64,000 nucleotides of DNA, from the NCBI GenBank assembly GCA_965205425.1, contig CBDBGZ010000009.1, positions 832,001-896,000 on the forward strand, written 5' to 3'. Below, piece after piece: positions 1-64,000 of the stretch; position 1 is the first letter of the stretch; each line of letters starts with the position of its first letter. The stretch is from Nitrosopumilus sp. (GTDB taxonomy: Archaea > Thermoproteota > Nitrososphaeria > Nitrososphaerales > Nitrosopumilaceae). The position numbers and the translations under genes were made by a program. The notes under the pieces are model-generated. The model was not told the DNA's origin, did no database searches, and saw only the letters and a list, made by a program, of their open reading frames with translations.

Positions 1-95
1 TACCCTTCTAGAGATTTACCCAACAGTTGCTGATCTCTGCATATAGCCGGTTTCAGAATAGGGCACGGCTGGCACCCTGATCCTACCTACTACCA
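1..95 (-). ncRNA. ffs: Archaeal SRP (7S) RNA, 5' Alu-domain part; continues beyond the window's left edge
   Basis: Minus strand reads GATC-AGGGTGCCAGCCGTGCCCT-ATT-CTGAAACCGGCTATATGCAG-A-GATC. This forms two hairpins with complementary loops (AGCCG/CGGCT) and resembles the archaeal SRP GAAACCGCCGAUAUGC motif. Confidence 0.8.
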
Positions 96-125
96 TTTTT
101 CCTAAGAAAGTATGTTATATTTGCA

Positions 126-1040
126 TTAGGTTTGATTTTCTTTTAGTTTTAAAACTACACTACACACTGAGCATACTTTTCCTGTACAATCATTTCCACA
201 TTTTTCACATTTTGTTTTTTCTTTAGTGTTTGAATTCTTTACAACTTGAGACACTTTGAGAATTGATTGATACAAGTTATTTTTTATTCCACTATGTTGA
301 TTTTCTATTGAATTCAAAAATTCTCTAATCTCTGTTCTAATTCCTTCATTCATGTGAGGACATGGTTCTGATTGAAATGGGATGTCATTTGTAAATGCAT
401 AAAAAACTATTTCAGATTCATAGATCTCACAAAACGGTTTTATTTTTCTTAAATCATTCATAGAAGTATCAGGATCCATCCATCCAATCTTAGTTGTATC
501 TCCTGAAAGCATGTTAATGACAAATGTTTGTAATGTATCATCTAGATTGTGACCAGTTGCAATTACATTAGCACCTATATCTTTGGCTGCATAATCTATT
601 GCCCTTCTTCTTAATGTTCCACAAATTGAACATGATGAAGTTTTTTCATTTTCTCTCAAATCTAATGCTTCATCAAGGGTTAATTCAAAAAGATCCTTGT
701 AAGAATAAACTTTATGTTCTACGTTAAGCTCTTTACAAAACTTTTCAACAATTTCTAATGCCTCATTTCTATACCCTGGGATGCCTTCATCGATAGTAAT
801 TGCTTTAATTCTAAAACTGTGAGTTAATGCCATTTCATTAATAATTTTTAATAATGCCAGAGAATCTTTTCCTCCAGAAACTGCAACAGCTACTAACTCA
901 TCATGTTTAATCATGTTATATTTTGAAATAGTCTTTGCAGTTTTTCTTACAATGGATCTTGAGAAACATTGTGAACAAAGCTTTTCACCTGAATATTTTC
1001 TAGTATATGCTGCAGGATTTTCACATCTGTCACAATTCAT
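126..1040 (-). CDS. tRNA 2-thiolation protein (NcsA/TtuA/Ctu1, TIGR00269 family)
   Basis: PP-loop SGGKDS, CSICG, TGHNLDD, and N- and C-terminal CxxC zinc fingers. Confidence 0.9.
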   Translation of the reverse strand: MNCDRCENPAAYTRKYSGEKLCSQCFSRSIVRKTAKTISKYNMIKHDELVAVAVSGGKDSLALLKIINEMALTHSFRIKAITIDEGIPGYRNEALEIVEKFCKELNVEHKVYSYKDLFELTLDEALDLRENEKTSSCSICGTLRRRAIDYAAKDIGANVIATGHNLDDTLQTFVINMLSGDTTKIGWMDPDTSMNDLRKIKPFCEIYESEIVFYAFTNDIPFQSEPCPHMNEGIRTEIREFLNSIENQHSGIKNNLYQSILKVSQVVKNSNTKEKTKCEKCGNDCTGKVCSVCSVVLKLKENQT

Positions 1041-1084
1041 GAAATTATCTTGTTTTTTTCATTAATGATTCTTTAGGTATTTTT

Positions 1085-2305
1085 TTAGATTGTGAACCAT
1101 CCTGATTTCCAGTATGATAAGGCAATATTGAGACCAAACAACGCAAAGGTGAATGCGTATATTCCCCACATTACTGTATTGACAGATTTATCTGAAATCC
1201 TTTTGTCAATAATTGTATGAATGAATTTCCCACCATCTAAGATTGGTAAAGGAAGCATATTGATTATACCAATGAAAAATGAAATCATCCAAAGCCACAA
1301 CAAAAACATTGAGATGTTAAAATCTATGTTTGTCCAATCAATAAAATTCATTACAGGTTTGTATGGAATTGAATTATCTCTCATAATTCCTATTAATCCT
1401 CTGTTAGGATCATTTGGATCAGCCATTACTTCTAATCCAAATTCTAATGCTTGACCATCTCTAATCACAGAAACACTAGCTGTTTCTCCAGGATTTAAGA
1501 TGGGGAAATCCGCCGGACCACGAATCGGTACATCATTAATCGTAGTAATAATGTCATTCGCAAGCAATCCTGCTTGTTCAGCTCCTGAATTTTCTATAAT
1601 TGAAAGTATCAAAACACCTTTTGATAATTCATAAAATGTGTTCAATATGGGTTCACCAAATAGTGGAATACTTTCTAAAACCATTCCAAAAATTGGATTT
1701 GTTAGCATAATGGCACCTAACACAATTGCAAATAATACATTCGATGTAGCGCCTGCCCCGATCACTCTTAATTTTGAAATCTTTTTAGCTTTATCAAATT
1801 CCTCTTCATCTGGTTCTACAAATCCTGCAAATAATGCAATGAATACTGCAAATCCACCAGTTTTAATTTTTATTTTTTCTAATGCAGCAACTATACCATG
1901 TGCTCCTTCATGCATAACTAGTACGATTGGAATTGAAAGTAGAAAATATGCAATAGCTGGTGCTGAAGTTAATGTAACTCCTGGAATTAAGACTGTTAAT
2001 TGTGAAAATGCCTCTTCTTCTACAAAAAAGTTTGAAACATTATTTATTAAAAAGTAAAATGCAAATCCCATCATAATAAAACCTGCAATTACACTTACAT
2101 CTGCAAAAACTCTGATGCCTCTTTTTGTTCGTCCAAGTAATTTGATTAATACATCATTAACACCTTTATTCTTGTATACGAGGCTATACGCCTTTAATTC
2201 AAAACCATATTTTTCTAATTTGAGAGCTTTTGCAATTACTATAATGACTACCCAAGCCATTAAGACATAGATTATTGCATTCTGAGTAATAAAATCAAGT
2301 TCCAA
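1085..2305 (-). CDS. Site-2 protease (M50 family) with PDZ domain; likely TTG start at 2305
   Basis: HEGAH zinc motif, NMLPLPILDGG motif, PDZ-like insert, several TM segments. Confidence 0.9.
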   Translation of the reverse strand: MELDFITQNAIIYVLMAWVVIIVIAKALKLEKYGFELKAYSLVYKNKGVNDVLIKLLGRTKRGIRVFADVSVIAGFIMMGFAFYFLINNVSNFFVEEEAFSQLTVLIPGVTLTSAPAIAYFLLSIPIVLVMHEGAHGIVAALEKIKIKTGGFAVFIALFAGFVEPDEEEFDKAKKISKLRVIGAGATSNVLFAIVLGAIMLTNPIFGMVLESIPLFGEPILNTFYELSKGVLILSIIENSGAEQAGLLANDIITTINDVPIRGPADFPILNPGETASVSVIRDGQALEFGLEVMADPNDPNRGLIGIMRDNSIPYKPVMNFIDWTNIDFNISMFLLWLWMISFFIGIINMLPLPILDGGKFIHTIIDKRISDKSVNTVMWGIYAFTFALFGLNIALSYWKSGWFTI

Positions 2306-2348
2306 ACTAGTTGTTAATTTTTTAAAGTACGGACATTTATCGTTTACT

Positions 2349-2660
2349 ATGAAACCAGTAATAATTATCTCCACATACCCTAACAAAAAATCAATTTCTA
2401 AAATTGCAAGCGAGCTTGTAAAAAATAAGACAATTGCATGTGTAAATATTTCTAAAATTTCTTCAATTTACTCTTGGAAAGGAAAAATTGAAAATTCTTC
2501 AGAATACATTGCTATTTTCAAAACTATTACTAAAAATAAGACAACACTGAAAAAGAAAATCAAAGAAACTCATCCATATGATGTTCCTGAAATAGCTGAA
2601 ATTGATGTCAAATCAATTAACAAATCTTATCTAAAATGGTTAGTTGATTCAACCAACTAA
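2349..2660 (+). CDS. cutA: Divalent-cation tolerance protein CutA
   Basis: IACVNI..SIYSWKG and HPYDVPEI motifs. Confidence 0.92.
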   Translation: MKPVIIISTYPNKKSISKIASELVKNKTIACVNISKISSIYSWKGKIENSSEYIAIFKTITKNKTTLKKKIKETHPYDVPEIAEIDVKSINKSYLKWLVDSTN

Positions 2661-3709
2661 GATTCTACTGCATATCGTAACAAAGAAACAATTCCACCTA
2701 AACCTGATACTCTGAGACCAATATCTGTTGATGAATCAACACTGTAAATTTTCACTCCCTTGTTTTCTGCATCATTTAGAAAGTCCATCATTTCTTGTTC
2801 ATTATTATTTTGAATCACTTTATCTGAAAATACTAGTGATTCAACTGCTCCCATTTGATTTGCGTTAAATGTTTCATCATATCCCATAGTGAATTTTCTA
2901 CTTGTTTTGTTTGCTAGAATCATCACTTCATCAATTATTGATGAGGCTTTAGCTAGTTTACTATCTGACATTATTTCTTGCATGGATTGAGATTTTGTGA
3001 ACGTGTATATTCCATCTTCACCCCCAGAATCTATCCCTTCTACAACTTGAATCTTGTATTTTTGAAGTTTCTGTGATTTTTCAATAAAATTTGCAAATCT
3101 TTTTTTTGTTTCACCAGGACCAAAAATTACTATAGTATCTCCTTCTTTGAAAATTGTTGATATTGCTTGTTGAACTTGTTCAAAGAATTTTTCAATATTA
3201 AAATTAGTCTTGTATCTCTTTCCTCCAGAACCTGAATACATATTTGGCATAAATTCTAAATGGGTACCTCTTAATCTTGCAATCCCACTGTCACTTGTGT
3301 CAATTGCAACTAGAACAAAGCTTACTTGATTATTACTTGATCTTAAAAGTTTTTTTTCAATTGGTAGCCATTTTTTCTTTGAAATTGTAATTCCATCATT
3401 TAGTTTTAGAATAAAAGAATGATGTGATCCATGTGGTACTGATTCATTACTTGATTCAGATATTGTACCTCCAACTCTTAATCTGTCTAAAACATCATCA
3501 AGTGAAATTTTTTCTACTGTTAAAGCAATTCTAACTTTAATTCTTTCTCCTTTATCTGGTCTTGAATAATCTTTATCTTGTTTTAGAACTCTTGTTGTAT
3601 CTCCAATCACTTTATCATTTTCTTTAATTATTCGACGTAAATTCAAAAGATCTTCTGAATCTTCAGGAATCACCGAAATTGAATTTTCATCTATTTCTTT
3701 TGTGATCAT
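2657..3709 (-). CDS. pelA: mRNA surveillance protein pelota (Dom34)
   Basis: PEDSEDLLNL N-terminus, GPGETK, C-terminal LGGIVSLLRY (eRF1-like domains). Confidence 0.92.
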   Translation of the reverse strand: MITKEIDENSISVIPEDSEDLLNLRRIIKENDKVIGDTTRVLKQDKDYSRPDKGERIKVRIALTVEKISLDDVLDRLRVGGTISESSNESVPHGSHHSFILKLNDGITISKKKWLPIEKKLLRSSNNQVSFVLVAIDTSDSGIARLRGTHLEFMPNMYSGSGGKRYKTNFNIEKFFEQVQQAISTIFKEGDTIVIFGPGETKKRFANFIEKSQKLQKYKIQVVEGIDSGGEDGIYTFTKSQSMQEIMSDSKLAKASSIIDEVMILANKTSRKFTMGYDETFNANQMGAVESLVFSDKVIQNNNEQEMMDFLNDAENKGVKIYSVDSSTDIGLRVSGLGGIVSLLRYAVES

Positions 3710-3741
3710 GATATTGTACTATTTTAGAAAAAGAAAATAGT

Positions 3742-4158
3742 TTAACTTGTTGGTTCTTCTGTTTTTGTTTCTTCAGATTTCTTTTTTAGATAATTTTCAA
3801 CCCATTCTATAGTAAGAACACCTGATTCAGATAGATTTGTAAGAGAATTAGCTGATGCATCTCCAGACACTTTACCATTGTTTCTTTTTATCTGTCTCCA
3901 CTTCAAAGATGTATTTCCACTTTTTGAATTATAGATTATACCTAAAACATCTTTTCCATTAACAAATGTGATATCTCTAATTTTTTTTAGTGTAACTTTA
4001 TCAGCTGCTTCTACATAGATTGCCCCTAGACTATCTTCCCTTTCTGCAAAAACCTCTGAATCTTCCAAATATGCTCTTGGTGCATAAGACATGCATGTGC
4101 TAGTAATTACAAATCTTCTGAAACTTTCCAATGAGGCAGGAGTGTCTATTGAAACCAT
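3742..4158 (-). CDS. Hypothetical protein (likely start MVSIDTP at 4158)
   Basis: ORF with normal composition; the longer ORF's start would overlap the sRNA region. Confidence 0.6.
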   Translation of the reverse strand: MVSIDTPASLESFRRFVITSTCMSYAPRAYLEDSEVFAEREDSLGAIYVEAADKVTLKKIRDITFVNGKDVLGIIYNSKSGNTSLKWRQIKRNNGKVSGDASANSLTNLSESGVLTIEWVENYLKKKSEETKTEEPTS

Positions 4159-4232
4159 TTGGAATGATTGAACAATTGGCCATTTATCAAGCTTCTTGAA
4201 AGACTCAATAGGAAACTGATTGAAATATGGCT

Positions 4233-4294
4233 TGCAGGCCATGATGTACCTATCCCTTTGATTGATGATGAGGATCTTGAGTTCTGAGCCTGCA
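4233..4294 (+). ncRNA. Box C/D guide sRNA; D guide complementary to a tRNA-Leu(CAA) anticodon loop
   Basis: Terminal stem TGCAGGC/GCCTGCA, C box ATGATGT, D' TTGA, C' TGATGA, D box CTGA (4284-4287), guide GGATCTTGAG. Confidence 0.7.
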
Positions 4295-4329
4295 TTAGGA
4301 TTTTAATTAATGATAATAATTATCAAAAT

Positions 4330-4749
4330 ATGAAATCCCTGACTGAATACTTGACTTTTAAAGTTAAAACCAGAAGAGCCTTTGTTAACATTACATCTGA
4401 TGTAAGAAACCTAGTAACAAAAAGCAAAATCCAAGAAGGTCTTTGTCTTGTCAATGCAATGCATATCACTGCAAGTATTTTCATTAATGATAATGAAGAT
4501 GGATTACTTGACGATTATGAAAAATGGTTAGAAGGATTAGCTCCACATGCACCAACATCACAATATGATCATAACGAAACTGGTGAGGATAATGCAGATG
4601 CACATCTAAAACGACAAGTAATGGGAAGAGAAGTTGTTGTTGCTATTACTAAAGGTGAATTAGATTTTGGACCCTGGGAAGAAATTTTCTATGGAGAATT
4701 TGACGGAAAAAGATCAAAAAGAGTTTTAGTTAAAATTATTGGCGAATAA
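4330..4749 (+). CDS. YjbQ/UPF0047 family protein
   Basis: [28 protein letters not shown] motifs. Confidence 0.9.
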
Positions 4750-4914
4750 TTATCCAAAGTCTGCATCACGTTTTTGACTTTGTGATTCATTCTTTCTTGC
4801 TGCATCTCTGAATTCATCATTGTGATTTTGAGGACCATGTCCACATTTTACACATGCAATTTTGAATCCATCTTCATTTTTTTCATAAGTTTCACAGCCA
4901 CAGAAACATGCCAT
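4750..4914 (-). CDS. Small Cys/His-rich protein, 54 aa (MACFCGCETYEKNEDGFKIACVKCGHGPQNH...), below the ORF track cut-off
   Basis: Translated by hand: ATG at 4914, TAA at 4750-4752; CxCGC...CxxCGH..H zinc-binding pattern. Confidence 0.7.
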   Translation of the reverse strand: MACFCGCETYEKNEDGFKIACVKCGHGPQNHNDEFRDAARKNESQSQKRDADFG

Positions 4915-4962
4915 GATTGAATATAATTTCTAAGATGATATATCTTTTGGGTTATAATTCTA

Positions 4963-5418
4963 CTAAACAGATCTACAACATTCGCCCATTGGAATTTCGT
5001 GATCATGTGGACATTTTCTTGGGTGTTTTAGCATTACACATAGAGCATCTGTAAATTGTTTATTCATATGATGTTCAATACCACAAACCATTTCTTCATC
5101 AATTGCTACTTTGAGTGCACTATCCATAAGAACTTCTAACAATCTGCTGTTTCTCATCATACTTGCGCCTATTCTTTCACCATCTTCAGTTAGTCTTACT
5201 CCTGCTTTATTGTAATTTACAAGATTTTTCAAATTTAGTTTTTTGAGCATTTGCACAACACTTGGTTGTCTCACGTTGAGCATTTTTGCAATGGTGCTAA
5301 TTTTAACATCTTCTCCTCTTTCTTTTATGTGCCAAATTGCTTTGAGATACATCTCTACATGTTCTGCTTCTGCGGTACCTACAAAGAGAGTCTCTTCATC
5401 ATCATTTAATGGGTCCAT
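4963..5418 (-). CDS. DtxR/MntR family metal-dependent regulator
   Basis: EMYLKAI, IAKMLNVRQPSVVQMLKKL HTH, CGIEH, CPHDHEIP. Confidence 0.9.
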   Translation of the reverse strand: MDPLNDDEETLFVGTAEAEHVEMYLKAIWHIKERGEDVKISTIAKMLNVRQPSVVQMLKKLNLKNLVNYNKAGVRLTEDGERIGASMMRNSRLLEVLMDSALKVAIDEEMVCGIEHHMNKQFTDALCVMLKHPRKCPHDHEIPMGECCRSV

Positions 5419-5419
5419 A

Positions 5420-6187
5420 CTATACCTTCTTGGAATCTTTTAATAAATATTCAAAGTATTGACGTGCAAATCCTGCTAATCCTGCATGATCTGCCCATAT
5501 TGCTACTACTTCTGAAGAATTCACACCTCCAATTTCTGGTCCTAATAGAATCACCACATATCTTTTATCAGAAATTATACCTCCCCCAAACAATCCTTTC
5601 TTGATAGTTACTTTGGCAACTCTTTTGATTGCCTTGATTGATTCTTTATCCATTTTATCTGATGTAAGAATTGTAATATCTACTCCTTTATCATGAAGAG
5701 ATCTTAATTTTGGTAATGCTTGTTTTACAAGTTCGACTCCTGCTTCAGGTAATGCAATCATTACTTCATTTCTACAAGTCTCTACCATCTCTAAAATTTT
5801 AGCTGCAATATTTACTGCTCCAGATAATACCCAAATGTCTGGTCTTTCACTAGTACCACTTTTTTCATATAGTGGAACTAATTCATTTAGAATTACATTT
5901 TGATTTAAAGAAAAATCAGTTTCCATTTTTTGTTTTGTAGTTTCTAAACCTGTAGATGGAGACTTTGCAAAATATTTTGTTGGTCTTGAATCATCTGAAC
6001 CAATCCATCCTTTTTCTTCTAGAGTTCCTAGAACTTCATAAATTTTTGAGTATGGTACTCCTGATTTTTGGCTAAGATCTGATGCTGTTAATTCTCCTGA
6101 TTTGAGCAAAGCTGAAAATGTTCTAATTTCATAACTTGTTAGACCAATTTTCTCTAATGCCTTTCTTGTTTTATCTGATATACTCAT
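5420..6187 (-). CDS. TrmB family transcriptional regulator
   Basis: GLTSYE...SGVPYSKIYEVLGTLEEKGW wHTH plus effector domain. Confidence 0.9.
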   Translation of the reverse strand: MSISDKTRKALEKIGLTSYEIRTFSALLKSGELTASDLSQKSGVPYSKIYEVLGTLEEKGWIGSDDSRPTKYFAKSPSTGLETTKQKMETDFSLNQNVILNELVPLYEKSGTSERPDIWVLSGAVNIAAKILEMVETCRNEVMIALPEAGVELVKQALPKLRSLHDKGVDITILTSDKMDKESIKAIKRVAKVTIKKGLFGGGIISDKRYVVILLGPEIGGVNSSEVVAIWADHAGLAGFARQYFEYLLKDSKKV

Positions 6188-6305
6188 CTGCGATCTTATC
6201 GATCAGTTTTGCTATTTAAATCAGATATGCCTACCTCCTAAATTCCACCCTAGGGCAAGTATGAAATGGATTATATACTATCTTGGAAAAATTCCCATTG
6301 TAGGC

Positions 6306-7970
6306 ATGGCACTAATTCAAATATCCAATCAATCAACCAAAAATTTAGGTAAAAAATCTACAATTAGATTCACTCAAAGTATTTGTCCAGATTGTAACAT
6401 GATTTTAGATGCTGAAGTCTTTGAGAGAGATAACCAAGTCTTCATGTCAAAAGTTTGTCCAACTCACGGTGAATGTGAGGAATTATACTTTGGTTCTTAT
6501 GAAATGTACAAGAAATTTAGTACATATTGGATGGATGGCAAAGGTGCTCATTCTCCAAATGTGATGATTGACAAATGTTCATGTCCAAATAATTGTGGAT
6601 TATGTTCAAACCACTTATCACATAGTGGGCTAGCAAACATGATTGTAACTAATAGATGTGATTTAACATGCTGGTACTGTTTCTTCTATGTTAAGAAAGG
6701 CCTTGAAGGTGCTTACATGTATGAGCCAGACCATACTCAAGTCAGAGGTATGATGAAAACTCTCCGAGCCGAGAGACCAATTCCAGGAAACTCTATGCAA
6801 ATTACTGGTGGTGAACCAATGCTTAGAGAAGATATTGCAGATGTAATCAAAATAATGAAAGAAGAAGGCGTTGATCACATTCAAATGAATACTAACGGTA
6901 TTAGACACGCAATGGATCCTGAAGCTGCAAGAGAAGTAAGACTTGCAGGATGTAACAACTTGTATCTTTCTTTTGATGGTGTAACTGCAAGAACAAACCC
7001 AAAGAATCACTGGGAAATCCCATATGCACTTGATAGTTGTAGAAAAACAGGTACTACAGTAGTATTTGTCCCAACAGTAATCAAATCAATTAACGACCAC
7101 GAACTAGGTGGAATTATCAGATATGCACAAAAGAATATGGATGTAGTTCATGCTGTAAACTTCCAACCAGTATCATTAACTGGAAGAATGGGTAAATCTG
7201 AACGTGAAAAATATAGAATTACAGTTCCAGATTGTGTTCAAAGAATTGAAGAACAAACAAACGGTGAAGTAACTGTTGATGATTGGTTCCCAGTTCCAAG
7301 TTGTATGCCACTAACAAATGTAATTGAAGCATTCTCAAGTAAACCAAAGTATGAATTATCAATTCACTTTGCTTGTGGTGCAGGAACATACATCTTTGAA
7401 GATGCAGATACAAAGAAATTTGTTCCATTAACAAAATTCTGTGACATTCAAGGAATGTTAGAACTCTTTGAAGATAAAGCAGAAGAAATTCGTTCTGGTA
7501 AAAACAAATACTTTACAATGCTTGAAGTTGTTAGAAAACTCAAAGGCTTTGTTGATACAAAGAAACAACCAGCAGGGTTAGATTTAGCAAAGATGTTTGG
7601 TAACATCTTGATGAAGAGATCATTTGATTCAGTTGGTTCATGGCACGTCAAGGGATTATTCCTTGGTATGATGCACTTCCAAGACAAATACAATGAAGAC
7701 CTTGAAAGATTACAAAGATGTGATATTCACTATGTAACTCCAGACCTTAGAATAGTTCCATTCTGTGCATTCAATGTAATTCCAGAATGGTATAGAGATA
7801 GAATCCAAAAGAAATATTCTATCACCGTAGAGGAATGGGAAGAACGAGAAGGCGTCAAACTAGAAGATGGCCTTTACAGAGGTCTTATGAGACGTGGTGC
7901 AGGTGATGAACTTGCTGCTGGCTGTGCAAAGAGTCAGATGTTCCATGACGCTTCTCAAGCAACTATGTAA
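6306..7970 (+). CDS. tes: Tetraether lipid synthase Tes (GDGT-MAS, radical SAM)
   Basis: N-terminal CxxC...CPTHG, CPNNCGLC, radical SAM CDLTCWYC, C-terminal RCDIHY...PFCAFN, matching the MJ0619/Tes architecture. Confidence 0.85.
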   Translation: MALIQISNQSTKNLGKKSTIRFTQSICPDCNMILDAEVFERDNQVFMSKVCPTHGECEELYFGSYEMYKKFSTYWMDGKGAHSPNVMIDKCSCPNNCGLCSNHLSHSGLANMIVTNRCDLTCWYCFFYVKKGLEGAYMYEPDHTQVRGMMKTLRAERPIPGNSMQITGGEPMLREDIADVIKIMKEEGVDHIQMNTNGIRHAMDPEAAREVRLAGCNNLYLSFDGVTARTNPKNHWEIPYALDSCRKTGTTVVFVPTVIKSINDHELGGIIRYAQKNMDVVHAVNFQPVSLTGRMGKSEREKYRITVPDCVQRIEEQTNGEVTVDDWFPVPSCMPLTNVIEAFSSKPKYELSIHFACGAGTYIFEDADTKKFVPLTKFCDIQGMLELFEDKAEEIRSGKNKYFTMLEVVRKLKGFVDTKKQPAGLDLAKMFGNILMKRSFDSVGSWHVKGLFLGMMHFQDKYNEDLERLQRCDIHYVTPDLRIVPFCAFNVIPEWYRDRIQKKYSITVEEWEEREGVKLEDGLYRGLMRRGAGDELAAGCAKSQMFHDASQATM

Positions 7971-7994
7971 AAGAATTAATTTTCTTCTTTAATT

Positions 7995-8375
7995 TTATTC
8001 ATTTTCAATTGATTTTAAAAATTTTCTAAGATCTTCAACTTCTTTTTTAGATGCTTTTCCTTCTAAAAGATCTAAAAGTATTCTAAAGTTTTTTGCCATT
8101 AATGGACTCTGTTTCATTGATTGTTCATGCTCAATTTTCATCTGAGTTTTTCTGTGCCAATTACCAATCAATATGGCAGCTGGAATGTATGCTACTAAAA
8201 ATATGATCACAAATATCCAAAGATTCGAAAAAACCTCGCCTAAGACATTAATTTCCTCAATTAACAATCTATAAAAAATTAAAACGAAATTCACAAATGA
8301 CATTGCAAAAACAAGATACATTCCATGACCTTGACGAAAATCATACCAACGCCTTCTAAACCATGTGTTATTCAC
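7995..8375 (-). CDS. Hypothetical membrane protein (2 TM)
   Basis: Two hydrophobic segments. Confidence 0.7.
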   Translation of the reverse strand: MNNTWFRRRWYDFRQGHGMYLVFAMSFVNFVLIFYRLLIEEINVLGEVFSNLWIFVIIFLVAYIPAAILIGNWHRKTQMKIEHEQSMKQSPLMAKNFRILLDLLEGKASKKEVEDLRKFLKSIENE

Positions 8376-8447
8376 AATTGTTAGTAAGTTAAAACAGAAT
8401 TAAGAACTAACTAGTTTAATTTTTTTAATTTCTAGATGATGTTGAAT

Positions 8448-9488
8448 CTATTTTCCCCCATTAACACTAAAACCACTCTCAATTTCATTAAAATGAACAA
8501 TTTTTAATTTTACATCTTTGAACCATTTTCTTACTTCTTTTTCTGAATGCCTGTATGCAAATTTTGGAAAATACCAATCATAATTTGTTGCTACACTTTG
8601 ATCAAATGGTACATCTGGAGACCACCAACACTTTAGAAAATTCCAATACAAAAATCTCTGAACATCATATGTTCCTGCTTTAATTTTGAGAATAGGGATA
8701 TCTTCAGCAATAGTAATTTTCTTTTTTAATTGAGAAACACTTTTTCCTAATAATGCCATACTTTTAGAAAATTCCATACATTGTTTTTCAGTCATTTTAA
8801 TTGTAGATTCTCTAATGTGGTCATCTGCAAATTCACGTAAAGGTCCTTTTTTTCTATAAACATAAATTGAAATCATACCTTTTTTTACCAATAATTTTGA
8901 GAGCATTTTGAATGAAGATTCTGTATCTTTGGTATGATGTAACACTTGATCAGAACAAACAAAGTCAAAGAAATTTTTCTTAAATGGCAGTTTTCTGATA
9001 TCAGCTTGTAAAAAATGAATGTTTTTTATTTTACCGTATTTTTTATAAGCAAATTCTATGCTTTCACTGGCATCTATTCCAAATACTTGAGCATTTGGAT
9101 TTGATGAAAATAATTTTGCACTGTTTCCAACTCCTGTTCCAGCATCAAGGATTTTCGAACGTGTTTTCAAAAAACTATTTAATTTTGAGACGGATTTCCA
9201 CCCGAATCTTTCCAAAAACCATTTTTTTTGGTTTTCTACCCATTTTTTATCATGATATGTTTTATTGAAGTTTCTCCATTTTGATGAAAATGCATCTCTC
9301 GTTTTTACAAAATCTTTCTGTTTATCTGAAACAAGACGAGGTATTCCTCTAATAATTGAAAAACTATGTTTTTTAGAACATGTTAAAACCCCTTCAATAA
9401 TTTCTGCATTTTGTTTTTTCTTTATTTTTAGTGAAAAATTAGTATGACATTCAGGACAAATAATCTGCTCTACTAGTTCTAATTTCAA
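8448..9488 (-). CDS. Class I SAM methyltransferase with N-terminal Trm112-like domain
   Basis: LVEQIICPEC...EGVLTC...IIRGIPRL N-terminus; ILDAGTGVG SAM motif. Confidence 0.8.
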   Translation of the reverse strand: MKLELVEQIICPECHTNFSLKIKKKQNAEIIEGVLTCSKKHSFSIIRGIPRLVSDKQKDFVKTRDAFSSKWRNFNKTYHDKKWVENQKKWFLERFGWKSVSKLNSFLKTRSKILDAGTGVGNSAKLFSSNPNAQVFGIDASESIEFAYKKYGKIKNIHFLQADIRKLPFKKNFFDFVCSDQVLHHTKDTESSFKMLSKLLVKKGMISIYVYRKKGPLREFADDHIRESTIKMTEKQCMEFSKSMALLGKSVSQLKKKITIAEDIPILKIKAGTYDVQRFLYWNFLKCWWSPDVPFDQSVATNYDWYFPKFAYRHSEKEVRKWFKDVKLKIVHFNEIESGFSVNGGK

Positions 9489-9543
9489 TAATTAGTGTGA
9501 TTTTTTGGGCAAATAAAAATTAGTTGTATTTGTTATGATATTT

Positions 9544-10755
9544 TTAAACAGATAATTTTGTTTCAGGATTCATTTCTTTTGTAACAAAAATTCTATACCA
9601 AATCTCAAATGCTAGTATTCCTAAGAATTTATTGACATATCTAACATCTTCTTTTTCATCAAGTTTTTTAAGAGATTTTTCAATCCAATCCCCACCAATC
9701 CATTTATCTTTAACAATTCTTGCATTGTCTAAATAATGTCTACATAACTTTTTCCCATGAGAGTTCCACAAATTAATTGTATTTACTGAGAAACCTTGTT
9801 TGTTAGGGGTGATAAGATCTGGAGAAATATGTTTAGCTAAAATTTCTCGTAATGGAATTTTTCCAACACTGTTTTTAGTATTGTATTTAATAGAATTCTT
9901 TAGATGTGGAGCATATTCCATTAGTTCTTTTGATAAAATAGGTGTGATTGGTTTAAGATTAAAAAATTTATGAAAACTACTGTTCAGTGGAATCCAGTTA
10001 TACAACAATTTTCCATTAATATCTGCTAGAAATACTTGATCTAATGGAGATAATGAATTATCGAAATATGGAATAATTTTTGAATAAATATCGCCCCAGA
10101 CAAAATTTGCTTTTGATCCAAATAATTCTGATTGATCAGGAACCCAGTCACGTTCATGACATTCTAAATATAATTTTGTTTTATCTAATGGAGTCATATC
10201 TGAATTAAAATTAGTTAAAAATTTCTTGTATCTGAAGGTGTATCCTCCAAATAATTCATCACCTCCATCACCTGAAACAAGAGATGTTGAAAATTTTGAA
10301 GCAGTTTTTACAATATGAAACCAATGAGTGTCCCAAAAAGGCATTTTGATAATACTAATAGCTTTTGGAAGATCTTCTAGAAAATTTTCTATTGAAATAA
10401 TGTGATGTTCTGCATTGAATTTATTTGCAATATTGGTAGCGATTCCTGTTTCATCAACACTATCTGCAAATTTTAAAGATATAGCATCAATTTTGATATC
10501 AGGCATTGAATTACGAAGTAATGCCGTTACAAGTGTTGAATCAACTCCTCCACTTAGAGCAATTGAAACATGTTGTTCATTCACTTCGTTTTTAATAACT
10601 GAGGAAATTGAATTTTCAATATGTTGTAAATAATTTGGTTTTTCTTCAGGTAGAAAATCATTTGAAACAAATTTCTTTTTATCAATTTGTAATGATGGAC
10701 AATATCTTAAACTCAAAACTTCTTTAATTAATGAAGAATTTTTATCCATATCCAA
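9544..10755 (-). CDS. Asparagine synthase-like protein (synthetase domain only)
   Basis: LSGGVDS, SGDGGDELFGGY, KQGF motifs; no N-terminal Cys glutaminase domain. Confidence 0.85.
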   Translation of the reverse strand: MDMDKNSSLIKEVLSLRYCPSLQIDKKKFVSNDFLPEEKPNYLQHIENSISSVIKNEVNEQHVSIALSGGVDSTLVTALLRNSMPDIKIDAISLKFADSVDETGIATNIANKFNAEHHIISIENFLEDLPKAISIIKMPFWDTHWFHIVKTASKFSTSLVSGDGGDELFGGYTFRYKKFLTNFNSDMTPLDKTKLYLECHERDWVPDQSELFGSKANFVWGDIYSKIIPYFDNSLSPLDQVFLADINGKLLYNWIPLNSSFHKFFNLKPITPILSKELMEYAPHLKNSIKYNTKNSVGKIPLREILAKHISPDLITPNKQGFSVNTINLWNSHGKKLCRHYLDNARIVKDKWIGGDWIEKSLKKLDEKEDVRYVNKFLGILAFEIWYRIFVTKEMNPETKLSV

Positions 10756-10851
10756 TATTCATTACCTGTTATAATTCATATTTTTCTGTGTTTATAAGAT
10801 TCTATTTTTTAATTTGTTAAGACTTAAAGATGTGCTAGATTCAACAAACAC

Positions 10852-11751
10852 GTGAAATTTGTTATTACTGGTGGTGCAGGATTTATTGGAAGCCATATTG
10901 CAAAACATCTCCTATCCAAAAATCATGAAGTTACTGTTGTTGATAATTTCTCACGAGGAAGATTAGAAAATCTATCTGGGGTTGAAGAAAAAATTGAATT
11001 TAAAAAAATTGATATATTAGATTTTGACTCGTTAAAAACTATAATTTCTGACTCAGATGGAATTTTTCATCAAGCTGCTTTAACCTCCGTGCCTGAATCA
11101 TTCATTCAAAAAGAAAAATATCAGAATGTGAATGTAGATGGGACTGAAAACATTTTCAAATTGGCTAAGGAATTGGAAAAAAAAGTTGTGTATGCAAGTA
11201 GCTCAAGTGTATATGGAAATACTAGTGTAACTCCTATCACTGAAGATTTTGATAAAAATCCCATTAATCCATATGGAATAACAAAATTAGATGATGAAAA
11301 ACTTGCAAAAAAATATCATGATTTAGGAGTCTCAATAATTGGTTTGAGATATTTTAATGTCTATGGGATTGGACAAACTAATGATTATGCAGGAGTAATA
11401 ACAAAATTCTTTGATCAGATCAAACTAAATCGATCTCCAATAGTTTTTGGTGATGGTTCTCATACACGAGATTTTGTTTCAGTAAAAGATATTGCAAAAG
11501 CTAATTTACTTTCAATGGAAAGTAATACTGATTTCTCATTTCTAAACATTGGAACTGGAATTCCAACATCTGTTAAAGAATTAGCTCAATTAATGATTAA
11601 ACTTTCTGAAAAATCACTAGAAATCAAATATGATGAATTGCCCCAAGGTGATGTTAAAGAAAGCCTTGCTGATGTATCTCTTGCAAAAAAACTAATTGGT
11701 TGGAATTATGAAACATCTTTAAAAGACGGTTTAAAAAAATTCTTTTTTTAA
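10852..11751 (+). CDS. NAD-dependent sugar epimerase/dehydratase (GalE-like)
   Basis: TGGAGFIGSH, ASSSSVYG, YGITK, LRYFNVYG. Confidence 0.92.
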   Translation: MKFVITGGAGFIGSHIAKHLLSKNHEVTVVDNFSRGRLENLSGVEEKIEFKKIDILDFDSLKTIISDSDGIFHQAALTSVPESFIQKEKYQNVNVDGTENIFKLAKELEKKVVYASSSSVYGNTSVTPITEDFDKNPINPYGITKLDDEKLAKKYHDLGVSIIGLRYFNVYGIGQTNDYAGVITKFFDQIKLNRSPIVFGDGSHTRDFVSVKDIAKANLLSMESNTDFSFLNIGTGIPTSVKELAQLMIKLSEKSLEIKYDELPQGDVKESLADVSLAKKLIGWNYETSLKDGLKKFFF

Positions 11752-12698
11752 GAATTTACTAAATTTTCATAAAATTTAACATATTCAGGAAGCAAAACTT
11801 CCCATGTTAAATTATTTATTACAAATTCGTAACCCGCATCTGAAAGCCTTGCCGCTGTTTTATTATCTACAAGTAATTCATTGATATTTTTTAGTAATAT
11901 TTCTGAATTGTTTGGAGGAATTAGAATACCTGATACATTATCTGTGATTAATTCAGGAATTCCACCTACATTAGTTGCAATAATTGGTATTTTGAGATAA
12001 AATGCTTCTTTAATGACCTGAGGAATACTCTCCATTCTTGAAGGGATTACTAAAATGCTTGATGCCTTAAGATTCTCCATTGCATCTTCCCATTTCATTT
12101 CCGTACAATAGATAACTTTTCCATTGATTTTTGGTTCAATCTCTTTTAGAATGTCTATACCTTTTTCATAACTATCTCTTCCAATGAAAATTATTTGGCT
12201 TTCATTTTTTTCTACATTTTTTAATTTTTCAAACTTTTTAATATCTAATGGGGCATAGAAAAACTCAAAGTCTAGATTTAATTTTTCTTTGTACATTTTT
12301 TTAACAACTTTAGAATCAGTTGTAAGTTTGTCCGCCCATTTCAAAACTTTTGTTTCAGTTACTTTTGCAACGGCAGATGTAGTTTTGGAATGTAATGCAT
12401 CTACTTGTTCAGAATATATTCCATGAATAGATAAGACCTTTTTCTTTGCTTTTGTATACTTCATTGCAAAAGCTGATGGAACATTAAATGCATGGATAAC
12501 ATCATATTTTTCCCTTCCCATCATTGCTTTCAAAGAACTTAATAGTGCAAAGCTTGGATTCTTTAATTTTTTAATTGGAATATGAGATATATGCATTAGT
12601 TTTATTTCAAATCCATGTTCTTGTAATTTTTCAGCTACTCTAGCGGCGTGCCCCCCAATTCCCCCAGAATATTTTGGAGCAATAAATAAAATTTTCAT
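11748..12698 (-). CDS. Glycosyltransferase family 4
   Basis: PSRMESIPQVIKEA...TNVGGIPE. Confidence 0.9.
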   Translation of the reverse strand: MKILFIAPKYSGGIGGHAARVAEKLQEHGFEIKLMHISHIPIKKLKNPSFALLSSLKAMMGREKYDVIHAFNVPSAFAMKYTKAKKKVLSIHGIYSEQVDALHSKTTSAVAKVTETKVLKWADKLTTDSKVVKKMYKEKLNLDFEFFYAPLDIKKFEKLKNVEKNESQIIFIGRDSYEKGIDILKEIEPKINGKVIYCTEMKWEDAMENLKASSILVIPSRMESIPQVIKEAFYLKIPIIATNVGGIPELITDNVSGILIPPNNSEILLKNINELLVDNKTAARLSDAGYEFVINNLTWEVLLPEYVKFYENLVNS

Positions 12699-12835
12699 TT
12701 CTCTACAAAAATTATTAAAATTCTTTCCTTAATGAATATGCCCAGAATAAATTGTAGACGAATTAACAAAAAATCTATACAATCAAACTTTCTATACCAA
12801 TAATAGTATCTATAGATAATGGAAGTTGGAATTAG

Positions 12836-13906
12836 ATGAAAGTAGCTATAGTTTTAGGAACAAGACCTGAAATCATCAAACTTGCACCAATAATTAGAAA
12901 GATTGGCTCTAAAAATTGTTCTGTAATCTTTTCTGGTCAGCATTATGATAATCAAATGGGATTGGGATTTATGCGTGAATTAGGTTTACCAAAACCCAAC
13001 TATTCATTAAATATAACAAAATCAAATTCGCAATTGCAAATAAGTGAAATAATTGCAAAATTGTCAAAAATTCTACTAAAAGAAGAACCTGATACAGTAA
13101 TGATTCAAGGTGATACAAACACTGTTTTGGCAGCAGGAATTTGTTCTTTAAAATCTGATATTCCAATCAGTCATGTTGAATCTGGATTGAGAAGTAATGA
13201 TTGGAGAATGCCAGAAGAGCATAATAGAATTACCGTAGATCATATATCTGAATTATTATTTTCTCCAACTCAAAACACAAAATCTAATTTAATATCTGAA
13301 AAAGTACATGGCCAAATATTTGTAACTGGAAACACAGTAATTGATGCAATAAACATTTATTCTAAAATTTCAAAAAATAAATCTCAGTTAACTATTCCAT
13401 CATCAGATTTTATTTTATTAACTTTACATAGAGCAGAAAATGTAGATAACAAAAAAATATTATCTTCTATAATAAAAGGAATAGTTAATTCCAATGAGAA
13501 TATTATTTTCCCAATACACCCTAGAACAAAAAAACGTCTTCATGAATTTAATTTACATAAAAAATTATCTCAAAATAAAAATATTCAAATAATTAATTCT
13601 GTAGGATATTTTGAAATACTTGAGCTAATGAAAAATTGTAGTTTTATTGTAACTGATTCAGGAGGAATTCAAGAGGAAGCTACTTCACCAATAATTAGAA
13701 AAAAAGTTTTGGTGGTAAGAAAAACAACTGATCGACCTGAAGCTGTTGAAAATAAAATGGCTCAAGTTATTGGATTTGATGAAAAAACTATCTCAAATAC
13801 AATTAAAAAAACTATGAAAAATCCTAAACTATTTTCACGTAAAACACCTTATGGAAAAGGTGACGCTAGTGAAAAAATTCTTAAAATCTTAAAAAAGAAC
13901 TTTTAG
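12836..13906 (+). CDS. wecB: UDP-N-acetylglucosamine 2-epimerase (non-hydrolysing)
   Basis: GTRPEIIK, QGDTNT, HVESGLRS, PEEHNR, DSGGIQEEA. Confidence 0.93.
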   Translation: MKVAIVLGTRPEIIKLAPIIRKIGSKNCSVIFSGQHYDNQMGLGFMRELGLPKPNYSLNITKSNSQLQISEIIAKLSKILLKEEPDTVMIQGDTNTVLAAGICSLKSDIPISHVESGLRSNDWRMPEEHNRITVDHISELLFSPTQNTKSNLISEKVHGQIFVTGNTVIDAINIYSKISKNKSQLTIPSSDFILLTLHRAENVDNKKILSSIIKGIVNSNENIIFPIHPRTKKRLHEFNLHKKLSQNKNIQIINSVGYFEILELMKNCSFIVTDSGGIQEEATSPIIRKKVLVVRKTTDRPEAVENKMAQVIGFDEKTISNTIKKTMKNPKLFSRKTPYGKGDASEKILKILKKNF

Positions 13907-15045
13907 ATTTTTTTAGATTCTTCTATGATATTTTTTACAACTATATCCCATGAAAATTTTTGAACCATTTTTGATGATTCAATTCCCATTTCCTTAATTT
14001 TTTTTGGTTGGTTTAATAATAAAATAATTTTTTCAGCCAAATCATTTGCATTTTCAATAAAATATCCATTTTTTTCATTTTCTAAAACATCTTCAGGTAA
14101 TGTTCCTTTTTGGGCTAAAATGGGTAATGAAACTGTCATGTACTCTAAAACTTTGATTGGAAGAGCTCTTGATGTTACATCTGTTAATCTAAGTGGTCCT
14201 ATACCAATTGAAGCATCTGAAATATTCTCAGGAATCTGCTCTCTTTTAATCCATCCTTTAAATTCGACTGAATTTCCTAATTTATTTTTTAAAACAATTT
14301 CTTTTAATTTATCCATCTCAGCACCACTACCTAACAAAACAAATCTTGCATCAGGAATTTTTTTAATTACAGATGGAATTGCTTCAAGTAAAATATCTAA
14401 ACCTCTATGATAATACATTGCACCTGCAAAAACAATTTTCTTTGGATTCTTTTCATTAGTAATATCAAATAAAGATAAATCTACACCGTTTGGAATTATT
14501 GATATTTTTTCTTGTTTTACACCATATTTATCAATGATAATTTTTTTTGTCTCATTATTTGAAACAAGAATTTTAGTTCCAGATCTAAGAGTTCTTCCGT
14601 TAATTATTTTTTCAATTTTTCGTTGTAATGATTTTATCCCAGATGCTTTTTCATAAATAGCATCATCTATTTTAACAATAGATGAAATACCTAATTCTTT
14701 TGCAGCTTCTACTGCAGCTTTTGGAACCAGATGAAATGGATGAAATATTGTAAAAACAAAATCAAATTCATTTGATTTCCCTATTTCTATGGCAGTTTTT
14801 TTAATGTTAGATTGACATCGTCGTGCAGCTACTTTGATTTTAGTACGTGAAGGAGTTTCTGTTCGTATGACTTTAATTTTTGAGTTTATTTTAGGATTAA
14901 ATTGTTCTCCATTCCAATCAAGATCAGGTGTGATCACTGTAACATCGTTTCCCAATTCAACAAATTTGTTAATAATATCTGTAATTACTACAACACCTCC
15001 TCCACTAATTGGTGGAAAATGAAATACTAAGACTAAAATTTTCAC
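13903..15045 (-). CDS. Glycosyltransferase family 4
   Basis: IIPNGVD, ALPIKVLEYM. Confidence 0.88.
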   Translation of the reverse strand: MKILVLVFHFPPISGGGVVVITDIINKFVELGNDVTVITPDLDWNGEQFNPKINSKIKVIRTETPSRTKIKVAARRCQSNIKKTAIEIGKSNEFDFVFTIFHPFHLVPKAAVEAAKELGISSIVKIDDAIYEKASGIKSLQRKIEKIINGRTLRSGTKILVSNNETKKIIIDKYGVKQEKISIIPNGVDLSLFDITNEKNPKKIVFAGAMYYHRGLDILLEAIPSVIKKIPDARFVLLGSGAEMDKLKEIVLKNKLGNSVEFKGWIKREQIPENISDASIGIGPLRLTDVTSRALPIKVLEYMTVSLPILAQKGTLPEDVLENEKNGYFIENANDLAEKIILLLNQPKKIKEMGIESSKMVQKFSWDIVVKNIIEESKKI

Positions 15046-15088
15046 TGTCTTTAGGCTTTTTAAGGAACAAAAAAAGTGTTACCTCGTA

Positions 15089-16225
15089 TTGAATTCTTCA
15101 TTTGAAAAGACAAAAAATTGGTTGCTAAATTCAGGAATTTTTGTATCAGAATCCTCAGATCCAAATTTTGGTGGAGTTCGTTCTTTTTATGATGAAAAAA
15201 ACAAAGAATTTGCGTTTTTGTACCCTGAAATTACTGGATATTATGCAAGTACAATGAGATTTTTGTATGAGCATGAAAAAAATGAAAAATATCTTCATTT
15301 TGCAAAGGCATCATGTAATTGGTTAATTGATTTGTATGAAAAATTTGGTGGAATAATTCAAGGAATTTCACCTCAAGGAGTTACTAAAAAATATGTTTAT
15401 TCTTTTGATACTGGAATTTGTTCAAAAGGATTATTGGATTGTTACATGATTTCAAAAGATAACAAATTTCTTGAATATGCACAAAAATTAAACAACTGGA
15501 TTTTATCTGACACAATTGAAAATGATGGTATAGTAAAACCAGTAAAAAATCTAGAAACTGATAAATTTGAAATTGATGATAAAGTATGGTATAAAAAATC
15601 TGGATGCTTGCACATTAAATTAACAATTCCATTATTGCAACTTTATACAATTACAAATGATGAAACTTCATTAAATGCTGCAAAGAAAATTGCAAATTCA
15701 ATAATTCATTTTCAACAATCTGATGGAAGTATTTTACTTCATAAAAATAGTAAAGTGATCAATCTTCATACTTTGTTATATGCATTGGAGGGATTAATTC
15801 ACACCTATAATGTTACAAAAGATAAAAATTATCTAAACAGTTGTAAAAAAGCAGTTAATTGGTGTGAAAATCAAATTCAATCTGATGGAAGTATAGATTT
15901 ATGGTTTAATTCTAGACATCATTCAAAGTCAAGTTATCCTATTGCACAATTAATTAGATTAAAAATATTATTAGCAAAACTAGAACAGAAAAATCTTGAT
16001 CAAACTATTGAAAAATTACAATCCTTTTTGCTCTCTTTACAGGCACAAAATACAGATAAATTTGTTAATGGTGGATTTTATGAAGAATTTGGAAAATCTA
16101 TTTTTGGATGGAAGAAAACTCTAAAAGTTAATTCATGGGGTACAATGTTTTCTATGCAAGCATTATTTTGGTTAGATAATTTTTCAGAAATAAATTTTGA
16201 AAAAGAAACAGAATTACTATATTGA
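15089..16225 (+). CDS. Hypothetical alpha/alpha-toroid protein in glycan cluster
   Basis: YPEITGY motif, repeated QxxDGS helical-repeat motifs. Confidence 0.6.
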   Translation: MNSSFEKTKNWLLNSGIFVSESSDPNFGGVRSFYDEKNKEFAFLYPEITGYYASTMRFLYEHEKNEKYLHFAKASCNWLIDLYEKFGGIIQGISPQGVTKKYVYSFDTGICSKGLLDCYMISKDNKFLEYAQKLNNWILSDTIENDGIVKPVKNLETDKFEIDDKVWYKKSGCLHIKLTIPLLQLYTITNDETSLNAAKKIANSIIHFQQSDGSILLHKNSKVINLHTLLYALEGLIHTYNVTKDKNYLNSCKKAVNWCENQIQSDGSIDLWFNSRHHSKSSYPIAQLIRLKILLAKLEQKNLDQTIEKLQSFLLSLQAQNTDKFVNGGFYEEFGKSIFGWKKTLKVNSWGTMFSMQALFWLDNFSEINFEKETELLY

Positions 16226-16227
16226 TA

Positions 16228-17577
16228 TTAATTTCCTAGATATTCTAAATGGGAATTTGATTGTGAATTCTTCAATAGTTTACTTTGACAATCATATATG
16301 AGCGGAATTAATGATTTATCATAAATTTCTTTAATTCTTGATTTATTTTCATCATGATGTTGAACTATACACATGCAACTAATTTCTTTTATTGTTTCAT
16401 CATTCAAATTATCTAATTTTGTAAAGTTAAATTCTGAAATATGATTTTCAATTAAATACTTTCCAGCTAAATCTGAATTAAAAAATGGATCATATCCAAA
16501 AATTTCAAAACCTTTCTCTTTTAATTCTTGAATGATTTTAAAACTTGGAGAATCTCTCATGTCTTCTACATTTGCTTTATATGATAAACCACATATCAAA
16601 ACTTTTCTTCCCAATTCTTGACTTTGAAGTTTTTCTTTAATGGAGTTTGCGATGTATTTTGGCATTTGTTCATTAATTTTCAATGCATGTTCAATTGTAT
16701 CAAATTTTATTCCTAATTTTTTTGCAGATTCTAACAAAAATCGTGGATCTTTAGGTATGCAATGTCCACCAGCTCCTGCGCCTGGATAGTGAGGCAAAAA
16801 GCCAAATGGTTTAGTTGATGCTGCATCAATAATTTCTTTAACATTGACATCTAATTTATCGCATAATATAGCAAGTTCATTTACTAATGTGATATTTACC
16901 AATCTAAAGGCATTTTCAAAGGATTTTACAATTTCTGCAATTTTAGGAGAATCAACTTTTAATAAATTTCCACCATTGACATGAAGATAAATTCCCTTAG
17001 CAATGTCAAAACTTGAGTTATCAGAGCAGTAAATCACTCTGGGAATATTTTCTATTCCCCATTCCTTATTGGATGGATCAATTCTTTCTGGACAAAAGCA
17101 TAAACCAAAATCTTTCCCGACTTTGAATCCTTTACTTTTGACAATATCACTAATTTCCTCGGTTGTACCTACTTCTATACTACTTTCTAATATTATCACA
17201 TTACCTGGTTTTGAACAATCAAGGAATGATTCTACAGCTGATTTTACAAATACATCCGAACTAATATCTTTAGTTGGAATTGGAGTTGGTACGCATATTA
17301 TTCCTACTTTAGAAATTGAAGAGTTAGATGGACTTGATTCTAATTTGATATTATTTTTTTGTCTACATTTGATGTATTCTTTTTCCAAATGTATTTCTGA
17401 ATCCATCAGTTTGTTGTTTTCTAATCTTTGGATTCTCTCTTGATTTACATCAATTCCAGTAACTTGAAAACCTGCAGAAGCTAAACGAACTGTTAATGGA
17501 AATCCTACATATCCTAACCCATAAATTTCTATATTTACTGATTTTTCCTTTATTGCATTTACAGTATTTTCTAACAT
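16228..17577 (-). CDS. Nucleotide-sugar dehydrogenase (WecC/WbpA-like)
   Basis: GLGYVG, ICVPTP, CPERIDP, GAGGHCIPKDP, DMRDSP. Confidence 0.92.
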   Translation of the reverse strand: MLENTVNAIKEKSVNIEIYGLGYVGFPLTVRLASAGFQVTGIDVNQERIQRLENNKLMDSEIHLEKEYIKCRQKNNIKLESSPSNSSISKVGIICVPTPIPTKDISSDVFVKSAVESFLDCSKPGNVIILESSIEVGTTEEISDIVKSKGFKVGKDFGLCFCPERIDPSNKEWGIENIPRVIYCSDNSSFDIAKGIYLHVNGGNLLKVDSPKIAEIVKSFENAFRLVNITLVNELAILCDKLDVNVKEIIDAASTKPFGFLPHYPGAGAGGHCIPKDPRFLLESAKKLGIKFDTIEHALKINEQMPKYIANSIKEKLQSQELGRKVLICGLSYKANVEDMRDSPSFKIIQELKEKGFEIFGYDPFFNSDLAGKYLIENHISEFNFTKLDNLNDETIKEISCMCIVQHHDENKSRIKEIYDKSLIPLIYDCQSKLLKNSQSNSHLEYLGN

Positions 17578-17638
17578 TTTAATTTCAACTACTCGAATTC
17601 AATATCCAACTATTTGTATTTTAGGAAACATATTCCCA

Positions 17639-18763
17639 TTAATTCCCTTTTGATAATTCTAAATAGATTTGTGCTTCTCTACTTTCAATAATTTTTGAAT
17701 CAAATTCCTTTGCCTTATTTTGGGATTTAATTGAAAGATTATTTCTTAAATCATGATTATCTAATAATTTTTTAATATTTTCTTCAAAAGAATCTGAATT
17801 TAAATTAGAAAATATTGCAATTTCTTCCAAACCTTCTGAAAATCCTTCCTTAGGAAATGGGATAACTACAGGTAGTCCTGAAGCCATTGCTTCGATAACT
17901 GGCATCGGTAAACTCTCAACTTCAGGATTGTATGCAAGAGCAAAAATTTCAGCTGATTTGTAATAATTTTGAATTTCATTATGATTCACCGATTTCAATA
18001 TAGTAATTTTATTATTCAGATTTTGTTTTTTAATAGATTCTTGTAAATCTTCGTATAGATCTCCATTTCCAATAATTAGTAAATGTGCATCAATATTCTT
18101 CATAGCATCGATAAGGCATTGATGATTTTTTACACTAATTAGACTGCCCACAGAAATTATTAATGAGTTGGGAAACGATTCTTTTTTTATTCCATTTGAA
18201 AATCGTTCTAAATCAATTTTATTATGTAACACTTCAACATTTTTTGAAGAATATTTTTGAACATATGGTTCAATTATCTTATAAACAACTGTAATTTTAT
18301 CAGCATTTTCTAATACAAATGGCTCGATAAATTTTTCAGTATATTTTAATGCAAAATATTTTTTTAAATTATTTTTTCTAGCAATTTTTCTATTAAAATC
18401 ATATTGAGTATGTAAAGAAAGATAAAATGGAATTTGTAATTTTTTTGCACATGTTGCAGCTAGCCATCCTTCAATGTATGGATTATATGCTCGAATTATA
18501 TCTGGTTTAATTTCATTTACAAGTTGTAATATTTTATCTACATTGTTTTTTCTAGTTTTTATTCCAATTTTTCCAATACTATGAATCTTGATTTTTGCAT
18601 TTCCAAATAAAATCTGACTTTCTGATTCTTCAATATCACTCTCAACAAGTGATATCACATGAATTTCATCAAAAATATTTTCTGGGTTATAATACCTCTC
18701 TTTTATTTCGCCCTTTTCAAAATATGATTTTAATGGATCGTTAGGAAAAACACATAATTTCAT
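17639..18763 (-). CDS. Glycosyltransferase family 4
   Basis: ESLPMPVIEAMASGLPVV. Confidence 0.88.
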   Translation of the reverse strand: MKLCVFPNDPLKSYFEKGEIKERYYNPENIFDEIHVISLVESDIEESESQILFGNAKIKIHSIGKIGIKTRKNNVDKILQLVNEIKPDIIRAYNPYIEGWLAATCAKKLQIPFYLSLHTQYDFNRKIARKNNLKKYFALKYTEKFIEPFVLENADKITVVYKIIEPYVQKYSSKNVEVLHNKIDLERFSNGIKKESFPNSLIISVGSLISVKNHQCLIDAMKNIDAHLLIIGNGDLYEDLQESIKKQNLNNKITILKSVNHNEIQNYYKSAEIFALAYNPEVESLPMPVIEAMASGLPVVIPFPKEGFSEGLEEIAIFSNLNSDSFEENIKKLLDNHDLRNNLSIKSQNKAKEFDSKIIESREAQIYLELSKGN

Positions 18764-18928
18764 TCTTATTCATATTGAAATTATCTAAAATTTATAGAAT
18801 TTTGTCTACATAATTCAATTGTAAAATAATTAAAAAATAGATCTTTAAATCATAAGAAAAATCAGTCGAAACACTAAGAAACTGTAGACAAAAACCCCCA
18901 TATAATTTCCATAAAAAATTAGTATGTA

Positions 18929-20437
18929 ATGTCTGGAATACGAGTAACTTATTCAGGAATGATATCTTTTATTGTTGGAATAGTTAGTGTATTCACTGGT
19001 CTTGTTTTCACTCTAATAATTACAAGAGAACTAAGCCCTGAAGAATTTGGTACGTGGAGTTTGGTTGGAGGATTAACTGGTTATGTTTTGATTCTAGAAC
19101 CCATTGTATCGTATTGGGCAACAAGAGAAATAGCTAGAGGAAAAGAATCTGGAAAAACTGCATTTCTTTCAAGTAATTTGTTTTCAGGAATTTCATTATT
19201 AGCCTATATTGTTATCATTATTGGTTTTGTTAATCATGTAGATGTTGATCAAAACATCTTACTTTTTGCTGCAATTCTTATTCCTGTATTATTTGCAAGA
19301 CATACACTAACTGCAATTAATCTAGGTCATAACCCACAAACAGGAGAATTTGGGTTTCTTGCTTTTGAACTTACAAAAATACCTGTTGCATTATTATTGA
19401 TTTATTTTTTGCAATTAGGTGTATATGGTGCTATCCTTACTGCATTTGTTGCATCTTTAGTAAGCATTATCATTCAATTATCTAGATCATCTCATAAATT
19501 AAAAGGAAAATTCCAAAAAGAAACTTTGAAAAATTGGTTAAAAATATTTTGGTTACCCACTTATCCTAGGGTTTCTGAATTATTTTTATTATCTGATATT
19601 GTAATATTTACAATAATTATTGGAACGGTTGAAGATATTGCGTTTTGGGTAGCTGCTTTAGGAGTTGCAAGTATTGTGTTACACGCTGGAAACATCTCAA
19701 AAGCTCTTTATCCAAAATTATTAGAAGGAGGAAAAATAAAATTATTCCAAGAAAATTTTACACAAGTCTTGTATTTTGCATTTCCATTAGTTTCTATGTC
19801 AATAATTTTCTCTAGACCTGCGTTATTTGCATTAAATCCACTTTATGAAATTGCAGTGCCTGTAGTGATTTTATTATCTTTAGTGATGTTCTTAAGAACC
19901 ATTAGTAACATGTTTACACGATCTCTTACAGGAATTGAAAAGGTCGATCTTAATGATAATGCCACATTCAAAGATTATATTAAAAGTAAATTATTCTACT
20001 TACCAACATTAACATTAATTCAACGTGGTTCATATTTGGCATCATTAGCTATTGTTCTGTTATTATTTGGTAATTCTGAAGAAAAAATAAATCTAATAAT
20101 ATATTGGGCCATTGTTGCTCTTGTAACTCAAATTCCATATACAATCTATCTCTTTTCATTAATTAGAAAAGAGTTTCTTCCAAAAATCGATTTAAAAACT
20201 ATTTCTAAATATGTTGCATCAAGTATTGTTGTTTTTGGATTTGTCTACCTGTTCATGGATAATCTTTTAGAATATGAGTTAAGCATTTTTGAATTTCTTC
20301 CAAAGTTTTTGGTATTTGTGCTAACTGGAGGCTTAGCATATGTTGGAATCACATATGTAATTGATAAAAGAACCAAAAAACTGGTACATTCGATAATAAA
20401 AGAATTACAAAACCGAAAAATCAAAAATGATGATTAA
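18929..20437 (+). CDS. Polysaccharide flippase / Wzx-like transporter
   Basis: About 12-14 TM segments, ITRELSPEEFG motif, glycan cluster context. Confidence 0.8.
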   Translation: MSGIRVTYSGMISFIVGIVSVFTGLVFTLIITRELSPEEFGTWSLVGGLTGYVLILEPIVSYWATREIARGKESGKTAFLSSNLFSGISLLAYIVIIIGFVNHVDVDQNILLFAAILIPVLFARHTLTAINLGHNPQTGEFGFLAFELTKIPVALLLIYFLQLGVYGAILTAFVASLVSIIIQLSRSSHKLKGKFQKETLKNWLKIFWLPTYPRVSELFLLSDIVIFTIIIGTVEDIAFWVAALGVASIVLHAGNISKALYPKLLEGGKIKLFQENFTQVLYFAFPLVSMSIIFSRPALFALNPLYEIAVPVVILLSLVMFLRTISNMFTRSLTGIEKVDLNDNATFKDYIKSKLFYLPTLTLIQRGSYLASLAIVLLLFGNSEEKINLIIYWAIVALVTQIPYTIYLFSLIRKEFLPKIDLKTISKYVASSIVVFGFVYLFMDNLLEYELSIFEFLPKFLVFVLTGGLAYVGITYVIDKRTKKLVHSIIKELQNRKIKNDD

Positions 20438-20502
20438 TTCATCTTACCTGATTAAAATATGTAGACAAGAATCAATTAATTTTTATTTTTTTGATATAAA
20501 TT

Positions 20503-21480
20503 ATGTCAAATCAAAATAGCATCAGTAAAAATTTTAGAAAATTTGTTAGAGTAAAAACTTCTTCTAATCTCTATGTTCAAAAATTAGTTAATTCATTTTA
20601 TTACATTTATTGTGATTTGACATCTTTTTTACATGTAAATCCAGATTTTCTAATAATTGAGGCTGAAAAATCTGGAACCACCTCATTATATGAATATCTT
20701 GCTCAACATCCATCTGTTTATCCATCTCGTGGAAAAGAAATTTATTATTTTGATAAAAAATTTGATAAAAAATTTGATAAAAAATTTGATAAAAAATTTG
20801 ATAAAAAATTTGATAAAAAATTTGATAAAAAATTTGATAAAAAATTTAGTTGGTACAAACTTTTTTTTCCATTTAAGTGGAAAAAATTTTTCATTAAAAC
20901 TTTAAAGAAAAATAAATTCATTAGAGGTGAAGCTACTCCTAGATATCTAAATCATCCACTAGCTCCAAAACGTGTGGCAAAATTAATTCCAAATGTAAAA
21001 ATCATTATAATGCTACGTAATCCTGTGGATAGGGCATATTCACATTATCAAATGGAATTTGATTACCGTCGGGATAAACTTTCTTTTGAAGATGCTATTG
21101 AAAAAGAAAATGAAAGAATTGGGGGTGAATTTGAAAAAATGGAAAAAATTCCTACTTATTATAGTACAAAATACTATTGGTTCTCTCATTTGAAAGCTGG
21201 AATTTATCATGAACAAATAAAGAGATGGAAAAATTTTTTTCCAAAAGAACAATTCTTGATTGTTAAAAGTGAAGATCTTTATGAATATCCTACACAAACT
21301 TACAATCATGTTTTAAAATTTTTAAATTTACCTGAATTTACATTGAAGAATTATAAAAAATTCAGAAATCGTGATTATGTAAAAATGAATGAAAAAACTA
21401 GGTCTAAATTAATTGATTTTTACAAATTACATAATGAAAAATTGTATAATTATTTAGGGAAGAATTTTGATTGGAAGTAA
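20503..21480 (+). CDS. Sulfotransferase with internal (FDKK)8 expansion
   Basis: KSGTTSL 5'-PSB loop, GEATPRY, MLRNPVDRAYSHY 3'-PB motif. Confidence 0.85.
   Translation: MSNQNSISKNFRKFVRVKTSSNLYVQKLVNSFYYIYCDLTSFLHVNPDFLIIEAEKSGTTSLYEYLAQHPSVYPSRGKEIYYFDKKFDKKFDKKFDKKFDKKFDKKFDKKFDKKFSWYKLFFPFKWKKFFIKTLKKNKFIRGEATPRYLNHPLAPKRVAKLIPNVKIIIMLRNPVDRAYSHYQMEFDYRRDKLSFEDAIEKENERIGGEFEKMEKIPTYYSTKYYWFSHLKAGIYHEQIKRWKNFFPKEQFLIVKSEDLYEYPTQTYNHVLKFLNLPEFTLKNYKKFRNRDYVKMNEKTRSKLIDFYKLHNEKLYNYLGKNFDWK
20749..20844 (+). repeat. Perfect 12-bp tandem repeat (TTTGATAAAAAA)x8, in frame
   Basis: Counted directly in the sequence. Confidence 0.97.
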
Positions 21481-21518
21481 TGTATTTTTATTTATTAAAA
21501 ATGGATGTGGAATCATAA

Positions 21519-22940
21519 ATGTCTAAACATTGGTTTACTGTTTATCTAACTGAACATTATTCTAAAAATAAAAAATTAGGATTAGATATAGGATGTAAAA
21601 CTAAACCATATGAAAATAATTACAAATGTGCTTGTATTGGTTTAGATTTACCTTCTGATATTTTTCAAAATAATAGTTCAAAACCTGATATTTATGGAAC
21701 TGGAGACACTCTCCCATTCCCAGATAATTCGTTTGATTTTATTACGTGTTATTCAGTAGTGCCCTATGTAAAAAATATTGATAGATTTTTTAGTGAAATG
21801 AATCGAGTAGTCAAACCATCTGGGACTTCTGTTATAATTATAATGAATTTACGTGGTTTAAATTTACAACCTCAGACAAAGTTTGAAAATCGTTTTAATT
21901 CTACTCAATTACATAAAAAATTAAAGCAAAATGGGTTTGAATCAATCAAATTCAAAAATCCTAAAGCATTTTTGTTATCTACATATTATGATTTTACAAG
22001 TGTATATGCATATGCTATAGTTAAATCCAAAAAATCAATGATCAAATCAAAATCAAATTTCGGTTCTAGAATGTATTTCCATTCAATATTAAATAATCAT
22101 CCTAAATTATATCAAATTAGTAGAAATTTATTCAGACAATATTGTAAAGTAACTCATAATTTTCACACTACACCTACTTATCTAATCATAGGGGCTGCTA
22201 AATGTGGTACAAGTTCTTTACATGAATATTTAATGCAGCATCCATGTGTAGGAAAAGTATTAACTAAACAATTGCATTTCTTTGATCGATATTTTGAACG
22301 TGGTACAGATTGGTATAAAGTATGTTTACCTTTTGTTTGGAATAAATTTTATGTTGAACATTATTTGAAAAAGAATTTTGCTACTGGAGAAGCCACTGCC
22401 CATTACATTAATCACCCCTCAGCTCCAAAACGTGTTGCAGAAATTCTTCCAAATGTCAAAATCATAGTAATGCTACGTAATCCCGTAGATAGGGCTTATT
22501 CACATTATCAAATGGAATTTAATAATAAAAATGAAGATTTATCATTTGAAGATGCAATTTCAGAAGAACCAAATAGAATCAAGGGTGAAATTGAAAAATT
22601 AGAAAAAGATTCTTCATATTATAGTAAGAATTTTCCTCATAGAGCATATATTGATAGTAGTAAATATGTAAATCAATTAGAAAAATGGTCTGAATATTTT
22701 CCTATTGAACAATTCCACTTTGTTAAAACTGAAGACTTTAAAATAAATCCTTCAAAAATTTATAATGAAACATTAGAATTTTTAGATCTTCCTAAACATG
22801 AACTAGGTGAATATAAAAAAATTCGTGAACGAAAATATGAAAAAATGAGTGATACTACAAAAAAAGATCTACTAGAGTTTTTCAAACCTTATAATGATAG
22901 ACTTTATAAAATGACTGGAAAAAATTTCCAATGGGAATAA
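21519..22940 (+). CDS. Methyltransferase-sulfotransferase fusion
   Basis: N-terminal LDIGC...LPFPDNSFD; C-terminal GAAKCGTSSL and LRNPVDRAYSHY. Confidence 0.85.
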   Translation: MSKHWFTVYLTEHYSKNKKLGLDIGCKTKPYENNYKCACIGLDLPSDIFQNNSSKPDIYGTGDTLPFPDNSFDFITCYSVVPYVKNIDRFFSEMNRVVKPSGTSVIIIMNLRGLNLQPQTKFENRFNSTQLHKKLKQNGFESIKFKNPKAFLLSTYYDFTSVYAYAIVKSKKSMIKSKSNFGSRMYFHSILNNHPKLYQISRNLFRQYCKVTHNFHTTPTYLIIGAAKCGTSSLHEYLMQHPCVGKVLTKQLHFFDRYFERGTDWYKVCLPFVWNKFYVEHYLKKNFATGEATAHYINHPSAPKRVAEILPNVKIIVMLRNPVDRAYSHYQMEFNNKNEDLSFEDAISEEPNRIKGEIEKLEKDSSYYSKNFPHRAYIDSSKYVNQLEKWSEYFPIEQFHFVKTEDFKINPSKIYNETLEFLDLPKHELGEYKKIRERKYEKMSDTTKKDLLEFFKPYNDRLYKMTGKNFQWE

Positions 22941-23109
22941 TTATCAAATGAAATTATGTTGGAATGGGTTAAAACAATCTTCAAATTTTCATGAAAAAAT
23001 CAAAATGAATTGATTGTTATTCTAGGAAATAGTCAAGTTCATATATTTCAAATTTTGATTTTTTGTCCACAAAATAATAGTTATAATTTTCTAAAAAGTA
23101 TAGTGTATT

Positions 23110-24078
23110 ATGATAAAAGTTGTAGAAAATTTTGAGCCTGATATTCATTGGAATGAAAGACTTCTCAAGGCTAAAATTGGTACAATGGTTCAAACTAAAG
23201 AAAGAGCAATAAATTTCACTAGGCGAAATGAAATTCCTGTATTTTTACATTTTATTGATGATTCAGGTAAAATTGTAGGACAAAATTTACTTGGCATTTT
23301 ACCTCGATTTACAGCAAGAAAAAGTAAAGCAATACTGAGAAAACTTCCTGGAATAAAAAATTCAACATATTCTTGGACATACGGTCCAATAATTTTTGAA
23401 AATAAAAAATCAAATGAAATTTTATCCGCATTTAAAAATTATCTTCTATCAAAAAAATCTAGAGTGCATGGTGTCACAAACCCATTATTATCTTTTGAAA
23501 ATTCAATATTTCAAAAAGATTTCAATATTCAGGAATGGTCTACTAGTATTATAGATCTTAAGATACCTTTGGATGAACTTTATAAAAAAATTTCAAAAAG
23601 TAATGGCCGTAAGAATATTCAAAGATCTATTAATCGTGGAGTTGAAATTGAATTAATTGATAAAAATAATCTCTATGATTACCATCTAATAAATAATGAA
23701 TTAAGAACAAAAATTGGAACTGCTACTGCAGATTATGAAAAATATGTTGAATGGTGGGATTTGATGCAACCCATAGGATATGCTGGATTTTTAGCTAAAA
23801 AGAATGGAAATCCAATTGGAGGAATATTGTTTTCATATTTTAATAAAATTATTGTAGAAGCTGGAGTTGCTCGTTCAGAATCTGATTTTAGAGAAAAATT
23901 ATATTCTCAAGATCTAATTAAATGGAAAATTATTGAATGGGGACACAATAATGGAATGAATTTTTATGATTTGGCCGGTTACAATCCATTTCCAACAAAT
24001 TCTAAGGAAGAAGGAATAAAGTCTTTTAAAGAAAAATGGGGTGGAAAAAAATATTCTTATTGGATTGTAAAAAAATGA
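23110..24078 (+). CDS. FemAB/FemX-like GNAT-fold acyl/aminoacyl transferase
   Basis: RKNIQRSINRGVEI, YDLAG, FKEKWGG motifs. Confidence 0.75.
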   Translation: MIKVVENFEPDIHWNERLLKAKIGTMVQTKERAINFTRRNEIPVFLHFIDDSGKIVGQNLLGILPRFTARKSKAILRKLPGIKNSTYSWTYGPIIFENKKSNEILSAFKNYLLSKKSRVHGVTNPLLSFENSIFQKDFNIQEWSTSIIDLKIPLDELYKKISKSNGRKNIQRSINRGVEIELIDKNNLYDYHLINNELRTKIGTATADYEKYVEWWDLMQPIGYAGFLAKKNGNPIGGILFSYFNKIIVEAGVARSESDFREKLYSQDLIKWKIIEWGHNNGMNFYDLAGYNPFPTNSKEEGIKSFKEKWGGKKYSYWIVKK

Positions 24079-24115
24079 TTTTTAGTTTTATATTTAAAGA
24101 GATGATGAAAAACTA

Positions 24116-25954
24116 ATGAAAGTTGTTTTTGGAACAAAATCAAATCGACTTGAAGATACGATTTTTGTAAGTGAAGAAGATTTTCAAATGTCATTTGGAT
24201 TTGATTCTTTTAAAATTCCTATTGATGCTCTGAATGAAATAGAAAAATCTTCTATTATGGGGAAAAATATTCCTAATTTACTTGAATTTGATGATTTTTC
24301 AATGTGGTGGTTCGTACACCCTACGGTATATCCAAAGTTTAAACAGGCTATTAGTTTTATTATAAAATTTAATGAATTTATAAAAAATGAAAATCCATCT
24401 CATATTAAGATAGAAAACAATTTTACATTTTTTGATTTAATTAAACAAATTTCTAATAAATCTAATATTGATTTCTCATATTCTACATTTGGATATTTAA
24501 AGTTCAAATTATTCTATATTTTTACAAATATTTTTCAAAAGTATAGGTATAGAAAAATCACAATTAATAAAATAAATAAACGAATGTCAAAGATTAAAAA
24601 AAATCATGATTTATCTTCTTTTTTAAGAAAAAAAATCATTTTTGTTATTCCTTCTACATATCGAAGACATGTTACCAATCTAAAAACTGGAAAATCTGAT
24701 AAGGGTGAATATATTCAACAAGGAATAATTGATTTAATTTCAAAAAAAGATCTTTTGTTAGGGATTGATGTTGATTATACTTTTCAAGGTGACAGTAATA
24801 CTTTAAATGAAAGATTAAATTCTGAAATGAATTGGATTCCATTAGAATACTTAATTCAGAAAAATTTTAAATTAACTATAGAACAAAAAAATTTCTTAGA
24901 TAATTACAAAAAAATAATTAAGAATAATGATTTTCAAAAATCTTTTGTATTTGATGATATTCATTTATGGAATCACGTTAAACCTGCATTTGAAAAAATG
25001 ACATTCTCTCCTTATTTGCCATTTTATCTTATTTTGTATTCCTCTTTAGTAGAAATTTTTAAAAATACTTCTCCCACCGCGGTATTTTTACCTTATGAAA
25101 CTGGCCCATTTGCTTTATGTTTTATTTTAGCTGCCAAAAAATTTAATGTAAAAACAATTGGATTGGCCCATGCAATTATATCTCCCAAAAATCCAATGTA
25201 TTCTTACAATAGACTAAGATCTGATGCAGATTTTCTTGGTTTTCCAATTCCTGATTTTACTCTTGTCTTTGGAAACCATTCAAAAAAAGTTCTTACAGAT
25301 TCAGGTTATCCAGATAATAAAATCATTCCATTTGGAAATGCAGCATTTTTCAATCTTGACAAATATGTAGATATATTAAAAAACAAATCACTATATGAAA
25401 AATATAAAATTCCAGAGAATAAAAAAATATTACTTTTTCCTACAGAATATTTGCAAGAAGAATATTTTAAAAAATATGGAAAATTTAATTATGATACTCA
25501 AATTTGGAAATATTTATTAGAAAATTTTCAAAATAACGATGATTGGATAGTCATATTAAAACCACATCCTACTGAAAAAATTAATGTTTATGAAAAAATT
25601 TTAGAAAATTATAATGCACCTAACTTTAAAATCATTCAAGATGATCTTTTTGAATTAATCTATATTTCAACTGTTGTGGTATCTATTTTTTCTCATGCTA
25701 TGATGGATGCAATTTGTTTAAAAAAGCCTGTAATCCGTGTGACATTTGATAATTTTAAACATGTAATCCCATATGATGAAAATGATGTAGTAATTTCAAC
25801 TGAATTAAACGATCTTCAATATTGGATTGATGAGATTTCAAGTAACCAAAAAATTATTAAAAAACTTCAAAAAAATCAACCTGATTTTATTAAACTACAA
25901 TATAATATACCTGAAGAAAATCCAGATAAAATAATTAATGATCTACTGGACTAA
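24116..25954 (+). CDS. Putative GT-B surface carbohydrate biosynthesis protein (CDP-glycerol transferase / capsule biosynthesis-like)
   Basis: ILKPHPTE motif, FSHAMMDAICLKKPV, next to the nonulosonate pathway. Confidence 0.55.
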   Translation: MKVVFGTKSNRLEDTIFVSEEDFQMSFGFDSFKIPIDALNEIEKSSIMGKNIPNLLEFDDFSMWWFVHPTVYPKFKQAISFIIKFNEFIKNENPSHIKIENNFTFFDLIKQISNKSNIDFSYSTFGYLKFKLFYIFTNIFQKYRYRKITINKINKRMSKIKKNHDLSSFLRKKIIFVIPSTYRRHVTNLKTGKSDKGEYIQQGIIDLISKKDLLLGIDVDYTFQGDSNTLNERLNSEMNWIPLEYLIQKNFKLTIEQKNFLDNYKKIIKNNDFQKSFVFDDIHLWNHVKPAFEKMTFSPYLPFYLILYSSLVEIFKNTSPTAVFLPYETGPFALCFILAAKKFNVKTIGLAHAIISPKNPMYSYNRLRSDADFLGFPIPDFTLVFGNHSKKVLTDSGYPDNKIIPFGNAAFFNLDKYVDILKNKSLYEKYKIPENKKILLFPTEYLQEEYFKKYGKFNYDTQIWKYLLENFQNNDDWIVILKPHPTEKINVYEKILENYNAPNFKIIQDDLFELIYISTVVVSIFSHAMMDAICLKKPVIRVTFDNFKHVIPYDENDVVISTELNDLQYWIDEISSNQKIIKKLQKNQPDFIKLQYNIPEENPDKIINDLLD

Positions 25955-26935
25955 TTTTTCCTCTAATAAGAGATTCTTGATTTCTTCCTTACTTAACAAT
26001 GGTACTTTATCTGAAGAATACCTCTCAATTAATTTTGCTTTTTTCAATCCATGTATCTCTGTCACATCATAATTTTGTGTCTGAGGCTCAAAAATAATAT
26101 AATCATCTTCTGATTCGTAAACATTTCTTAACTCATCTTCACTAATTAGTGATTCGTGAAATTTTTCACCTGGTCTTACTGAAATATTTTCTATTTGACA
26201 ATTAGAATTTTTTAATTCTACTATTGCATCTCGCAAAATTCCGGTTTTATATGCTTTTAATTTAGGAACAAAAACTTCTCCACCAATTCCTTTTTCATAG
26301 GCTCTTAAAATTAGGTTTAAAGCACTTTTCATGGTAATATTGAATCTTGTCATTTCAGGATCTGTAATTGTAATTTTATTCAATTTCTTAATTTGTTCTA
26401 AAAATAGAGGTACAACTGAACCTCTACTTCCTAAAACATTTCCATATCTTGCACAAACAAATTTAGTTTTATGATTACCTTTGTAATAATTTGCTGAAAT
26501 GAATAATCTTTCCATTAACATTTTGGTTGCACCATATGTGTTTAGAGGTGCTACAGCTTTATCTGTTCCAATTGCTATTGCAGCTTCCACATTTTGATCC
26601 AAACATGCTTCTATCAAATTTTGTGCTCCATACACGTTGGTTTTTACAGCTTCAAATGGATTATACTCTGCTACTGGAACATGTTTTAGTGCAGCTGCAT
26701 GAAAAACAATGTCTATATTTTCTAGTGCCCTTTCTAATCTGTCCTTATCTCTGATATCTCCAATTAAAAATCGTATTCTAGAATCTGTAAATTCTCTATG
26801 CATTCCAGTTTGTTTCCATTCATCTCTACTAAAAATTCTAATAGTTTCAACATCACTTTGTAATAATTTGTTTGTGAGTGCTTTTCCTAATGAACCAGTT
26901 CCACCTGTAATTAGAATTTTTTTCCCTTCATACAT
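25943..26935 (-). CDS. UDP-GlcNAc 4,6-dehydratase (PseB/CapD-like)
   Basis: TGGTGSLG, FSRDEWKQ, AAALKHVP, RYGNVLGSRGSV, RPGEKFHE. Confidence 0.9.
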   Translation of the reverse strand: MYEGKKILITGGTGSLGKALTNKLLQSDVETIRIFSRDEWKQTGMHREFTDSRIRFLIGDIRDKDRLERALENIDIVFHAAALKHVPVAEYNPFEAVKTNVYGAQNLIEACLDQNVEAAIAIGTDKAVAPLNTYGATKMLMERLFISANYYKGNHKTKFVCARYGNVLGSRGSVVPLFLEQIKKLNKITITDPEMTRFNITMKSALNLILRAYEKGIGGEVFVPKLKAYKTGILRDAIVELKNSNCQIENISVRPGEKFHESLISEDELRNVYESEDDYIIFEPQTQNYDVTEIHGLKKAKLIERYSSDKVPLLSKEEIKNLLLEEKLVQ

Positions 26936-27001
26936 TCTAATTTTTTATATAAAACATGTTTAATTAACTTATTTCATGTTGGTTAATTTTGTTTTAAAAA
27001 A

Positions 27002-27913
27002 TCATGTTGTATTTTTTGACTTAATCACTATGGATACATTACGACCAATGCCACATTTAGCCCATGACTTACATAAATTATAATAATTTTCCATTCCAGT
27101 TTGACTCATCAATAAATCTAATTTTACTCTGGCTTGATTTGCATCCTTACCATTTTCTTCATTAATTATATAATTTGAACCTGGATGAAATAGATAGAAA
27201 TCTATTGGAAATGATGAAAATAAATCAATTATTTTAAAATCCATCGAATTAATAAATTTGATAATATTTTTTGAATTAAAATAATTAAGATGTTCAGGTG
27301 GGGAAACCCAAAAATCATCTTTAATAAAATTAAATTCCTTGGCTTTTAATTGAATATCACTAAAATCATTTGGAACTCTTATCACAATTATTCCTTCTTT
27401 GGTTAATATTTTTTTTAAGTCTCGAAGTAATTGTCTAGGATCAATTACATGTTCTAGAACATTTTGTATTACACATACATCAAATTTCTCTGATTCATTA
27501 TAATTTTTAAGAAAATCAAAAATATTTTCTATTTTGATTTTTTTTAATAATTCTGGATTGAATTTTTTTATTCCTTCATCATTAAAATCAATTCCATTAA
27601 CTTTCCATCCTTTTTCTTTAGCTCTTGATAATAGAAAACCTTCTCCTACCCCAACTTCAAATAATGTTCCTTTATTTTTTTGCCACTTGGAATTTGATTT
27701 TAATATTGAATGCAAGCATAAATCATTCATTAAGTTGATATGACTAATTTCCTCATTGGTATAGGATTTCTGGTAATTTTTTCTAATTTTTTGTGATTTG
27801 TCATCATGAAATAATCCTGCATAATGTTTTTTGAGTTCTTCATTACTAGGTTTAGATTTAATAGTTCTAAATCCTGTTTTATCAGTGATGATCTCTTTTT
27901 TCAATATATACAC
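27002..27913 (-). CDS. Class I SAM-dependent methyltransferase
   Basis: EVGVGEG, NVLEHVIDP, PPEHLNYF. Confidence 0.85.
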   Translation of the reverse strand: MYILKKEIITDKTGFRTIKSKPSNEELKKHYAGLFHDDKSQKIRKNYQKSYTNEEISHINLMNDLCLHSILKSNSKWQKNKGTLFEVGVGEGFLLSRAKEKGWKVNGIDFNDEGIKKFNPELLKKIKIENIFDFLKNYNESEKFDVCVIQNVLEHVIDPRQLLRDLKKILTKEGIIVIRVPNDFSDIQLKAKEFNFIKDDFWVSPPEHLNYFNSKNIIKFINSMDFKIIDLFSSFPIDFYLFHPGSNYIINEENGKDANQARVKLDLLMSQTGMENYYNLCKSWAKCGIGRNVSIVIKSKNTT

Positions 27914-27914
27914 C

Positions 27915-28634
27915 TTAATTGATTCTAGTTAAAAGTTCTATCTGTTTTTTTAATTGTAAATGAGAATTTATTTTTTTTATTTGTTTGTCAATCTTACTTT
28001 TTTCTAAATATGTATTTTGATATAAAATAAAAGGTAAATTTATTTTATTTGCTGCTATGTAATCTTCTAATGAATTTCCAATAAATATAATTTTATTTTT
28101 AGCTATTGATTCTGATTCAATTATTTTGTTTAATAATTTCTTTTTAATTATTATCCTATTTTCCGATTTTCTATTATCTAAATTTATTTTATAATCTTCA
28201 CTAAAATAACTATCATCAAAATAATGATTGATTCCTCTCTCTTTTAGAAAAGATAAAATATTTTTTTTATTTTTTCTAGTAGTACATAATACTATTTTGA
28301 TTTTTTTTCTTTTTAAATAATATAGAATATATTTTGTGTAACTCTGTAATTCTAAATATTTCATTGATTTTTTTGAATTAAGAAATTTATTTCTCTCGTC
28401 TAAAAATTTCTTTATATCATTTGATTTGAAATCTTTTAAAAATTCCTTAATTATTTCTTCAGCAAGATAATTTTCTTTCCTTTTTTTCTTTATATATTTG
28501 GCATCTGGAATTTTTAATCCAAGCTTTTTGCATGGGATGATAAATGCATGATGATCTAATTTCTGATTATCTGTAATTGTATCATCAAAATCAAATATTA
28601 CTATATTATTCATGCTCAATTCTATTAATTTCAT
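27915..28634 (-). CDS. HAD-superfamily hydrolase
   Basis: IFDFDDTI motif I; FIGNSLED motif. Confidence 0.8.
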   Translation of the reverse strand: MKLIELSMNNIVIFDFDDTITDNQKLDHHAFIIPCKKLGLKIPDAKYIKKKRKENYLAEEIIKEFLKDFKSNDIKKFLDERNKFLNSKKSMKYLELQSYTKYILYYLKRKKIKIVLCTTRKNKKNILSFLKERGINHYFDDSYFSEDYKINLDNRKSENRIIIKKKLLNKIIESESIAKNKIIFIGNSLEDYIAANKINLPFILYQNTYLEKSKIDKQIKKINSHLQLKKQIELLTRIN

Positions 28635-29673
28635 CCAATGAAATGTATCTTTCTTGTAAATCCTTCATAACGTATCCTTCTTTGTATTCACTTTTTTCAG
28701 GAATCTCTCCAAATAACGCATATCTTGTAAACATATGTGGTTCATTATATCCAACCAAACATCTTGAACCTGTAGTTCCAGAGAATCTTGGATTAATTTC
28801 AAATGGTATTATTCCTGACTCTGTGTTTCTACACTGAATATTAATTGGTCCATTTGCTTTAATTGCAGCAGCAATTTTTTCTCCTTCTTTTCGAATTTTC
28901 TCAAATTTTGAAAATAGCCCTTGAGAAATACCTGATGACACAATGTATGTTTTGTTAGTTATTGGATTTGTAGATATTTGTCTTGTAGATAAACCTCCTT
29001 TCAACATTCTTTTCATAGCAATAGATGTACATACAGCACCTTCATCCAAATAAAGAATCCCTATGGTGTATTCTTCTTCAAAAATTCCTACATGTTCTTG
29101 AATAACTGGATCTAGACCATATTTTTTTAAATTTTCACAATAAAAATATAGTTCATTTTTATCATTTGCAAGATATACATTCCTAGAACCAGATCCTGTT
29201 CTTGCTTTTACAATAACTGGATAATCTTTAATGAACTCAATATCTTTTTTTTCAATATATAAAATTGTAAATGGAGTTTTAATTCCCTTTGAATTCAAAT
29301 ATTCAATTACATTAATTTTGTCTGAACATTTTTCGATTATATCTATTGGATTAGACAATACCTTGATATTATTTTCTTCAAAAATCTCTTTATTTTTTGC
29401 AATTTTTAAAATTTCAGGCTCTGAACCCCCAATAATTACACTTGCATTTTCTTTTTTTGCAATTTTCAATAAATCATCAGTATAATCAGATGATGTAGCT
29501 GGTGGAGTTAGATATTTTTTTGATGCTTCATACAGTCCTACACTAAGTGATGACATGTCTGTTGCAATAATTCTATATGGAGATGGAGCACTTTGAAATG
29601 CTTTCATTATTTCTCTACCCAAACTTGCACTTCCTACTCCTGTTACAAGAACGGATGTTTCATTTTTTTCCAA
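28606..29673 (-). CDS. ATP-grasp protein (carbamoyl-phosphate synthase-like)
   Basis: PVIVKARTGSGSR, FEINPRFSGT. Confidence 0.85.
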   Translation of the reverse strand: MEKNETSVLVTGVGSASLGREIMKAFQSAPSPYRIIATDMSSLSVGLYEASKKYLTPPATSSDYTDDLLKIAKKENASVIIGGSEPEILKIAKNKEIFEENNIKVLSNPIDIIEKCSDKINVIEYLNSKGIKTPFTILYIEKKDIEFIKDYPVIVKARTGSGSRNVYLANDKNELYFYCENLKKYGLDPVIQEHVGIFEEEYTIGILYLDEGAVCTSIAMKRMLKGGLSTRQISTNPITNKTYIVSSGISQGLFSKFEKIRKEGEKIAAAIKANGPINIQCRNTESGIIPFEINPRFSGTTGSRCLVGYNEPHMFTRYALFGEIPEKSEYKEGYVMKDLQERYISLDEINRIEHE

Positions 29674-29739
29674 AATATGATTCTAAATTATTACAAAAAT
29701 TATAGTATAAATGAATTTCCAGATACAATAATTTGAAAT

Positions 29740-30297
29740 TTAGTTAATACATCCATGAATTAAAGAGTCTACAAATTTCTCATTAACTAGAACATGTTTT
29801 TTTAAACGTCCTTCAAATTCAAACCCATTATTTTCTAATAATGATATGACAAATGGTCTAATATCAAAAGTTTCAGTATGTAATTTATTTAGTTTTAATT
29901 GTTCAAACGCTATTTGTTTAATTAATTTTAAAAATTCTTCAAAATCTTTTTGAAATATTTTACGATTTTTACTTCTTATTGTATTATTCAGAAATGATAA
30001 CTCAGCTCGTTTATTATCCCAATCAATATGCACTAAACCTCCATATCCAATACATTCATTATTATTCATCAGTGAACATAAAATCAAGTTTGGTTTAGGA
30101 TCTCTGAAACTTTTTTTAACAGTTTTTTTATAATATTCAACTTGTTCCTTTTTTTCTAGCACTTTTTTTTGCCTTAAAACCTTAATTTGCTCATTTCTCC
30201 ATTTTCTAATTTTTTGAATATCTTTTTCTCTTAAGGGTACCAAATAATATTCATTTGAAATTAGATTTTTGAAATTAATTTTTGAATATTCTTTCAT
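29740..30297 (-). CDS. GNAT N-acetyltransferase (PseH/RimJ-like)
   Basis: IRKWRN, IDWDNKRAE, GFEFEGRLK. Confidence 0.8.
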   Translation of the reverse strand: MKEYSKINFKNLISNEYYLVPLREKDIQKIRKWRNEQIKVLRQKKVLEKKEQVEYYKKTVKKSFRDPKPNLILCSLMNNNECIGYGGLVHIDWDNKRAELSFLNNTIRSKNRKIFQKDFEEFLKLIKQIAFEQLKLNKLHTETFDIRPFVISLLENNGFEFEGRLKKHVLVNEKFVDSLIHGCIN

Positions 30298-30386
30298 TTA
30301 TTTCACAATTTTTTAATCAATAAATGATTTAATTTTATCTATTTTGTAAAGATAACTATTTTACACTCAAAAAATTATCTGTTAAT

Positions 30387-30911
30387 ATGACACGAGTATT
30401 TCTTAGACCTCTTGAAAAAAACGATATTGATGATAATTATCTTTCTTGGTTTAGAGATGAAGAAGTCACAAAATTTTTGGAAGTAGATGGAAATGCGTTA
30501 ACAAAAGAAATAGTTGAAGAATACATCAATTTTGGTCTTAATTCTCAAACATATTATTTATTTGCTATTTGTTTATTTGATTCAAAAAAACATATTGGAA
30601 ATTTAAAAATTGGTCCTATCAATCACTTTCATGGATTTTCTGATTTAGTAACTGTCATAGGAGATAGAAGTCAATGGAAAAAAGGATTGGCGACTGAAGC
30701 TATTGATCTTGGAATCAAACTAGCATTTGAAAAGTATAATATTCGTAAATTATCTAGTGGAATTTATTCAGAAAATATTTCTAGTATCAAAGCATATGCA
30801 AACGCTGGTTTTTTTGTAGAAAGTACATTAAAAGATCATTTTTTGGTAGATGGAAAATATCAAGATAAAATAATTGTATCATGTTTCAATCCTAATTTTC
30901 TTAAAAAATAG
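30387..30911 (+). CDS. GNAT N-acetyltransferase (RimJ-like)
   Basis: HIGNLKIG, KKGLATEAI, NISSIKAY. Confidence 0.85.
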   Translation: MTRVFLRPLEKNDIDDNYLSWFRDEEVTKFLEVDGNALTKEIVEEYINFGLNSQTYYLFAICLFDSKKHIGNLKIGPINHFHGFSDLVTVIGDRSQWKKGLATEAIDLGIKLAFEKYNIRKLSSGIYSENISSIKAYANAGFFVESTLKDHFLVDGKYQDKIIVSCFNPNFLKK

Positions 30912-30965
30912 TTTCAATTTAAATAAAAAAATTCTTTATATGGTGATTTTTCTTTCATTCCATTA

Positions 30966-32249
30966 ATGCAATCATTGAAAAACTCAAAGAAATTACTCAA
31001 AAAAGCAAATCCCTTAATTCCAGCTTTATCACAAACATTTAGCAAGGCTCCCTATAGTTATGTTGAAGGTGTGTATCCTACATATCTTACAAAAGGAAAA
31101 GGTAGTCATGTATTTGATGTTGATGGAAACTGTTACATAGATTATGTATTGGCATTAGGTCCGGTATTGTTAGGATATAGTTATCCAGCTGTTGATAATG
31201 CAATAAAAAATCAATTAAAAAAAGGAATTTCTTTTTCATTACCACATGAGTTAGAGGTTACTGTTTCTGAAAAAATTAAATCAATAATACCTGGAACAGA
31301 AATGGTAAGATTCTCAAAAACTGGCTCTGATGCTGGAACAGCTGCAATTAGAGCTGCTAGGGCTTACACTAAACGAGATAATATTGCCTATTGTGGATCT
31401 GGTGGAGTTTGGCATGATTGGTTTACCGTGATGACTTCAAGAAATGCTGGTATTCCTAAATCCTTGGGAAAAATGATTAAAAAATTTGAATATAATAATA
31501 TTGAATCTTTAAAAATATTATTTGAAAATTGGAAAGACAAAGTTGCTGCTGTTTATCTTGAACCTACTGTTTTAGAAAAACCACAAAAAAATTTTTTAGC
31601 CAATGTTAAAAATTTGGCTAAAAAAAATGGCTCAGTATTAATTTTTGATGAAGTTGTTACAGGATTTAGATTGGCAAATGGTGGTGCTCAAGAATATTTT
31701 AAAATTAAATCTGATCTAGTTGTTTTAGGAAAAGGTATTGCAAATGGAATGCCTTTAGGTGCAATTACCGGAAAAACTGAATTTATGGAACCATTTAAAG
31801 ATATTTTTTATTCAACTTCATATGGTGGAGAAACTCTTTCTTTAGCTGCTGCATCAGCAGTAATTGATGAATTAAAAAATAAACAAGTTGTAAAACATTG
31901 TTGGAAAATTGGAAAGTATTTTTCTGATGAATTTAATAAACTAGCTAAAGAAATTGGAATAAGTGTTCAAATTTATGGATATCCTGTTCGTTCTATAATT
32001 ATTTTTAAAGATGAAAAAAATAATTCCTCAAATCTTTTAAAAAGTTTATTTTATCAAGAAACTGTCAAACAAGGAATACTATTTGGTCCAGGAGCAGTAT
32101 TATTTTCTTTTTCACATTCCATGAATGATATTAAAAAAACTTTAAAAATTTCCGAAAAAAGTCTTCGATTAGTCAAAAAAGCAATTGATAATAACACGGT
32201 ATCGAAAATGTTAAAAGGAAACTCAATGAAACCTGTAATGACTTTTTAA
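30966..32249 (+). CDS. Class III PLP aminotransferase (glutamate-1-semialdehyde aminomutase-like, glycan-associated)
   Basis: FDEVVTGFR, GKGIANGMP, DVDGNCYID. Confidence 0.85.
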   Translation: MQSLKNSKKLLKKANPLIPALSQTFSKAPYSYVEGVYPTYLTKGKGSHVFDVDGNCYIDYVLALGPVLLGYSYPAVDNAIKNQLKKGISFSLPHELEVTVSEKIKSIIPGTEMVRFSKTGSDAGTAAIRAARAYTKRDNIAYCGSGGVWHDWFTVMTSRNAGIPKSLGKMIKKFEYNNIESLKILFENWKDKVAAVYLEPTVLEKPQKNFLANVKNLAKKNGSVLIFDEVVTGFRLANGGAQEYFKIKSDLVVLGKGIANGMPLGAITGKTEFMEPFKDIFYSTSYGGETLSLAAASAVIDELKNKQVVKHCWKIGKYFSDEFNKLAKEIGISVQIYGYPVRSIIIFKDEKNNSSNLLKSLFYQETVKQGILFGPGAVLFSFSHSMNDIKKTLKISEKSLRLVKKAIDNNTVSKMLKGNSMKPVMTF

Positions 32250-32256
32250 AATTAAA

Positions 32257-33291
32257 ATGATTAAAAAAAAAAATCTAAATGGACTGGTAATTGGATGTGG
32301 CTCAATAGGGGAGAGACATATTTACAATTTAAAAAAGCAAAAAATCAAAGAAATTGGAATTTTTGATGTTTATAAAAAAAGAACACTTCAATTATCAAAA
32401 AAGTATAATGTAATTCCTTATGATAATATTGATAATGCTTTTTTATCAAAACCTGATTTTTGTTTTATTTGTACATACCCAAAATCACATCTAACTTTAC
32501 TATCCAAATGTATTGAAAATAATATTCATGTATTTGTGGAAAAACCGATCAGTATTAATTCTAAAGGTGTGGCTACTTTATTAAAAAAAGCGGATAGAAA
32601 AAAATTGAAAATATCTGTAGGTTATAATACTAGATTTGACATTGGAATGCAAAATATTAAAAAGAAATTATCTAAAAAAATAATTGATAACCCATTATCT
32701 GTAATGAGCAATTTTGGAAATAATATTAGATTTTGGAGGAGTGATAATAGTTTCAAAGATCATTATATTCTAAAACCAGGTGGTGGAATTATACTTGATG
32801 ACTCACATGAATATGATTTTGTTAGATGGCTATTAGCTGATGAAGTAAAATCCGTTTATTCTCAAACACAAAAAATGAAATCTTTAGATACTAAAACTGA
32901 AAGTGTTGCAGCAATAATTTTGAAATTTAAAAAAGGTACTGTGGCAAGTTTAGTTTTAGATTATCTTCGACCCAATTATGAAAGAAAATTTCAAATAATT
33001 GGAGATGGTGGTGACATTACTTGGAATTTTAAACCATTACCTTCAAAAAAATCTCTTTTTAATTCATACGTAAATGTCTCTGTCACTTCTACATTGATAG
33101 GTAAAAAACAAAAAATAACTAATTTTAAACCAAAAATTAATGATATGTATGAAAAAGAAATTAGTGATTTTCTAAATGCTATTGTATATGATAAACAACC
33201 CCTGGTAAATGGATGGGAAGGATTAAAAACATTAATCATTGGTGAAGCAGCATTAAAATCTGCAAAAAATAATTGTGTAATACATTTTTAA
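32257..33291 (+). CDS. Gfo/Idh/MocA oxidoreductase
   Basis: IGCGSIG, FVEKP, GGIILDDSHEYD. Confidence 0.88.
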   Translation: MIKKKNLNGLVIGCGSIGERHIYNLKKQKIKEIGIFDVYKKRTLQLSKKYNVIPYDNIDNAFLSKPDFCFICTYPKSHLTLLSKCIENNIHVFVEKPISINSKGVATLLKKADRKKLKISVGYNTRFDIGMQNIKKKLSKKIIDNPLSVMSNFGNNIRFWRSDNSFKDHYILKPGGGIILDDSHEYDFVRWLLADEVKSVYSQTQKMKSLDTKTESVAAIILKFKKGTVASLVLDYLRPNYERKFQIIGDGGDITWNFKPLPSKKSLFNSYVNVSVTSTLIGKKQKITNFKPKINDMYEKEISDFLNAIVYDKQPLVNGWEGLKTLIIGEAALKSAKNNCVIHF

Positions 33292-33292
33292 A

Positions 33293-34060
33293 TTATATTT
33301 TTGATCTTATATCTTTTTTTAATGATTTTAGATATCCTTCGTTTCTAATAATTCTATTATTAATTTTTAATAATTCAGGATTTTTATCTAATACTTTTAA
33401 AATATCTTTTAAAACAATATTTGTTTGTGGTGGAAATTTAGCAAAAATTTTTCTAATAAATTTTAAATCCTCTTTTTCATCTACTGTAAATCTATATTTT
33501 GAAAGATCTTTTCTATTTTCATAATTATATATCTTAAAATTATTTTTATTTTTTCTTATGAATGGTGTAACGTGTTCACGTTCTGATTTTAATTCTGCCT
33601 TTTCAAATGATTTTTTTAATGATTTAAAAGAAAAAATTTCAACATCCAATCCATCTGGAAAAGTAGGAGGTAAATTATTACAAATATAATCAAATTTATT
33701 TAATTTAAAAATTTTTAACATTTTATTTATAATCACATAATCAATTAGAGGACAATCTGCAGTTATTCTAATAATTGGATCCGCATTAAATTTTAATGAA
33801 CAATTATAATATCTGTCTAATACATCATTTGCTTTACCCTGAAAAATCTCAATATCACAATTATTTGCAATTTGAATTAATTTCTCATCTTCTTTCTTTT
33901 TTGTTGTAGCAAGTATAATTTGGTCTATCTCATTTACTTTTTTCAATCTGTTTATCACATACCAAATCATGGGTTTTTTTTCTATTGAAGCAAGAACTTT
34001 TTTTGGTAATCTATGTGAACCAGTTCGTGCCTGAATTATTATTGATGTTTTTTTAGGCAT
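33293..34060 (-). CDS. SpsF/PseF-like cytidylyltransferase
   Basis: QARTGSHRLPKK, RITADCP, REHVTP, RFTVDEKED. Confidence 0.88.
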   Translation of the reverse strand: MPKKTSIIIQARTGSHRLPKKVLASIEKKPMIWYVINRLKKVNEIDQIILATTKKKEDEKLIQIANNCDIEIFQGKANDVLDRYYNCSLKFNADPIIRITADCPLIDYVIINKMLKIFKLNKFDYICNNLPPTFPDGLDVEIFSFKSLKKSFEKAELKSEREHVTPFIRKNKNNFKIYNYENRKDLSKYRFTVDEKEDLKFIRKIFAKFPPQTNIVLKDILKVLDKNPELLKINNRIIRNEGYLKSLKKDIRSKI

Positions 34061-34177
34061 GTATCAATAGGTGGAAAATTCTCTCTAAAATGATTTTGTA
34101 CTTAGAAATAACAAATGTGATTTAAAACGTTAGAATTATAGTGAGAATTATTATTAATCTAATCAGTTTCAACTAGC

Positions 34178-35224
34178 ATGATGGATTTTGAAAAATTACA
34201 GAAAACAATAGTAATTGCTGAGGCAGGATCAAATTGGAAAGTTGGGAGCTATCAAGAGGATCTAAAGCAAGCAAAGAAGCTTATTGATGTAGCATTAAAA
34301 GCAGGTGCAAATGTTGTTAAATTTCAAACATTTCAAACTGATACTATTGTAGTACCTAATGCGGGAAAAATTGAATATCTTAAGAAAAAAGGAATTGATA
34401 AAACCATCAATGAAATTTTTGATGAACTCTCAATGCCATATGAAATGATTCCTGAATTGGCAAATTATTGTAAATCTAAAGAGATTGAATTTATGTCTAC
34501 TCCATTTTCTATTGCAGATGCAAAAGCAATTGATCCATATGTAAAAATTCATAAAATTGCTTCATTTGAAATTAATCATATAAGATTGCTTGAATTTCTT
34601 GCAAAAACAAAAAAACCTATTTTAATTTCAACTGGAGCTAGTAGTTATGATGAAATAGACTTTGCAGTAAATATACTTAAAGATAATGGAAATGATCAGA
34701 TTTGTATTTTACAATGTACTTCAAAATATCCTGCACCAATTGAATCACTAAATTTAAACACAATTTCAACTATGAGAAAAAAATATGATCTACCAACTGG
34801 TTTATCTGATCATAGTATGGAGCCTATACTTGCCCCAATTTGTGCAATTGGTTTAGGTGCTATTGTAATTGAAAAACATTTTACATTGGATAGAAATTTA
34901 CCCGGACCTGATCATAAACATGCATTAATTCCTGAGGAACTTGAATCTATGGTGAAATCAATAAGATTAGCTGAACAAGCAAAAGGAAATGAGAATAAAA
35001 CAATCTTAGATGTAGAACAAGAACTTCATGAAGCAGGTACACGTGCTATTCAAGCAGTTCAAAAGATTTCAAAAGATGAAATCTTACAGGAAGGAGTTAA
35101 TTTTGATCTATTACGACCAGGAATGCGAAAACGAGGACTTGAACCAAGGTTTCTTAGTAAAGTTCAAGGAAAAAAGTCTTCAAAAGATGTTGATGCTGGA
35201 GATGGCATTTTAGAAATTGAATAG
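34178..35224 (+). CDS. N-acetylneuraminate/pseudaminate synthase (NeuB/PseI family)
   Basis: IAEAGSN, VKFQTF, CTSKYP, GLSDHS, IEKHFTLD, GPDH. Confidence 0.92.
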   Translation: MMDFEKLQKTIVIAEAGSNWKVGSYQEDLKQAKKLIDVALKAGANVVKFQTFQTDTIVVPNAGKIEYLKKKGIDKTINEIFDELSMPYEMIPELANYCKSKEIEFMSTPFSIADAKAIDPYVKIHKIASFEINHIRLLEFLAKTKKPILISTGASSYDEIDFAVNILKDNGNDQICILQCTSKYPAPIESLNLNTISTMRKKYDLPTGLSDHSMEPILAPICAIGLGAIVIEKHFTLDRNLPGPDHKHALIPEELESMVKSIRLAEQAKGNENKTILDVEQELHEAGTRAIQAVQKISKDEILQEGVNFDLLRPGMRKRGLEPRFLSKVQGKKSSKDVDAGDGILEIE

Positions 35225-35225
35225 A

Positions 35226-36323
35226 TTACTCTGTTAGAGAGTTTACCATTTTAATTACAAATGATTGTTCATTTTCTGATAGATTTGGATGAATAGGTAT
35301 TGATACAATTCTTTCACTTGCTTTAACAGTGTTTTTTAAAATTTGATTATTTTTATAATATTTCATTTTGTGAATTGGATTATAATGAATTCCAGTTTCT
35401 ATTCCTTTTTCTAACATTTTTTTCATGAATTTGTCTCTATTTTTTACTTGGATCCAAAATAAATGATAAACACATCCATCGTTTAATGGAATTTTATTCT
35501 CTATTTTTATTTCATCTGAATATCTCTTTGCAATTTTTTTCCTTTTAGAATTCATAACATCAAGTTTTTTCAATTGCTCTAAGCCAATAGCTGCTGAAAA
35601 TTCATTCATGTAAAAATTCCAACCTAGTCTGCTAACATCATAATTAAAACCTGTTCTATTAGAAATTCCACACCATCTAAGTGATTCTAAAATTTTCCTT
35701 TGGCTTTTATTTTTTTTAGAATTTGAAGTGATTGCACCTCCTGTAGGCATTGATAAATTTTTTACAGGATGAAAACTAAAGCAGACATGATCACCGTGAC
35801 TTCCAACTCTCTTTCCTTTGTAATATGCTCCTGCAGCATGTGCTGCATCTTCAATTAATAATAATTTATTTTTTCTACAAATTTTCATCAAGTAATCTAA
35901 ATTACATGGCATTCCTGCAAAATGAACTGGCAACACTGCAATTGTTTTTTTATTAATTTTTTTTTCTACTTCTATAGGATCAAGACAAAGTGTTTTAGGA
36001 TCAATATCTGCAAAAACTGGTTTCCCTCCATTGTATTTTATTGCATGAGCTGTCGAGACAAATGATAATGATGGAAGAATAACCTCTTTACCTTTTAAAT
36101 CATATAATGATAACGCTAGATGGAGGGCAGCAGTACCACTATTTACAGTAACACAATTTTTAGATCCTATAAAATTATTGAATTTATGCTCAAATTTTGA
36201 TACATTTTGACCACCGGCCCCTGAAGCCCAATTATGGCTTTGAAGTGTTTTTAAAAGCTCTTTCTCTTCGTTTCTATCTATTGTTGGATCAAATAATTTT
36301 ATTTTCTTCATATTTTGTATCAA
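35226..36323 (-). CDS. DegT/DnrJ/EryC1/StrS sugar aminotransferase (PseC-like)
   Basis: NSGTAALH, EDAAHA, SFHPVK. Confidence 0.9.
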   Translation of the reverse strand: MIQNMKKIKLFDPTIDRNEEKELLKTLQSHNWASGAGGQNVSKFEHKFNNFIGSKNCVTVNSGTAALHLALSLYDLKGKEVILPSLSFVSTAHAIKYNGGKPVFADIDPKTLCLDPIEVEKKINKKTIAVLPVHFAGMPCNLDYLMKICRKNKLLLIEDAAHAAGAYYKGKRVGSHGDHVCFSFHPVKNLSMPTGGAITSNSKKNKSQRKILESLRWCGISNRTGFNYDVSRLGWNFYMNEFSAAIGLEQLKKLDVMNSKRKKIAKRYSDEIKIENKIPLNDGCVYHLFWIQVKNRDKFMKKMLEKGIETGIHYNPIHKMKYYKNNQILKNTVKASERIVSIPIHPNLSENEQSFVIKMVNSLTE

Positions 36324-36407
36324 AATTATATTTTTGTGCTATTTATTAGATCTAAACAATAATTTATCATCCATTCATATCAAACTCTATGATACATCAA
36401 AAAATAC

Positions 36408-37440
36408 TGTTGTATCCCAAAATCAGTTCGTCCCTTATTTGACATCGTATTCTTCTCCTGTCTGCTCATCAATAACTCTTGTTCCCTTCTCTGGCATCTT
36501 TCTTGCATATGCCTTTGCAGGGGTCTCAAGATTATCCCAGTCAAGTGACATGTGTGGCTTTATGTGGTTGTACCAGTGGACCAGCTCATCAATGGTGCCA
36601 AACCATTTCTGCTTTCTCTGAATCTCGCCGTGAAATCTTTCTAACTTTCCATTTGTCTGTGGATGATTCACTCTTGCCATGATGTGTTTTATTCCAAGTC
36701 TAACCAGTTCTTGCTCAAACTGTGATGCTCCTTTTCTCTTGTATTCTGATTGGTTTGCATAAAACTGGGAGCCATGATCAGTTAGAATTGATGCAGGCCT
36801 ACCGTGCTTTGCAATTGCCTCATGTAATACCACAAGTGCGTTATCTGTTGTTGCCTCTGCAAACACTCCATGAGAAACGATAAACCTTGATGCGTCATCC
36901 TGGTAGCATAAGAACCATCTGCCATCATCTAGCTTCTTCCAGTCAGTATGCCACATGGAGTTTGAATATGTCCTTTCATATCGAACCCACTTTCGTCTTC
37001 TCCTCTTCTTTGGCTGAGCTTCTGCCAACCCTTCATCTCTCATAATTTTATGTATGGTATTGTGAGGTATGTGTGTTCCAGTAGTATCAATTATTTTCTC
37101 CAAGAATACTGCAGAACACCTGAACTTTTCAAATGTAGACTGGACAGTCTGCACCATCTGCTCTGTGATTATTCCCTTTGGCCTTCCAGACTTGCCTAGG
37201 ATTGGAACTGCACCAGTACGGCGATACCGTGAGTAGAGTTTCTGCATCCACCCAACAGATATCTTCATGGATGAGGCAACGTCTGCGTTCTTGGCACCGT
37301 CCTCTTTTGACTTGATTATCCAGGATATCTGGATTGGATCTAACTTTTGCATAATCTTGTGATTCTTTCCTCTTTTCCAAACGTATCTTGACTTTAGTCT
37401 GGAAATAATGGGATGAACTAATTTGAGGATAATAGATACA
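36408..37440 (-). mobile_element. IS481-family insertion sequence, copy 1 (transposase stop at 36435)
   Basis: TGT...ACA ends; WHTD, ILTDHGSQF, PQTNGKLERF DDE motifs; near-identical copy at 53512-54542. Confidence 0.88.
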
Positions 37441-37478
37441 TCAAAAAATACTGTAATATTAATAAAGGTGATTATCAA

Positions 37479-38333
37479 TTATTCACCACCAACACATAAT
37501 CTAACAATAATGAGAAAGTATCTTCCATCTCTGTTGTTGTATCTCCACTCCATCTCTTTGATGTATAACAAGAATTTATCTGGACTTACTCCGTGATGCT
37601 TTGCCATGTTCTCTTTTGCAAAACTCCAAAACCCTTCGATTCCATTTATGTACACGTCACCTTTGCCAAACATCTTGCTGTGGTCTATTGAGAGATGTTT
37701 GTAGGCGTTGAAAACTAGCGAATCATATCCTCTCCTCTTGTCCGTATACACAATGCTTCCTTTCTTTACTTTCTTGATTGTTCCTGCAAGCAATGTCTTT
37801 GCCTTGACATTGTTTACAATCTCAACGTGAACTTTTCCCTTTCTTTCCAGTATGCCAAATACGATGGTCTTGTTCTTGGCACCTCTGCCACGATTTCCCT
37901 TTCTTTTTCCTCCAAAATAGTCGCCTCGTCAGCCTCAATTTTCCCTTTTAGTTTCTTGTCTGATTCTGCTAGATGATACAGTATGGCATATCTGATGCAA
38001 TCAAAAGCATTTAGTGCAAGTTGGATAACTGACATCTGCTTCTCTAGCTGCATGTCTTGCACTAATCCCAAGATCAAATAGTTTGACTAGGGCCAACCAT
38101 TTTGTAAAATTAATGTTGATGATATCAAACCATGTTCCAGCAAACGGTCTATAATCTGTCTTGCAATCTTTGCATCTTAGTTTCCCTCTTGAAATAATAT
38201 AGTAATTCTCAGAGTTACATGATGAACAATGAATTGTGTTTTTCTTTTTGAATTGGTTGCAGAGAAATTCCAATGCAGTTGATTTGTTGTGAATTATTTT
38301 AGATAACTCAATTATGTTGATTGTTTTTTCCAA
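37479..38333 (-). pseudogene. IS1595-family (ISXO2-like) transposase broken by frameshifts into three or more pieces
   Basis: Zn ribbon CSSC...CKDC, IEADE, YTD...Y, INGIEGFWSFAK distributed over different frames. Confidence 0.85.
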
Positions 38334-38397
38334 TAATTACTCAAAAATAGTTGGTGGTAATAGGTTTACAATCACCTAAAATTAAATTTTCAACCTC

Positions 38398-38730
38398 ATG
38401 AACGGAATAATTTCATTTGGAAACAAAAGAAATTATGAAGACTTTAAAAAACAGATTCCTGTTCCTGTATTACCATTATTTGATTCAATTAGAGAATTTT
38501 GCTTCTAATTAGGAGACAAAGTGATAGAAGATGTTAGAATGCATAGAGTGGTTTTTTGTAAATCAATTACATTCAGATGGTTTGCAGACGTAGAACCTGA
38601 GAGAGAAGGAGTAATTATAAAAATTCAAAAAAGTAGAAAGGATCCCGTTCAAATTATTCAGATTAAAAAAGATCAAGAAATTTCAGAATTTGCTCAAATC
38701 ATAAAAACCGCATTTGAGGAAATTCACTAG
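38398..38730 (+). pseudogene. Hypothetical gene with in-frame TAA at 38506
   Basis: ATG 38398 reads MNGIISFGNK...REFCF*LGDKVIEDVRMHR, in frame with ORF 38521-38730. Confidence 0.6.
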
Positions 38731-39005
38731 TATAGCACATCAAATTTTGCAAATTCCCCAGTGAATTTTTCGTTACGTATTTCTACATCTTCTACCCTAG
38801 CATTGGCAGGACCACCATGAGCCCATTCAATTAGCCTACTAATTTTTTCTTCATCTCCTTCTAAAACAGCTTCAACTCTACCATCATTGAGATTTTTTAC
38901 CCAACCAAAAATATCATTTTTCTTTGCCACAACTTTTAGGGATTGGCGAAAAAAAACACCTTGTACCTTACCTGTAACAAAAAGTCTAATACGATAATTT
39001 GACAC
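38727..39005 (-). CDS. acyP: Acylphosphatase
   Basis: GKVQGVFFR, GWVKNLNDGRVE. Confidence 0.93.
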   Translation of the reverse strand: MSNYRIRLFVTGKVQGVFFRQSLKVVAKKNDIFGWVKNLNDGRVEAVLEGDEEKISRLIEWAHGGPANARVEDVEIRNEKFTGEFAKFDVLY

Positions 39006-39055
39006 TACAACAATATTTCACGGAGCTATTAATCAATTTTAGGTTAAAGATGAAA

Positions 39056-39790
39056 CTACTTTCTTTCTTTAATTCTAGCTCTACCAGTTTTTCTTGCAGC
39101 AATGCTACCTACCTTTGCACCAGGAGGAGCATCTCTTGAAACGGTGGAACTCTGTCCAACGTGTTGATGACGACCACCACCGTGTGGATGTACATATGCT
39201 GCTTGAGCAACACCTCTTACAATTGGATATTTCTTTCCTTTAGCTTTAAAACTACGCCATTTGTTACCTGCACTCATAAAATGTCGTTCACTAGCACCAC
39301 CACCAGCAAGAGTGCCAATCATGGCTCTATTTTTTGGATTAAGAGTTGCAAATTTACCAGAAGGAAGTTTAACAGTTACACCATCATCACCATGAGAAAA
39401 AATAGTTGCGTCAGTTCCTGCTGATTTAACAATAGCACCACCATCGCCAAAATGCTTTTCAATATTACATACAATTGTACCATCAGGAATGTTTTGAACA
39501 CTGATGACATTTCCTTTTTCAATGGTTGATTTTAATCCAAATTGTAAAGTTGTACCTACCGAAGTTCCAAGAACTGCGGGTACAAATGAAACAGAACCAT
39601 CTTCAAATCTAATTTTAGATAATGGTGCTTCTCTACCACGCTCGTGTACAAGATCTATAATTTCGCCGGTATGTTGCTCTGATAGTGGAAAACGCGGATA
39701 ATTGGCTTTTTTACCTACTTTGCCAGTAGATGTAGATCTAAACTGATTACCTCCACGGCCTCGTCTTCGAACTAATGGTCTCTTACCCAA
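39056..39790 (-). CDS. rpl2: 50S ribosomal protein uL2 (TTG start, MGKRPLVRRRG)
   Basis: RGVAQAAYVHPHGGG, PPGAKVGSIAARKTG. Confidence 0.96.
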   Translation of the reverse strand: MGKRPLVRRRGRGGNQFRSTSTGKVGKKANYPRFPLSEQHTGEIIDLVHERGREAPLSKIRFEDGSVSFVPAVLGTSVGTTLQFGLKSTIEKGNVISVQNIPDGTIVCNIEKHFGDGGAIVKSAGTDATIFSHGDDGVTVKLPSGKFATLNPKNRAMIGTLAGGGASERHFMSAGNKWRSFKAKGKKYPIVRGVAQAAYVHPHGGGRHQHVGQSSTVSRDAPPGAKVGSIAARKTGRARIKERK

Positions 39791-39880
39791 GTTGATCGTT
39801 TCCAGCAAAAAGAGAATTTTAAGCTTGTGGTATTCGTACTGTAAGTTATGGAAATTACCACAAAGGTATAAAAATTAGAA

Positions 39881-42082
39881 TTGAGGCCAATGAGTATGAG
39901 TCAAAATGCTCTTTCTCTCAAAGTTCTTGAAGCATACACAAGAGATGTAGGAAGAGGGGTAGCTAGAATTGATTATGATTCTATGGATACACTAAATGCC
40001 TCTACAGGTGACGTTATTGAAATTAAAGGGAAAAGAAGAACAGTAGCTAAATGTCTTCCTCTCTATCCTTCAGATGAAGGAAAGGGGATAATCAGAATTG
40101 ACGGACTAGGACGGAATAATTCGGGAATTGCAATAGGGGATACAATTTCAGTTAGAAAAATAAAAGCAGTAGCTGCAGAAAAAGTTGTAGTTGCTCCATT
40201 AGAAGCAATTCCACCAATTGATGAGAGATATCTTGCAGACGCTTTAGAAAGCGTTCCTTTGATTAAAGGTGATAATGTAATGGTTCCATACTTTGGTGGA
40301 CGTTTAACTTTTCAAGTTATTGGAGTAAATCCAGCAGCTGATGCTGTTTTAGTTACTCAAAAAACTGTTTTCCACATTGCAGAAAAAGGAGAAACACTAC
40401 GTGGAGTTCCACAAGTAACCTATGAAGACATTGGTGGAATTTCAAATGAGATTAAAAAAGTTAGAGAAATGATTGAACTTCCATTAAGACATCCAGAAAT
40501 TTTTGAAAAATTAGGAATTGAAGCTCCAAAAGGCGTCTTATTGTATGGTCCACCAGGTACTGGTAAAACTCTACTTGCAAAAGCAGTTGCAAATGAAAGT
40601 AATGCACATTTCATTAGTATTTCTGGACCAGAAATTATGAGTAAATTCTACGGCGAAAGTGAAGCAAGACTAAGAGAAATTTTCAAAGAGGCAAGAGAAA
40701 AAGCTCCATCAATTATCTTTGTAGATGAAATAGATTCTATTGCACCAAAAAGAGAGGAAGTTACTGGAGAAGTTGAAAGAAGAGTTGTTTCTCAAATGTT
40801 ATCATTAATGGATGGATTGGAGGCAAGAGGTAAAGTAATTGTTATTTCTGCAACAAACAGACCAAATGCAATAGATCCAGCACTTAGACGACCAGGAAGA
40901 TTTGATAGAGAAATCGAGATTAAAGTTCCAGATAAAAAAGGAAGAAAAGACATTCTTGCAATTCACAGTAGAAACATGCCATTAGGCGAAGATGTTAATC
41001 TAGATAAAATTTCATCAGTTAGTCACGGATATGTCGGTGCAGATTTAGAATATCTTTGTAAAGAAGCAGCAATGAAATGTTTGAGAAGATTATTACCAGT
41101 TTTGAATTTAGAAGAAGAAAAACTTCCTCCAGAAACTTTGGATAAATTGATTGTAAACCATGAAGATTTCCAGAAAGCACTCATTGAAGTAACCCCATCA
41201 GGAATGCGAGAAGTTTTCATTGAAAACCCAGATGTAAAATGGGATGACGTTGGTGGATTAGAAGATGTTAAACGAGAATTACAAGAAGCAGTAGAATGGC
41301 CAATGAAATATCCTGGTCTATATGATAAACTAGGACACAATATGCCAAGAGGGATATTATTACATGGTCCAAGTGGTACTGGTAAAACTCTACTTGCAAA
41401 AGCAGTTGCAACTCAAAGTGAAGCAAACTTTGTTTCAGTTAGAGGCCCCGAATTATTGTCTAAATGGGTAGGAGAATCAGAGAGAGGAATTAGAGAAATT
41501 TTCAAACGTGCACGTCAATCTGCACCATGTGTTGTATTCTTTGATGAAATAGATTCTATTGCACCAATTAGAGGAGCTGGTGGAGAAACAGCAGTTACTG
41601 AAAGAGTTGTTAGTCAATTATTGACAGAATTAGACGGTATGGAAAACATGCACGGAGTCATAGTTTTAGCAGCAACCAACAGAGCAGATATGATTGATCC
41701 TGCATTATTAAGACCAGGAAGATTTGATAAAATTATTCAGATTCCACTTCCAGACAAGGAAAGTAGAAAGAGTATATTGAAAATTAATGCCGAGAAAATT
41801 CCAACTATTAGTGAGGAAAGTGATCCTAATCATGTTGATTTCGAGAAACTTTCAGAATTAACAGATGGATTAAGTGGCGCAGATACTGCATCTATTGCAA
41901 ATACTGCAGTATCTCTAGTAATTCATGAATTCTTAGATAAAAATCCAGATGTAAAAGATATTGAGAAAAAGGATGTGGATGCTAAAGTAACTATGAAACA
42001 CTTTGAGGAAGCAGTAAAGAAAGTTAGAGAACAAAAAGACCTCAAGATGGGTGAAAAATTAATAGCTTCCTATTACAGGTAG
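39881..42082 (+). CDS. cdc48: CDC48/VCP family AAA ATPase
   Basis: Two AAA domains ([16 protein letters not shown]), [11 protein letters not shown]. Confidence 0.96.
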
Positions 42083-42114
42083 TTTTAATTAAATAACAAA
42101 TCTAATCCTCATAA

Positions 42115-43404
42115 ATGTCAAAATATATAGGATATGATGGAAATTCTTTGGAATTTCTAAAAACAAATGATATTTCAGTTGGAGATTCTGTAAAAATTTT
42201 AGCTGGTATTACTTATTCAGGAATTATTATGCCAAGATATGAACATAGTGATAACAAACATATCGTTTTAAAATTAAAAAGTGGATACAATATTGGTTTA
42301 GAAATTTCTAAGATTGAAAATGTGGAGAAAAATCCATCTATAGAAAATATTATTGAGAAAAATGAAAATATAGAAAAAAATGAACAGTTACCAAATATTT
42401 TATTATTATCAACTGGAGGCACAATCGCTAGTAAAATTGATTATAGAACAGGTGCTGTTACACCAGTATTAACTGCTGAAGAATTAAATTCTTCTGTTCC
42501 CGAGCTTGCTAAAATTGCAAACATAGATGCAAAAGTTCTGTTTTCTGAATATTCAGAAAATATTATGCCTGAACATTGGTTAAAAATTGCTGAAGAAATT
42601 AATCAATATTCTAAATCAGACTATTCAGGAATTATTATTGCTCATGGTACAGATACCATGCATTACACATCATCGTATCTTTCTTTTTCATTGGCAGGAT
42701 TCCCAATCCCAATAGTGTTAGTCGGTTCACAAAGATCTTCAGATCGTGCATCATCAGATGCAGCACTAAATCTAATTGGAGCTACAAAATTTTTAACTGA
42801 ATGTAAAACAAATGGCATCTACATAGCAATGCACCAAGATGAAAATGATGAAACAATTGCATGTCATATAGGTACTAGAGTAAGAAAAAATCATACAAGT
42901 AAAAGAGGAGCATTTCAAACAGTTGGGGATGATCCTGCATTTTTAATTGTAAATAATGAAATTCACAATAATATGAAAACAGATTTTTTTACAGACAAAA
43001 AATTTGAACCTAAAATAAAAATAAATGAAAAAGTTGTATTGATAAAATATCATCCAGGATATGATCCATCTTTGTTAAAACATATCATAGACTCAAACTA
43101 TAAAGCAATAATTTTTGAAGGAACTGGGCTTGGACATATTGGAGAAAACATGTATTCAATGGTAAAAATGGCAAAGGAGAAAGGCATCTTTATGGGAATG
43201 ACTTCTCAATGTATAGACGGTAGAGTGAGAATGACAGTTTATGAAAGTGGTAGAGATTTACTTGATTTAGGCATAATTCCTCTAGAAAACATGATACCTG
43301 AGATTGCATTAGTGAAAGCAATGTGGATTACTGGGAATACTGAAAATCTTGATGAAATTAAAAAAAATATGTTAAATAGAATTGCATGTGAATTTTCAAA
43401 ATAA
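42115..43404 (+). CDS. gatD: Glu-tRNA(Gln) amidotransferase subunit D
   Basis: STGGTIAS, HGTDT, SQRSSDR; adjacent to gatE. Confidence 0.95.
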   Translation: MSKYIGYDGNSLEFLKTNDISVGDSVKILAGITYSGIIMPRYEHSDNKHIVLKLKSGYNIGLEISKIENVEKNPSIENIIEKNENIEKNEQLPNILLLSTGGTIASKIDYRTGAVTPVLTAEELNSSVPELAKIANIDAKVLFSEYSENIMPEHWLKIAEEINQYSKSDYSGIIIAHGTDTMHYTSSYLSFSLAGFPIPIVLVGSQRSSDRASSDAALNLIGATKFLTECKTNGIYIAMHQDENDETIACHIGTRVRKNHTSKRGAFQTVGDDPAFLIVNNEIHNNMKTDFFTDKKFEPKIKINEKVVLIKYHPGYDPSLLKHIIDSNYKAIIFEGTGLGHIGENMYSMVKMAKEKGIFMGMTSQCIDGRVRMTVYESGRDLLDLGIIPLENMIPEIALVKAMWITGNTENLDEIKKNMLNRIACEFSK

Positions 43405-43416
43405 ACAGGAATCAAT

Positions 43417-45327
43417 ATGGAAAAATTTTCAATTAAAGATGTAGGCGTCAAAGTAGGTTTAGAAATTCACCAACAACTTGCAACAAATAAAAAATTATTC
43501 TGCAATTGTATACCTATTGAATCAGATGAATATTCAATCAAATTTCAAAGGAAATTACGAGCATCTAAAAGTGAATTAGGGGAATTTGATCCTGCAGCAT
43601 TGTTTGAAAGTACAAAGTCTAAAACAATAATGTATTATGCAAATGATGAAAGCAGTTGCTTAGTAGAACAAGATGAAGAACCACCACATGAATTAGATGA
43701 AGATGCAAGAAAAATTGCCCTGGTAATTTCTTCTGCATTAAAATCAAATATTTTTAGTGAAATTTATCCTATGAGAAAAACAGTAATTGATGGTTCTAAT
43801 ACAACAGGATTTCAACGTACTATGTTAATTTCACAGGGGGGATTTTACAATGCTGGAGACATCAAGATCGGTATTCAATCAATTTGTCTAGAAGAAGATG
43901 CTGCCAAAATTTTAGGTGAAGAAGGTTCAACAAGAAAATTTGGTTTGGAACGTTTAGGAGTTCCATTAGTTGAAATTGCAACCGAACCTTTTGAAGTAGA
44001 ATTAACAGAAATTAAAAAAATTGCATTATCATTAGGAAGAATTTTGAGAAGTACAAAAAAAGTGAAAAGGGGTCTAGGATCAATTAGACAGGATGTTAAT
44101 GTTTCAATTAAGGATGGGGATGGCGTTGTAATCGAAGTGAAAGGAGTACAACAATTAGATCAATTAGAAAAAGTTGTTGAATATGAAGCCAAAAGACAAC
44201 ATGGTTTGTTAAAAATCTCAAAAAAAATCCAAGAAAATAATTGGACATATTCTAAAGATGATAAAAAAGATATTACAGAATTATTTTCAAAATGCAAATC
44301 AAAAATTATTCAAAATGCAATAAAGAAAAATCAAAAAATAATTTCAATATCTTTTAAAAACATGGCTGGAATATTCGGATTTTCACCATATGATGGTATC
44401 AGATTAGGAAAAGAAGTAGCAGAATTGGTAAGATTTTTTGGAATAGGGGGAGTATTTCATTCAGATGAATTGCCTAACTATGGAGTGGAAGAATCAGATT
44501 TGGAGGGATTAAAAGAATTTACTGAGATTAAAGAAAATGATGGATTTTTAATTTTAGCATCACCTACAGAAAAAATCCACACTATTGTAGATCAAATTAT
44601 TTTAAGAATTGAACATATTAGAGATCATGGTATCCCAATAGATACTAGATTAGCTACACCAGCAGGAGAAACAAAATTTCTTAGACCAAGACCAGGATCT
44701 GCAAGAATGTATCCTGAAACTGACATTCCTCCAATAATTATTACAAGAGAAGAATTATCTGAAGCTGAAAAAAATATTCCAAAATCATGGGATGATTCTA
44801 TAAAAGAATTGGAAACTAAATATGGAATTAATTCTCAACTTGCCGAACAGATTTTTGATTCACGGTACATTGGATTATTTGAAAAAATTATTGAAGAAAT
44901 TAAGATAAATCCAACATTTGTTACATCAATCCTTTGTTCTTCAATTACAAATTTGGAAAGAAGTGGACTAGACTCTAATTTATTAAAAAATGAAGAGATT
45001 TTCAAATCGTTTCAGTTTTTGGAAGAAGGAAAAATTGCAAAAGAATCTATTGAAATAGTATTTGAAAATATAATGGCTGGAAAATCAAAAATTATTGAAG
45101 AAGCTATGAAAAATGCCTCAATTCAATCTGTAAATGAAGATGATCTAGAAAAAATTATTGAAGAAATTGTAGAGAAAAATGTAGATATCATTAAAAATCA
45201 AAAAGAAAGAGCGATGGGACCATTAATGGGAATTGCTATGAAAGAATTAAGAGGTAAAGCTTCTGGTGAAACAATCAACAATCTTCTTTTAAAAAATATC
45301 AAAAAAAAAATAGAAAATCTAGAATAG
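43417..45327 (+). CDS. gatE: Glu-tRNA(Gln) amidotransferase subunit E
   Basis: GLEIHQQL, DGSNTTGFQRT, RPGSARMYPETD. Confidence 0.96.
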   Translation: MEKFSIKDVGVKVGLEIHQQLATNKKLFCNCIPIESDEYSIKFQRKLRASKSELGEFDPAALFESTKSKTIMYYANDESSCLVEQDEEPPHELDEDARKIALVISSALKSNIFSEIYPMRKTVIDGSNTTGFQRTMLISQGGFYNAGDIKIGIQSICLEEDAAKILGEEGSTRKFGLERLGVPLVEIATEPFEVELTEIKKIALSLGRILRSTKKVKRGLGSIRQDVNVSIKDGDGVVIEVKGVQQLDQLEKVVEYEAKRQHGLLKISKKIQENNWTYSKDDKKDITELFSKCKSKIIQNAIKKNQKIISISFKNMAGIFGFSPYDGIRLGKEVAELVRFFGIGGVFHSDELPNYGVEESDLEGLKEFTEIKENDGFLILASPTEKIHTIVDQIILRIEHIRDHGIPIDTRLATPAGETKFLRPRPGSARMYPETDIPPIIITREELSEAEKNIPKSWDDSIKELETKYGINSQLAEQIFDSRYIGLFEKIIEEIKINPTFVTSILCSSITNLERSGLDSNLLKNEEIFKSFQFLEEGKIAKESIEIVFENIMAGKSKIIEEAMKNASIQSVNEDDLEKIIEEIVEKNVDIIKNQKERAMGPLMGIAMKELRGKASGETINNLLLKNIKKKIENLE

Positions 45328-45331
45328 GTAA

Positions 45332-45350
45332 TGCGGGAAGTGGGATTTGA
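45332..45350 (-). other. 3'-end fragment of a tRNA (Leu-like); probable att site of an integrated element
   Basis: Minus strand TCAAATCCCACTTCCCGCA matches a T-loop, 3' T-stem, acceptor strand and discriminator A; the rest of the tRNA is absent. Confidence 0.65.
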
Positions 45351-45355
45351 GATTT

Positions 45356-46674
45356 CAGTAGATGGGAAAGTAACTCAAGTTACACATTCTAGAAAATAAT
45401 TATTTTTGTTATTTCTAAAGTAATGAATAATTATCTTTACAAAGAAATATTTGAGAATTTCAATTGATATTATTGGTTTGTGATTTTGTACATTAGTTTC
45501 TTCTGAGATAATCAAATTAGCAATTATCCATGCATTGTACAAAATCAAGGAATAGTAAAAATACAACAATCTTATGGATTGGTTTGAACTGGTGGTTTTT
45601 GGTCTGAACCTTCCCACACATGCATAACCTGTTTCAATCCCCCAACGTTTCTTGTAATCAGTTGGAATGTTTTGTATGTTATATGATATTTCTTTTGGTG
45701 AAACGTTTGTTGCAAACACAACATACTGATCAATAATATCTGATTTTTTTCTTGCATTTTTGTTTGGTAGAATAACTAGATTAAATGATTCTACATGTCC
45801 TGATGATGATTTTATTGTGTATGGCGAGATTGACTTTCTATCTCCATTAACGTATTGTACAATTGCATCTTTGATTCGAGAATTCTTTTTTGCAGGCATT
45901 AGAAATTTTAAATTCCTTTGTTTTATTTCTGAAATTGTTCCAGCTGTGAAAAACTCCCTATCCACTAGCAATAGTTTAATCTTGATTCCATTATTGATGC
46001 CATCAGAGAGTAATTTACGCACAAAATCGGCATTTGATATGTTGTCATACAAAGGATAACAACCTAATTGAGCCCTGATTCTTTTTTCAACGCACTGCAT
46101 GGTGCAGTAACTCTCAAAATGAGTAGTACTGTTTTTAGATTTTGATTTTATTAAAGAATGGTTTGGCAATTTGTCATATCTTGGGATTAGATGTTTGTCA
46201 ATTGCCACAGTAACTGGTTGCTCCAATACTCCCAATTCTTGTAATTTTGATATGGTACTATCCAGTGAACGATGTAATTGAATTTGCATTGTTTTTTGTG
46301 ATATTTTTGATATAATTTTTCTCAACCATGAAACCCGTTGGAGAATGATTCTGGGATTCCATTGCCAGTCTCTTTAATCCAGATTCAGAATATGAATTTC
46401 CCAAACACAATGACATGATAGAATTGTGTGCATCAGCATTGTGGAACCGTGAGTTATTTTTACTAGAGCATGGAAACAACAAGATATTGTACATTATTTT
46501 AGTGATAATCTCAAATGCTTTTGATAGTATCACGCCTTGGTGTGTCATGGTATCAAATGAAGTACAATGCATATTTGATGGAGTGACATACTTACATCAA
46601 GCTTTTTCTATCTGAATAATTTGAGAAAATGATCGTTATTTTTTGATCCGAATTGAGCACTTTCCTATCTACTG
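45356..46674 (-). mobile_element. ISH3-like (IS4 superfamily) element, copy 1; transposase split into 46258-46572 and 45375-46325
   Basis: IRs CAGTAGATGGGAAAGTAACTCAA / TTGAGCACTTTCCTATCTACTG; VAID, LLVDREF, YKKRWGIETGY motifs. Confidence 0.85.
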
Positions 46675-46807
46675 TTCCTGAGACATGGTTGATGTTTTTC
46701 CACTTACATCGTGGACAAATCCGTTTTCCTTGCCATCTTTTGTGTCGAAAATAGACCCTACTTTTCGTCACACTATTTGCCAGTTTGATCGGATCAACAT
46801 CAGGCAC
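46675..46807 (-). pseudogene. N-terminal remnant of an IS1595-like transposase truncated by ISH3
   Basis: RWQGKRICPRC zinc-ribbon start; the ORF runs into the ISH3 IR. Confidence 0.55.
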
Positions 46808-46875
46808 AACTTAGGCATGAACAATTTAGAAATATTTCTTGTTATCTGTTCCAACTAAGGGGGTATTACCTTATT

Positions 46876-47157
46876 TTATGATGTATTTTCATTTGTAATG
46901 TAATCTATTGCTTTCATGATATCATTATCTGATTCTATCAGAGCAATCATAGATTCATCATAAGATGCATTAGTTACATCCGTTACTGATTGTATATCTT
47001 TTTCACTCGGAGGCAACGATATGTATCCAGAGAATGGTTCCTCATAACCCCCACCTTTCCAACCACTTGGATTGTTTTGTTGAAAAGAGAGAGAAACACC
47101 AATAATAATAATTAGTGAAATTATAATAATGAATTTTTTAGAATTAAAAAAAGTCAT
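46876..47157 (-). CDS. Small membrane-anchored protein, partner of 47161-48051 (putative immunity)
   Basis: N-terminal TM segment; starts 3 bp after the upstream stop. Confidence 0.6.
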   Translation of the reverse strand: MTFFNSKKFIIIISLIIIIGVSLSFQQNNPSGWKGGGYEEPFSGYISLPPSEKDIQSVTDVTNASYDESMIALIESDNDIMKAIDYITNENTS

Positions 47158-47160
47158 TGT

Positions 47161-48051
47161 TTAATCTATAAACAATGTATGGTATATGACGTTTCCAGAA
47201 TTAGAGTATTGAGAATTACAAATTGACCAATAATGAGTTTTCGATGGTGAAAAATTGAATGTATTTTCATCATGGCAACTATCAACCCAATCAGAATGAC
47301 TTTGTATAGAAATCCAACTTCCTATATCTATACCTGATTGATATGAATCACTAATATTTTTCACTTTATGATATGGTATTACTTGACCATACCATGCTTC
47401 ATTACCTAAAGTGTATTGTGCGGACCATAATTCTCCATAATCCATATTTTTATTGTATGTTGTTGATGTACATAACAAGAGACCATTATGACACCAGAAT
47501 TTTTGATAGATCGTGGATTTAAATGGGTCTCCAGATACAAATGTAATCTTACTTGATCCATCATCATATGTTATTTGTCTTATGTTGTCATTTTTTTCTC
47601 TTTTGATTTCATTTCTTTCAGAAGAGTTTGCAGTTCTATCTAATTCTAAATCCCAGAAATACGGATCTAATTTATAGGCATCAGCTAATACAATGCCTAC
47701 TTCTAGTAACCTTTCTTGTTTTTCATCAAGTTGTTCCTTTAGTTGTTGTTTTTCATTGCCATCATCAGAGTTTCTAATTTGCTCTAATATTTCCAATACT
47801 TGATTTGCATATAGGTCTTGATATTTTGGTTGTACTAATTCAATTACTTCACTATTTATCATGGAATTAATAACTCTGATTTTAATATCATCAGATGTGT
47901 TATTATCACCAAAAATATTGTTGTATTGATGAATTAGTAGTTCATCATCTATTACTGATGCCTCTGCATAATTTATCATACTAAATGGCAGAATCATTGT
48001 AGCAATCAAGCCAGCAAAAAGTATTGTCTGTACTTTTTTATCATTTTTCAT
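47161..48051 (-). CDS. Secreted protein A: shared signal peptide, acidic pro-region, unique Cys/Trp-containing C-terminal domain
   Basis: MKNDKKVQTILFAGLIATMILPFSMINYAEA signal peptide. Confidence 0.7.
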   Translation of the reverse strand: MKNDKKVQTILFAGLIATMILPFSMINYAEASVIDDELLIHQYNNIFGDNNTSDDIKIRVINSMINSEVIELVQPKYQDLYANQVLEILEQIRNSDDGNEKQQLKEQLDEKQERLLEVGIVLADAYKLDPYFWDLELDRTANSSERNEIKREKNDNIRQITYDDGSSKITFVSGDPFKSTIYQKFWCHNGLLLCTSTTYNKNMDYGELWSAQYTLGNEAWYGQVIPYHKVKNISDSYQSGIDIGSWISIQSHSDWVDSCHDENTFNFSPSKTHYWSICNSQYSNSGNVIYHTLFID

Positions 48052-48447
48052 GTTATTGTTACATCGCAAAAATTATTCCAATATAAAGATAACATGAGAC
48101 TTGGCATAATTATTTACAAAAAACAAAACCAAAAAATAATTATTATCAAATTGATTTTGTTTTAATCAACATAATCTAATGTATATTCAATATGACTTTA
48201 CAATTCCATGATATTATTCCATCATAGAAAGTGGGATAAAGTAATATGGATTATATGTTAGGATTTTACCGTATTAAATAATAACATGAAAAATTTAACA
48301 AAAAAGACACAAACAATTTTGTTTGCAGGAATAATTACTGCAATGATTCTACCGTTTAGTATGATGGATTTTGCAGATGCTCAGAATGGACCAGGTGAGG
48401 ATTCTACAGATGAGGTAGGACCAGTTGGAGTTGTTGATGAACTAACA
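48026..48447 (+). repeat. Roughly 420-bp direct repeat, copy 1 (bidirectional intergenic region plus both gene starts); copy 2 at about 51930-52352
   Basis: Near-identical by visual alignment. Confidence 0.9.
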
Positions 48448-49209
48448 AAACAAGAGTTCAAAGAGGATATTCGAGAATTAATAGATGATGCAGATACAAA
48501 AGATTTTCAAGCAAAATCTAATGAAATCAAGGCAGAATATGACGAGTTCTTTAGTACTGTAATTGAACAAGCCCGTGTGGATTCAGAAACTAGAAACCTG
48601 ACTGATGTAGAGATTGCAGCTGTAAAAAATTATATCTTTGATGAAACAATAAAAGACGAGAAACTAAAAACATTACAAGAGTCAGATTATGCAGATAGGA
48701 TAGATGTTAGTTTTCTAGATTGGTTTGGTATTCAGACTGCAAGTGCCGCATGTTCAAGTACTACAAATCCAACATACAAACAACTACGTCTAGACATTGA
48801 TGGCGGCATACACAACGGCAATGCATACAATGGCGATAATGACTTGTATCTTGTATTATACCAAGACAGCCCTGGAACCTGTGAAAGAACATATATTTTG
48901 TCTTTTCTAGATGAGGATCATCCTTATTTGGATTCATTTTACGATAGTGTACGATTCTTCATGTTCAACAGAACATTTGATATCGAGTCATTTGTAATTA
49001 AGAACAACAACCAAATAATATTTGGCGATACGTGGAGTTCTTCAAATAGTTATGATTGTACTCGTGGTTCACTTGATCCTAGAGGATGTCATTTTACAAC
49101 AACTAAATCATACACACCTGGTCAAACAATCTATGTCAGTAACACTTGGAACCATATGATGGATACGTCTGACACAAACAGATCTCTATCCAAGGTCTCA
49201 GTACCTTAA
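48286..49209 (+). CDS. Secreted protein B (paralog of 51047-51955)
   Basis: Signal peptide ...FADA, acidic pro-region, ASA-ACSS, C-terminal domain with DEDHP, DIE and SNTWNHMMD. Confidence 0.75.
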   Translation: MKNLTKKTQTILFAGIITAMILPFSMMDFADAQNGPGEDSTDEVGPVGVVDELTKQEFKEDIRELIDDADTKDFQAKSNEIKAEYDEFFSTVIEQARVDSETRNLTDVEIAAVKNYIFDETIKDEKLKTLQESDYADRIDVSFLDWFGIQTASAACSSTTNPTYKQLRLDIDGGIHNGNAYNGDNDLYLVLYQDSPGTCERTYILSFLDEDHPYLDSFYDSVRFFMFNRTFDIESFVIKNNNQIIFGDTWSSSNSYDCTRGSLDPRGCHFTTTKSYTPGQTIYVSNTWNHMMDTSDTNRSLSKVSVP

Positions 49210-49220
49210 TCTTTTTTCTT

Positions 49221-49511
49221 TTGATTATGAGAAAGTTAACACTCTATGTGGGGTTACCTTCATATGGGTTATTGATTTTTTTTATTCCAGGCTTTGTGCC
49301 TGACTTTCATATTATATGGTATTTTAATCCGGTTGTGTTGATGATGAATGTTATTATTATCGGGTTAGATGATGCAAATAGAGGCCTACAAATTAGTAGT
49401 GATATAATGGTAAGTGTAATTGTGATCGGTAACATTTCTTTTTGGCTCACTATTGCATATTATATTAATAGATTTTTAGATAATCGCAGAAAAAGATTAG
49501 AATTAAAGTAG
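49221..49511 (+). CDS. Small 2-3 TM protein, partner of B (putative immunity)
   Basis: Hydrophobic; paralog of 50745-51041. Confidence 0.65.
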   Translation: MIMRKLTLYVGLPSYGLLIFFIPGFVPDFHIIWYFNPVVLMMNVIIIGLDDANRGLQISSDIMVSVIVIGNISFWLTIAYYINRFLDNRRKRLELK

Positions 49512-49521
49512 AATATATGTA

Positions 49522-50607
49522 TAGCGACGATCAAAAGTTCGCAAACATCTTTGCGGGATTTCTAAAGATATAATTTGCAACATCAAGCTTGAATTTTGTC
49601 ACTCTGAAATATTTTGACACTGCCTTGTTCATCATTGTAAACATTGCATAATACTCTGAAACCAACAATGCATACTTGCTTATCTTCCAGCACTGCTCTA
49701 TCATGTTCTTCAAGTATGGTGATCCCTTTGGCAACCAGATTAGTTTGACATCTCTATTGTTTGCAAGGTATTCCTTTACCTTCTTTGATTTGTGAACTGA
49801 TGCTCTATCTAAAATGATTGCAATCTTGCCGTATTTCCAGTGTAACTCCTTTAGGTACTCTACAAATGTTACAGCATTGAATTTGTCATAAACTCTAAAC
49901 AGTTGATTACCATTTTCTGTAATTGTACCATACACTGCCAGACTCTCATGTCGTCCTGTATATGGAAGAAATATTCTCTTTGCAACTGGTGACCAGTACT
50001 TTTTTCCTGTTTTTGTATCCCTTACAAAGAATGCTTCATCAGCCATTGCAATTACAAATCCTTTCTTTTTTAGGCGTGAAATTCTCTTTTTGGTGCGTTG
50101 CTGCCAGCTTCTCACAGCAGATATACTTGCATGGTTGATGTGATATTTTTGTGCAGTTTTTGCAGACATGCCGTATTGGTGCATTATCTTTCTGATGTGG
50201 GTTATGTGAAATTTTACTCCAGTGGAATAAAAGATACTTTGTTGCAACATTATGGGGGTAAACAAAGTTAGCATTGCTTTTGACATGATAGCATCCATTC
50301 GAGTCTGGGAGATTGTTCTTGGCCTGCCACTTCTTGGGTGGTCGTAGAGGCCATCTATCTCAAAACGACTCACCCATTTTCTCACCCAGCTTGTGCAGTG
50401 GTGTAATGTCTTTGCAGTGCACTGTATGTCCTTTCCATCCTTTAGAATCATCAACACTGCAAGCATCCTTACTGCAACCTTGGAGTTTTCTTTTTTGTAT
50501 GCTGCTTTCAAGTGATTCTAACTTGTTCATCAAATTTTACCATACATAGTGATCAAAAAGTTTTTTGTTTTGGAATAATTTAGTTCACGAACTTTATCTT
50601 TTCGCTA
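49522..50607 (-). mobile_element. IS630-family element (transposase 49531-50511)
   Basis: IRs TAGCGACGATCAAAAGTTCG / CGAACTTTATCTTTTCGCTA flanked by TA; DEA, ILDRASVH, LPKGSP..N.IE..W motifs. Confidence 0.88.
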
Positions 50608-50744
50608 TAACTCTGTTATTTCTAATTTATTTTTTAATATTTTTAATCTATTTGCAATACTTGTTCTTAGTTTTTTTGAAACGATTCTTGGGCATCACAA
50701 ACATCAAAAGTAGTTGAATTTATTTATCTGTGCAATAACCTATT

Positions 50745-51041
50745 CTACTTTAATTCTAATTTTTTTCTGCGATTATCTAAAAATCTATTAATATAATGTG
50801 CAATAGGGAGCCAAAAAATAAGATTAGATGCAAGGATTGTGATAAAGTTTGCAATCTCACCAGACAGATAACGTGGACCATCATCTATCGCCATAACGAC
50901 AAAAGTCATTAGATATACCACTGGATTAAAAATCACATTAGTATGATAATTCATTGGAAGTCCTACCAAATATGTACCATAGAAAGTTAAAAGACCATAA
51001 AATGGCAAACCAATGTAAAGTGCTAATTTCCTTATAGTCAA
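50745..51041 (-). CDS. Small 2-3 TM protein, partner of C (putative immunity)
   Basis: Shares RKLxLYxGLP start and YINRFLDNRRKxLELK end with 49221-49511. Confidence 0.65.
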   Translation of the reverse strand: MTIRKLALYIGLPFYGLLTFYGTYLVGLPMNYHTNVIFNPVVYLMTFVVMAIDDGPRYLSGEIANFITILASNLIFWLPIAHYINRFLDNRRKKLELK

Positions 51042-51046
51042 AAAGA

Positions 51047-51955
51047 TTAAGGTACTGAGACCTTAGATAGGGATCTGTTTGTGTCAGATATATCCATCAT
51101 ATGATTCCAAGTATTGCTGACATAGATTATTTGACCCGGTGTGTATGGCTTTGTTGTGGTTGCATGACAATAGATAGTTGTACATAGATAATCCCAAGAA
51201 TTACTCCATGTATTATCAAATTCTATCTGATTATTGTTCTTGATGGTAAATATTTCTATATCGTGTATTCTATCATACATGATTATTCTGACTCGGTCAT
51301 ATGCGGCATCCAAAGTTGGGTGATCTTCATCATAGAAATATAAAGAGTACGTTCTTTCACAATCTACAGAATTATCATTATATGAGACAAGATACAAATC
51401 ATTATCCCCATTGAAATGATATAACCAACCAATAGAGCCGCCATCAATGTCTAGACGTAGTTGTTTGTATGTTGGATTTGTAGTACTTGAACATGCGGCA
51501 CTTGCACTAGGAATTCCAAACCAATCTAGAAAACTAACATCTATCCTATCTGCATAATTTGACTCTTGTAATGCTTTTAGTTTTACATCTTTGATTGTTT
51601 CATCAAAGATGTATTTTTTTACATTTATAATTTCAGCATTAGTCAGGTTTCTAGTTTCTGAATCCACACGGGCTTGTTCAATTACAGTACTAAAGAACTC
51701 GTCATATTCTGCCTTGATTTCATTAGATTTTGCTTGAAAATCTTCTGTATCTATACCATCTAACAGTTCTCTGATATCATCTTTGAACTCTTGTTTTGTT
51801 AGTTCATCAACAACTCCAACTGGTCCTACCTCATCTGTAGAATCCTCACCTGGTCCATTCTGAGCATCTGCAAAATCCATCATACTAAACGGTAGAATCA
51901 TTGCAGTAATTATTCCTGCAAACAATACAGTCTGTACTTTTTTATCATTTTTCAT
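51047..51955 (-). CDS. Secreted protein C (paralog of B with a diverged central C-terminal domain)
   Basis: First ~170 aa nearly identical to B; C-terminal YVSNTWNHMMD.SDTNRSLSKVSVP conserved. Confidence 0.75.
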   Translation of the reverse strand: MKNDKKVQTVLFAGIITAMILPFSMMDFADAQNGPGEDSTDEVGPVGVVDELTKQEFKDDIRELLDGIDTEDFQAKSNEIKAEYDEFFSTVIEQARVDSETRNLTNAEIINVKKYIFDETIKDVKLKALQESNYADRIDVSFLDWFGIPSASAACSSTTNPTYKQLRLDIDGGSIGWLYHFNGDNDLYLVSYNDNSVDCERTYSLYFYDEDHPTLDAAYDRVRIIMYDRIHDIEIFTIKNNNQIEFDNTWSNSWDYLCTTIYCHATTTKPYTPGQIIYVSNTWNHMMDISDTNRSLSKVSVP

Positions 51956-52352
51956 GTTATTGTCACATCGCAAAAATTATTCCAATATAAAGATAACTTA
52001 GACATGGGCATAATCAATTACAAAAAACAAAACCAAAAAATAATTATTATCAAATTGATTTTGTTTTAATCAACATAATCTAATGTATATTCAATATGAC
52101 TTTACAATTCCATGATATTATTCCATCATAGAAAGTGGGATAAAGTAATATGGATTATATGTTAGGATTTTACCGTATTAAATAATAACATGAAAAATTT
52201 AACAAAAAAGACACAAACAATTTTGTTTGCAGGAATAATTACTGCAATGATTCCTGCCCTTTAGTACGATGAATGTCGTAGATGCTCAGAATGTCCTAGG
52301 AGAGGATTCTACAGATGAGGTAGGACCAGTTGGAGTTGTTGATGAATTAACA
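51930..52352 (+). repeat. Roughly 420-bp direct repeat, copy 2
   Basis: Matches 48026-48447. Confidence 0.9.
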
Positions 52353-53117
52353 GTACTAGATTCTGTATTAGATGACTATTTAGAGGAATTAGAAGTTGAA
52401 CAAGATGTAGAATATACAGAATATTTGGATACTGCAATTACTAGATTAGAAATTGCAAAAGCAATGATGCAGGTTTCAAAAAATTCTACTGATATTGCAA
52501 TGAAATATCAAAACCACACTGTTCTAGAACTGCTTGTCCTTCTTGATCAAACATATGGACCTGAGGATTATCCTGCAACTAACAGTGATAACAATTCAAC
52601 ACATACAAACATAGACATGCTAACTGAAAATAATCATGTATCTGGACTTTATTTTGTTAGTCATAGTACGCCAGAAGTTGATGTGTTGAATTACAACAAC
52701 CATCACCAAAAACAATATGATTGTATGGACAGAATAACCCTTACAGGTAAATCTTTATCTGTCTTAACATCATACTCAGACAACACTGCAACGATTACTG
52801 GTACATTTGATTATCCAGAAGATATGGATAAAAATATCAGAGAACGAAGAAGTAATGAATGCTTGAGTTTTGAACACGATGAAACAGTAAAACGACATGA
52901 TGTTATGATATCCCTTGATCCTAGAGAAATAATACGAGCTCAAGTGTGTACTTTGACGGAATCTAATCCTTTGGATTCTGACTTGGTAAGTTGCAATGCT
53001 TTTGGTGCAAATAGATTGACTGTAATTACGACAATTAACACGTATGATGGAGTTGATTCATCTAAAATAACCTCGCTTGGGAGTACAATGGTAACACTGT
53101 TGTTTACTGCGCCATAA
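52190..53117 (+). pseudogene. Secreted protein D with a 1-bp insertion in the signal peptide (~52253); downstream frame is ORF 52269-53117
   Basis: ATG 52190 MKNLTKKTQTILFAGIITAMI then ATT-C-CTG-CCC-TTT-AGT versus ATT-CTA-CCG-TTT-AGT in B; unique C-terminus. Confidence 0.7.
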
Positions 53118-53124
53118 TTTTTTC

Positions 53125-53397
53125 ATGTTTAAGAAAAAACTAGGTTATACCCTAGTATTACTATCGTTTTTATTTTTATTTGTTCCCTCCTTTGTGCTAT
53201 TTGATAAATTATATCGTATGATATTGATAATTGGGAATGACAAAACTAATGACTTACAAATATCGTCTCCGATTATAGATTTTGGTGGTTCTGCAGAAGG
53301 TGTTGCCCTTTACATTGTATCTATATCTATTGTAGGTTGTCTGTTCCTTTGTACTGGCATATACATCGTACTTTATACAAAAAATCCCCAAAACTAG
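53125..53397 (+). CDS. Small 2-TM protein, partner of D (putative immunity)
   Basis: Two hydrophobic segments; starts 7 bp after the stop of D. Confidence 0.6.
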   Translation: MFKKKLGYTLVLLSFLFLFVPSFVLFDKLYRMILIIGNDKTNDLQISSPIIDFGGSAEGVALYIVSISIVGCLFLCTGIYIVLYTKNPQN

Positions 53398-53511
53398 GGC
53401 AAAAAATCAAAAAGAACCTCAAAGAAAAAATATCTCACTGCAATAATTGACATCAATACCACCTGAGAGATTTAGTAGGACCGTAATTTATGCAATCAGG
53501 AAATTATTGAA

Positions 53512-54542
53512 TGTCTATTATCCTCAAATTAGTTCATCCCATTATTTCCAGACTAAAGTCAAGATACGTTTGGAAAAGAGGAAAGAATCACAAGATTATG
53601 CAAAAGTTAGATCCAATCCAGATATCCTGGATAATCAAGTCAAAAGAGGACGGTGCCAAGAACGCAGACGTTGCCTCATCCATGAAGATATCTGTTGGGT
53701 GGATGCAGAAACTCTACTCACGGTATCGCCGTACTGGTGCAGTTCCAATCCTAGGCAAGTCTGGAAGGCCAAAGGGAATAATCACAGAGCAGATGGTGCA
53801 GACTGTCCAGTCTACATTTGAAAAGTTCAGGTGTTCTGCAGTATTCTTGGAGAAAATAATTGATACTACTGGAACACACATACCTCACAATACCATACAT
53901 AAAATTATGAGAGATGAAGGGTTGGCAGAAGCTCAGCCAAAGAAGAGGAGAAGACGAAAGTGGGTTCGATATGAAAGGACATATTCAAACTCCATGTGGC
54001 ATACTGACTGGAAGAAGCTAGATGATGGCAGATGGTTCTTATGCTACCAGGATGACGCATCAAGGTTTATCGTTTCTCATGGAGTGTTTGCAGAGGCAAC
54101 AACAGATAACGCACTTGTGGTATTACATGAGGCAATTGCAAAGCACGGTAGGCCTGCATCAATTCTAACTGATCATGGCTCCCAGTTTTATGCAAACCAA
54201 TCAGAATACAAGAGAAAAGGAGCATCCCAGTTTGAGCAGGAACTGGTAAAATTAGAGATAAAGCATATCATGGCAAGAGTGAACCATCCTCAAACCAATG
54301 GCAAGCTCGAAAGATTTCACGGCGAGATTCAGAGAAAGCAGAAATGGTTTGGCACCATTGATGAGCTGGTCCACTGGTACAATCACATAAAGCCACACAT
54401 GTCACTTGACTGGGATAATCTTGAGACTCCTGCAAAGGCATATGCAAGAAAGATGCCAGAGAAAGGAACAAGAGTTATTGATGAGCAGACAGGAGAAGAA
54501 TACGATGTCAAATAAGGGACGAACTGATTTTGGGATACAACA
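53512..54542 (+). mobile_element. IS481-family insertion sequence, copy 2 (transposase ends at 54515)
   Basis: TGT...ACA ends; near-identical to 36408-37440. Confidence 0.88.
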
Positions 54543-54615
54543 GAAGGAAAAAAAGTGAGAAATCATACAATATATCAAATCCCTTAATTTATTATAAGAA
54601 TAGTTGTGTGTGATA

Positions 54616-55641
54616 GGGTGTGTCCTAAAACTATCCTCTAACATGTTTTGTAACCCCCATCAAATTAACAACTCGTATGTTGTAACAAATTACACGCAAC
54701 GCCAACTCTTTTCTTTGAACCAACTTGTTTTTTGATGACAAGCTATTTCCAAAGATTCTTTTGAGTACTGCAAATACTGATTCAACAAGTGACCTCTTGT
54801 GATAATGTCTGTCAAATTCATCTTGATTGTCCTGGAATAATGTTATCATTTTTTTCCATGATGCAGAGCCTTTGGGATTTCTAACTGTGTTCTTCTTTGG
54901 TTTGATGTATGGTATCTTTTGCAGAGTAGCTACCATATTGCAAATGTCTCGTGACAAATATGCAGGATCTGCACAAAAATCACCAATTCCCTTTGGAATG
55001 TCTTTGATTAGTTTTTTGAGAATTGGTGCATCACCACGAGTTCCTTTAGTAATGTCAAAAGATACTATTGCCATGGACTGTATTGCAATTAGGATGTGCA
55101 GTTTTAGATATAATTTCTTGGATTTGTGCGTGTTTGTCTTGATGTCAAACCAAGCCTCACATCTTTTGGTACCAAATCCTGAACTGTCAGGAGCTATGTC
55201 TTTTTTTTGATTGGTTCTGTGAGTTTTGCGTTTACCTTTTTCAAATAAGGCATTGGAATTCTTTTTAGACTGTCATTAATGACAGTCTTGCTTGGTGCTT
55301 TTTTGAGCTCCATTATTTCCAACAGATCCGGCCTTGATCTCAAGTGGGACTCCATGGAACGATAATCCAATCCAAACTTTACCTTTAGCATTGCACACAT
55401 TATCTTTGCTTTTGTTGGAAATGCAGGACGTCCGCCTGTCTTTGGTTCCCATGGTGTATCCATACTCCAAACTGTCTTCTTTACTTTTTCCAAGAATAGA
55501 ATCTCCTCATCCTTGCGATATGTGCCATATACTTGCCAGTCTCTTTTTGATTTGTTTTGCATAGTTGTTGTGATTCCATGCGATCAATATGTTACAGAAT
55601 TGAATAAAATTGTTATATTTGTCTACTTTTAGGACACACCC
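54616..55641 (-). mobile_element. IS5-like element; transposase orfA 55194-55562 joined to orfB (ends 54631) by a -1 frameshift
   Basis: Perfect 15-bp IR GGGTGTGTCCTAAAA; DSSGF, ADPAY, YHKRSLVESVF motifs; A8G slippery site at 55200-55208. Confidence 0.82.
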
Positions 55642-55774
55642 GATCTTTTGGAATATTATGGGGGTGTTGCAGGTATGCCGCAATTGCCAATAGTTGAGAA
55701 TCATCTGACTTTTTACCTTCTCCAAAGGGCAGCAATGGTATGATTTTTGACTGTATTTTACAGATACTGGAAAG

Positions 55775-55990
55775 TCATAGAGTGGATTTCTGTTTGACTA
55801 GGAGTAATCGTGCCCTGTCCTGCGTGTTTCGGGGGCCGGTTCTCAGAATAATGCCACAGCACGGACAGTTTACCCCATCCCATACCAGAAATACCGCACA
55901 AACAGAGCATCTCTTCTGTCCAGATGAGTATCTGCTTTTCATGAATGATTTTTTTGCCTTGTATTTTACACAGATTTCCCTACACCCCAT
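55775..55990 (-). CDS. Small zinc-finger protein
   Basis: C...C, RCSVC, CPCCG..LRTGPR. Confidence 0.65.
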   Translation of the reverse strand: MGCREICVKYKAKKSFMKSRYSSGQKRCSVCAVFLVWDGVNCPCCGIILRTGPRNTQDRARLLLVKQKSTL

Positions 55991-56095
55991 GAATTAGTTT
56001 TGAAATGATTCTCGTATATGTATGAATAGATGGATTGGTTTTGGTCTCTTTTCCGGAAATTATTTTAAAGTTATTTTTTAGACGATAAGAAACAG

Positions 56096-56972
56096 TCAAA
56101 TCCAAAGAAATTCCTCAGGATCGCCTTGAATTGCCTGAGACCTCAAAGTTATCTCATCCCAGCTGTCACAATCAACATCCAATCTATTGCATGCAGACAA
56201 TATTTGCTCCATGTACGGTGCAGCATATCTCATCCTTACAACTAGTTCAAACAAGTCTTGTATTTTTTTATCAAAAATATCATTTTCAACAATACAGTCA
56301 TGCTGCAATTGGCATATTTTCTCCAAATCAGTGATGTTTGTTTTGTTTTTGTTTCTGATTATTGATAGGTTTTTTTCTTGCTCAAACAGATTATCCAAAT
56401 CAATTGAATTTATTTTTCCAAACTTTCCATATATTGAGGATTTGATATTATAAACGGCATAATACACACTAGTTGACAGCCTATACTCGTATTTTGTTTG
56501 TGCAGGGCAGGGTATTGCAGTCTCACCAACAAAACCAGAAAAGAACAGTCCCGATTCACGCAATACGTCGAAAGTTGTATCGCCAGTATGAATATGGTTC
56601 ATCACCTTGTTTTCAGTGTCAAACATTTTTCTCAGATGAGTATTGCGAAACAGTGCGGGATCAGTTGGGCCTTTGAGGTTTTTCAAAAATTCTGCAACTG
56701 GAAATGACTCAAACTCGGATGTCGGTTTTACAATACATGCCAAAGAATAACCCTGATTGAACAAAGACCTAACCAGTAAATGATAATGGTTTTTTGTGTT
56801 TTTATCTTTACTGTAAAGTCTATCAATGATATCATTAGTGGTTCTAATCCATTTGAATTTTACAAATTTCAAATTATTTTTCTGTATTTGCTTGATTCCC
56901 TCTTTGTAAATTCCAGTTACTATAGGCATCAGGGGAGAACAATACAAACCCAACACTGTCAAAATCAGTCAA
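56096..56972 (-). pseudogene. Nucleoside-diphosphate kinase-like protein with C-terminal extension; frameshift near 56925
   Basis: LKGPTDP...LRKMF...NHIHTGD...RESGLFF resembles the NDK active site; the NDK-type N-terminus FVLFSPDA is in another frame from TTG 56972. Confidence 0.6.
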
Positions 56973-56977
56973 AACGA

Positions 56978-57679
56978 CTATTGTGGATAAATTATGGTAC
57001 CTTTGCCTGTTTTGCTCTCTACAAAATCCCTTATGGATTTGACATCATATCCATTGAGAACTGTACAGGTTTGGTTTTTCTCCATCAAGAATGGAGGCAG
57101 ACAAGCATCAACACATGTTGCAGATGTACCATTCAAAACACTTGCATTAGCTGTGCTTTGTGGTTTACCAGACATGTCATTTGAATCCTCATAAATCCCA
57201 TCCACATCTGTCAGTATTGCAAATTTCTTTGCAGACAAAATGTTTGCAAAATAGGCAGACATTGTATCAGATGTTATCCTCCAGCTTTGCTCAAAGACAT
57301 TTAGTTGGATTATCATGTTTGATGGAAGCATGACTGCAAGTTTGTCATTATCAAATATTTTTTTCATATCCACAAATGTTGAAAAGAACCCCACATCACC
57401 ACACATGGAGCCAAATATCAGTCCTGTCTGGTCTTGTGCCCTTGCACATAGATTATGATGGATTTCTGGCTGAAACGAAACTGTCTTGTTTAACTTTTCA
57501 ATGTAATTGTCAATTGGGCCACCACCAGGAAACACAACAATGTTGTGATGTGTCCCAAGATCCGACAATTCAGATGCCAGTAACTTGCACTTTTCCAGAT
57601 TATTCAACAGACTTCCACCAAGTTTGATTAAAACATCAACGTCTAAATCCTGAAAGCCTGGCAATTTTTCTTTGCTCAT
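56978..57679 (-). CDS. Amino-acid-kinase-family small-molecule kinase (MfnE/uridylate kinase-like)
   Basis: IKLGGSL, PGGGP, ITSDTMS, LTDVDGIY. Confidence 0.8.
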   Translation of the reverse strand: MSKEKLPGFQDLDVDVLIKLGGSLLNNLEKCKLLASELSDLGTHHNIVVFPGGGPIDNYIEKLNKTVSFQPEIHHNLCARAQDQTGLIFGSMCGDVGFFSTFVDMKKIFDNDKLAVMLPSNMIIQLNVFEQSWRITSDTMSAYFANILSAKKFAILTDVDGIYEDSNDMSGKPQSTANASVLNGTSATCVDACLPPFLMEKNQTCTVLNGYDVKSIRDFVESKTGKGTIIYPQ

Positions 57680-58911
57680 GTCACTCTTTTTAAAACCATA
57701 TCTAATATGTCAAACGCTTCTAAAAATGATTTCTGAGAAGTGATTAAAGGAGGTTTGAAAATCAAAACGTTTGTTTGTCCTGATGCAATTCTCAACAATA
57801 ATCCGCCATCAAAACATTGTTTACGAATTTGTTCGGTTCTGGTATTCTTTTGATTCTCTAAAATGACAATTCCCCACAAATGTCCTATGCCCCTAAAATC
57901 TAAAATCATAGAATGTTCATTTTTCAGACATTTTAGAAAATGTCTAATCTTTTTTTCGTTTTTCTTTACTTGTTTGAGTAAATTTGTTTTGGAGAGAATA
58001 TCCAAATTAGTTGATGCTACAACACATGATATTGGATTTGCGCCATCAGTGATTTCATGTTCACCGTAATCCAGATTATCCATGTCTCTTGTGGAGAATG
58101 TCATAGATAACGGGTATCCTGTAGCAAATGCCTTTCCACCAGTCAGAATATCAGGGGTCACGCCAAAATAATTTGTAGCAAAATACTCCCCCAACCAGCC
58201 AAAACCGGTCTGAACCTCATCGAAGATCAATGGAATATCATAATCTTTTGTAATTTTTCTAATTGTCGACAGAAATTCTTTGTCGTGAATTATAACTCCT
58301 GCCTCTACCATGATTGGTTCAAGTATTACAGTTGCAATTGTTTTATGTTTTGATTCAATTAGACTGGAAAATTCATTGATGGATTGACGTACACAAGTAA
58401 CAGTATGTTTTCCATTAGAATATACATCACAATTGCAAGGTTTGAGGAAATCCACATTGTTACGATTCAAATATTTCTTATCAAAATTTTTCCCACTGAT
58501 CCTCATGGTCTCCATTGATTGTCCATGATGACTGCCAAGAAAAGAGACAGCACCAATACAGTTTCGTTTTTTGTAGGCCATTTTTAGTGCCCCTTCATTT
58601 GCAAGTGTTCCACTAGTGATCTTTATGTTAACTTTGGTTAATTCTGATGGCGCCATCTGCATTAGCTGTTTTATCAGTTTGTGGGAGTATGGATTTCCAA
58701 ATCTTGAGGAAATGTAAGTTATGGAATTGATTACATCTGATATTGATTTGGTTATTTTTGGATGACACTGACCCAAACTAAGATTCAAAGTCTGTGATGT
58801 AAAGTCAAGGTACCTTTTTTGATTACCATCATAAATAATCTCACCTTTTCCCCTGATCACATCAAAGTAAATTGGTTTTGTATTTTTTGAATAGTTTTTC
58901 ATAAATTTCAT
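57676..58911 (-). CDS. Class III PLP-dependent aminotransferase
   Basis: LEPIMVEAG, FDEVQTGFG, PDILTGGK, RGIGHLWG. Confidence 0.88.
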   Translation of the reverse strand: MKFMKNYSKNTKPIYFDVIRGKGEIIYDGNQKRYLDFTSQTLNLSLGQCHPKITKSISDVINSITYISSRFGNPYSHKLIKQLMQMAPSELTKVNIKITSGTLANEGALKMAYKKRNCIGAVSFLGSHHGQSMETMRISGKNFDKKYLNRNNVDFLKPCNCDVYSNGKHTVTCVRQSINEFSSLIESKHKTIATVILEPIMVEAGVIIHDKEFLSTIRKITKDYDIPLIFDEVQTGFGWLGEYFATNYFGVTPDILTGGKAFATGYPLSMTFSTRDMDNLDYGEHEITDGANPISCVVASTNLDILSKTNLLKQVKKNEKKIRHFLKCLKNEHSMILDFRGIGHLWGIVILENQKNTRTEQIRKQCFDGGLLLRIASGQTNVLIFKPPLITSQKSFLEAFDILDMVLKRVT

Positions 58912-59041
58912 CGCAGTGATGGATTTTAAGGGATTTTTAACATCTGCAACAATTCATGAACTCCCGCAAAGATCACTGTCATTTCCTGCAAGGCATGCCA
59001 ATCCAAACAACAGCAACTTTCAGTGTCATAAAACTGCAAGC

Positions 59042-59509
59042 TCATTTTTTCAATTGCATACATATCTGGCATACTGTACTGCCATTTCTCACCACGACAC
59101 ACACGTTGCTAGAATGACAAACACTGCACATCCCATGGTGTCGTCTGTGCTGGTGTCTTTTCAAGGACTCTTCATCATGATAGAAAATTTCACATTCCTC
59201 ACATATTACCACAGGAACTTTTTCTTTCTTTTTGGGTTTGTATTTATCCAGTACTGGAAGTTTTGTCATTCTGATTAGTTGTTTACTGGAATGATTTTTT
59301 TGTAAATATGGAGATTGTGCAAGGTTTTCTTTTTGTTTTTCCTTTATTATACAAAGTTCTGAATCTGGAATATTCCAAGTTTGGGAACGACAATGCCTGT
59401 TAGGACATGCCTTGGGAATTGAAATACTCTGTTCATCGGCATTTATTTTTGATGTAAAGGATAATCCACATCTAAAACAAGATAATATTGGAACCTGAAG
59501 AATTTTCAT
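59042..59509 (-). CDS. Multi-zinc-finger protein
   Basis: CFRC...PKACPNRHCRSQTWN; C2H2-like CEEC...HQHRRH; CSVC...CQIC. Confidence 0.65.
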   Translation of the reverse strand: MKILQVPILSCFRCGLSFTSKINADEQSISIPKACPNRHCRSQTWNIPDSELCIIKEKQKENLAQSPYLQKNHSSKQLIRMTKLPVLDKYKPKKKEKVPVVICEECEIFYHDEESLKRHQHRRHHGMCSVCHSSNVCVVVRNGSTVCQICMQLKK

Positions 59510-59534
59510 TTAATCTAGGAAATATGCCACAATA

Positions 59535-59987
59535 TCATTTTAAGGAATTCTCATTGAGCAACCTATCAACGTATTCGCAGAATTTCTTCACTGATTTTGT
59601 ACTTGTTCCATCTTGTAGTGTGTGATCCTCAAGATGACAAATCACACGTTTTAGATACCCGTTAAAACTTCTATTGTCTTTTTTTGACAGGCTATTTTTC
59701 ACAACTGACCTCACAACAAGCGGTGCAACTATTGGATATGTCGGCAGTGCCCTAAATGCCACACATATCAGTCTCAATCCCTCACGAGTTGTCTTGTTCA
59801 TCCTCATTTGTTGTGTATCATTATTTGGTATTCTCTCAAATTGATCCATATACATCTCCATGGCCCTGCCCAGTTCAGGCCCATATCCGCCTCTAATTGT
59901 ATGGTGATGTGATAGTAGAAAATACTCCCAACGAATCTTGATATCCTCATCAATGCGTGTGTGAATTCTGACTTTGTTTTTTTCCAT
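59535..59987 (-). CDS. Ribbon-helix-helix (CopG-like) DNA-binding protein
   Basis: N-terminal VRIHTRIDEDIKIRW...ELGRAMEMYM pattern. Confidence 0.55.
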   Translation of the reverse strand: MEKNKVRIHTRIDEDIKIRWEYFLLSHHHTIRGGYGPELGRAMEMYMDQFERIPNNDTQQMRMNKTTREGLRLICVAFRALPTYPIVAPLVVRSVVKNSLSKKDNRSFNGYLKRVICHLEDHTLQDGTSTKSVKKFCEYVDRLLNENSLK

Positions 59988-60011
59988 TTTAGATATGATT
60001 AATAATTACTT

Positions 60012-60425
60012 GCAGTTTGGCACTAAATAACAATTTGTAGTTTGGCACTAAATAACAATTTGTAGTTTGGCGTCACCACGCCTAAAATTGTTTGTTTGTT
60101 GTTTTATTGTTAGAGGAACAACAAACATTATTCTTAGAATAATTCATGCCTAGAGATCTAAAAATTATATGCAGTTTGGCGTTATAATACATGTTTTTAA
60201 TTAATTAATTGCAGTTTGGCACCATTTGGCACCATTTGGCGCCAAACTACAAAGACTTTGTTGTAAATCATCAAAAATCAACAAAATTGATGAATTTTTA
60301 TTCCCAAAAATGAGTTTGAAATTATTTCCATGTCTACTTGCAAACAAACAACAAACAAACAATTAGTTGGTTTTTGGATCATATAGTCGTAAATTATATG
60401 CAGTTTGGCACCGTTTGGCGCCAAT
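60012..60425. repeat. Iteron-like repeat cluster (core GYAGTTTGGC), putative replication origin
   Basis: Copies at 60012, 60037, 60062 (25-bp period), 60171, 60211, 60400; inverted copy GCCAAACTAC at 60241; 10-bp ACCATTTGGC repeats. Confidence 0.75.
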
Positions 60426-60492
60426 TTTAGTCATTACCTGCAAAAACTTTGTGATAAATTTTGATCGCATTTTTAGAGTGATTTTTTTGCGA

Positions 60493-60810
60493 TCAGTATT
60501 GATCATCATGGAAATGAATGTACAATAACATGGCTTTCTCCAACTCATGTTGATATGGGCCACGCACTACTCCGTTGTGCCTCTTTTTGACAAATTCCTT
60601 GAATCGCTCTGCGGCATACCCTGATACTGTGGTGTTTATTCTTGATTTTTCAAGCATTCTCTGTAATCGTATCGTTTCATCTATCTCTTTTAAGAAATCA
60701 TTTGTTTGATTTCTGACCTTTATCATTTTTTTCTGGATTTGTATCATCTCATTTGCAAGGGATGTTATCTTACCACAATAGTTTTTTTGAGGTGTTGCGG
60801 GCTTTGACAT
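60493..60810 (-). CDS. Coiled-coil plus RHH-like protein
   Basis: C-terminal SRINTTVS...RGPYQHELEKAMLLYI resembles the N-terminus of 59535-59987. Confidence 0.55.
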   Translation of the reverse strand: MSKPATPQKNYCGKITSLANEMIQIQKKMIKVRNQTNDFLKEIDETIRLQRMLEKSRINTTVSGYAAERFKEFVKKRHNGVVRGPYQHELEKAMLLYIHFHDDQY

Positions 60811-60814
60811 TATT

Positions 60815-61012
60815 TTATGATACTGGATTGTATCTTCCAGGACTTGACTCGTAAACCATACTCTCCCTTAGGGCTCTTTTGATGAATTCCTTGGCAGAGT
60901 ATTCGTCCCATTTTCCACTCTCTGTCATGTTCTTTACTATCTCTTTTTCAGTCGCACCAGTACCATAGGTTGCAGCGACCCCTTTCATGATATCTCCGAA
61001 CAGCTGCATCTT
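60815..61012 (-). pseudogene. C-terminal winged-helix remnant of an MCM-type helicase, truncated by ISH3
   Basis: KMQLF.D.MK...AKEFIKRALRESMVYESSPGRY resembles archaeal MCM C-termini (recalled, not searched); abuts the IS IR at 61013. Confidence 0.6.
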
Positions 61013-62332
61013 CAGTAGATGGGAAAGTACATCAAATTACACATTCTAGAAAATAATTATTTTTGTTATTTCTAAGGTAATGAATAATTATCTTTACAAA
61101 GAAATATTTGAGAATTTCAATTGATATTATTGGTTTGTAATTTTTTACATTGGTTTCTTCTGAGATAATCAAATTAGCAATTATCCATGCATTGTACAAA
61201 ATCAAGGAATAGTAAAAATACAACAATCTTATGGATTGGTTTGAACTGGTGGTTTTTGGTCTGAACCTTCCCACACATGCATATCCTGTTTCAATTCCCC
61301 AACGTTTCTTGTAATCAGTTGGAATGTTTTGTATGTTATATGATATTTCTTTTGGTGAAACGTTTGTTGCAAACACAGCATACTGATCAATAATATCTGA
61401 TTTTTTTCTTGCATTTTTGTTTGGCAGAATAACTAGATTAAATGATTCTACATGTCCTAATGATGATTTTATCGTGTATGGCGAGATTGACTTTCTATCT
61501 CCATTAACATATTGTAAAATGGCATCTTTGATTCGAGAATTCTTTTTTGCAGGCATTAGAAATTTTAAATTCCTTTGTTTTATTTCTGAAATTGTTCCAG
61601 CTGTGAAAAACTCCCTATCCACTAGCAATAGTTTAATCTTGATTCCATTATTGATGCCATCAGAGAGTAATTTACGCACAAAATCGGCATTTGATTTGTT
61701 GTCATACAAAGGATAACAACCTAATTGAGCCCTGATTCTTTTTTCAACGCACTGCATGGTGCAGTAACTCTCAAAATGAGTAGTACTGTTTTTTGATTTT
61801 GATTTTATTAAAGAATGGTTTGGCAATTTGTCATATCTTGGGATTAGATGTTTGTCAATTGCTACAGTAACTGGTTGCTCCAATACTCCCAATTCTTGTA
61901 ATTTTGATATGGTACTATCCAGTGAACGATGTAATTGAATTTGCATTGTTTTTTGTGATATTTTTGATATGATTTTTCTCAACCATGAAACCAGTTGGAG
62001 AAGCATTATCTGATTCCATTGCCAGTCTCTTTAATCCAGATTCAGAATATGAATTTCCCAAACACAATGACATGATAGAATTATGTGCATCTGCATTGTG
62101 GAACCGTGAGTTATTTTTACTAGAGCATGGAAACAATAAGATATTGTACATTATTTTAGTGATAATCTCAAATGCTTTAGATAGTATCACGCCTTGGTGT
62201 GTCATGGTATCAAATGAAGTACAATGCATATTTGATGGAGTGACATACTTTCATCAAGCTTTTTCTATCTGAATAGATTGATTGAATAATTGATAGTTTT
62301 TGATCTAAATTGAGTTACTTTCCCATCTACTG
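61013..62332 (-). mobile_element. ISH3-like element, copy 2; transposase split into 61915-62229 and 61032-62006
   Basis: IRs CAGTAGATGGGAAAGTA / TACTTTCCCATCTACTG; highly similar to copy 1. Confidence 0.85.
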
Positions 62333-62386
62333 AGTTTTTTTATGAAAATTTCTTTGCTGTTTTTTTTATTATAATTGCAATTGTAA

Positions 62387-62665
62387 TTATATTTTATTGA
62401 TTAACTGCTCTTCCTCTTCAATTGCAGCATCTATGAGTGCCCTGGCTAATATTCTCCCAGTTTCTATCCTCATTCCTTTGTTGATGCATTCTTTTTCAAA
62501 AAGAGATATGACGTATTCCTCTCTTTTTTCATCAATTATGGAAAGACCGTGATCTTTTTTGTAATTGGCTATCTTTTTAGCTATGTTGATTCTTTTTGAA
62601 ATCGACGACACTATTTCTGTATTAATTTGATCAATTTCAAATCTCATATTTTCCAAATCACTCAT
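62387..62665 (-). CDS. Chorismate mutase (AroQ type II) family protein
   Basis: LENMRFEIDQIN..I..ISKR...KIANYKK...IIDEKRE. Confidence 0.82.
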   Translation of the reverse strand: MSDLENMRFEIDQINTEIVSSISKRINIAKKIANYKKDHGLSIIDEKREEYVISLFEKECINKGMRIETGRILARALIDAAIEEEEQLINKI

Positions 62666-62666
62666 T

Positions 62667-64000
62667 TTACTCAACATATATTGAATCCTTGCCTTTTAAA
62701 TATATGCGGTGGTTCTTGCTTGACTGTGATTTTTTAGGAAAGTCTGATCTTATGAAATACCCTATACTTTCTTGACGGTTAAGCGAGGAGACAAGTATTG
62801 ATTTTATGAAAACATCTTTTTCTTTTTTTATACACTTTGACAAATAAGCTGCATCTTTTATCATTCTTATATTTGATTTTGGCGGGCTAAATGATGATAT
62901 TTCACATTCGATTTTTTTCATTTTACAACTAGATGCCGCATTTTCACCTGCAATTTTTCCAAATACTAGAGATTCAACTATGCCATTTCCTCCAAGTCTG
63001 GATGAGCCATGTAAACCTCCAATTATCTCTCCTGCAGCATACATGTTGTCTATTGTTGTTTGTGCGTTTTTATCAATTTCCAACCCACCTAAAGAATAAT
63101 GATATACCGGCATTATTCGAAGTTTTTTGTTATTTAGGAAATTTAATGTCTTGCCATAAACTGTATTGTTGATAAGACGTTTTATCATATCATTGTCAAC
63201 TGAACTGTAATCTAAAAATATTTTACCGCCTGTGGATATTTTATTTATGAATTCTGAATTTATTTTAGATAGTTGATGATGATACCTATTTTTCCTTATA
63301 CTGTCCTCCAGATATTCAGGCAGAAATCTTTCTCCGAATTCATCTATTATGTCTGGGTATTCTAACACAGTTCCTGCGATTATGCTGTTTGTAGAATATA
63401 TTCCAAACGGATGCACCATTATGAATTCTGGGTTTGACAACACTCCTCCATTTCTAAATGCTGCAGATATGCCCATGCCATTTACTGTACTAGGGTTATC
63501 TGAGGGCCCGACTGAATTTGAATATCCTCCAGTTGCAAGTATTGTTGAGCCAGAAAAAAACATTACAAGATCATTGTTTTTTCTAAAAACAGCCCCATGA
63601 CACCGATTGTTTTCTACCATAAGATCAACTAAGGCAAACCCATAAAATTCTTCGACGTCATAATTTTGGATGTTTTCTCTGATTGACTTTATTATTTGAT
63701 TACCACTTTTACTGATTGGCATGTATCCAAACTCTGTTTTTATCATTTCTGTATTTTTTCTAATATGATCTGTTTCGGATTCTGATAAATTACACAATGT
63801 TTCAATTAGATCTTTATTCCCCAAATGATCACCTGTCTGATTAACCAAATCTGCGTTTTGATGATATCTTGTATTAGCTGGACTTTTGGTACTATTTCCA
63901 ACATTGTTTTTTGATACGATGGCAACCTTTCTTCCATATGATGCAGTCTCCATTGCTGCACGCATTCCAGATATGCCTGATCCAATTACAAGAACATCTG
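62667..64000 (-). CDS. FAD-dependent oxidoreductase (L-aspartate oxidase NadB / SdhA-like); 5' end outside window
   Basis: DVLVIGSGISG (window edge), LATGG, HYSLGG, AAGE..GLHGSSRLGGN, RQES.G..IRSDFP. Confidence 0.8.
   Translation of the reverse strand, partial: DVLVIGSGISGMRAAMETASYGRKVAIVSKNNVGNSTKSPANTRYHQNADLVNQTGDHLGNKDLIETLCNLSESETDHIRKNTEMIKTEFGYMPISKSGNQIIKSIRENIQNYDVEEFYGFALVDLMVENNRCHGAVFRKNNDLVMFFSGSTILATGGYSNSVGPSDNPSTVNGMGISAAFRNGGVLSNPEFIMVHPFGIYSTNSIIAGTVLEYPDIIDEFGERFLPEYLEDSIRKNRYHHQLSKINSEFINKISTGGKIFLDYSSVDNDMIKRLINNTVYGKTLNFLNNKKLRIMPVYHYSLGGLEIDKNAQTTIDNMYAAGEIIGGLHGSSRLGGNGIVESLVFGKIAGENAASSCKMKKIECEISSFSPPKSNIRMIKDAAYLSKCIKKEKDVFIKSILVSSLNRQESIGYFIRSDFPKKSQSSKNHRIYLKGKDSIYVE

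Follow-up and report, generated by a model that had tools for sequence, protein, structure and literature searches.

Paired Genes for Exported Pro-Proteins and Small Membrane Partners in Nitrosopumilus: A Recombining Archaeal Module and Its Possible Role as an Effector and Protection System

Four large genes, each followed by a small gene for a membrane protein, lie side by side in a stretch of 64,000 nucleotides from Nitrosopumilus sp. (contig CBDBGZ010000009.1, positions 832,001 to 896,000; hereafter the window), and raise the question of whether an ammonia-oxidising archaeon carries toxins with matching immunity proteins. To our knowledge, little is known of the interactions of these archaea with other cells, and full-text literature searches, with a scope that excluded the key review by Makarova et al. 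2019, turned up no report of a toxin-immunity or recognition system in them. We regard the pairs as a new archaeal module of exported protein plus partner. Tentatively, and at rather less than an even chance, we read them as cassettes of a lineage-specific, recombining family of pro-proteins with Sec signals and their own small membrane proteins, in which the former would be secreted effectors and the latter would protect the producer.

The ORF coordinates in the window confirm four large/small gene pairs with intra-pair gaps of 3-11 nt and, together with hydropathy, bear out the view that each large gene has a small membrane gene of its own. Gene A (47161..48051, minus strand; alternative TTG start at 48069) encodes a predicted exported pro-protein of 296 residues whose Cys-rich C-terminal domain forms a type by itself; 3 nt downstream is a (46876..47157, minus), coding for a 93-residue partner with one N-terminal transmembrane (TM) segment and, after it, an acidic domain carrying a G-W-K-G-G-G motif. 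Gene B (48286..49209, plus) specifies a predicted exported pro-protein of 307 residues and is followed after 11 nt by b (49221..49511, plus), the product of which is a 96-residue polytopic membrane protein with two to three TM segments. C (51047..51955, minus) is a 302-residue paralogue of B (79% identical overall), and its partner c (50745..51041, minus), 5 nt downstream, is a 98-residue membrane protein sharing 47% identity with b. The body of D (52269..53117, plus) is an ORF of 282 codons, the product of which combines the PGED..GPVG motif with a helical region and with a C-domain that contains Cys and belongs to a third type; the 90-residue, two-TM partner d (53125..53397, plus) begins 7 nt beyond it. 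The C-termini and partners of A and D are, as the initial annotation held, unlike those of B/C and unlike each other. The hydrophobic N-terminus ..QT(I/V)LFAG.I..MILPFSM..(F/Y)A(D/E)A is common to A, B, and C, and the description of four genes of about 300 codons with a signal peptide therefore holds for these three and fails for D.

Comparison with B reveals one additional C in D, in the sequence ATT-C-CTG. This 1-nt insertion shortens the signal-peptide ORF (52190..52264, plus), which ends CTT TAG with the stop codon at 52262-52264, and the long ORF, beginning at 52269, lacks a signal peptide. The interval 52190-53117 is thus not one gene of 309 codons, as had been supposed, and D as encoded cannot be exported. 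The frameshift site is spanned without a gap by a contig from an independent run, and the further copy found on contig C8 carries the same lesion, as do the two copies in G177, a genome of another species (4/4 copies seen, two genomes). In both genomes the D signal peptide is broken while d is intact; intact D-type relatives with signal peptides are present in other genera. The decay of a toxin with persistence of its immunity gene is a pattern often seen, and the resemblance of D and d to it counts for the toxin-immunity reading.

The array sits in an island between gatD/gatE and other genes, with four IS-type transposase genes inside. An IS4-type transposase gene (45375..46325, minus; Pfam DDE_Tnp_1) marks the left edge, an IS630-type gene (49531..50511, minus; DDE_3 plus HTH, Pfam E 2e-20) lies between the convergent b and c, and the right-hand cluster (53511..55562) consists of an rve-type transposase gene (53511-54515, plus) and a split DDE_Tnp_1/DUF772 transposase gene (54631-55562, minus). 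Contig depth over the IS630-type region is about 100-500 times that of its flanks (four runs). Neither a tRNA nor a tyrosine-recombinase integrase was found at the island, which is accordingly better described as IS-bearing than as the integrated element first proposed. The D copy on contig C8 is truncated by the same IS4-type element that occurs at the left island edge. Fragments of family members also adjoin IS elements. It is conceivable, though very improbable in our estimation, that the pairs have no present function and are carried by the IS-rich island as neutral or decaying cargo, their copies having arisen through transposition and gene conversion. The transposases that flank and interrupt the array, the frameshift in D, and the truncated C8 copy and IS-associated fragments would all fit; against this, three of the large genes (A, B, and C) and every partner are intact, dN/dS lies well below 1, distant archaea and bacteria share many invariant residues, and the pairing is kept in other orders.

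The signal peptide common to the pairs is part of a bidirectional promoter and signal-peptide DNA module of about 470 bp. Module 1 (47948..48447, unstranded) comprises the 5′-ends of A and B, with their signal peptides, and the 234-bp intergenic region; module 2 (51856..52352, unstranded) comprises the 5′-ends of C and D and the region between them. Across intergenic region and signal peptide the two are about 96-100% identical over ~470 bp, a similarity that is more than chance, and module 1 aligns equally well (about 96-100%) with a copy on C8. The module controls a-A / B-b and c-C / D-d, two-gene units that diverge from it, and this cassette appears to carry export signals between unrelated genes.

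B and C are nearly identical to about residue 175, in agreement with the earlier figure of ~170, then differ in the core, with conservation returning over the final ~35 residues. In 60-nt windows the first ~500 nt of the two genes exhibit 82-100% identity, mostly 97-100%, compared with 35-75% in the core and about 88% in the last 100 nt. Similarly, b and c are 23-54% identical in their 5′ and middle parts and 95% in the last 70 nt; the ends of b are conserved (LY.GLP.YG; N..FW.P.A plus a basic tail) and the middle is variable, as had been noted. With dS at 0.18 over the 5′ module and 2.4 over the core, the comparison of B with C shows a recombination mosaic. The dN/dS profile along B and C, one of the checks initially suggested, gives 0.13 for the conserved domain and 0.07-0.4 in the core, both of which evolve under purifying selection. 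Between B and a paralogue on C8, identity is 99% in the core, 61% in the loop, and 30% in the partner, indicating that loop, tail, and partner were replaced together. The 5′ modules have been homogenised by recombination, and exchange of core, loop, and partner proceeds in blocks. The diverged part of b and c (residues 1-75) is still constrained (dN/dS 0.36), which argues for specialised rather than generic partners.

In this genome the signal/pro module is shared by 22 ORFs, whose C-terminal domains are of five or more kinds, S1-like proteases among them. A TM- or signal-bearing ORF lies within 65 nt downstream of 16 of the 22; 11 of these partners have 74-103 residues, and the other five, behind S1-like proteases, have 182-231. 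The S1-like paralogues, located elsewhere in the genome outside the window, display TAGH, D(F)A, and GDSGGP motifs, have sub-threshold matches only (Trypsin_2, E 0.0024; Rv1815 serine proteinase, E 0.0011), and gave no match in a PDB sequence search. In other genomes the pairing recurs. A b-type gene is found behind the B-type gene in 19 of 24 loci read, among them loci from other genera, from Archaeoglobales and Methanoperedens, and from an uncultured archaeon, and d-like two-TM genes (74-91 codons) are downstream of all four intact D-type genes read. At C4:94630 and L086, the partners of the A-type genes possess a G-W-x-G-G-G-like motif, as does a; A itself, which has one homologue outside (66%) and one paralogue on C4, matched no Pfam, NCBIfam, or PADLOC family. 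An identical copy of c adjoins the C-type gene of G177. To the question, posed at the outset, of whether new C-termini bring new small partners, the related genomes answer that the b, d, and a families track their own large-gene types. Each C-terminal type retains its partner family across genera (B-b, D-d, A-a), and this recurrence is more than chance. No orphan b, c, or d gene was found by phmmer among all ORFs of the genome, nor any orphan b-type gene in 201 genomes, where strong profile matches occur solely beside B-type genes (with weak matches in G052 and G019). The distribution of the family is patchy: the B type is present in 9/201 family genomes, the D type in 6/301, the A type in 7/301, and the signal module in 7/121, with 19 matches in this genome.

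Five B-type paralogues occur in this one genome, each with a distinct partner; their conserved parts are 90-100% identical and their partners 19-48%. Such pairs might serve in recognising self or kin: the disulfide loop of the exported protein and the loop of the membrane partner, both variable, would combine in an allele-specific way and distinguish kin from non-kin without killing. Proteus IdsD/IdsE is the model for this. The variable segment flanked by conserved parts in both proteins, the several alleles per genome, and the pair types common to two species as units would be expected of such a system. We nevertheless think it unlikely, given that co-variation of loop and partner is weak (Spearman 0.40; N-terminus 0.62), that the quite different A, D, and protease-type domains would be left unexplained, and that no cell-contact machinery was found near the array.

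The layout of B is signal peptide, motif AQ..PGEDSTDEVGPVG, helical region (about 50-146), and Lsa23-like C-domain (156-307), the last containing a hypervariable Cys-Cys loop at 257-268. Its invariant residues are D170, N185, D209-E210-D211, P213, D216, Y219-D220, R223, D232, E234, and H269, and further Y283, N286, W288-N289-H290, and N298; many residues of the domain are invariant across distant archaea and bacteria. B and C possess a conserved, beta-rich domain of ~150 residues from the Lsa23 superfamily, with an invariant Asp/Glu/His/Asn/Tyr constellation and a hypervariable disulfide-bounded loop, and their C-termini, previously called variable, represent one domain family rather than different domains. 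The Lsa23 family (NCBIfam NF047489) matches B at E 3.5e-7 and C at E 1.1e-6, as well as 30 of the 31 members of the domain alignment at E <= 1e-3 (best 5.4e-44). Scores of 33.8 bits for the B C-domain, 29.8 for whole B, and 28.2 for C fall far short of the equivalog cut-off (270 bits), and the domain is homologous to Lsa23 without being an equivalog. This surface adhesin family of Leptospira, a member of which binds host proteins according to PMC8657130, is the sole significant homology of the array to a studied protein.

Homology extends over the C-terminal ~110-150 residues, both proteins are extracytoplasmic, and the bacterial forms share the DEDHP / DIE / H / Y..WNH residues with B and C. 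They differ in their signal peptides, which end FADA|Q without Cys in B and C and are of the lipoprotein-like L(L/T)(A/S)C type in the bacterial forms; B and C also add a helical pro-like region of ~110 residues and the Cys-bounded loop. Moreover, B-type genes are mostly followed by a small membrane gene (the 19/24 loci above), whereas the bacterial relatives mostly are not: any TM-bearing ORF was present within 120 nt downstream in 5 of 34 genes read, and a polytopic one of <150 aa in none of the 34 (seven of which had <450 nt of downstream sequence). The initial annotation had named a benign adhesin match, or homologs without the small gene, as telling against it; both are in part encountered here, in Lsa23 and in the bacterial relatives; the archaeal pairing is kept. 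One relative is fused to a YhhN membrane enzyme, others lie near the N-terminus of giant surface proteins, and many bacterial forms are lipoprotein-like, all of which suggests that the domain is held at the producer's own membrane.

A docking role is almost as likely as that of effector and protective partner. The large proteins could be surface-binding or hydrolytic exoproteins at the outer face of the producer's membrane, with the small protein as specific anchor or co-subunit, so that in these archaea the small membrane protein would take the place that a lipid anchor, or fusion to a membrane domain, has in bacteria. Such a role has in its favor the tethering of one domain in three ways (lipoprotein-like signal peptides, YhhN fusion, and adjacent small archaeal gene), the Lsa23 homology, the co-occurrence of partner and large gene with orphan partners absent, and the purifying selection on the domain. 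Two named relatives with B-type genes are sponge symbionts according to PMC7848895, and this would suit host adhesion. Yet a generic anchor need not differ between paralogues so alike in their conserved parts, the partners are divergent and constrained, anchoring alone would hardly account for five B-type paralogues with distinct partners in one genome, and the pro-region is zymogen-like in appearance.

The structure model of the C-domain (pLDDT 88.9) has NLP cytolysins as its nearest folds, these being the best neighbours in three structure searches. NLP chains rank 1-2 of 48,161 in one (Z 4.3, 4.2; ~100 residues aligned; rmsd 3.5) and 1-5 in a second (Z 4.5-3.8; next class Z 3.1); the chains are NLPPya 3gnz and 5nnw, MpNEP2 3st1, and PcNLP485 9wsc. 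The fold search originally suggested thus yields a neighbour for the B/C domain, although the match is weak (Z 4.2-4.5, rmsd 3.4-3.5, 97-101 of 152 residues aligned), Z <5 being below the tool's typical value for chance-level best hits. NPP1 (PF05630) gave no match to B or C (E <= 1), to the 64 members of A2 (E <= 10), or in a six-frame genome search. PMC7031652 gives the NLP heptapeptide as GHRHDWE and lists the critical residues; the heptapeptide is absent here, the candidate position reading R-T-F-D-I-E in B and R-I-H-D-I-E in C. The invariant D..DxE..H..Y..NH of the domain may follow the same order as the critical residues in PMC7031652. Both kinds of protein are secreted and have an acidic His-containing pocket; by comparison with NLP/NPP1 proteins, the B/C domain shows no sequence or profile match and is about 60 residues shorter. 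For a haloarchaeal plasmid-vesicle protein, an earlier study proposed a fold resembling that of NLPs (PMC10818511).

A bolder version of the effector reading, which we consider possible but doubtful, is that ammonia-oxidising archaea have a Sec-dependent arsenal of two kinds, membrane-attacking NLP-like domains paired with polytopic immunity proteins and S1 proteases paired with secreted inhibitors, which a common bidirectional cassette of promoter and signal peptide spreads and reshuffles. If true, it would give Nitrososphaeria their first antagonism system of the archaeocin type, and the widespread Lsa23-like domain would acquire an activity that damages membranes. Searches of Pfam, NCBIfam, PADLOC, and PDB sequences matched no toxin family to the C-terminal domains of the array. 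Purifying selection on the core and the weak co-variation of loop and partner also speak against the effector reading.

Under the reading of effector and protective partner, the large protein would be exported and its helical pro-region removed, whereupon the freed C-domain might bind a glycan or lipid head group at the membrane surface and damage cells without the matching partner. The polytopic partner, via its variable outward loop, would block the C-domain on the producer's own membrane, and the S1-like proteases with their ~190-residue secreted partners may be a protease/inhibitor version of the same logic. Pore-forming colicins likewise have polytopic immunity proteins. Whether weapon, anchor, or identity tag, the pairs bear on surface biology and competition in globally important nitrifiers. 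They offer a testable module of exported pro-protein and cognate small membrane partner, ranging from Nitrosopumilaceae to Archaeoglobales and Methanoperedens, and provide the uncharacterised Lsa23-like domain with an archaeal context and a partner.

Proteus IdsD/IdsE and halocin C8/HalI likewise match an exported protein to a small membrane or immunity protein via variable regions; no sequence relation to the array pairs is expected. The Ids pair works through a type VI system, and halocin C8 and HalI are cleaved from a single precursor. Polymorphic toxin and bacteriocin-immunity loci, Sec-exported types among them, were reportedly described by Zhang et al. 2012 (cited in PMC6393860). Compared with these, the array lacks a recognised toxin domain, pre-toxin or delivery domains, orphan cassettes, and orphan partners; B and C are paralogues of one domain rather than swaps of unrelated toxins, and what stays constant is chiefly a signal peptide, borne by a repeated promoter module. 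The idea of a polymorphic toxin-immunity array is borne out in part: it has the lack of a known toxin domain and of orphan partners, and the Lsa23 adhesin homology, against it, and the architecture, mosaic, patchy distribution, and IS-rich island in its favor. The likeness consists in a constant export module joined to differing C-terminal domains across the 22 ORFs of this genome, a small partner directly downstream that is specific to each C-terminal domain, and recombination mosaics with a patchy distribution and several loci per genome.

Four two-gene units are present in the array, as both the ORF list and a whole-genome scan reveal; this agrees with the initial annotation, which had described four large genes, each with a small partner at a short gap. 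Gene A (47161-48051, minus strand) is followed after 3 nt by a (46876-47157, minus), B (48286-49209, plus) after 11 nt by b (49221-49511, plus), C (51047-51955, minus) after 5 nt by c (50745-51041, minus), and the long ORF of D (52269-53117, plus) after 7 nt by d (53125-53397, plus). A, B and C open with the same hydrophobic N-terminal segment, which has an A-x-A-like site at its end (..MILPFSM.(F/Y)A(D/E)A). A signal peptide had been ascribed to all four large genes; this stands for A, B and C, the calls being made on hydropathy and the sequence itself, but not for D, in which the signal ORF is frameshifted off the long ORF. The D signal-peptide ORF starts at 52190 and ends early, at a TAG stop (52262-52264), because it contains one extra C relative to B; the long ORF, which begins at 52269, has no signal peptide, and D is therefore not the single secreted gene originally described. 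The contig from an independent run spans this site without a gap, and the identical frameshift recurs in a second copy on contig C8 of the host genome and in the two copies that a congeneric species (G177) carries. These four copies in two species keep the frameshift, and the 282-codon body stays open. D has unbroken relatives in other genera, and these possess signal peptides. The site itself (52248-52265) reads ATT CCT GCC CTT TAG T, also on C8 and in the two G177 loci; CUU UAG U resembles the RF2-type +1 shifty stop, and by a +1 slip here the signal peptide would become whole again (..AMIPALSTMNVVDAQ..).

The stretch that comprises the 5′ termini of A and B and the 234-bp intergenic region (47948-48447) is about 96-100% identical to the corresponding stretch of C and D (51856-52352), and a third copy on C8 aligns likewise. 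Given this repetition, the array consists of two divergent units, a-A/B-b and c-C/D-d, each presumably driven from one repeated bidirectional module. The repeated unit of ~470 bp, comprising two signal-peptide 5′-ends and the 234-bp intergenic region, resembles a portable cassette of promoter and export signal.

An IS630-type transposase gene (49531-50511) lies between the convergent b and c; the element as a whole (49428-50647) is highly multi-copy, since its contig depth is ~100-500x that of the flanks in four public runs. The array is flanked by IS4-, rve- and IS5-type transposase genes, and its left-hand neighbours are gatD and gatE. The closest congener examined (G183) has gatE, and the right-hand genes of the window are absent there within 6.5 kb downstream and 1 kb upstream of gatE. 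Location on an integrated element had been proposed; a search over 40000-60000 found no tRNA gene and the only mobile-element genes are IS transposases, so that the idea of an integrated element bearing an integrase and a tRNA was rejected. A 288-aa ORF (56096-56962, minus), in which Pfam finds a weak nucleoside-diphosphate-kinase domain (E 1.1e-9), had matches in none of 14 other searched genomes of the genus, and is probably part of the accessory island. Two 71-aa ORFs (46592-46807 and 55775-55990, both minus) with CxxC..CxxC-like motifs adjoin IS elements; neither matched a Pfam family.

Nucleotide identity between B and C, taken in 60-nt windows, is 82-100% (mostly 97-100%) over the first ~500 nt of the gene, 35-75% in the C-domain core, and about 88% over the final ~100 nt. 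Their partners b and c are 23-54% identical in the 5′ and middle parts and 95% in the final 70 nt. The dS of 0.18 in the 5′ module versus 2.4 in the core indicates that recombination or gene conversion has made the N-termini near-identical; the cores (dN/dS 0.13) are ancient paralogues that evolve under purifying selection. The earlier description of B and C as alike N-terminally and diverged C-terminally is borne out by the identity pattern, but the C-termini represent the same domain family, and the suggestion of different toxin domains was rejected on that ground. Comparison of B with its paralogue on C8 (core 99%, Cys-bounded loop at residues 250-272 61%, partner 30% identity) shows a breakpoint near residue 250, with loop, tail and partner replaced jointly. 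Across 14 pairs the Spearman correlation with partner identity was 0.40 for the loop, 0.62 for the N-terminus, 0.64 for the tail and 0.27 for the core; as the loop-partner correlation is weak, co-evolution of the two is not claimed. Such block exchange favors toxin-immunity, as does the middle of the partner, which is diverged yet constrained (dN/dS 0.36).

A word search returned 54 homologues of B, the few with a named source being Nitrosopumilus MAGs; no Pfam family was found among them. An exhaustive search found 110 representatives and revealed that the last ~150 residues (the B/C domain) also occur in other architectures, including Theionarchaea surface proteins of 610 and 1934 aa, an Acidobacteria protein, and bacterial proteins of ~200 aa with lipoprotein-like signals. 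In a 378-aa Pseudothermotoga protein, P0158, the domain keeps every invariant residue and is fused to a membrane domain of the YhhN (lysoplasmalogenase) type, which hints that it may act on or near membrane lipids. The invariant or near-invariant residues are D170, N185, D209-E210-D211, P213, D216, Y219-D220, R223, D232, E234, H269, Y283, N286, W288-N289-H290 and N298, and a hypervariable loop between two Cys directly precedes H269.

The initial annotation had weighed a toxin against a benign adhesin fold; no known toxin domain was matched, which counts against the former, and the sole significant named match is Lsa23, a Leptospira surface adhesion protein (NCBIfam NF047489; B E 3.5e-7, C E 1.1e-6). 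It is matched by 30 of the 31 members of the domain alignment (best 5.4e-44), with the scores of B and C all far below the 270-bit equivalog cut-off. According to a review (PMC8657130), Lsa23 binds fibrinogen and complement factors. That the one homologous protein to have been studied is an adhesin, and that other lineages tether the domain to a membrane, both argue against toxin-immunity and make docking of a surface-binding exoprotein possible. PMC7848895 describes Nitrosopumilus sp. Nsub and IBTHAUMO2, which are named carriers, as symbionts of sponges; this would suit adhesion. When 52 bacterial Lsa23-like loci were scanned, 18 gave no gene by the motif filter; downstream of the other 34, genes on metagenome contigs, a TM-bearing ORF lay within 120 nt in five, and a small polytopic ORF within that distance in none (seven had <450 nt of downstream sequence), again counting against toxin-immunity.

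In other species and genera B-type genes are followed by b-type partners, which have a conserved LY.GLP.YG start, a variable middle, N..FW.P.A in the last TM and a basic tail. Of the 24 loci retrieved, all in species-representative genomes, 19 place a small TM ORF right after the B-type gene; Archaeoglobales, an uncultured archaeon and Methanoperedens are among these, and there the partners belong to a different family (114-128 aa, 3-4 TM). The loci without a partner are L054 (broken gene), L062, L063, L067 and L070. At L057:3242-3940 (IBTHAUMO2 contig) the partner of the B-type gene is a 232-aa protein in which two b-like units are fused in tandem. Where D-type genes of other genomes are intact, a d-like two-TM gene comes next in 4/4 cases, with two D-type units and their partners in tandem at G071:C2:951389-954283, and partners of A-type genes have a G-W-x-G-G-G-like motif in common. 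Partner families thus track large-gene types, and the expectation that new C-termini come with new partners holds. Strong b-type matches away from B-type genes were absent from 201 genomes (weak matches in two further genomes), a confinement that counts against toxin-immunity.

In the 2.2-Mb host genome, 22 ORFs carry the signal peptide, the motif just behind it (AQ..PGE(D/E)..D..GPVG) or both, with C-termini of at least five kinds. These include five full-length B-type paralogues, two of A type, two of D type (one truncated by an IS) and five S1-like proteases, the remainder including several singletons. A TM- or signal-bearing ORF lies within 65 nt downstream in 16 of the 22; 11 of these partners are 74-103 aa and five, all behind S1-like proteases, 182-231 aa. 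Of the other six, five lack one (IS elements interrupt two of them) and one is ambiguous. Elsewhere the module is rare, with any match in 7/121 family genomes versus 19 matches in the host genome. The proteases carry TAGH, D-F-A and GDSGGP motifs with sub-threshold family matches, and lie on contigs C4, C8 and C9 (e.g., C4:177060-179143, C8:63475-65197, C8:193198-195248). Behind each, or overlapping it by 1-4 nt, comes the gene of its 182-231-aa partner, which bears a signal or TM at the N-terminus; these partners had no family match, and the two genes are candidate protease/inhibitor or protease/keeper pairs. Weak SurA_N-like matches in the N-terminal regions (E 0.007-0.13) are tentatively read as a TM segment resembling helices.

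Immunity-type antagonism, an exported protein with a protective partner, is the reading we tentatively favor. Besides the exchange and constraint already described, it is supported by the polymorphic architecture with type-specific partners, by several paralogues per genome, patchy distribution and an IS-rich setting, and by D being broken while d is intact. The docking alternative ranks only slightly below it; self-recognition we consider unlikely, something else again less likely still, and decaying cargo highly improbable. The earlier toxin-immunity interpretation is partly supported: it stands as to formal architecture and cognate partners, and is weakened by the unmatched toxin domain and the adhesin relative. 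The initial annotation was largely right, D and the integrated element excepted.

Modelled by itself, the domain is predicted with confidence by AlphaFold (pLDDT 88.9). No Foldseek match reached E <= 0.001 in PDB (full and domain models) or BFVD; ESM Atlas returned only unnamed clusters, at 0.85, and Vps62 at 0.78, within chance range. When profiles were run against PDB sequences, nothing came up beyond low-complexity or chance matches (FtsH tail, NHL repeats, an endoglucanase), and PADLOC gave none. VIA-align against 48,161 chains placed NLP cytolysins on top (3st1 Z 4.3, 9wsc Z 4.2, low by the tool's notes); in a second comparison NLPPya chains occupied ranks 1-5 with Z 4.5-3.8, again low by those notes (~100/152 residues aligned, rmsd 3.4-4.2; next class 3.1). 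NPP1 was unmatched by every sequence method applied to the domain. The NLP residues given as critical in PMC7031652 appear, on a putative correspondence, in the same order as the invariant D..DxE..H..Y..NH of the B/C domain. The array is a new archaeal module of exported pro-protein and cognate membrane partner with putative toxicity; it shares its formal architecture with polymorphic effector-immunity loci.
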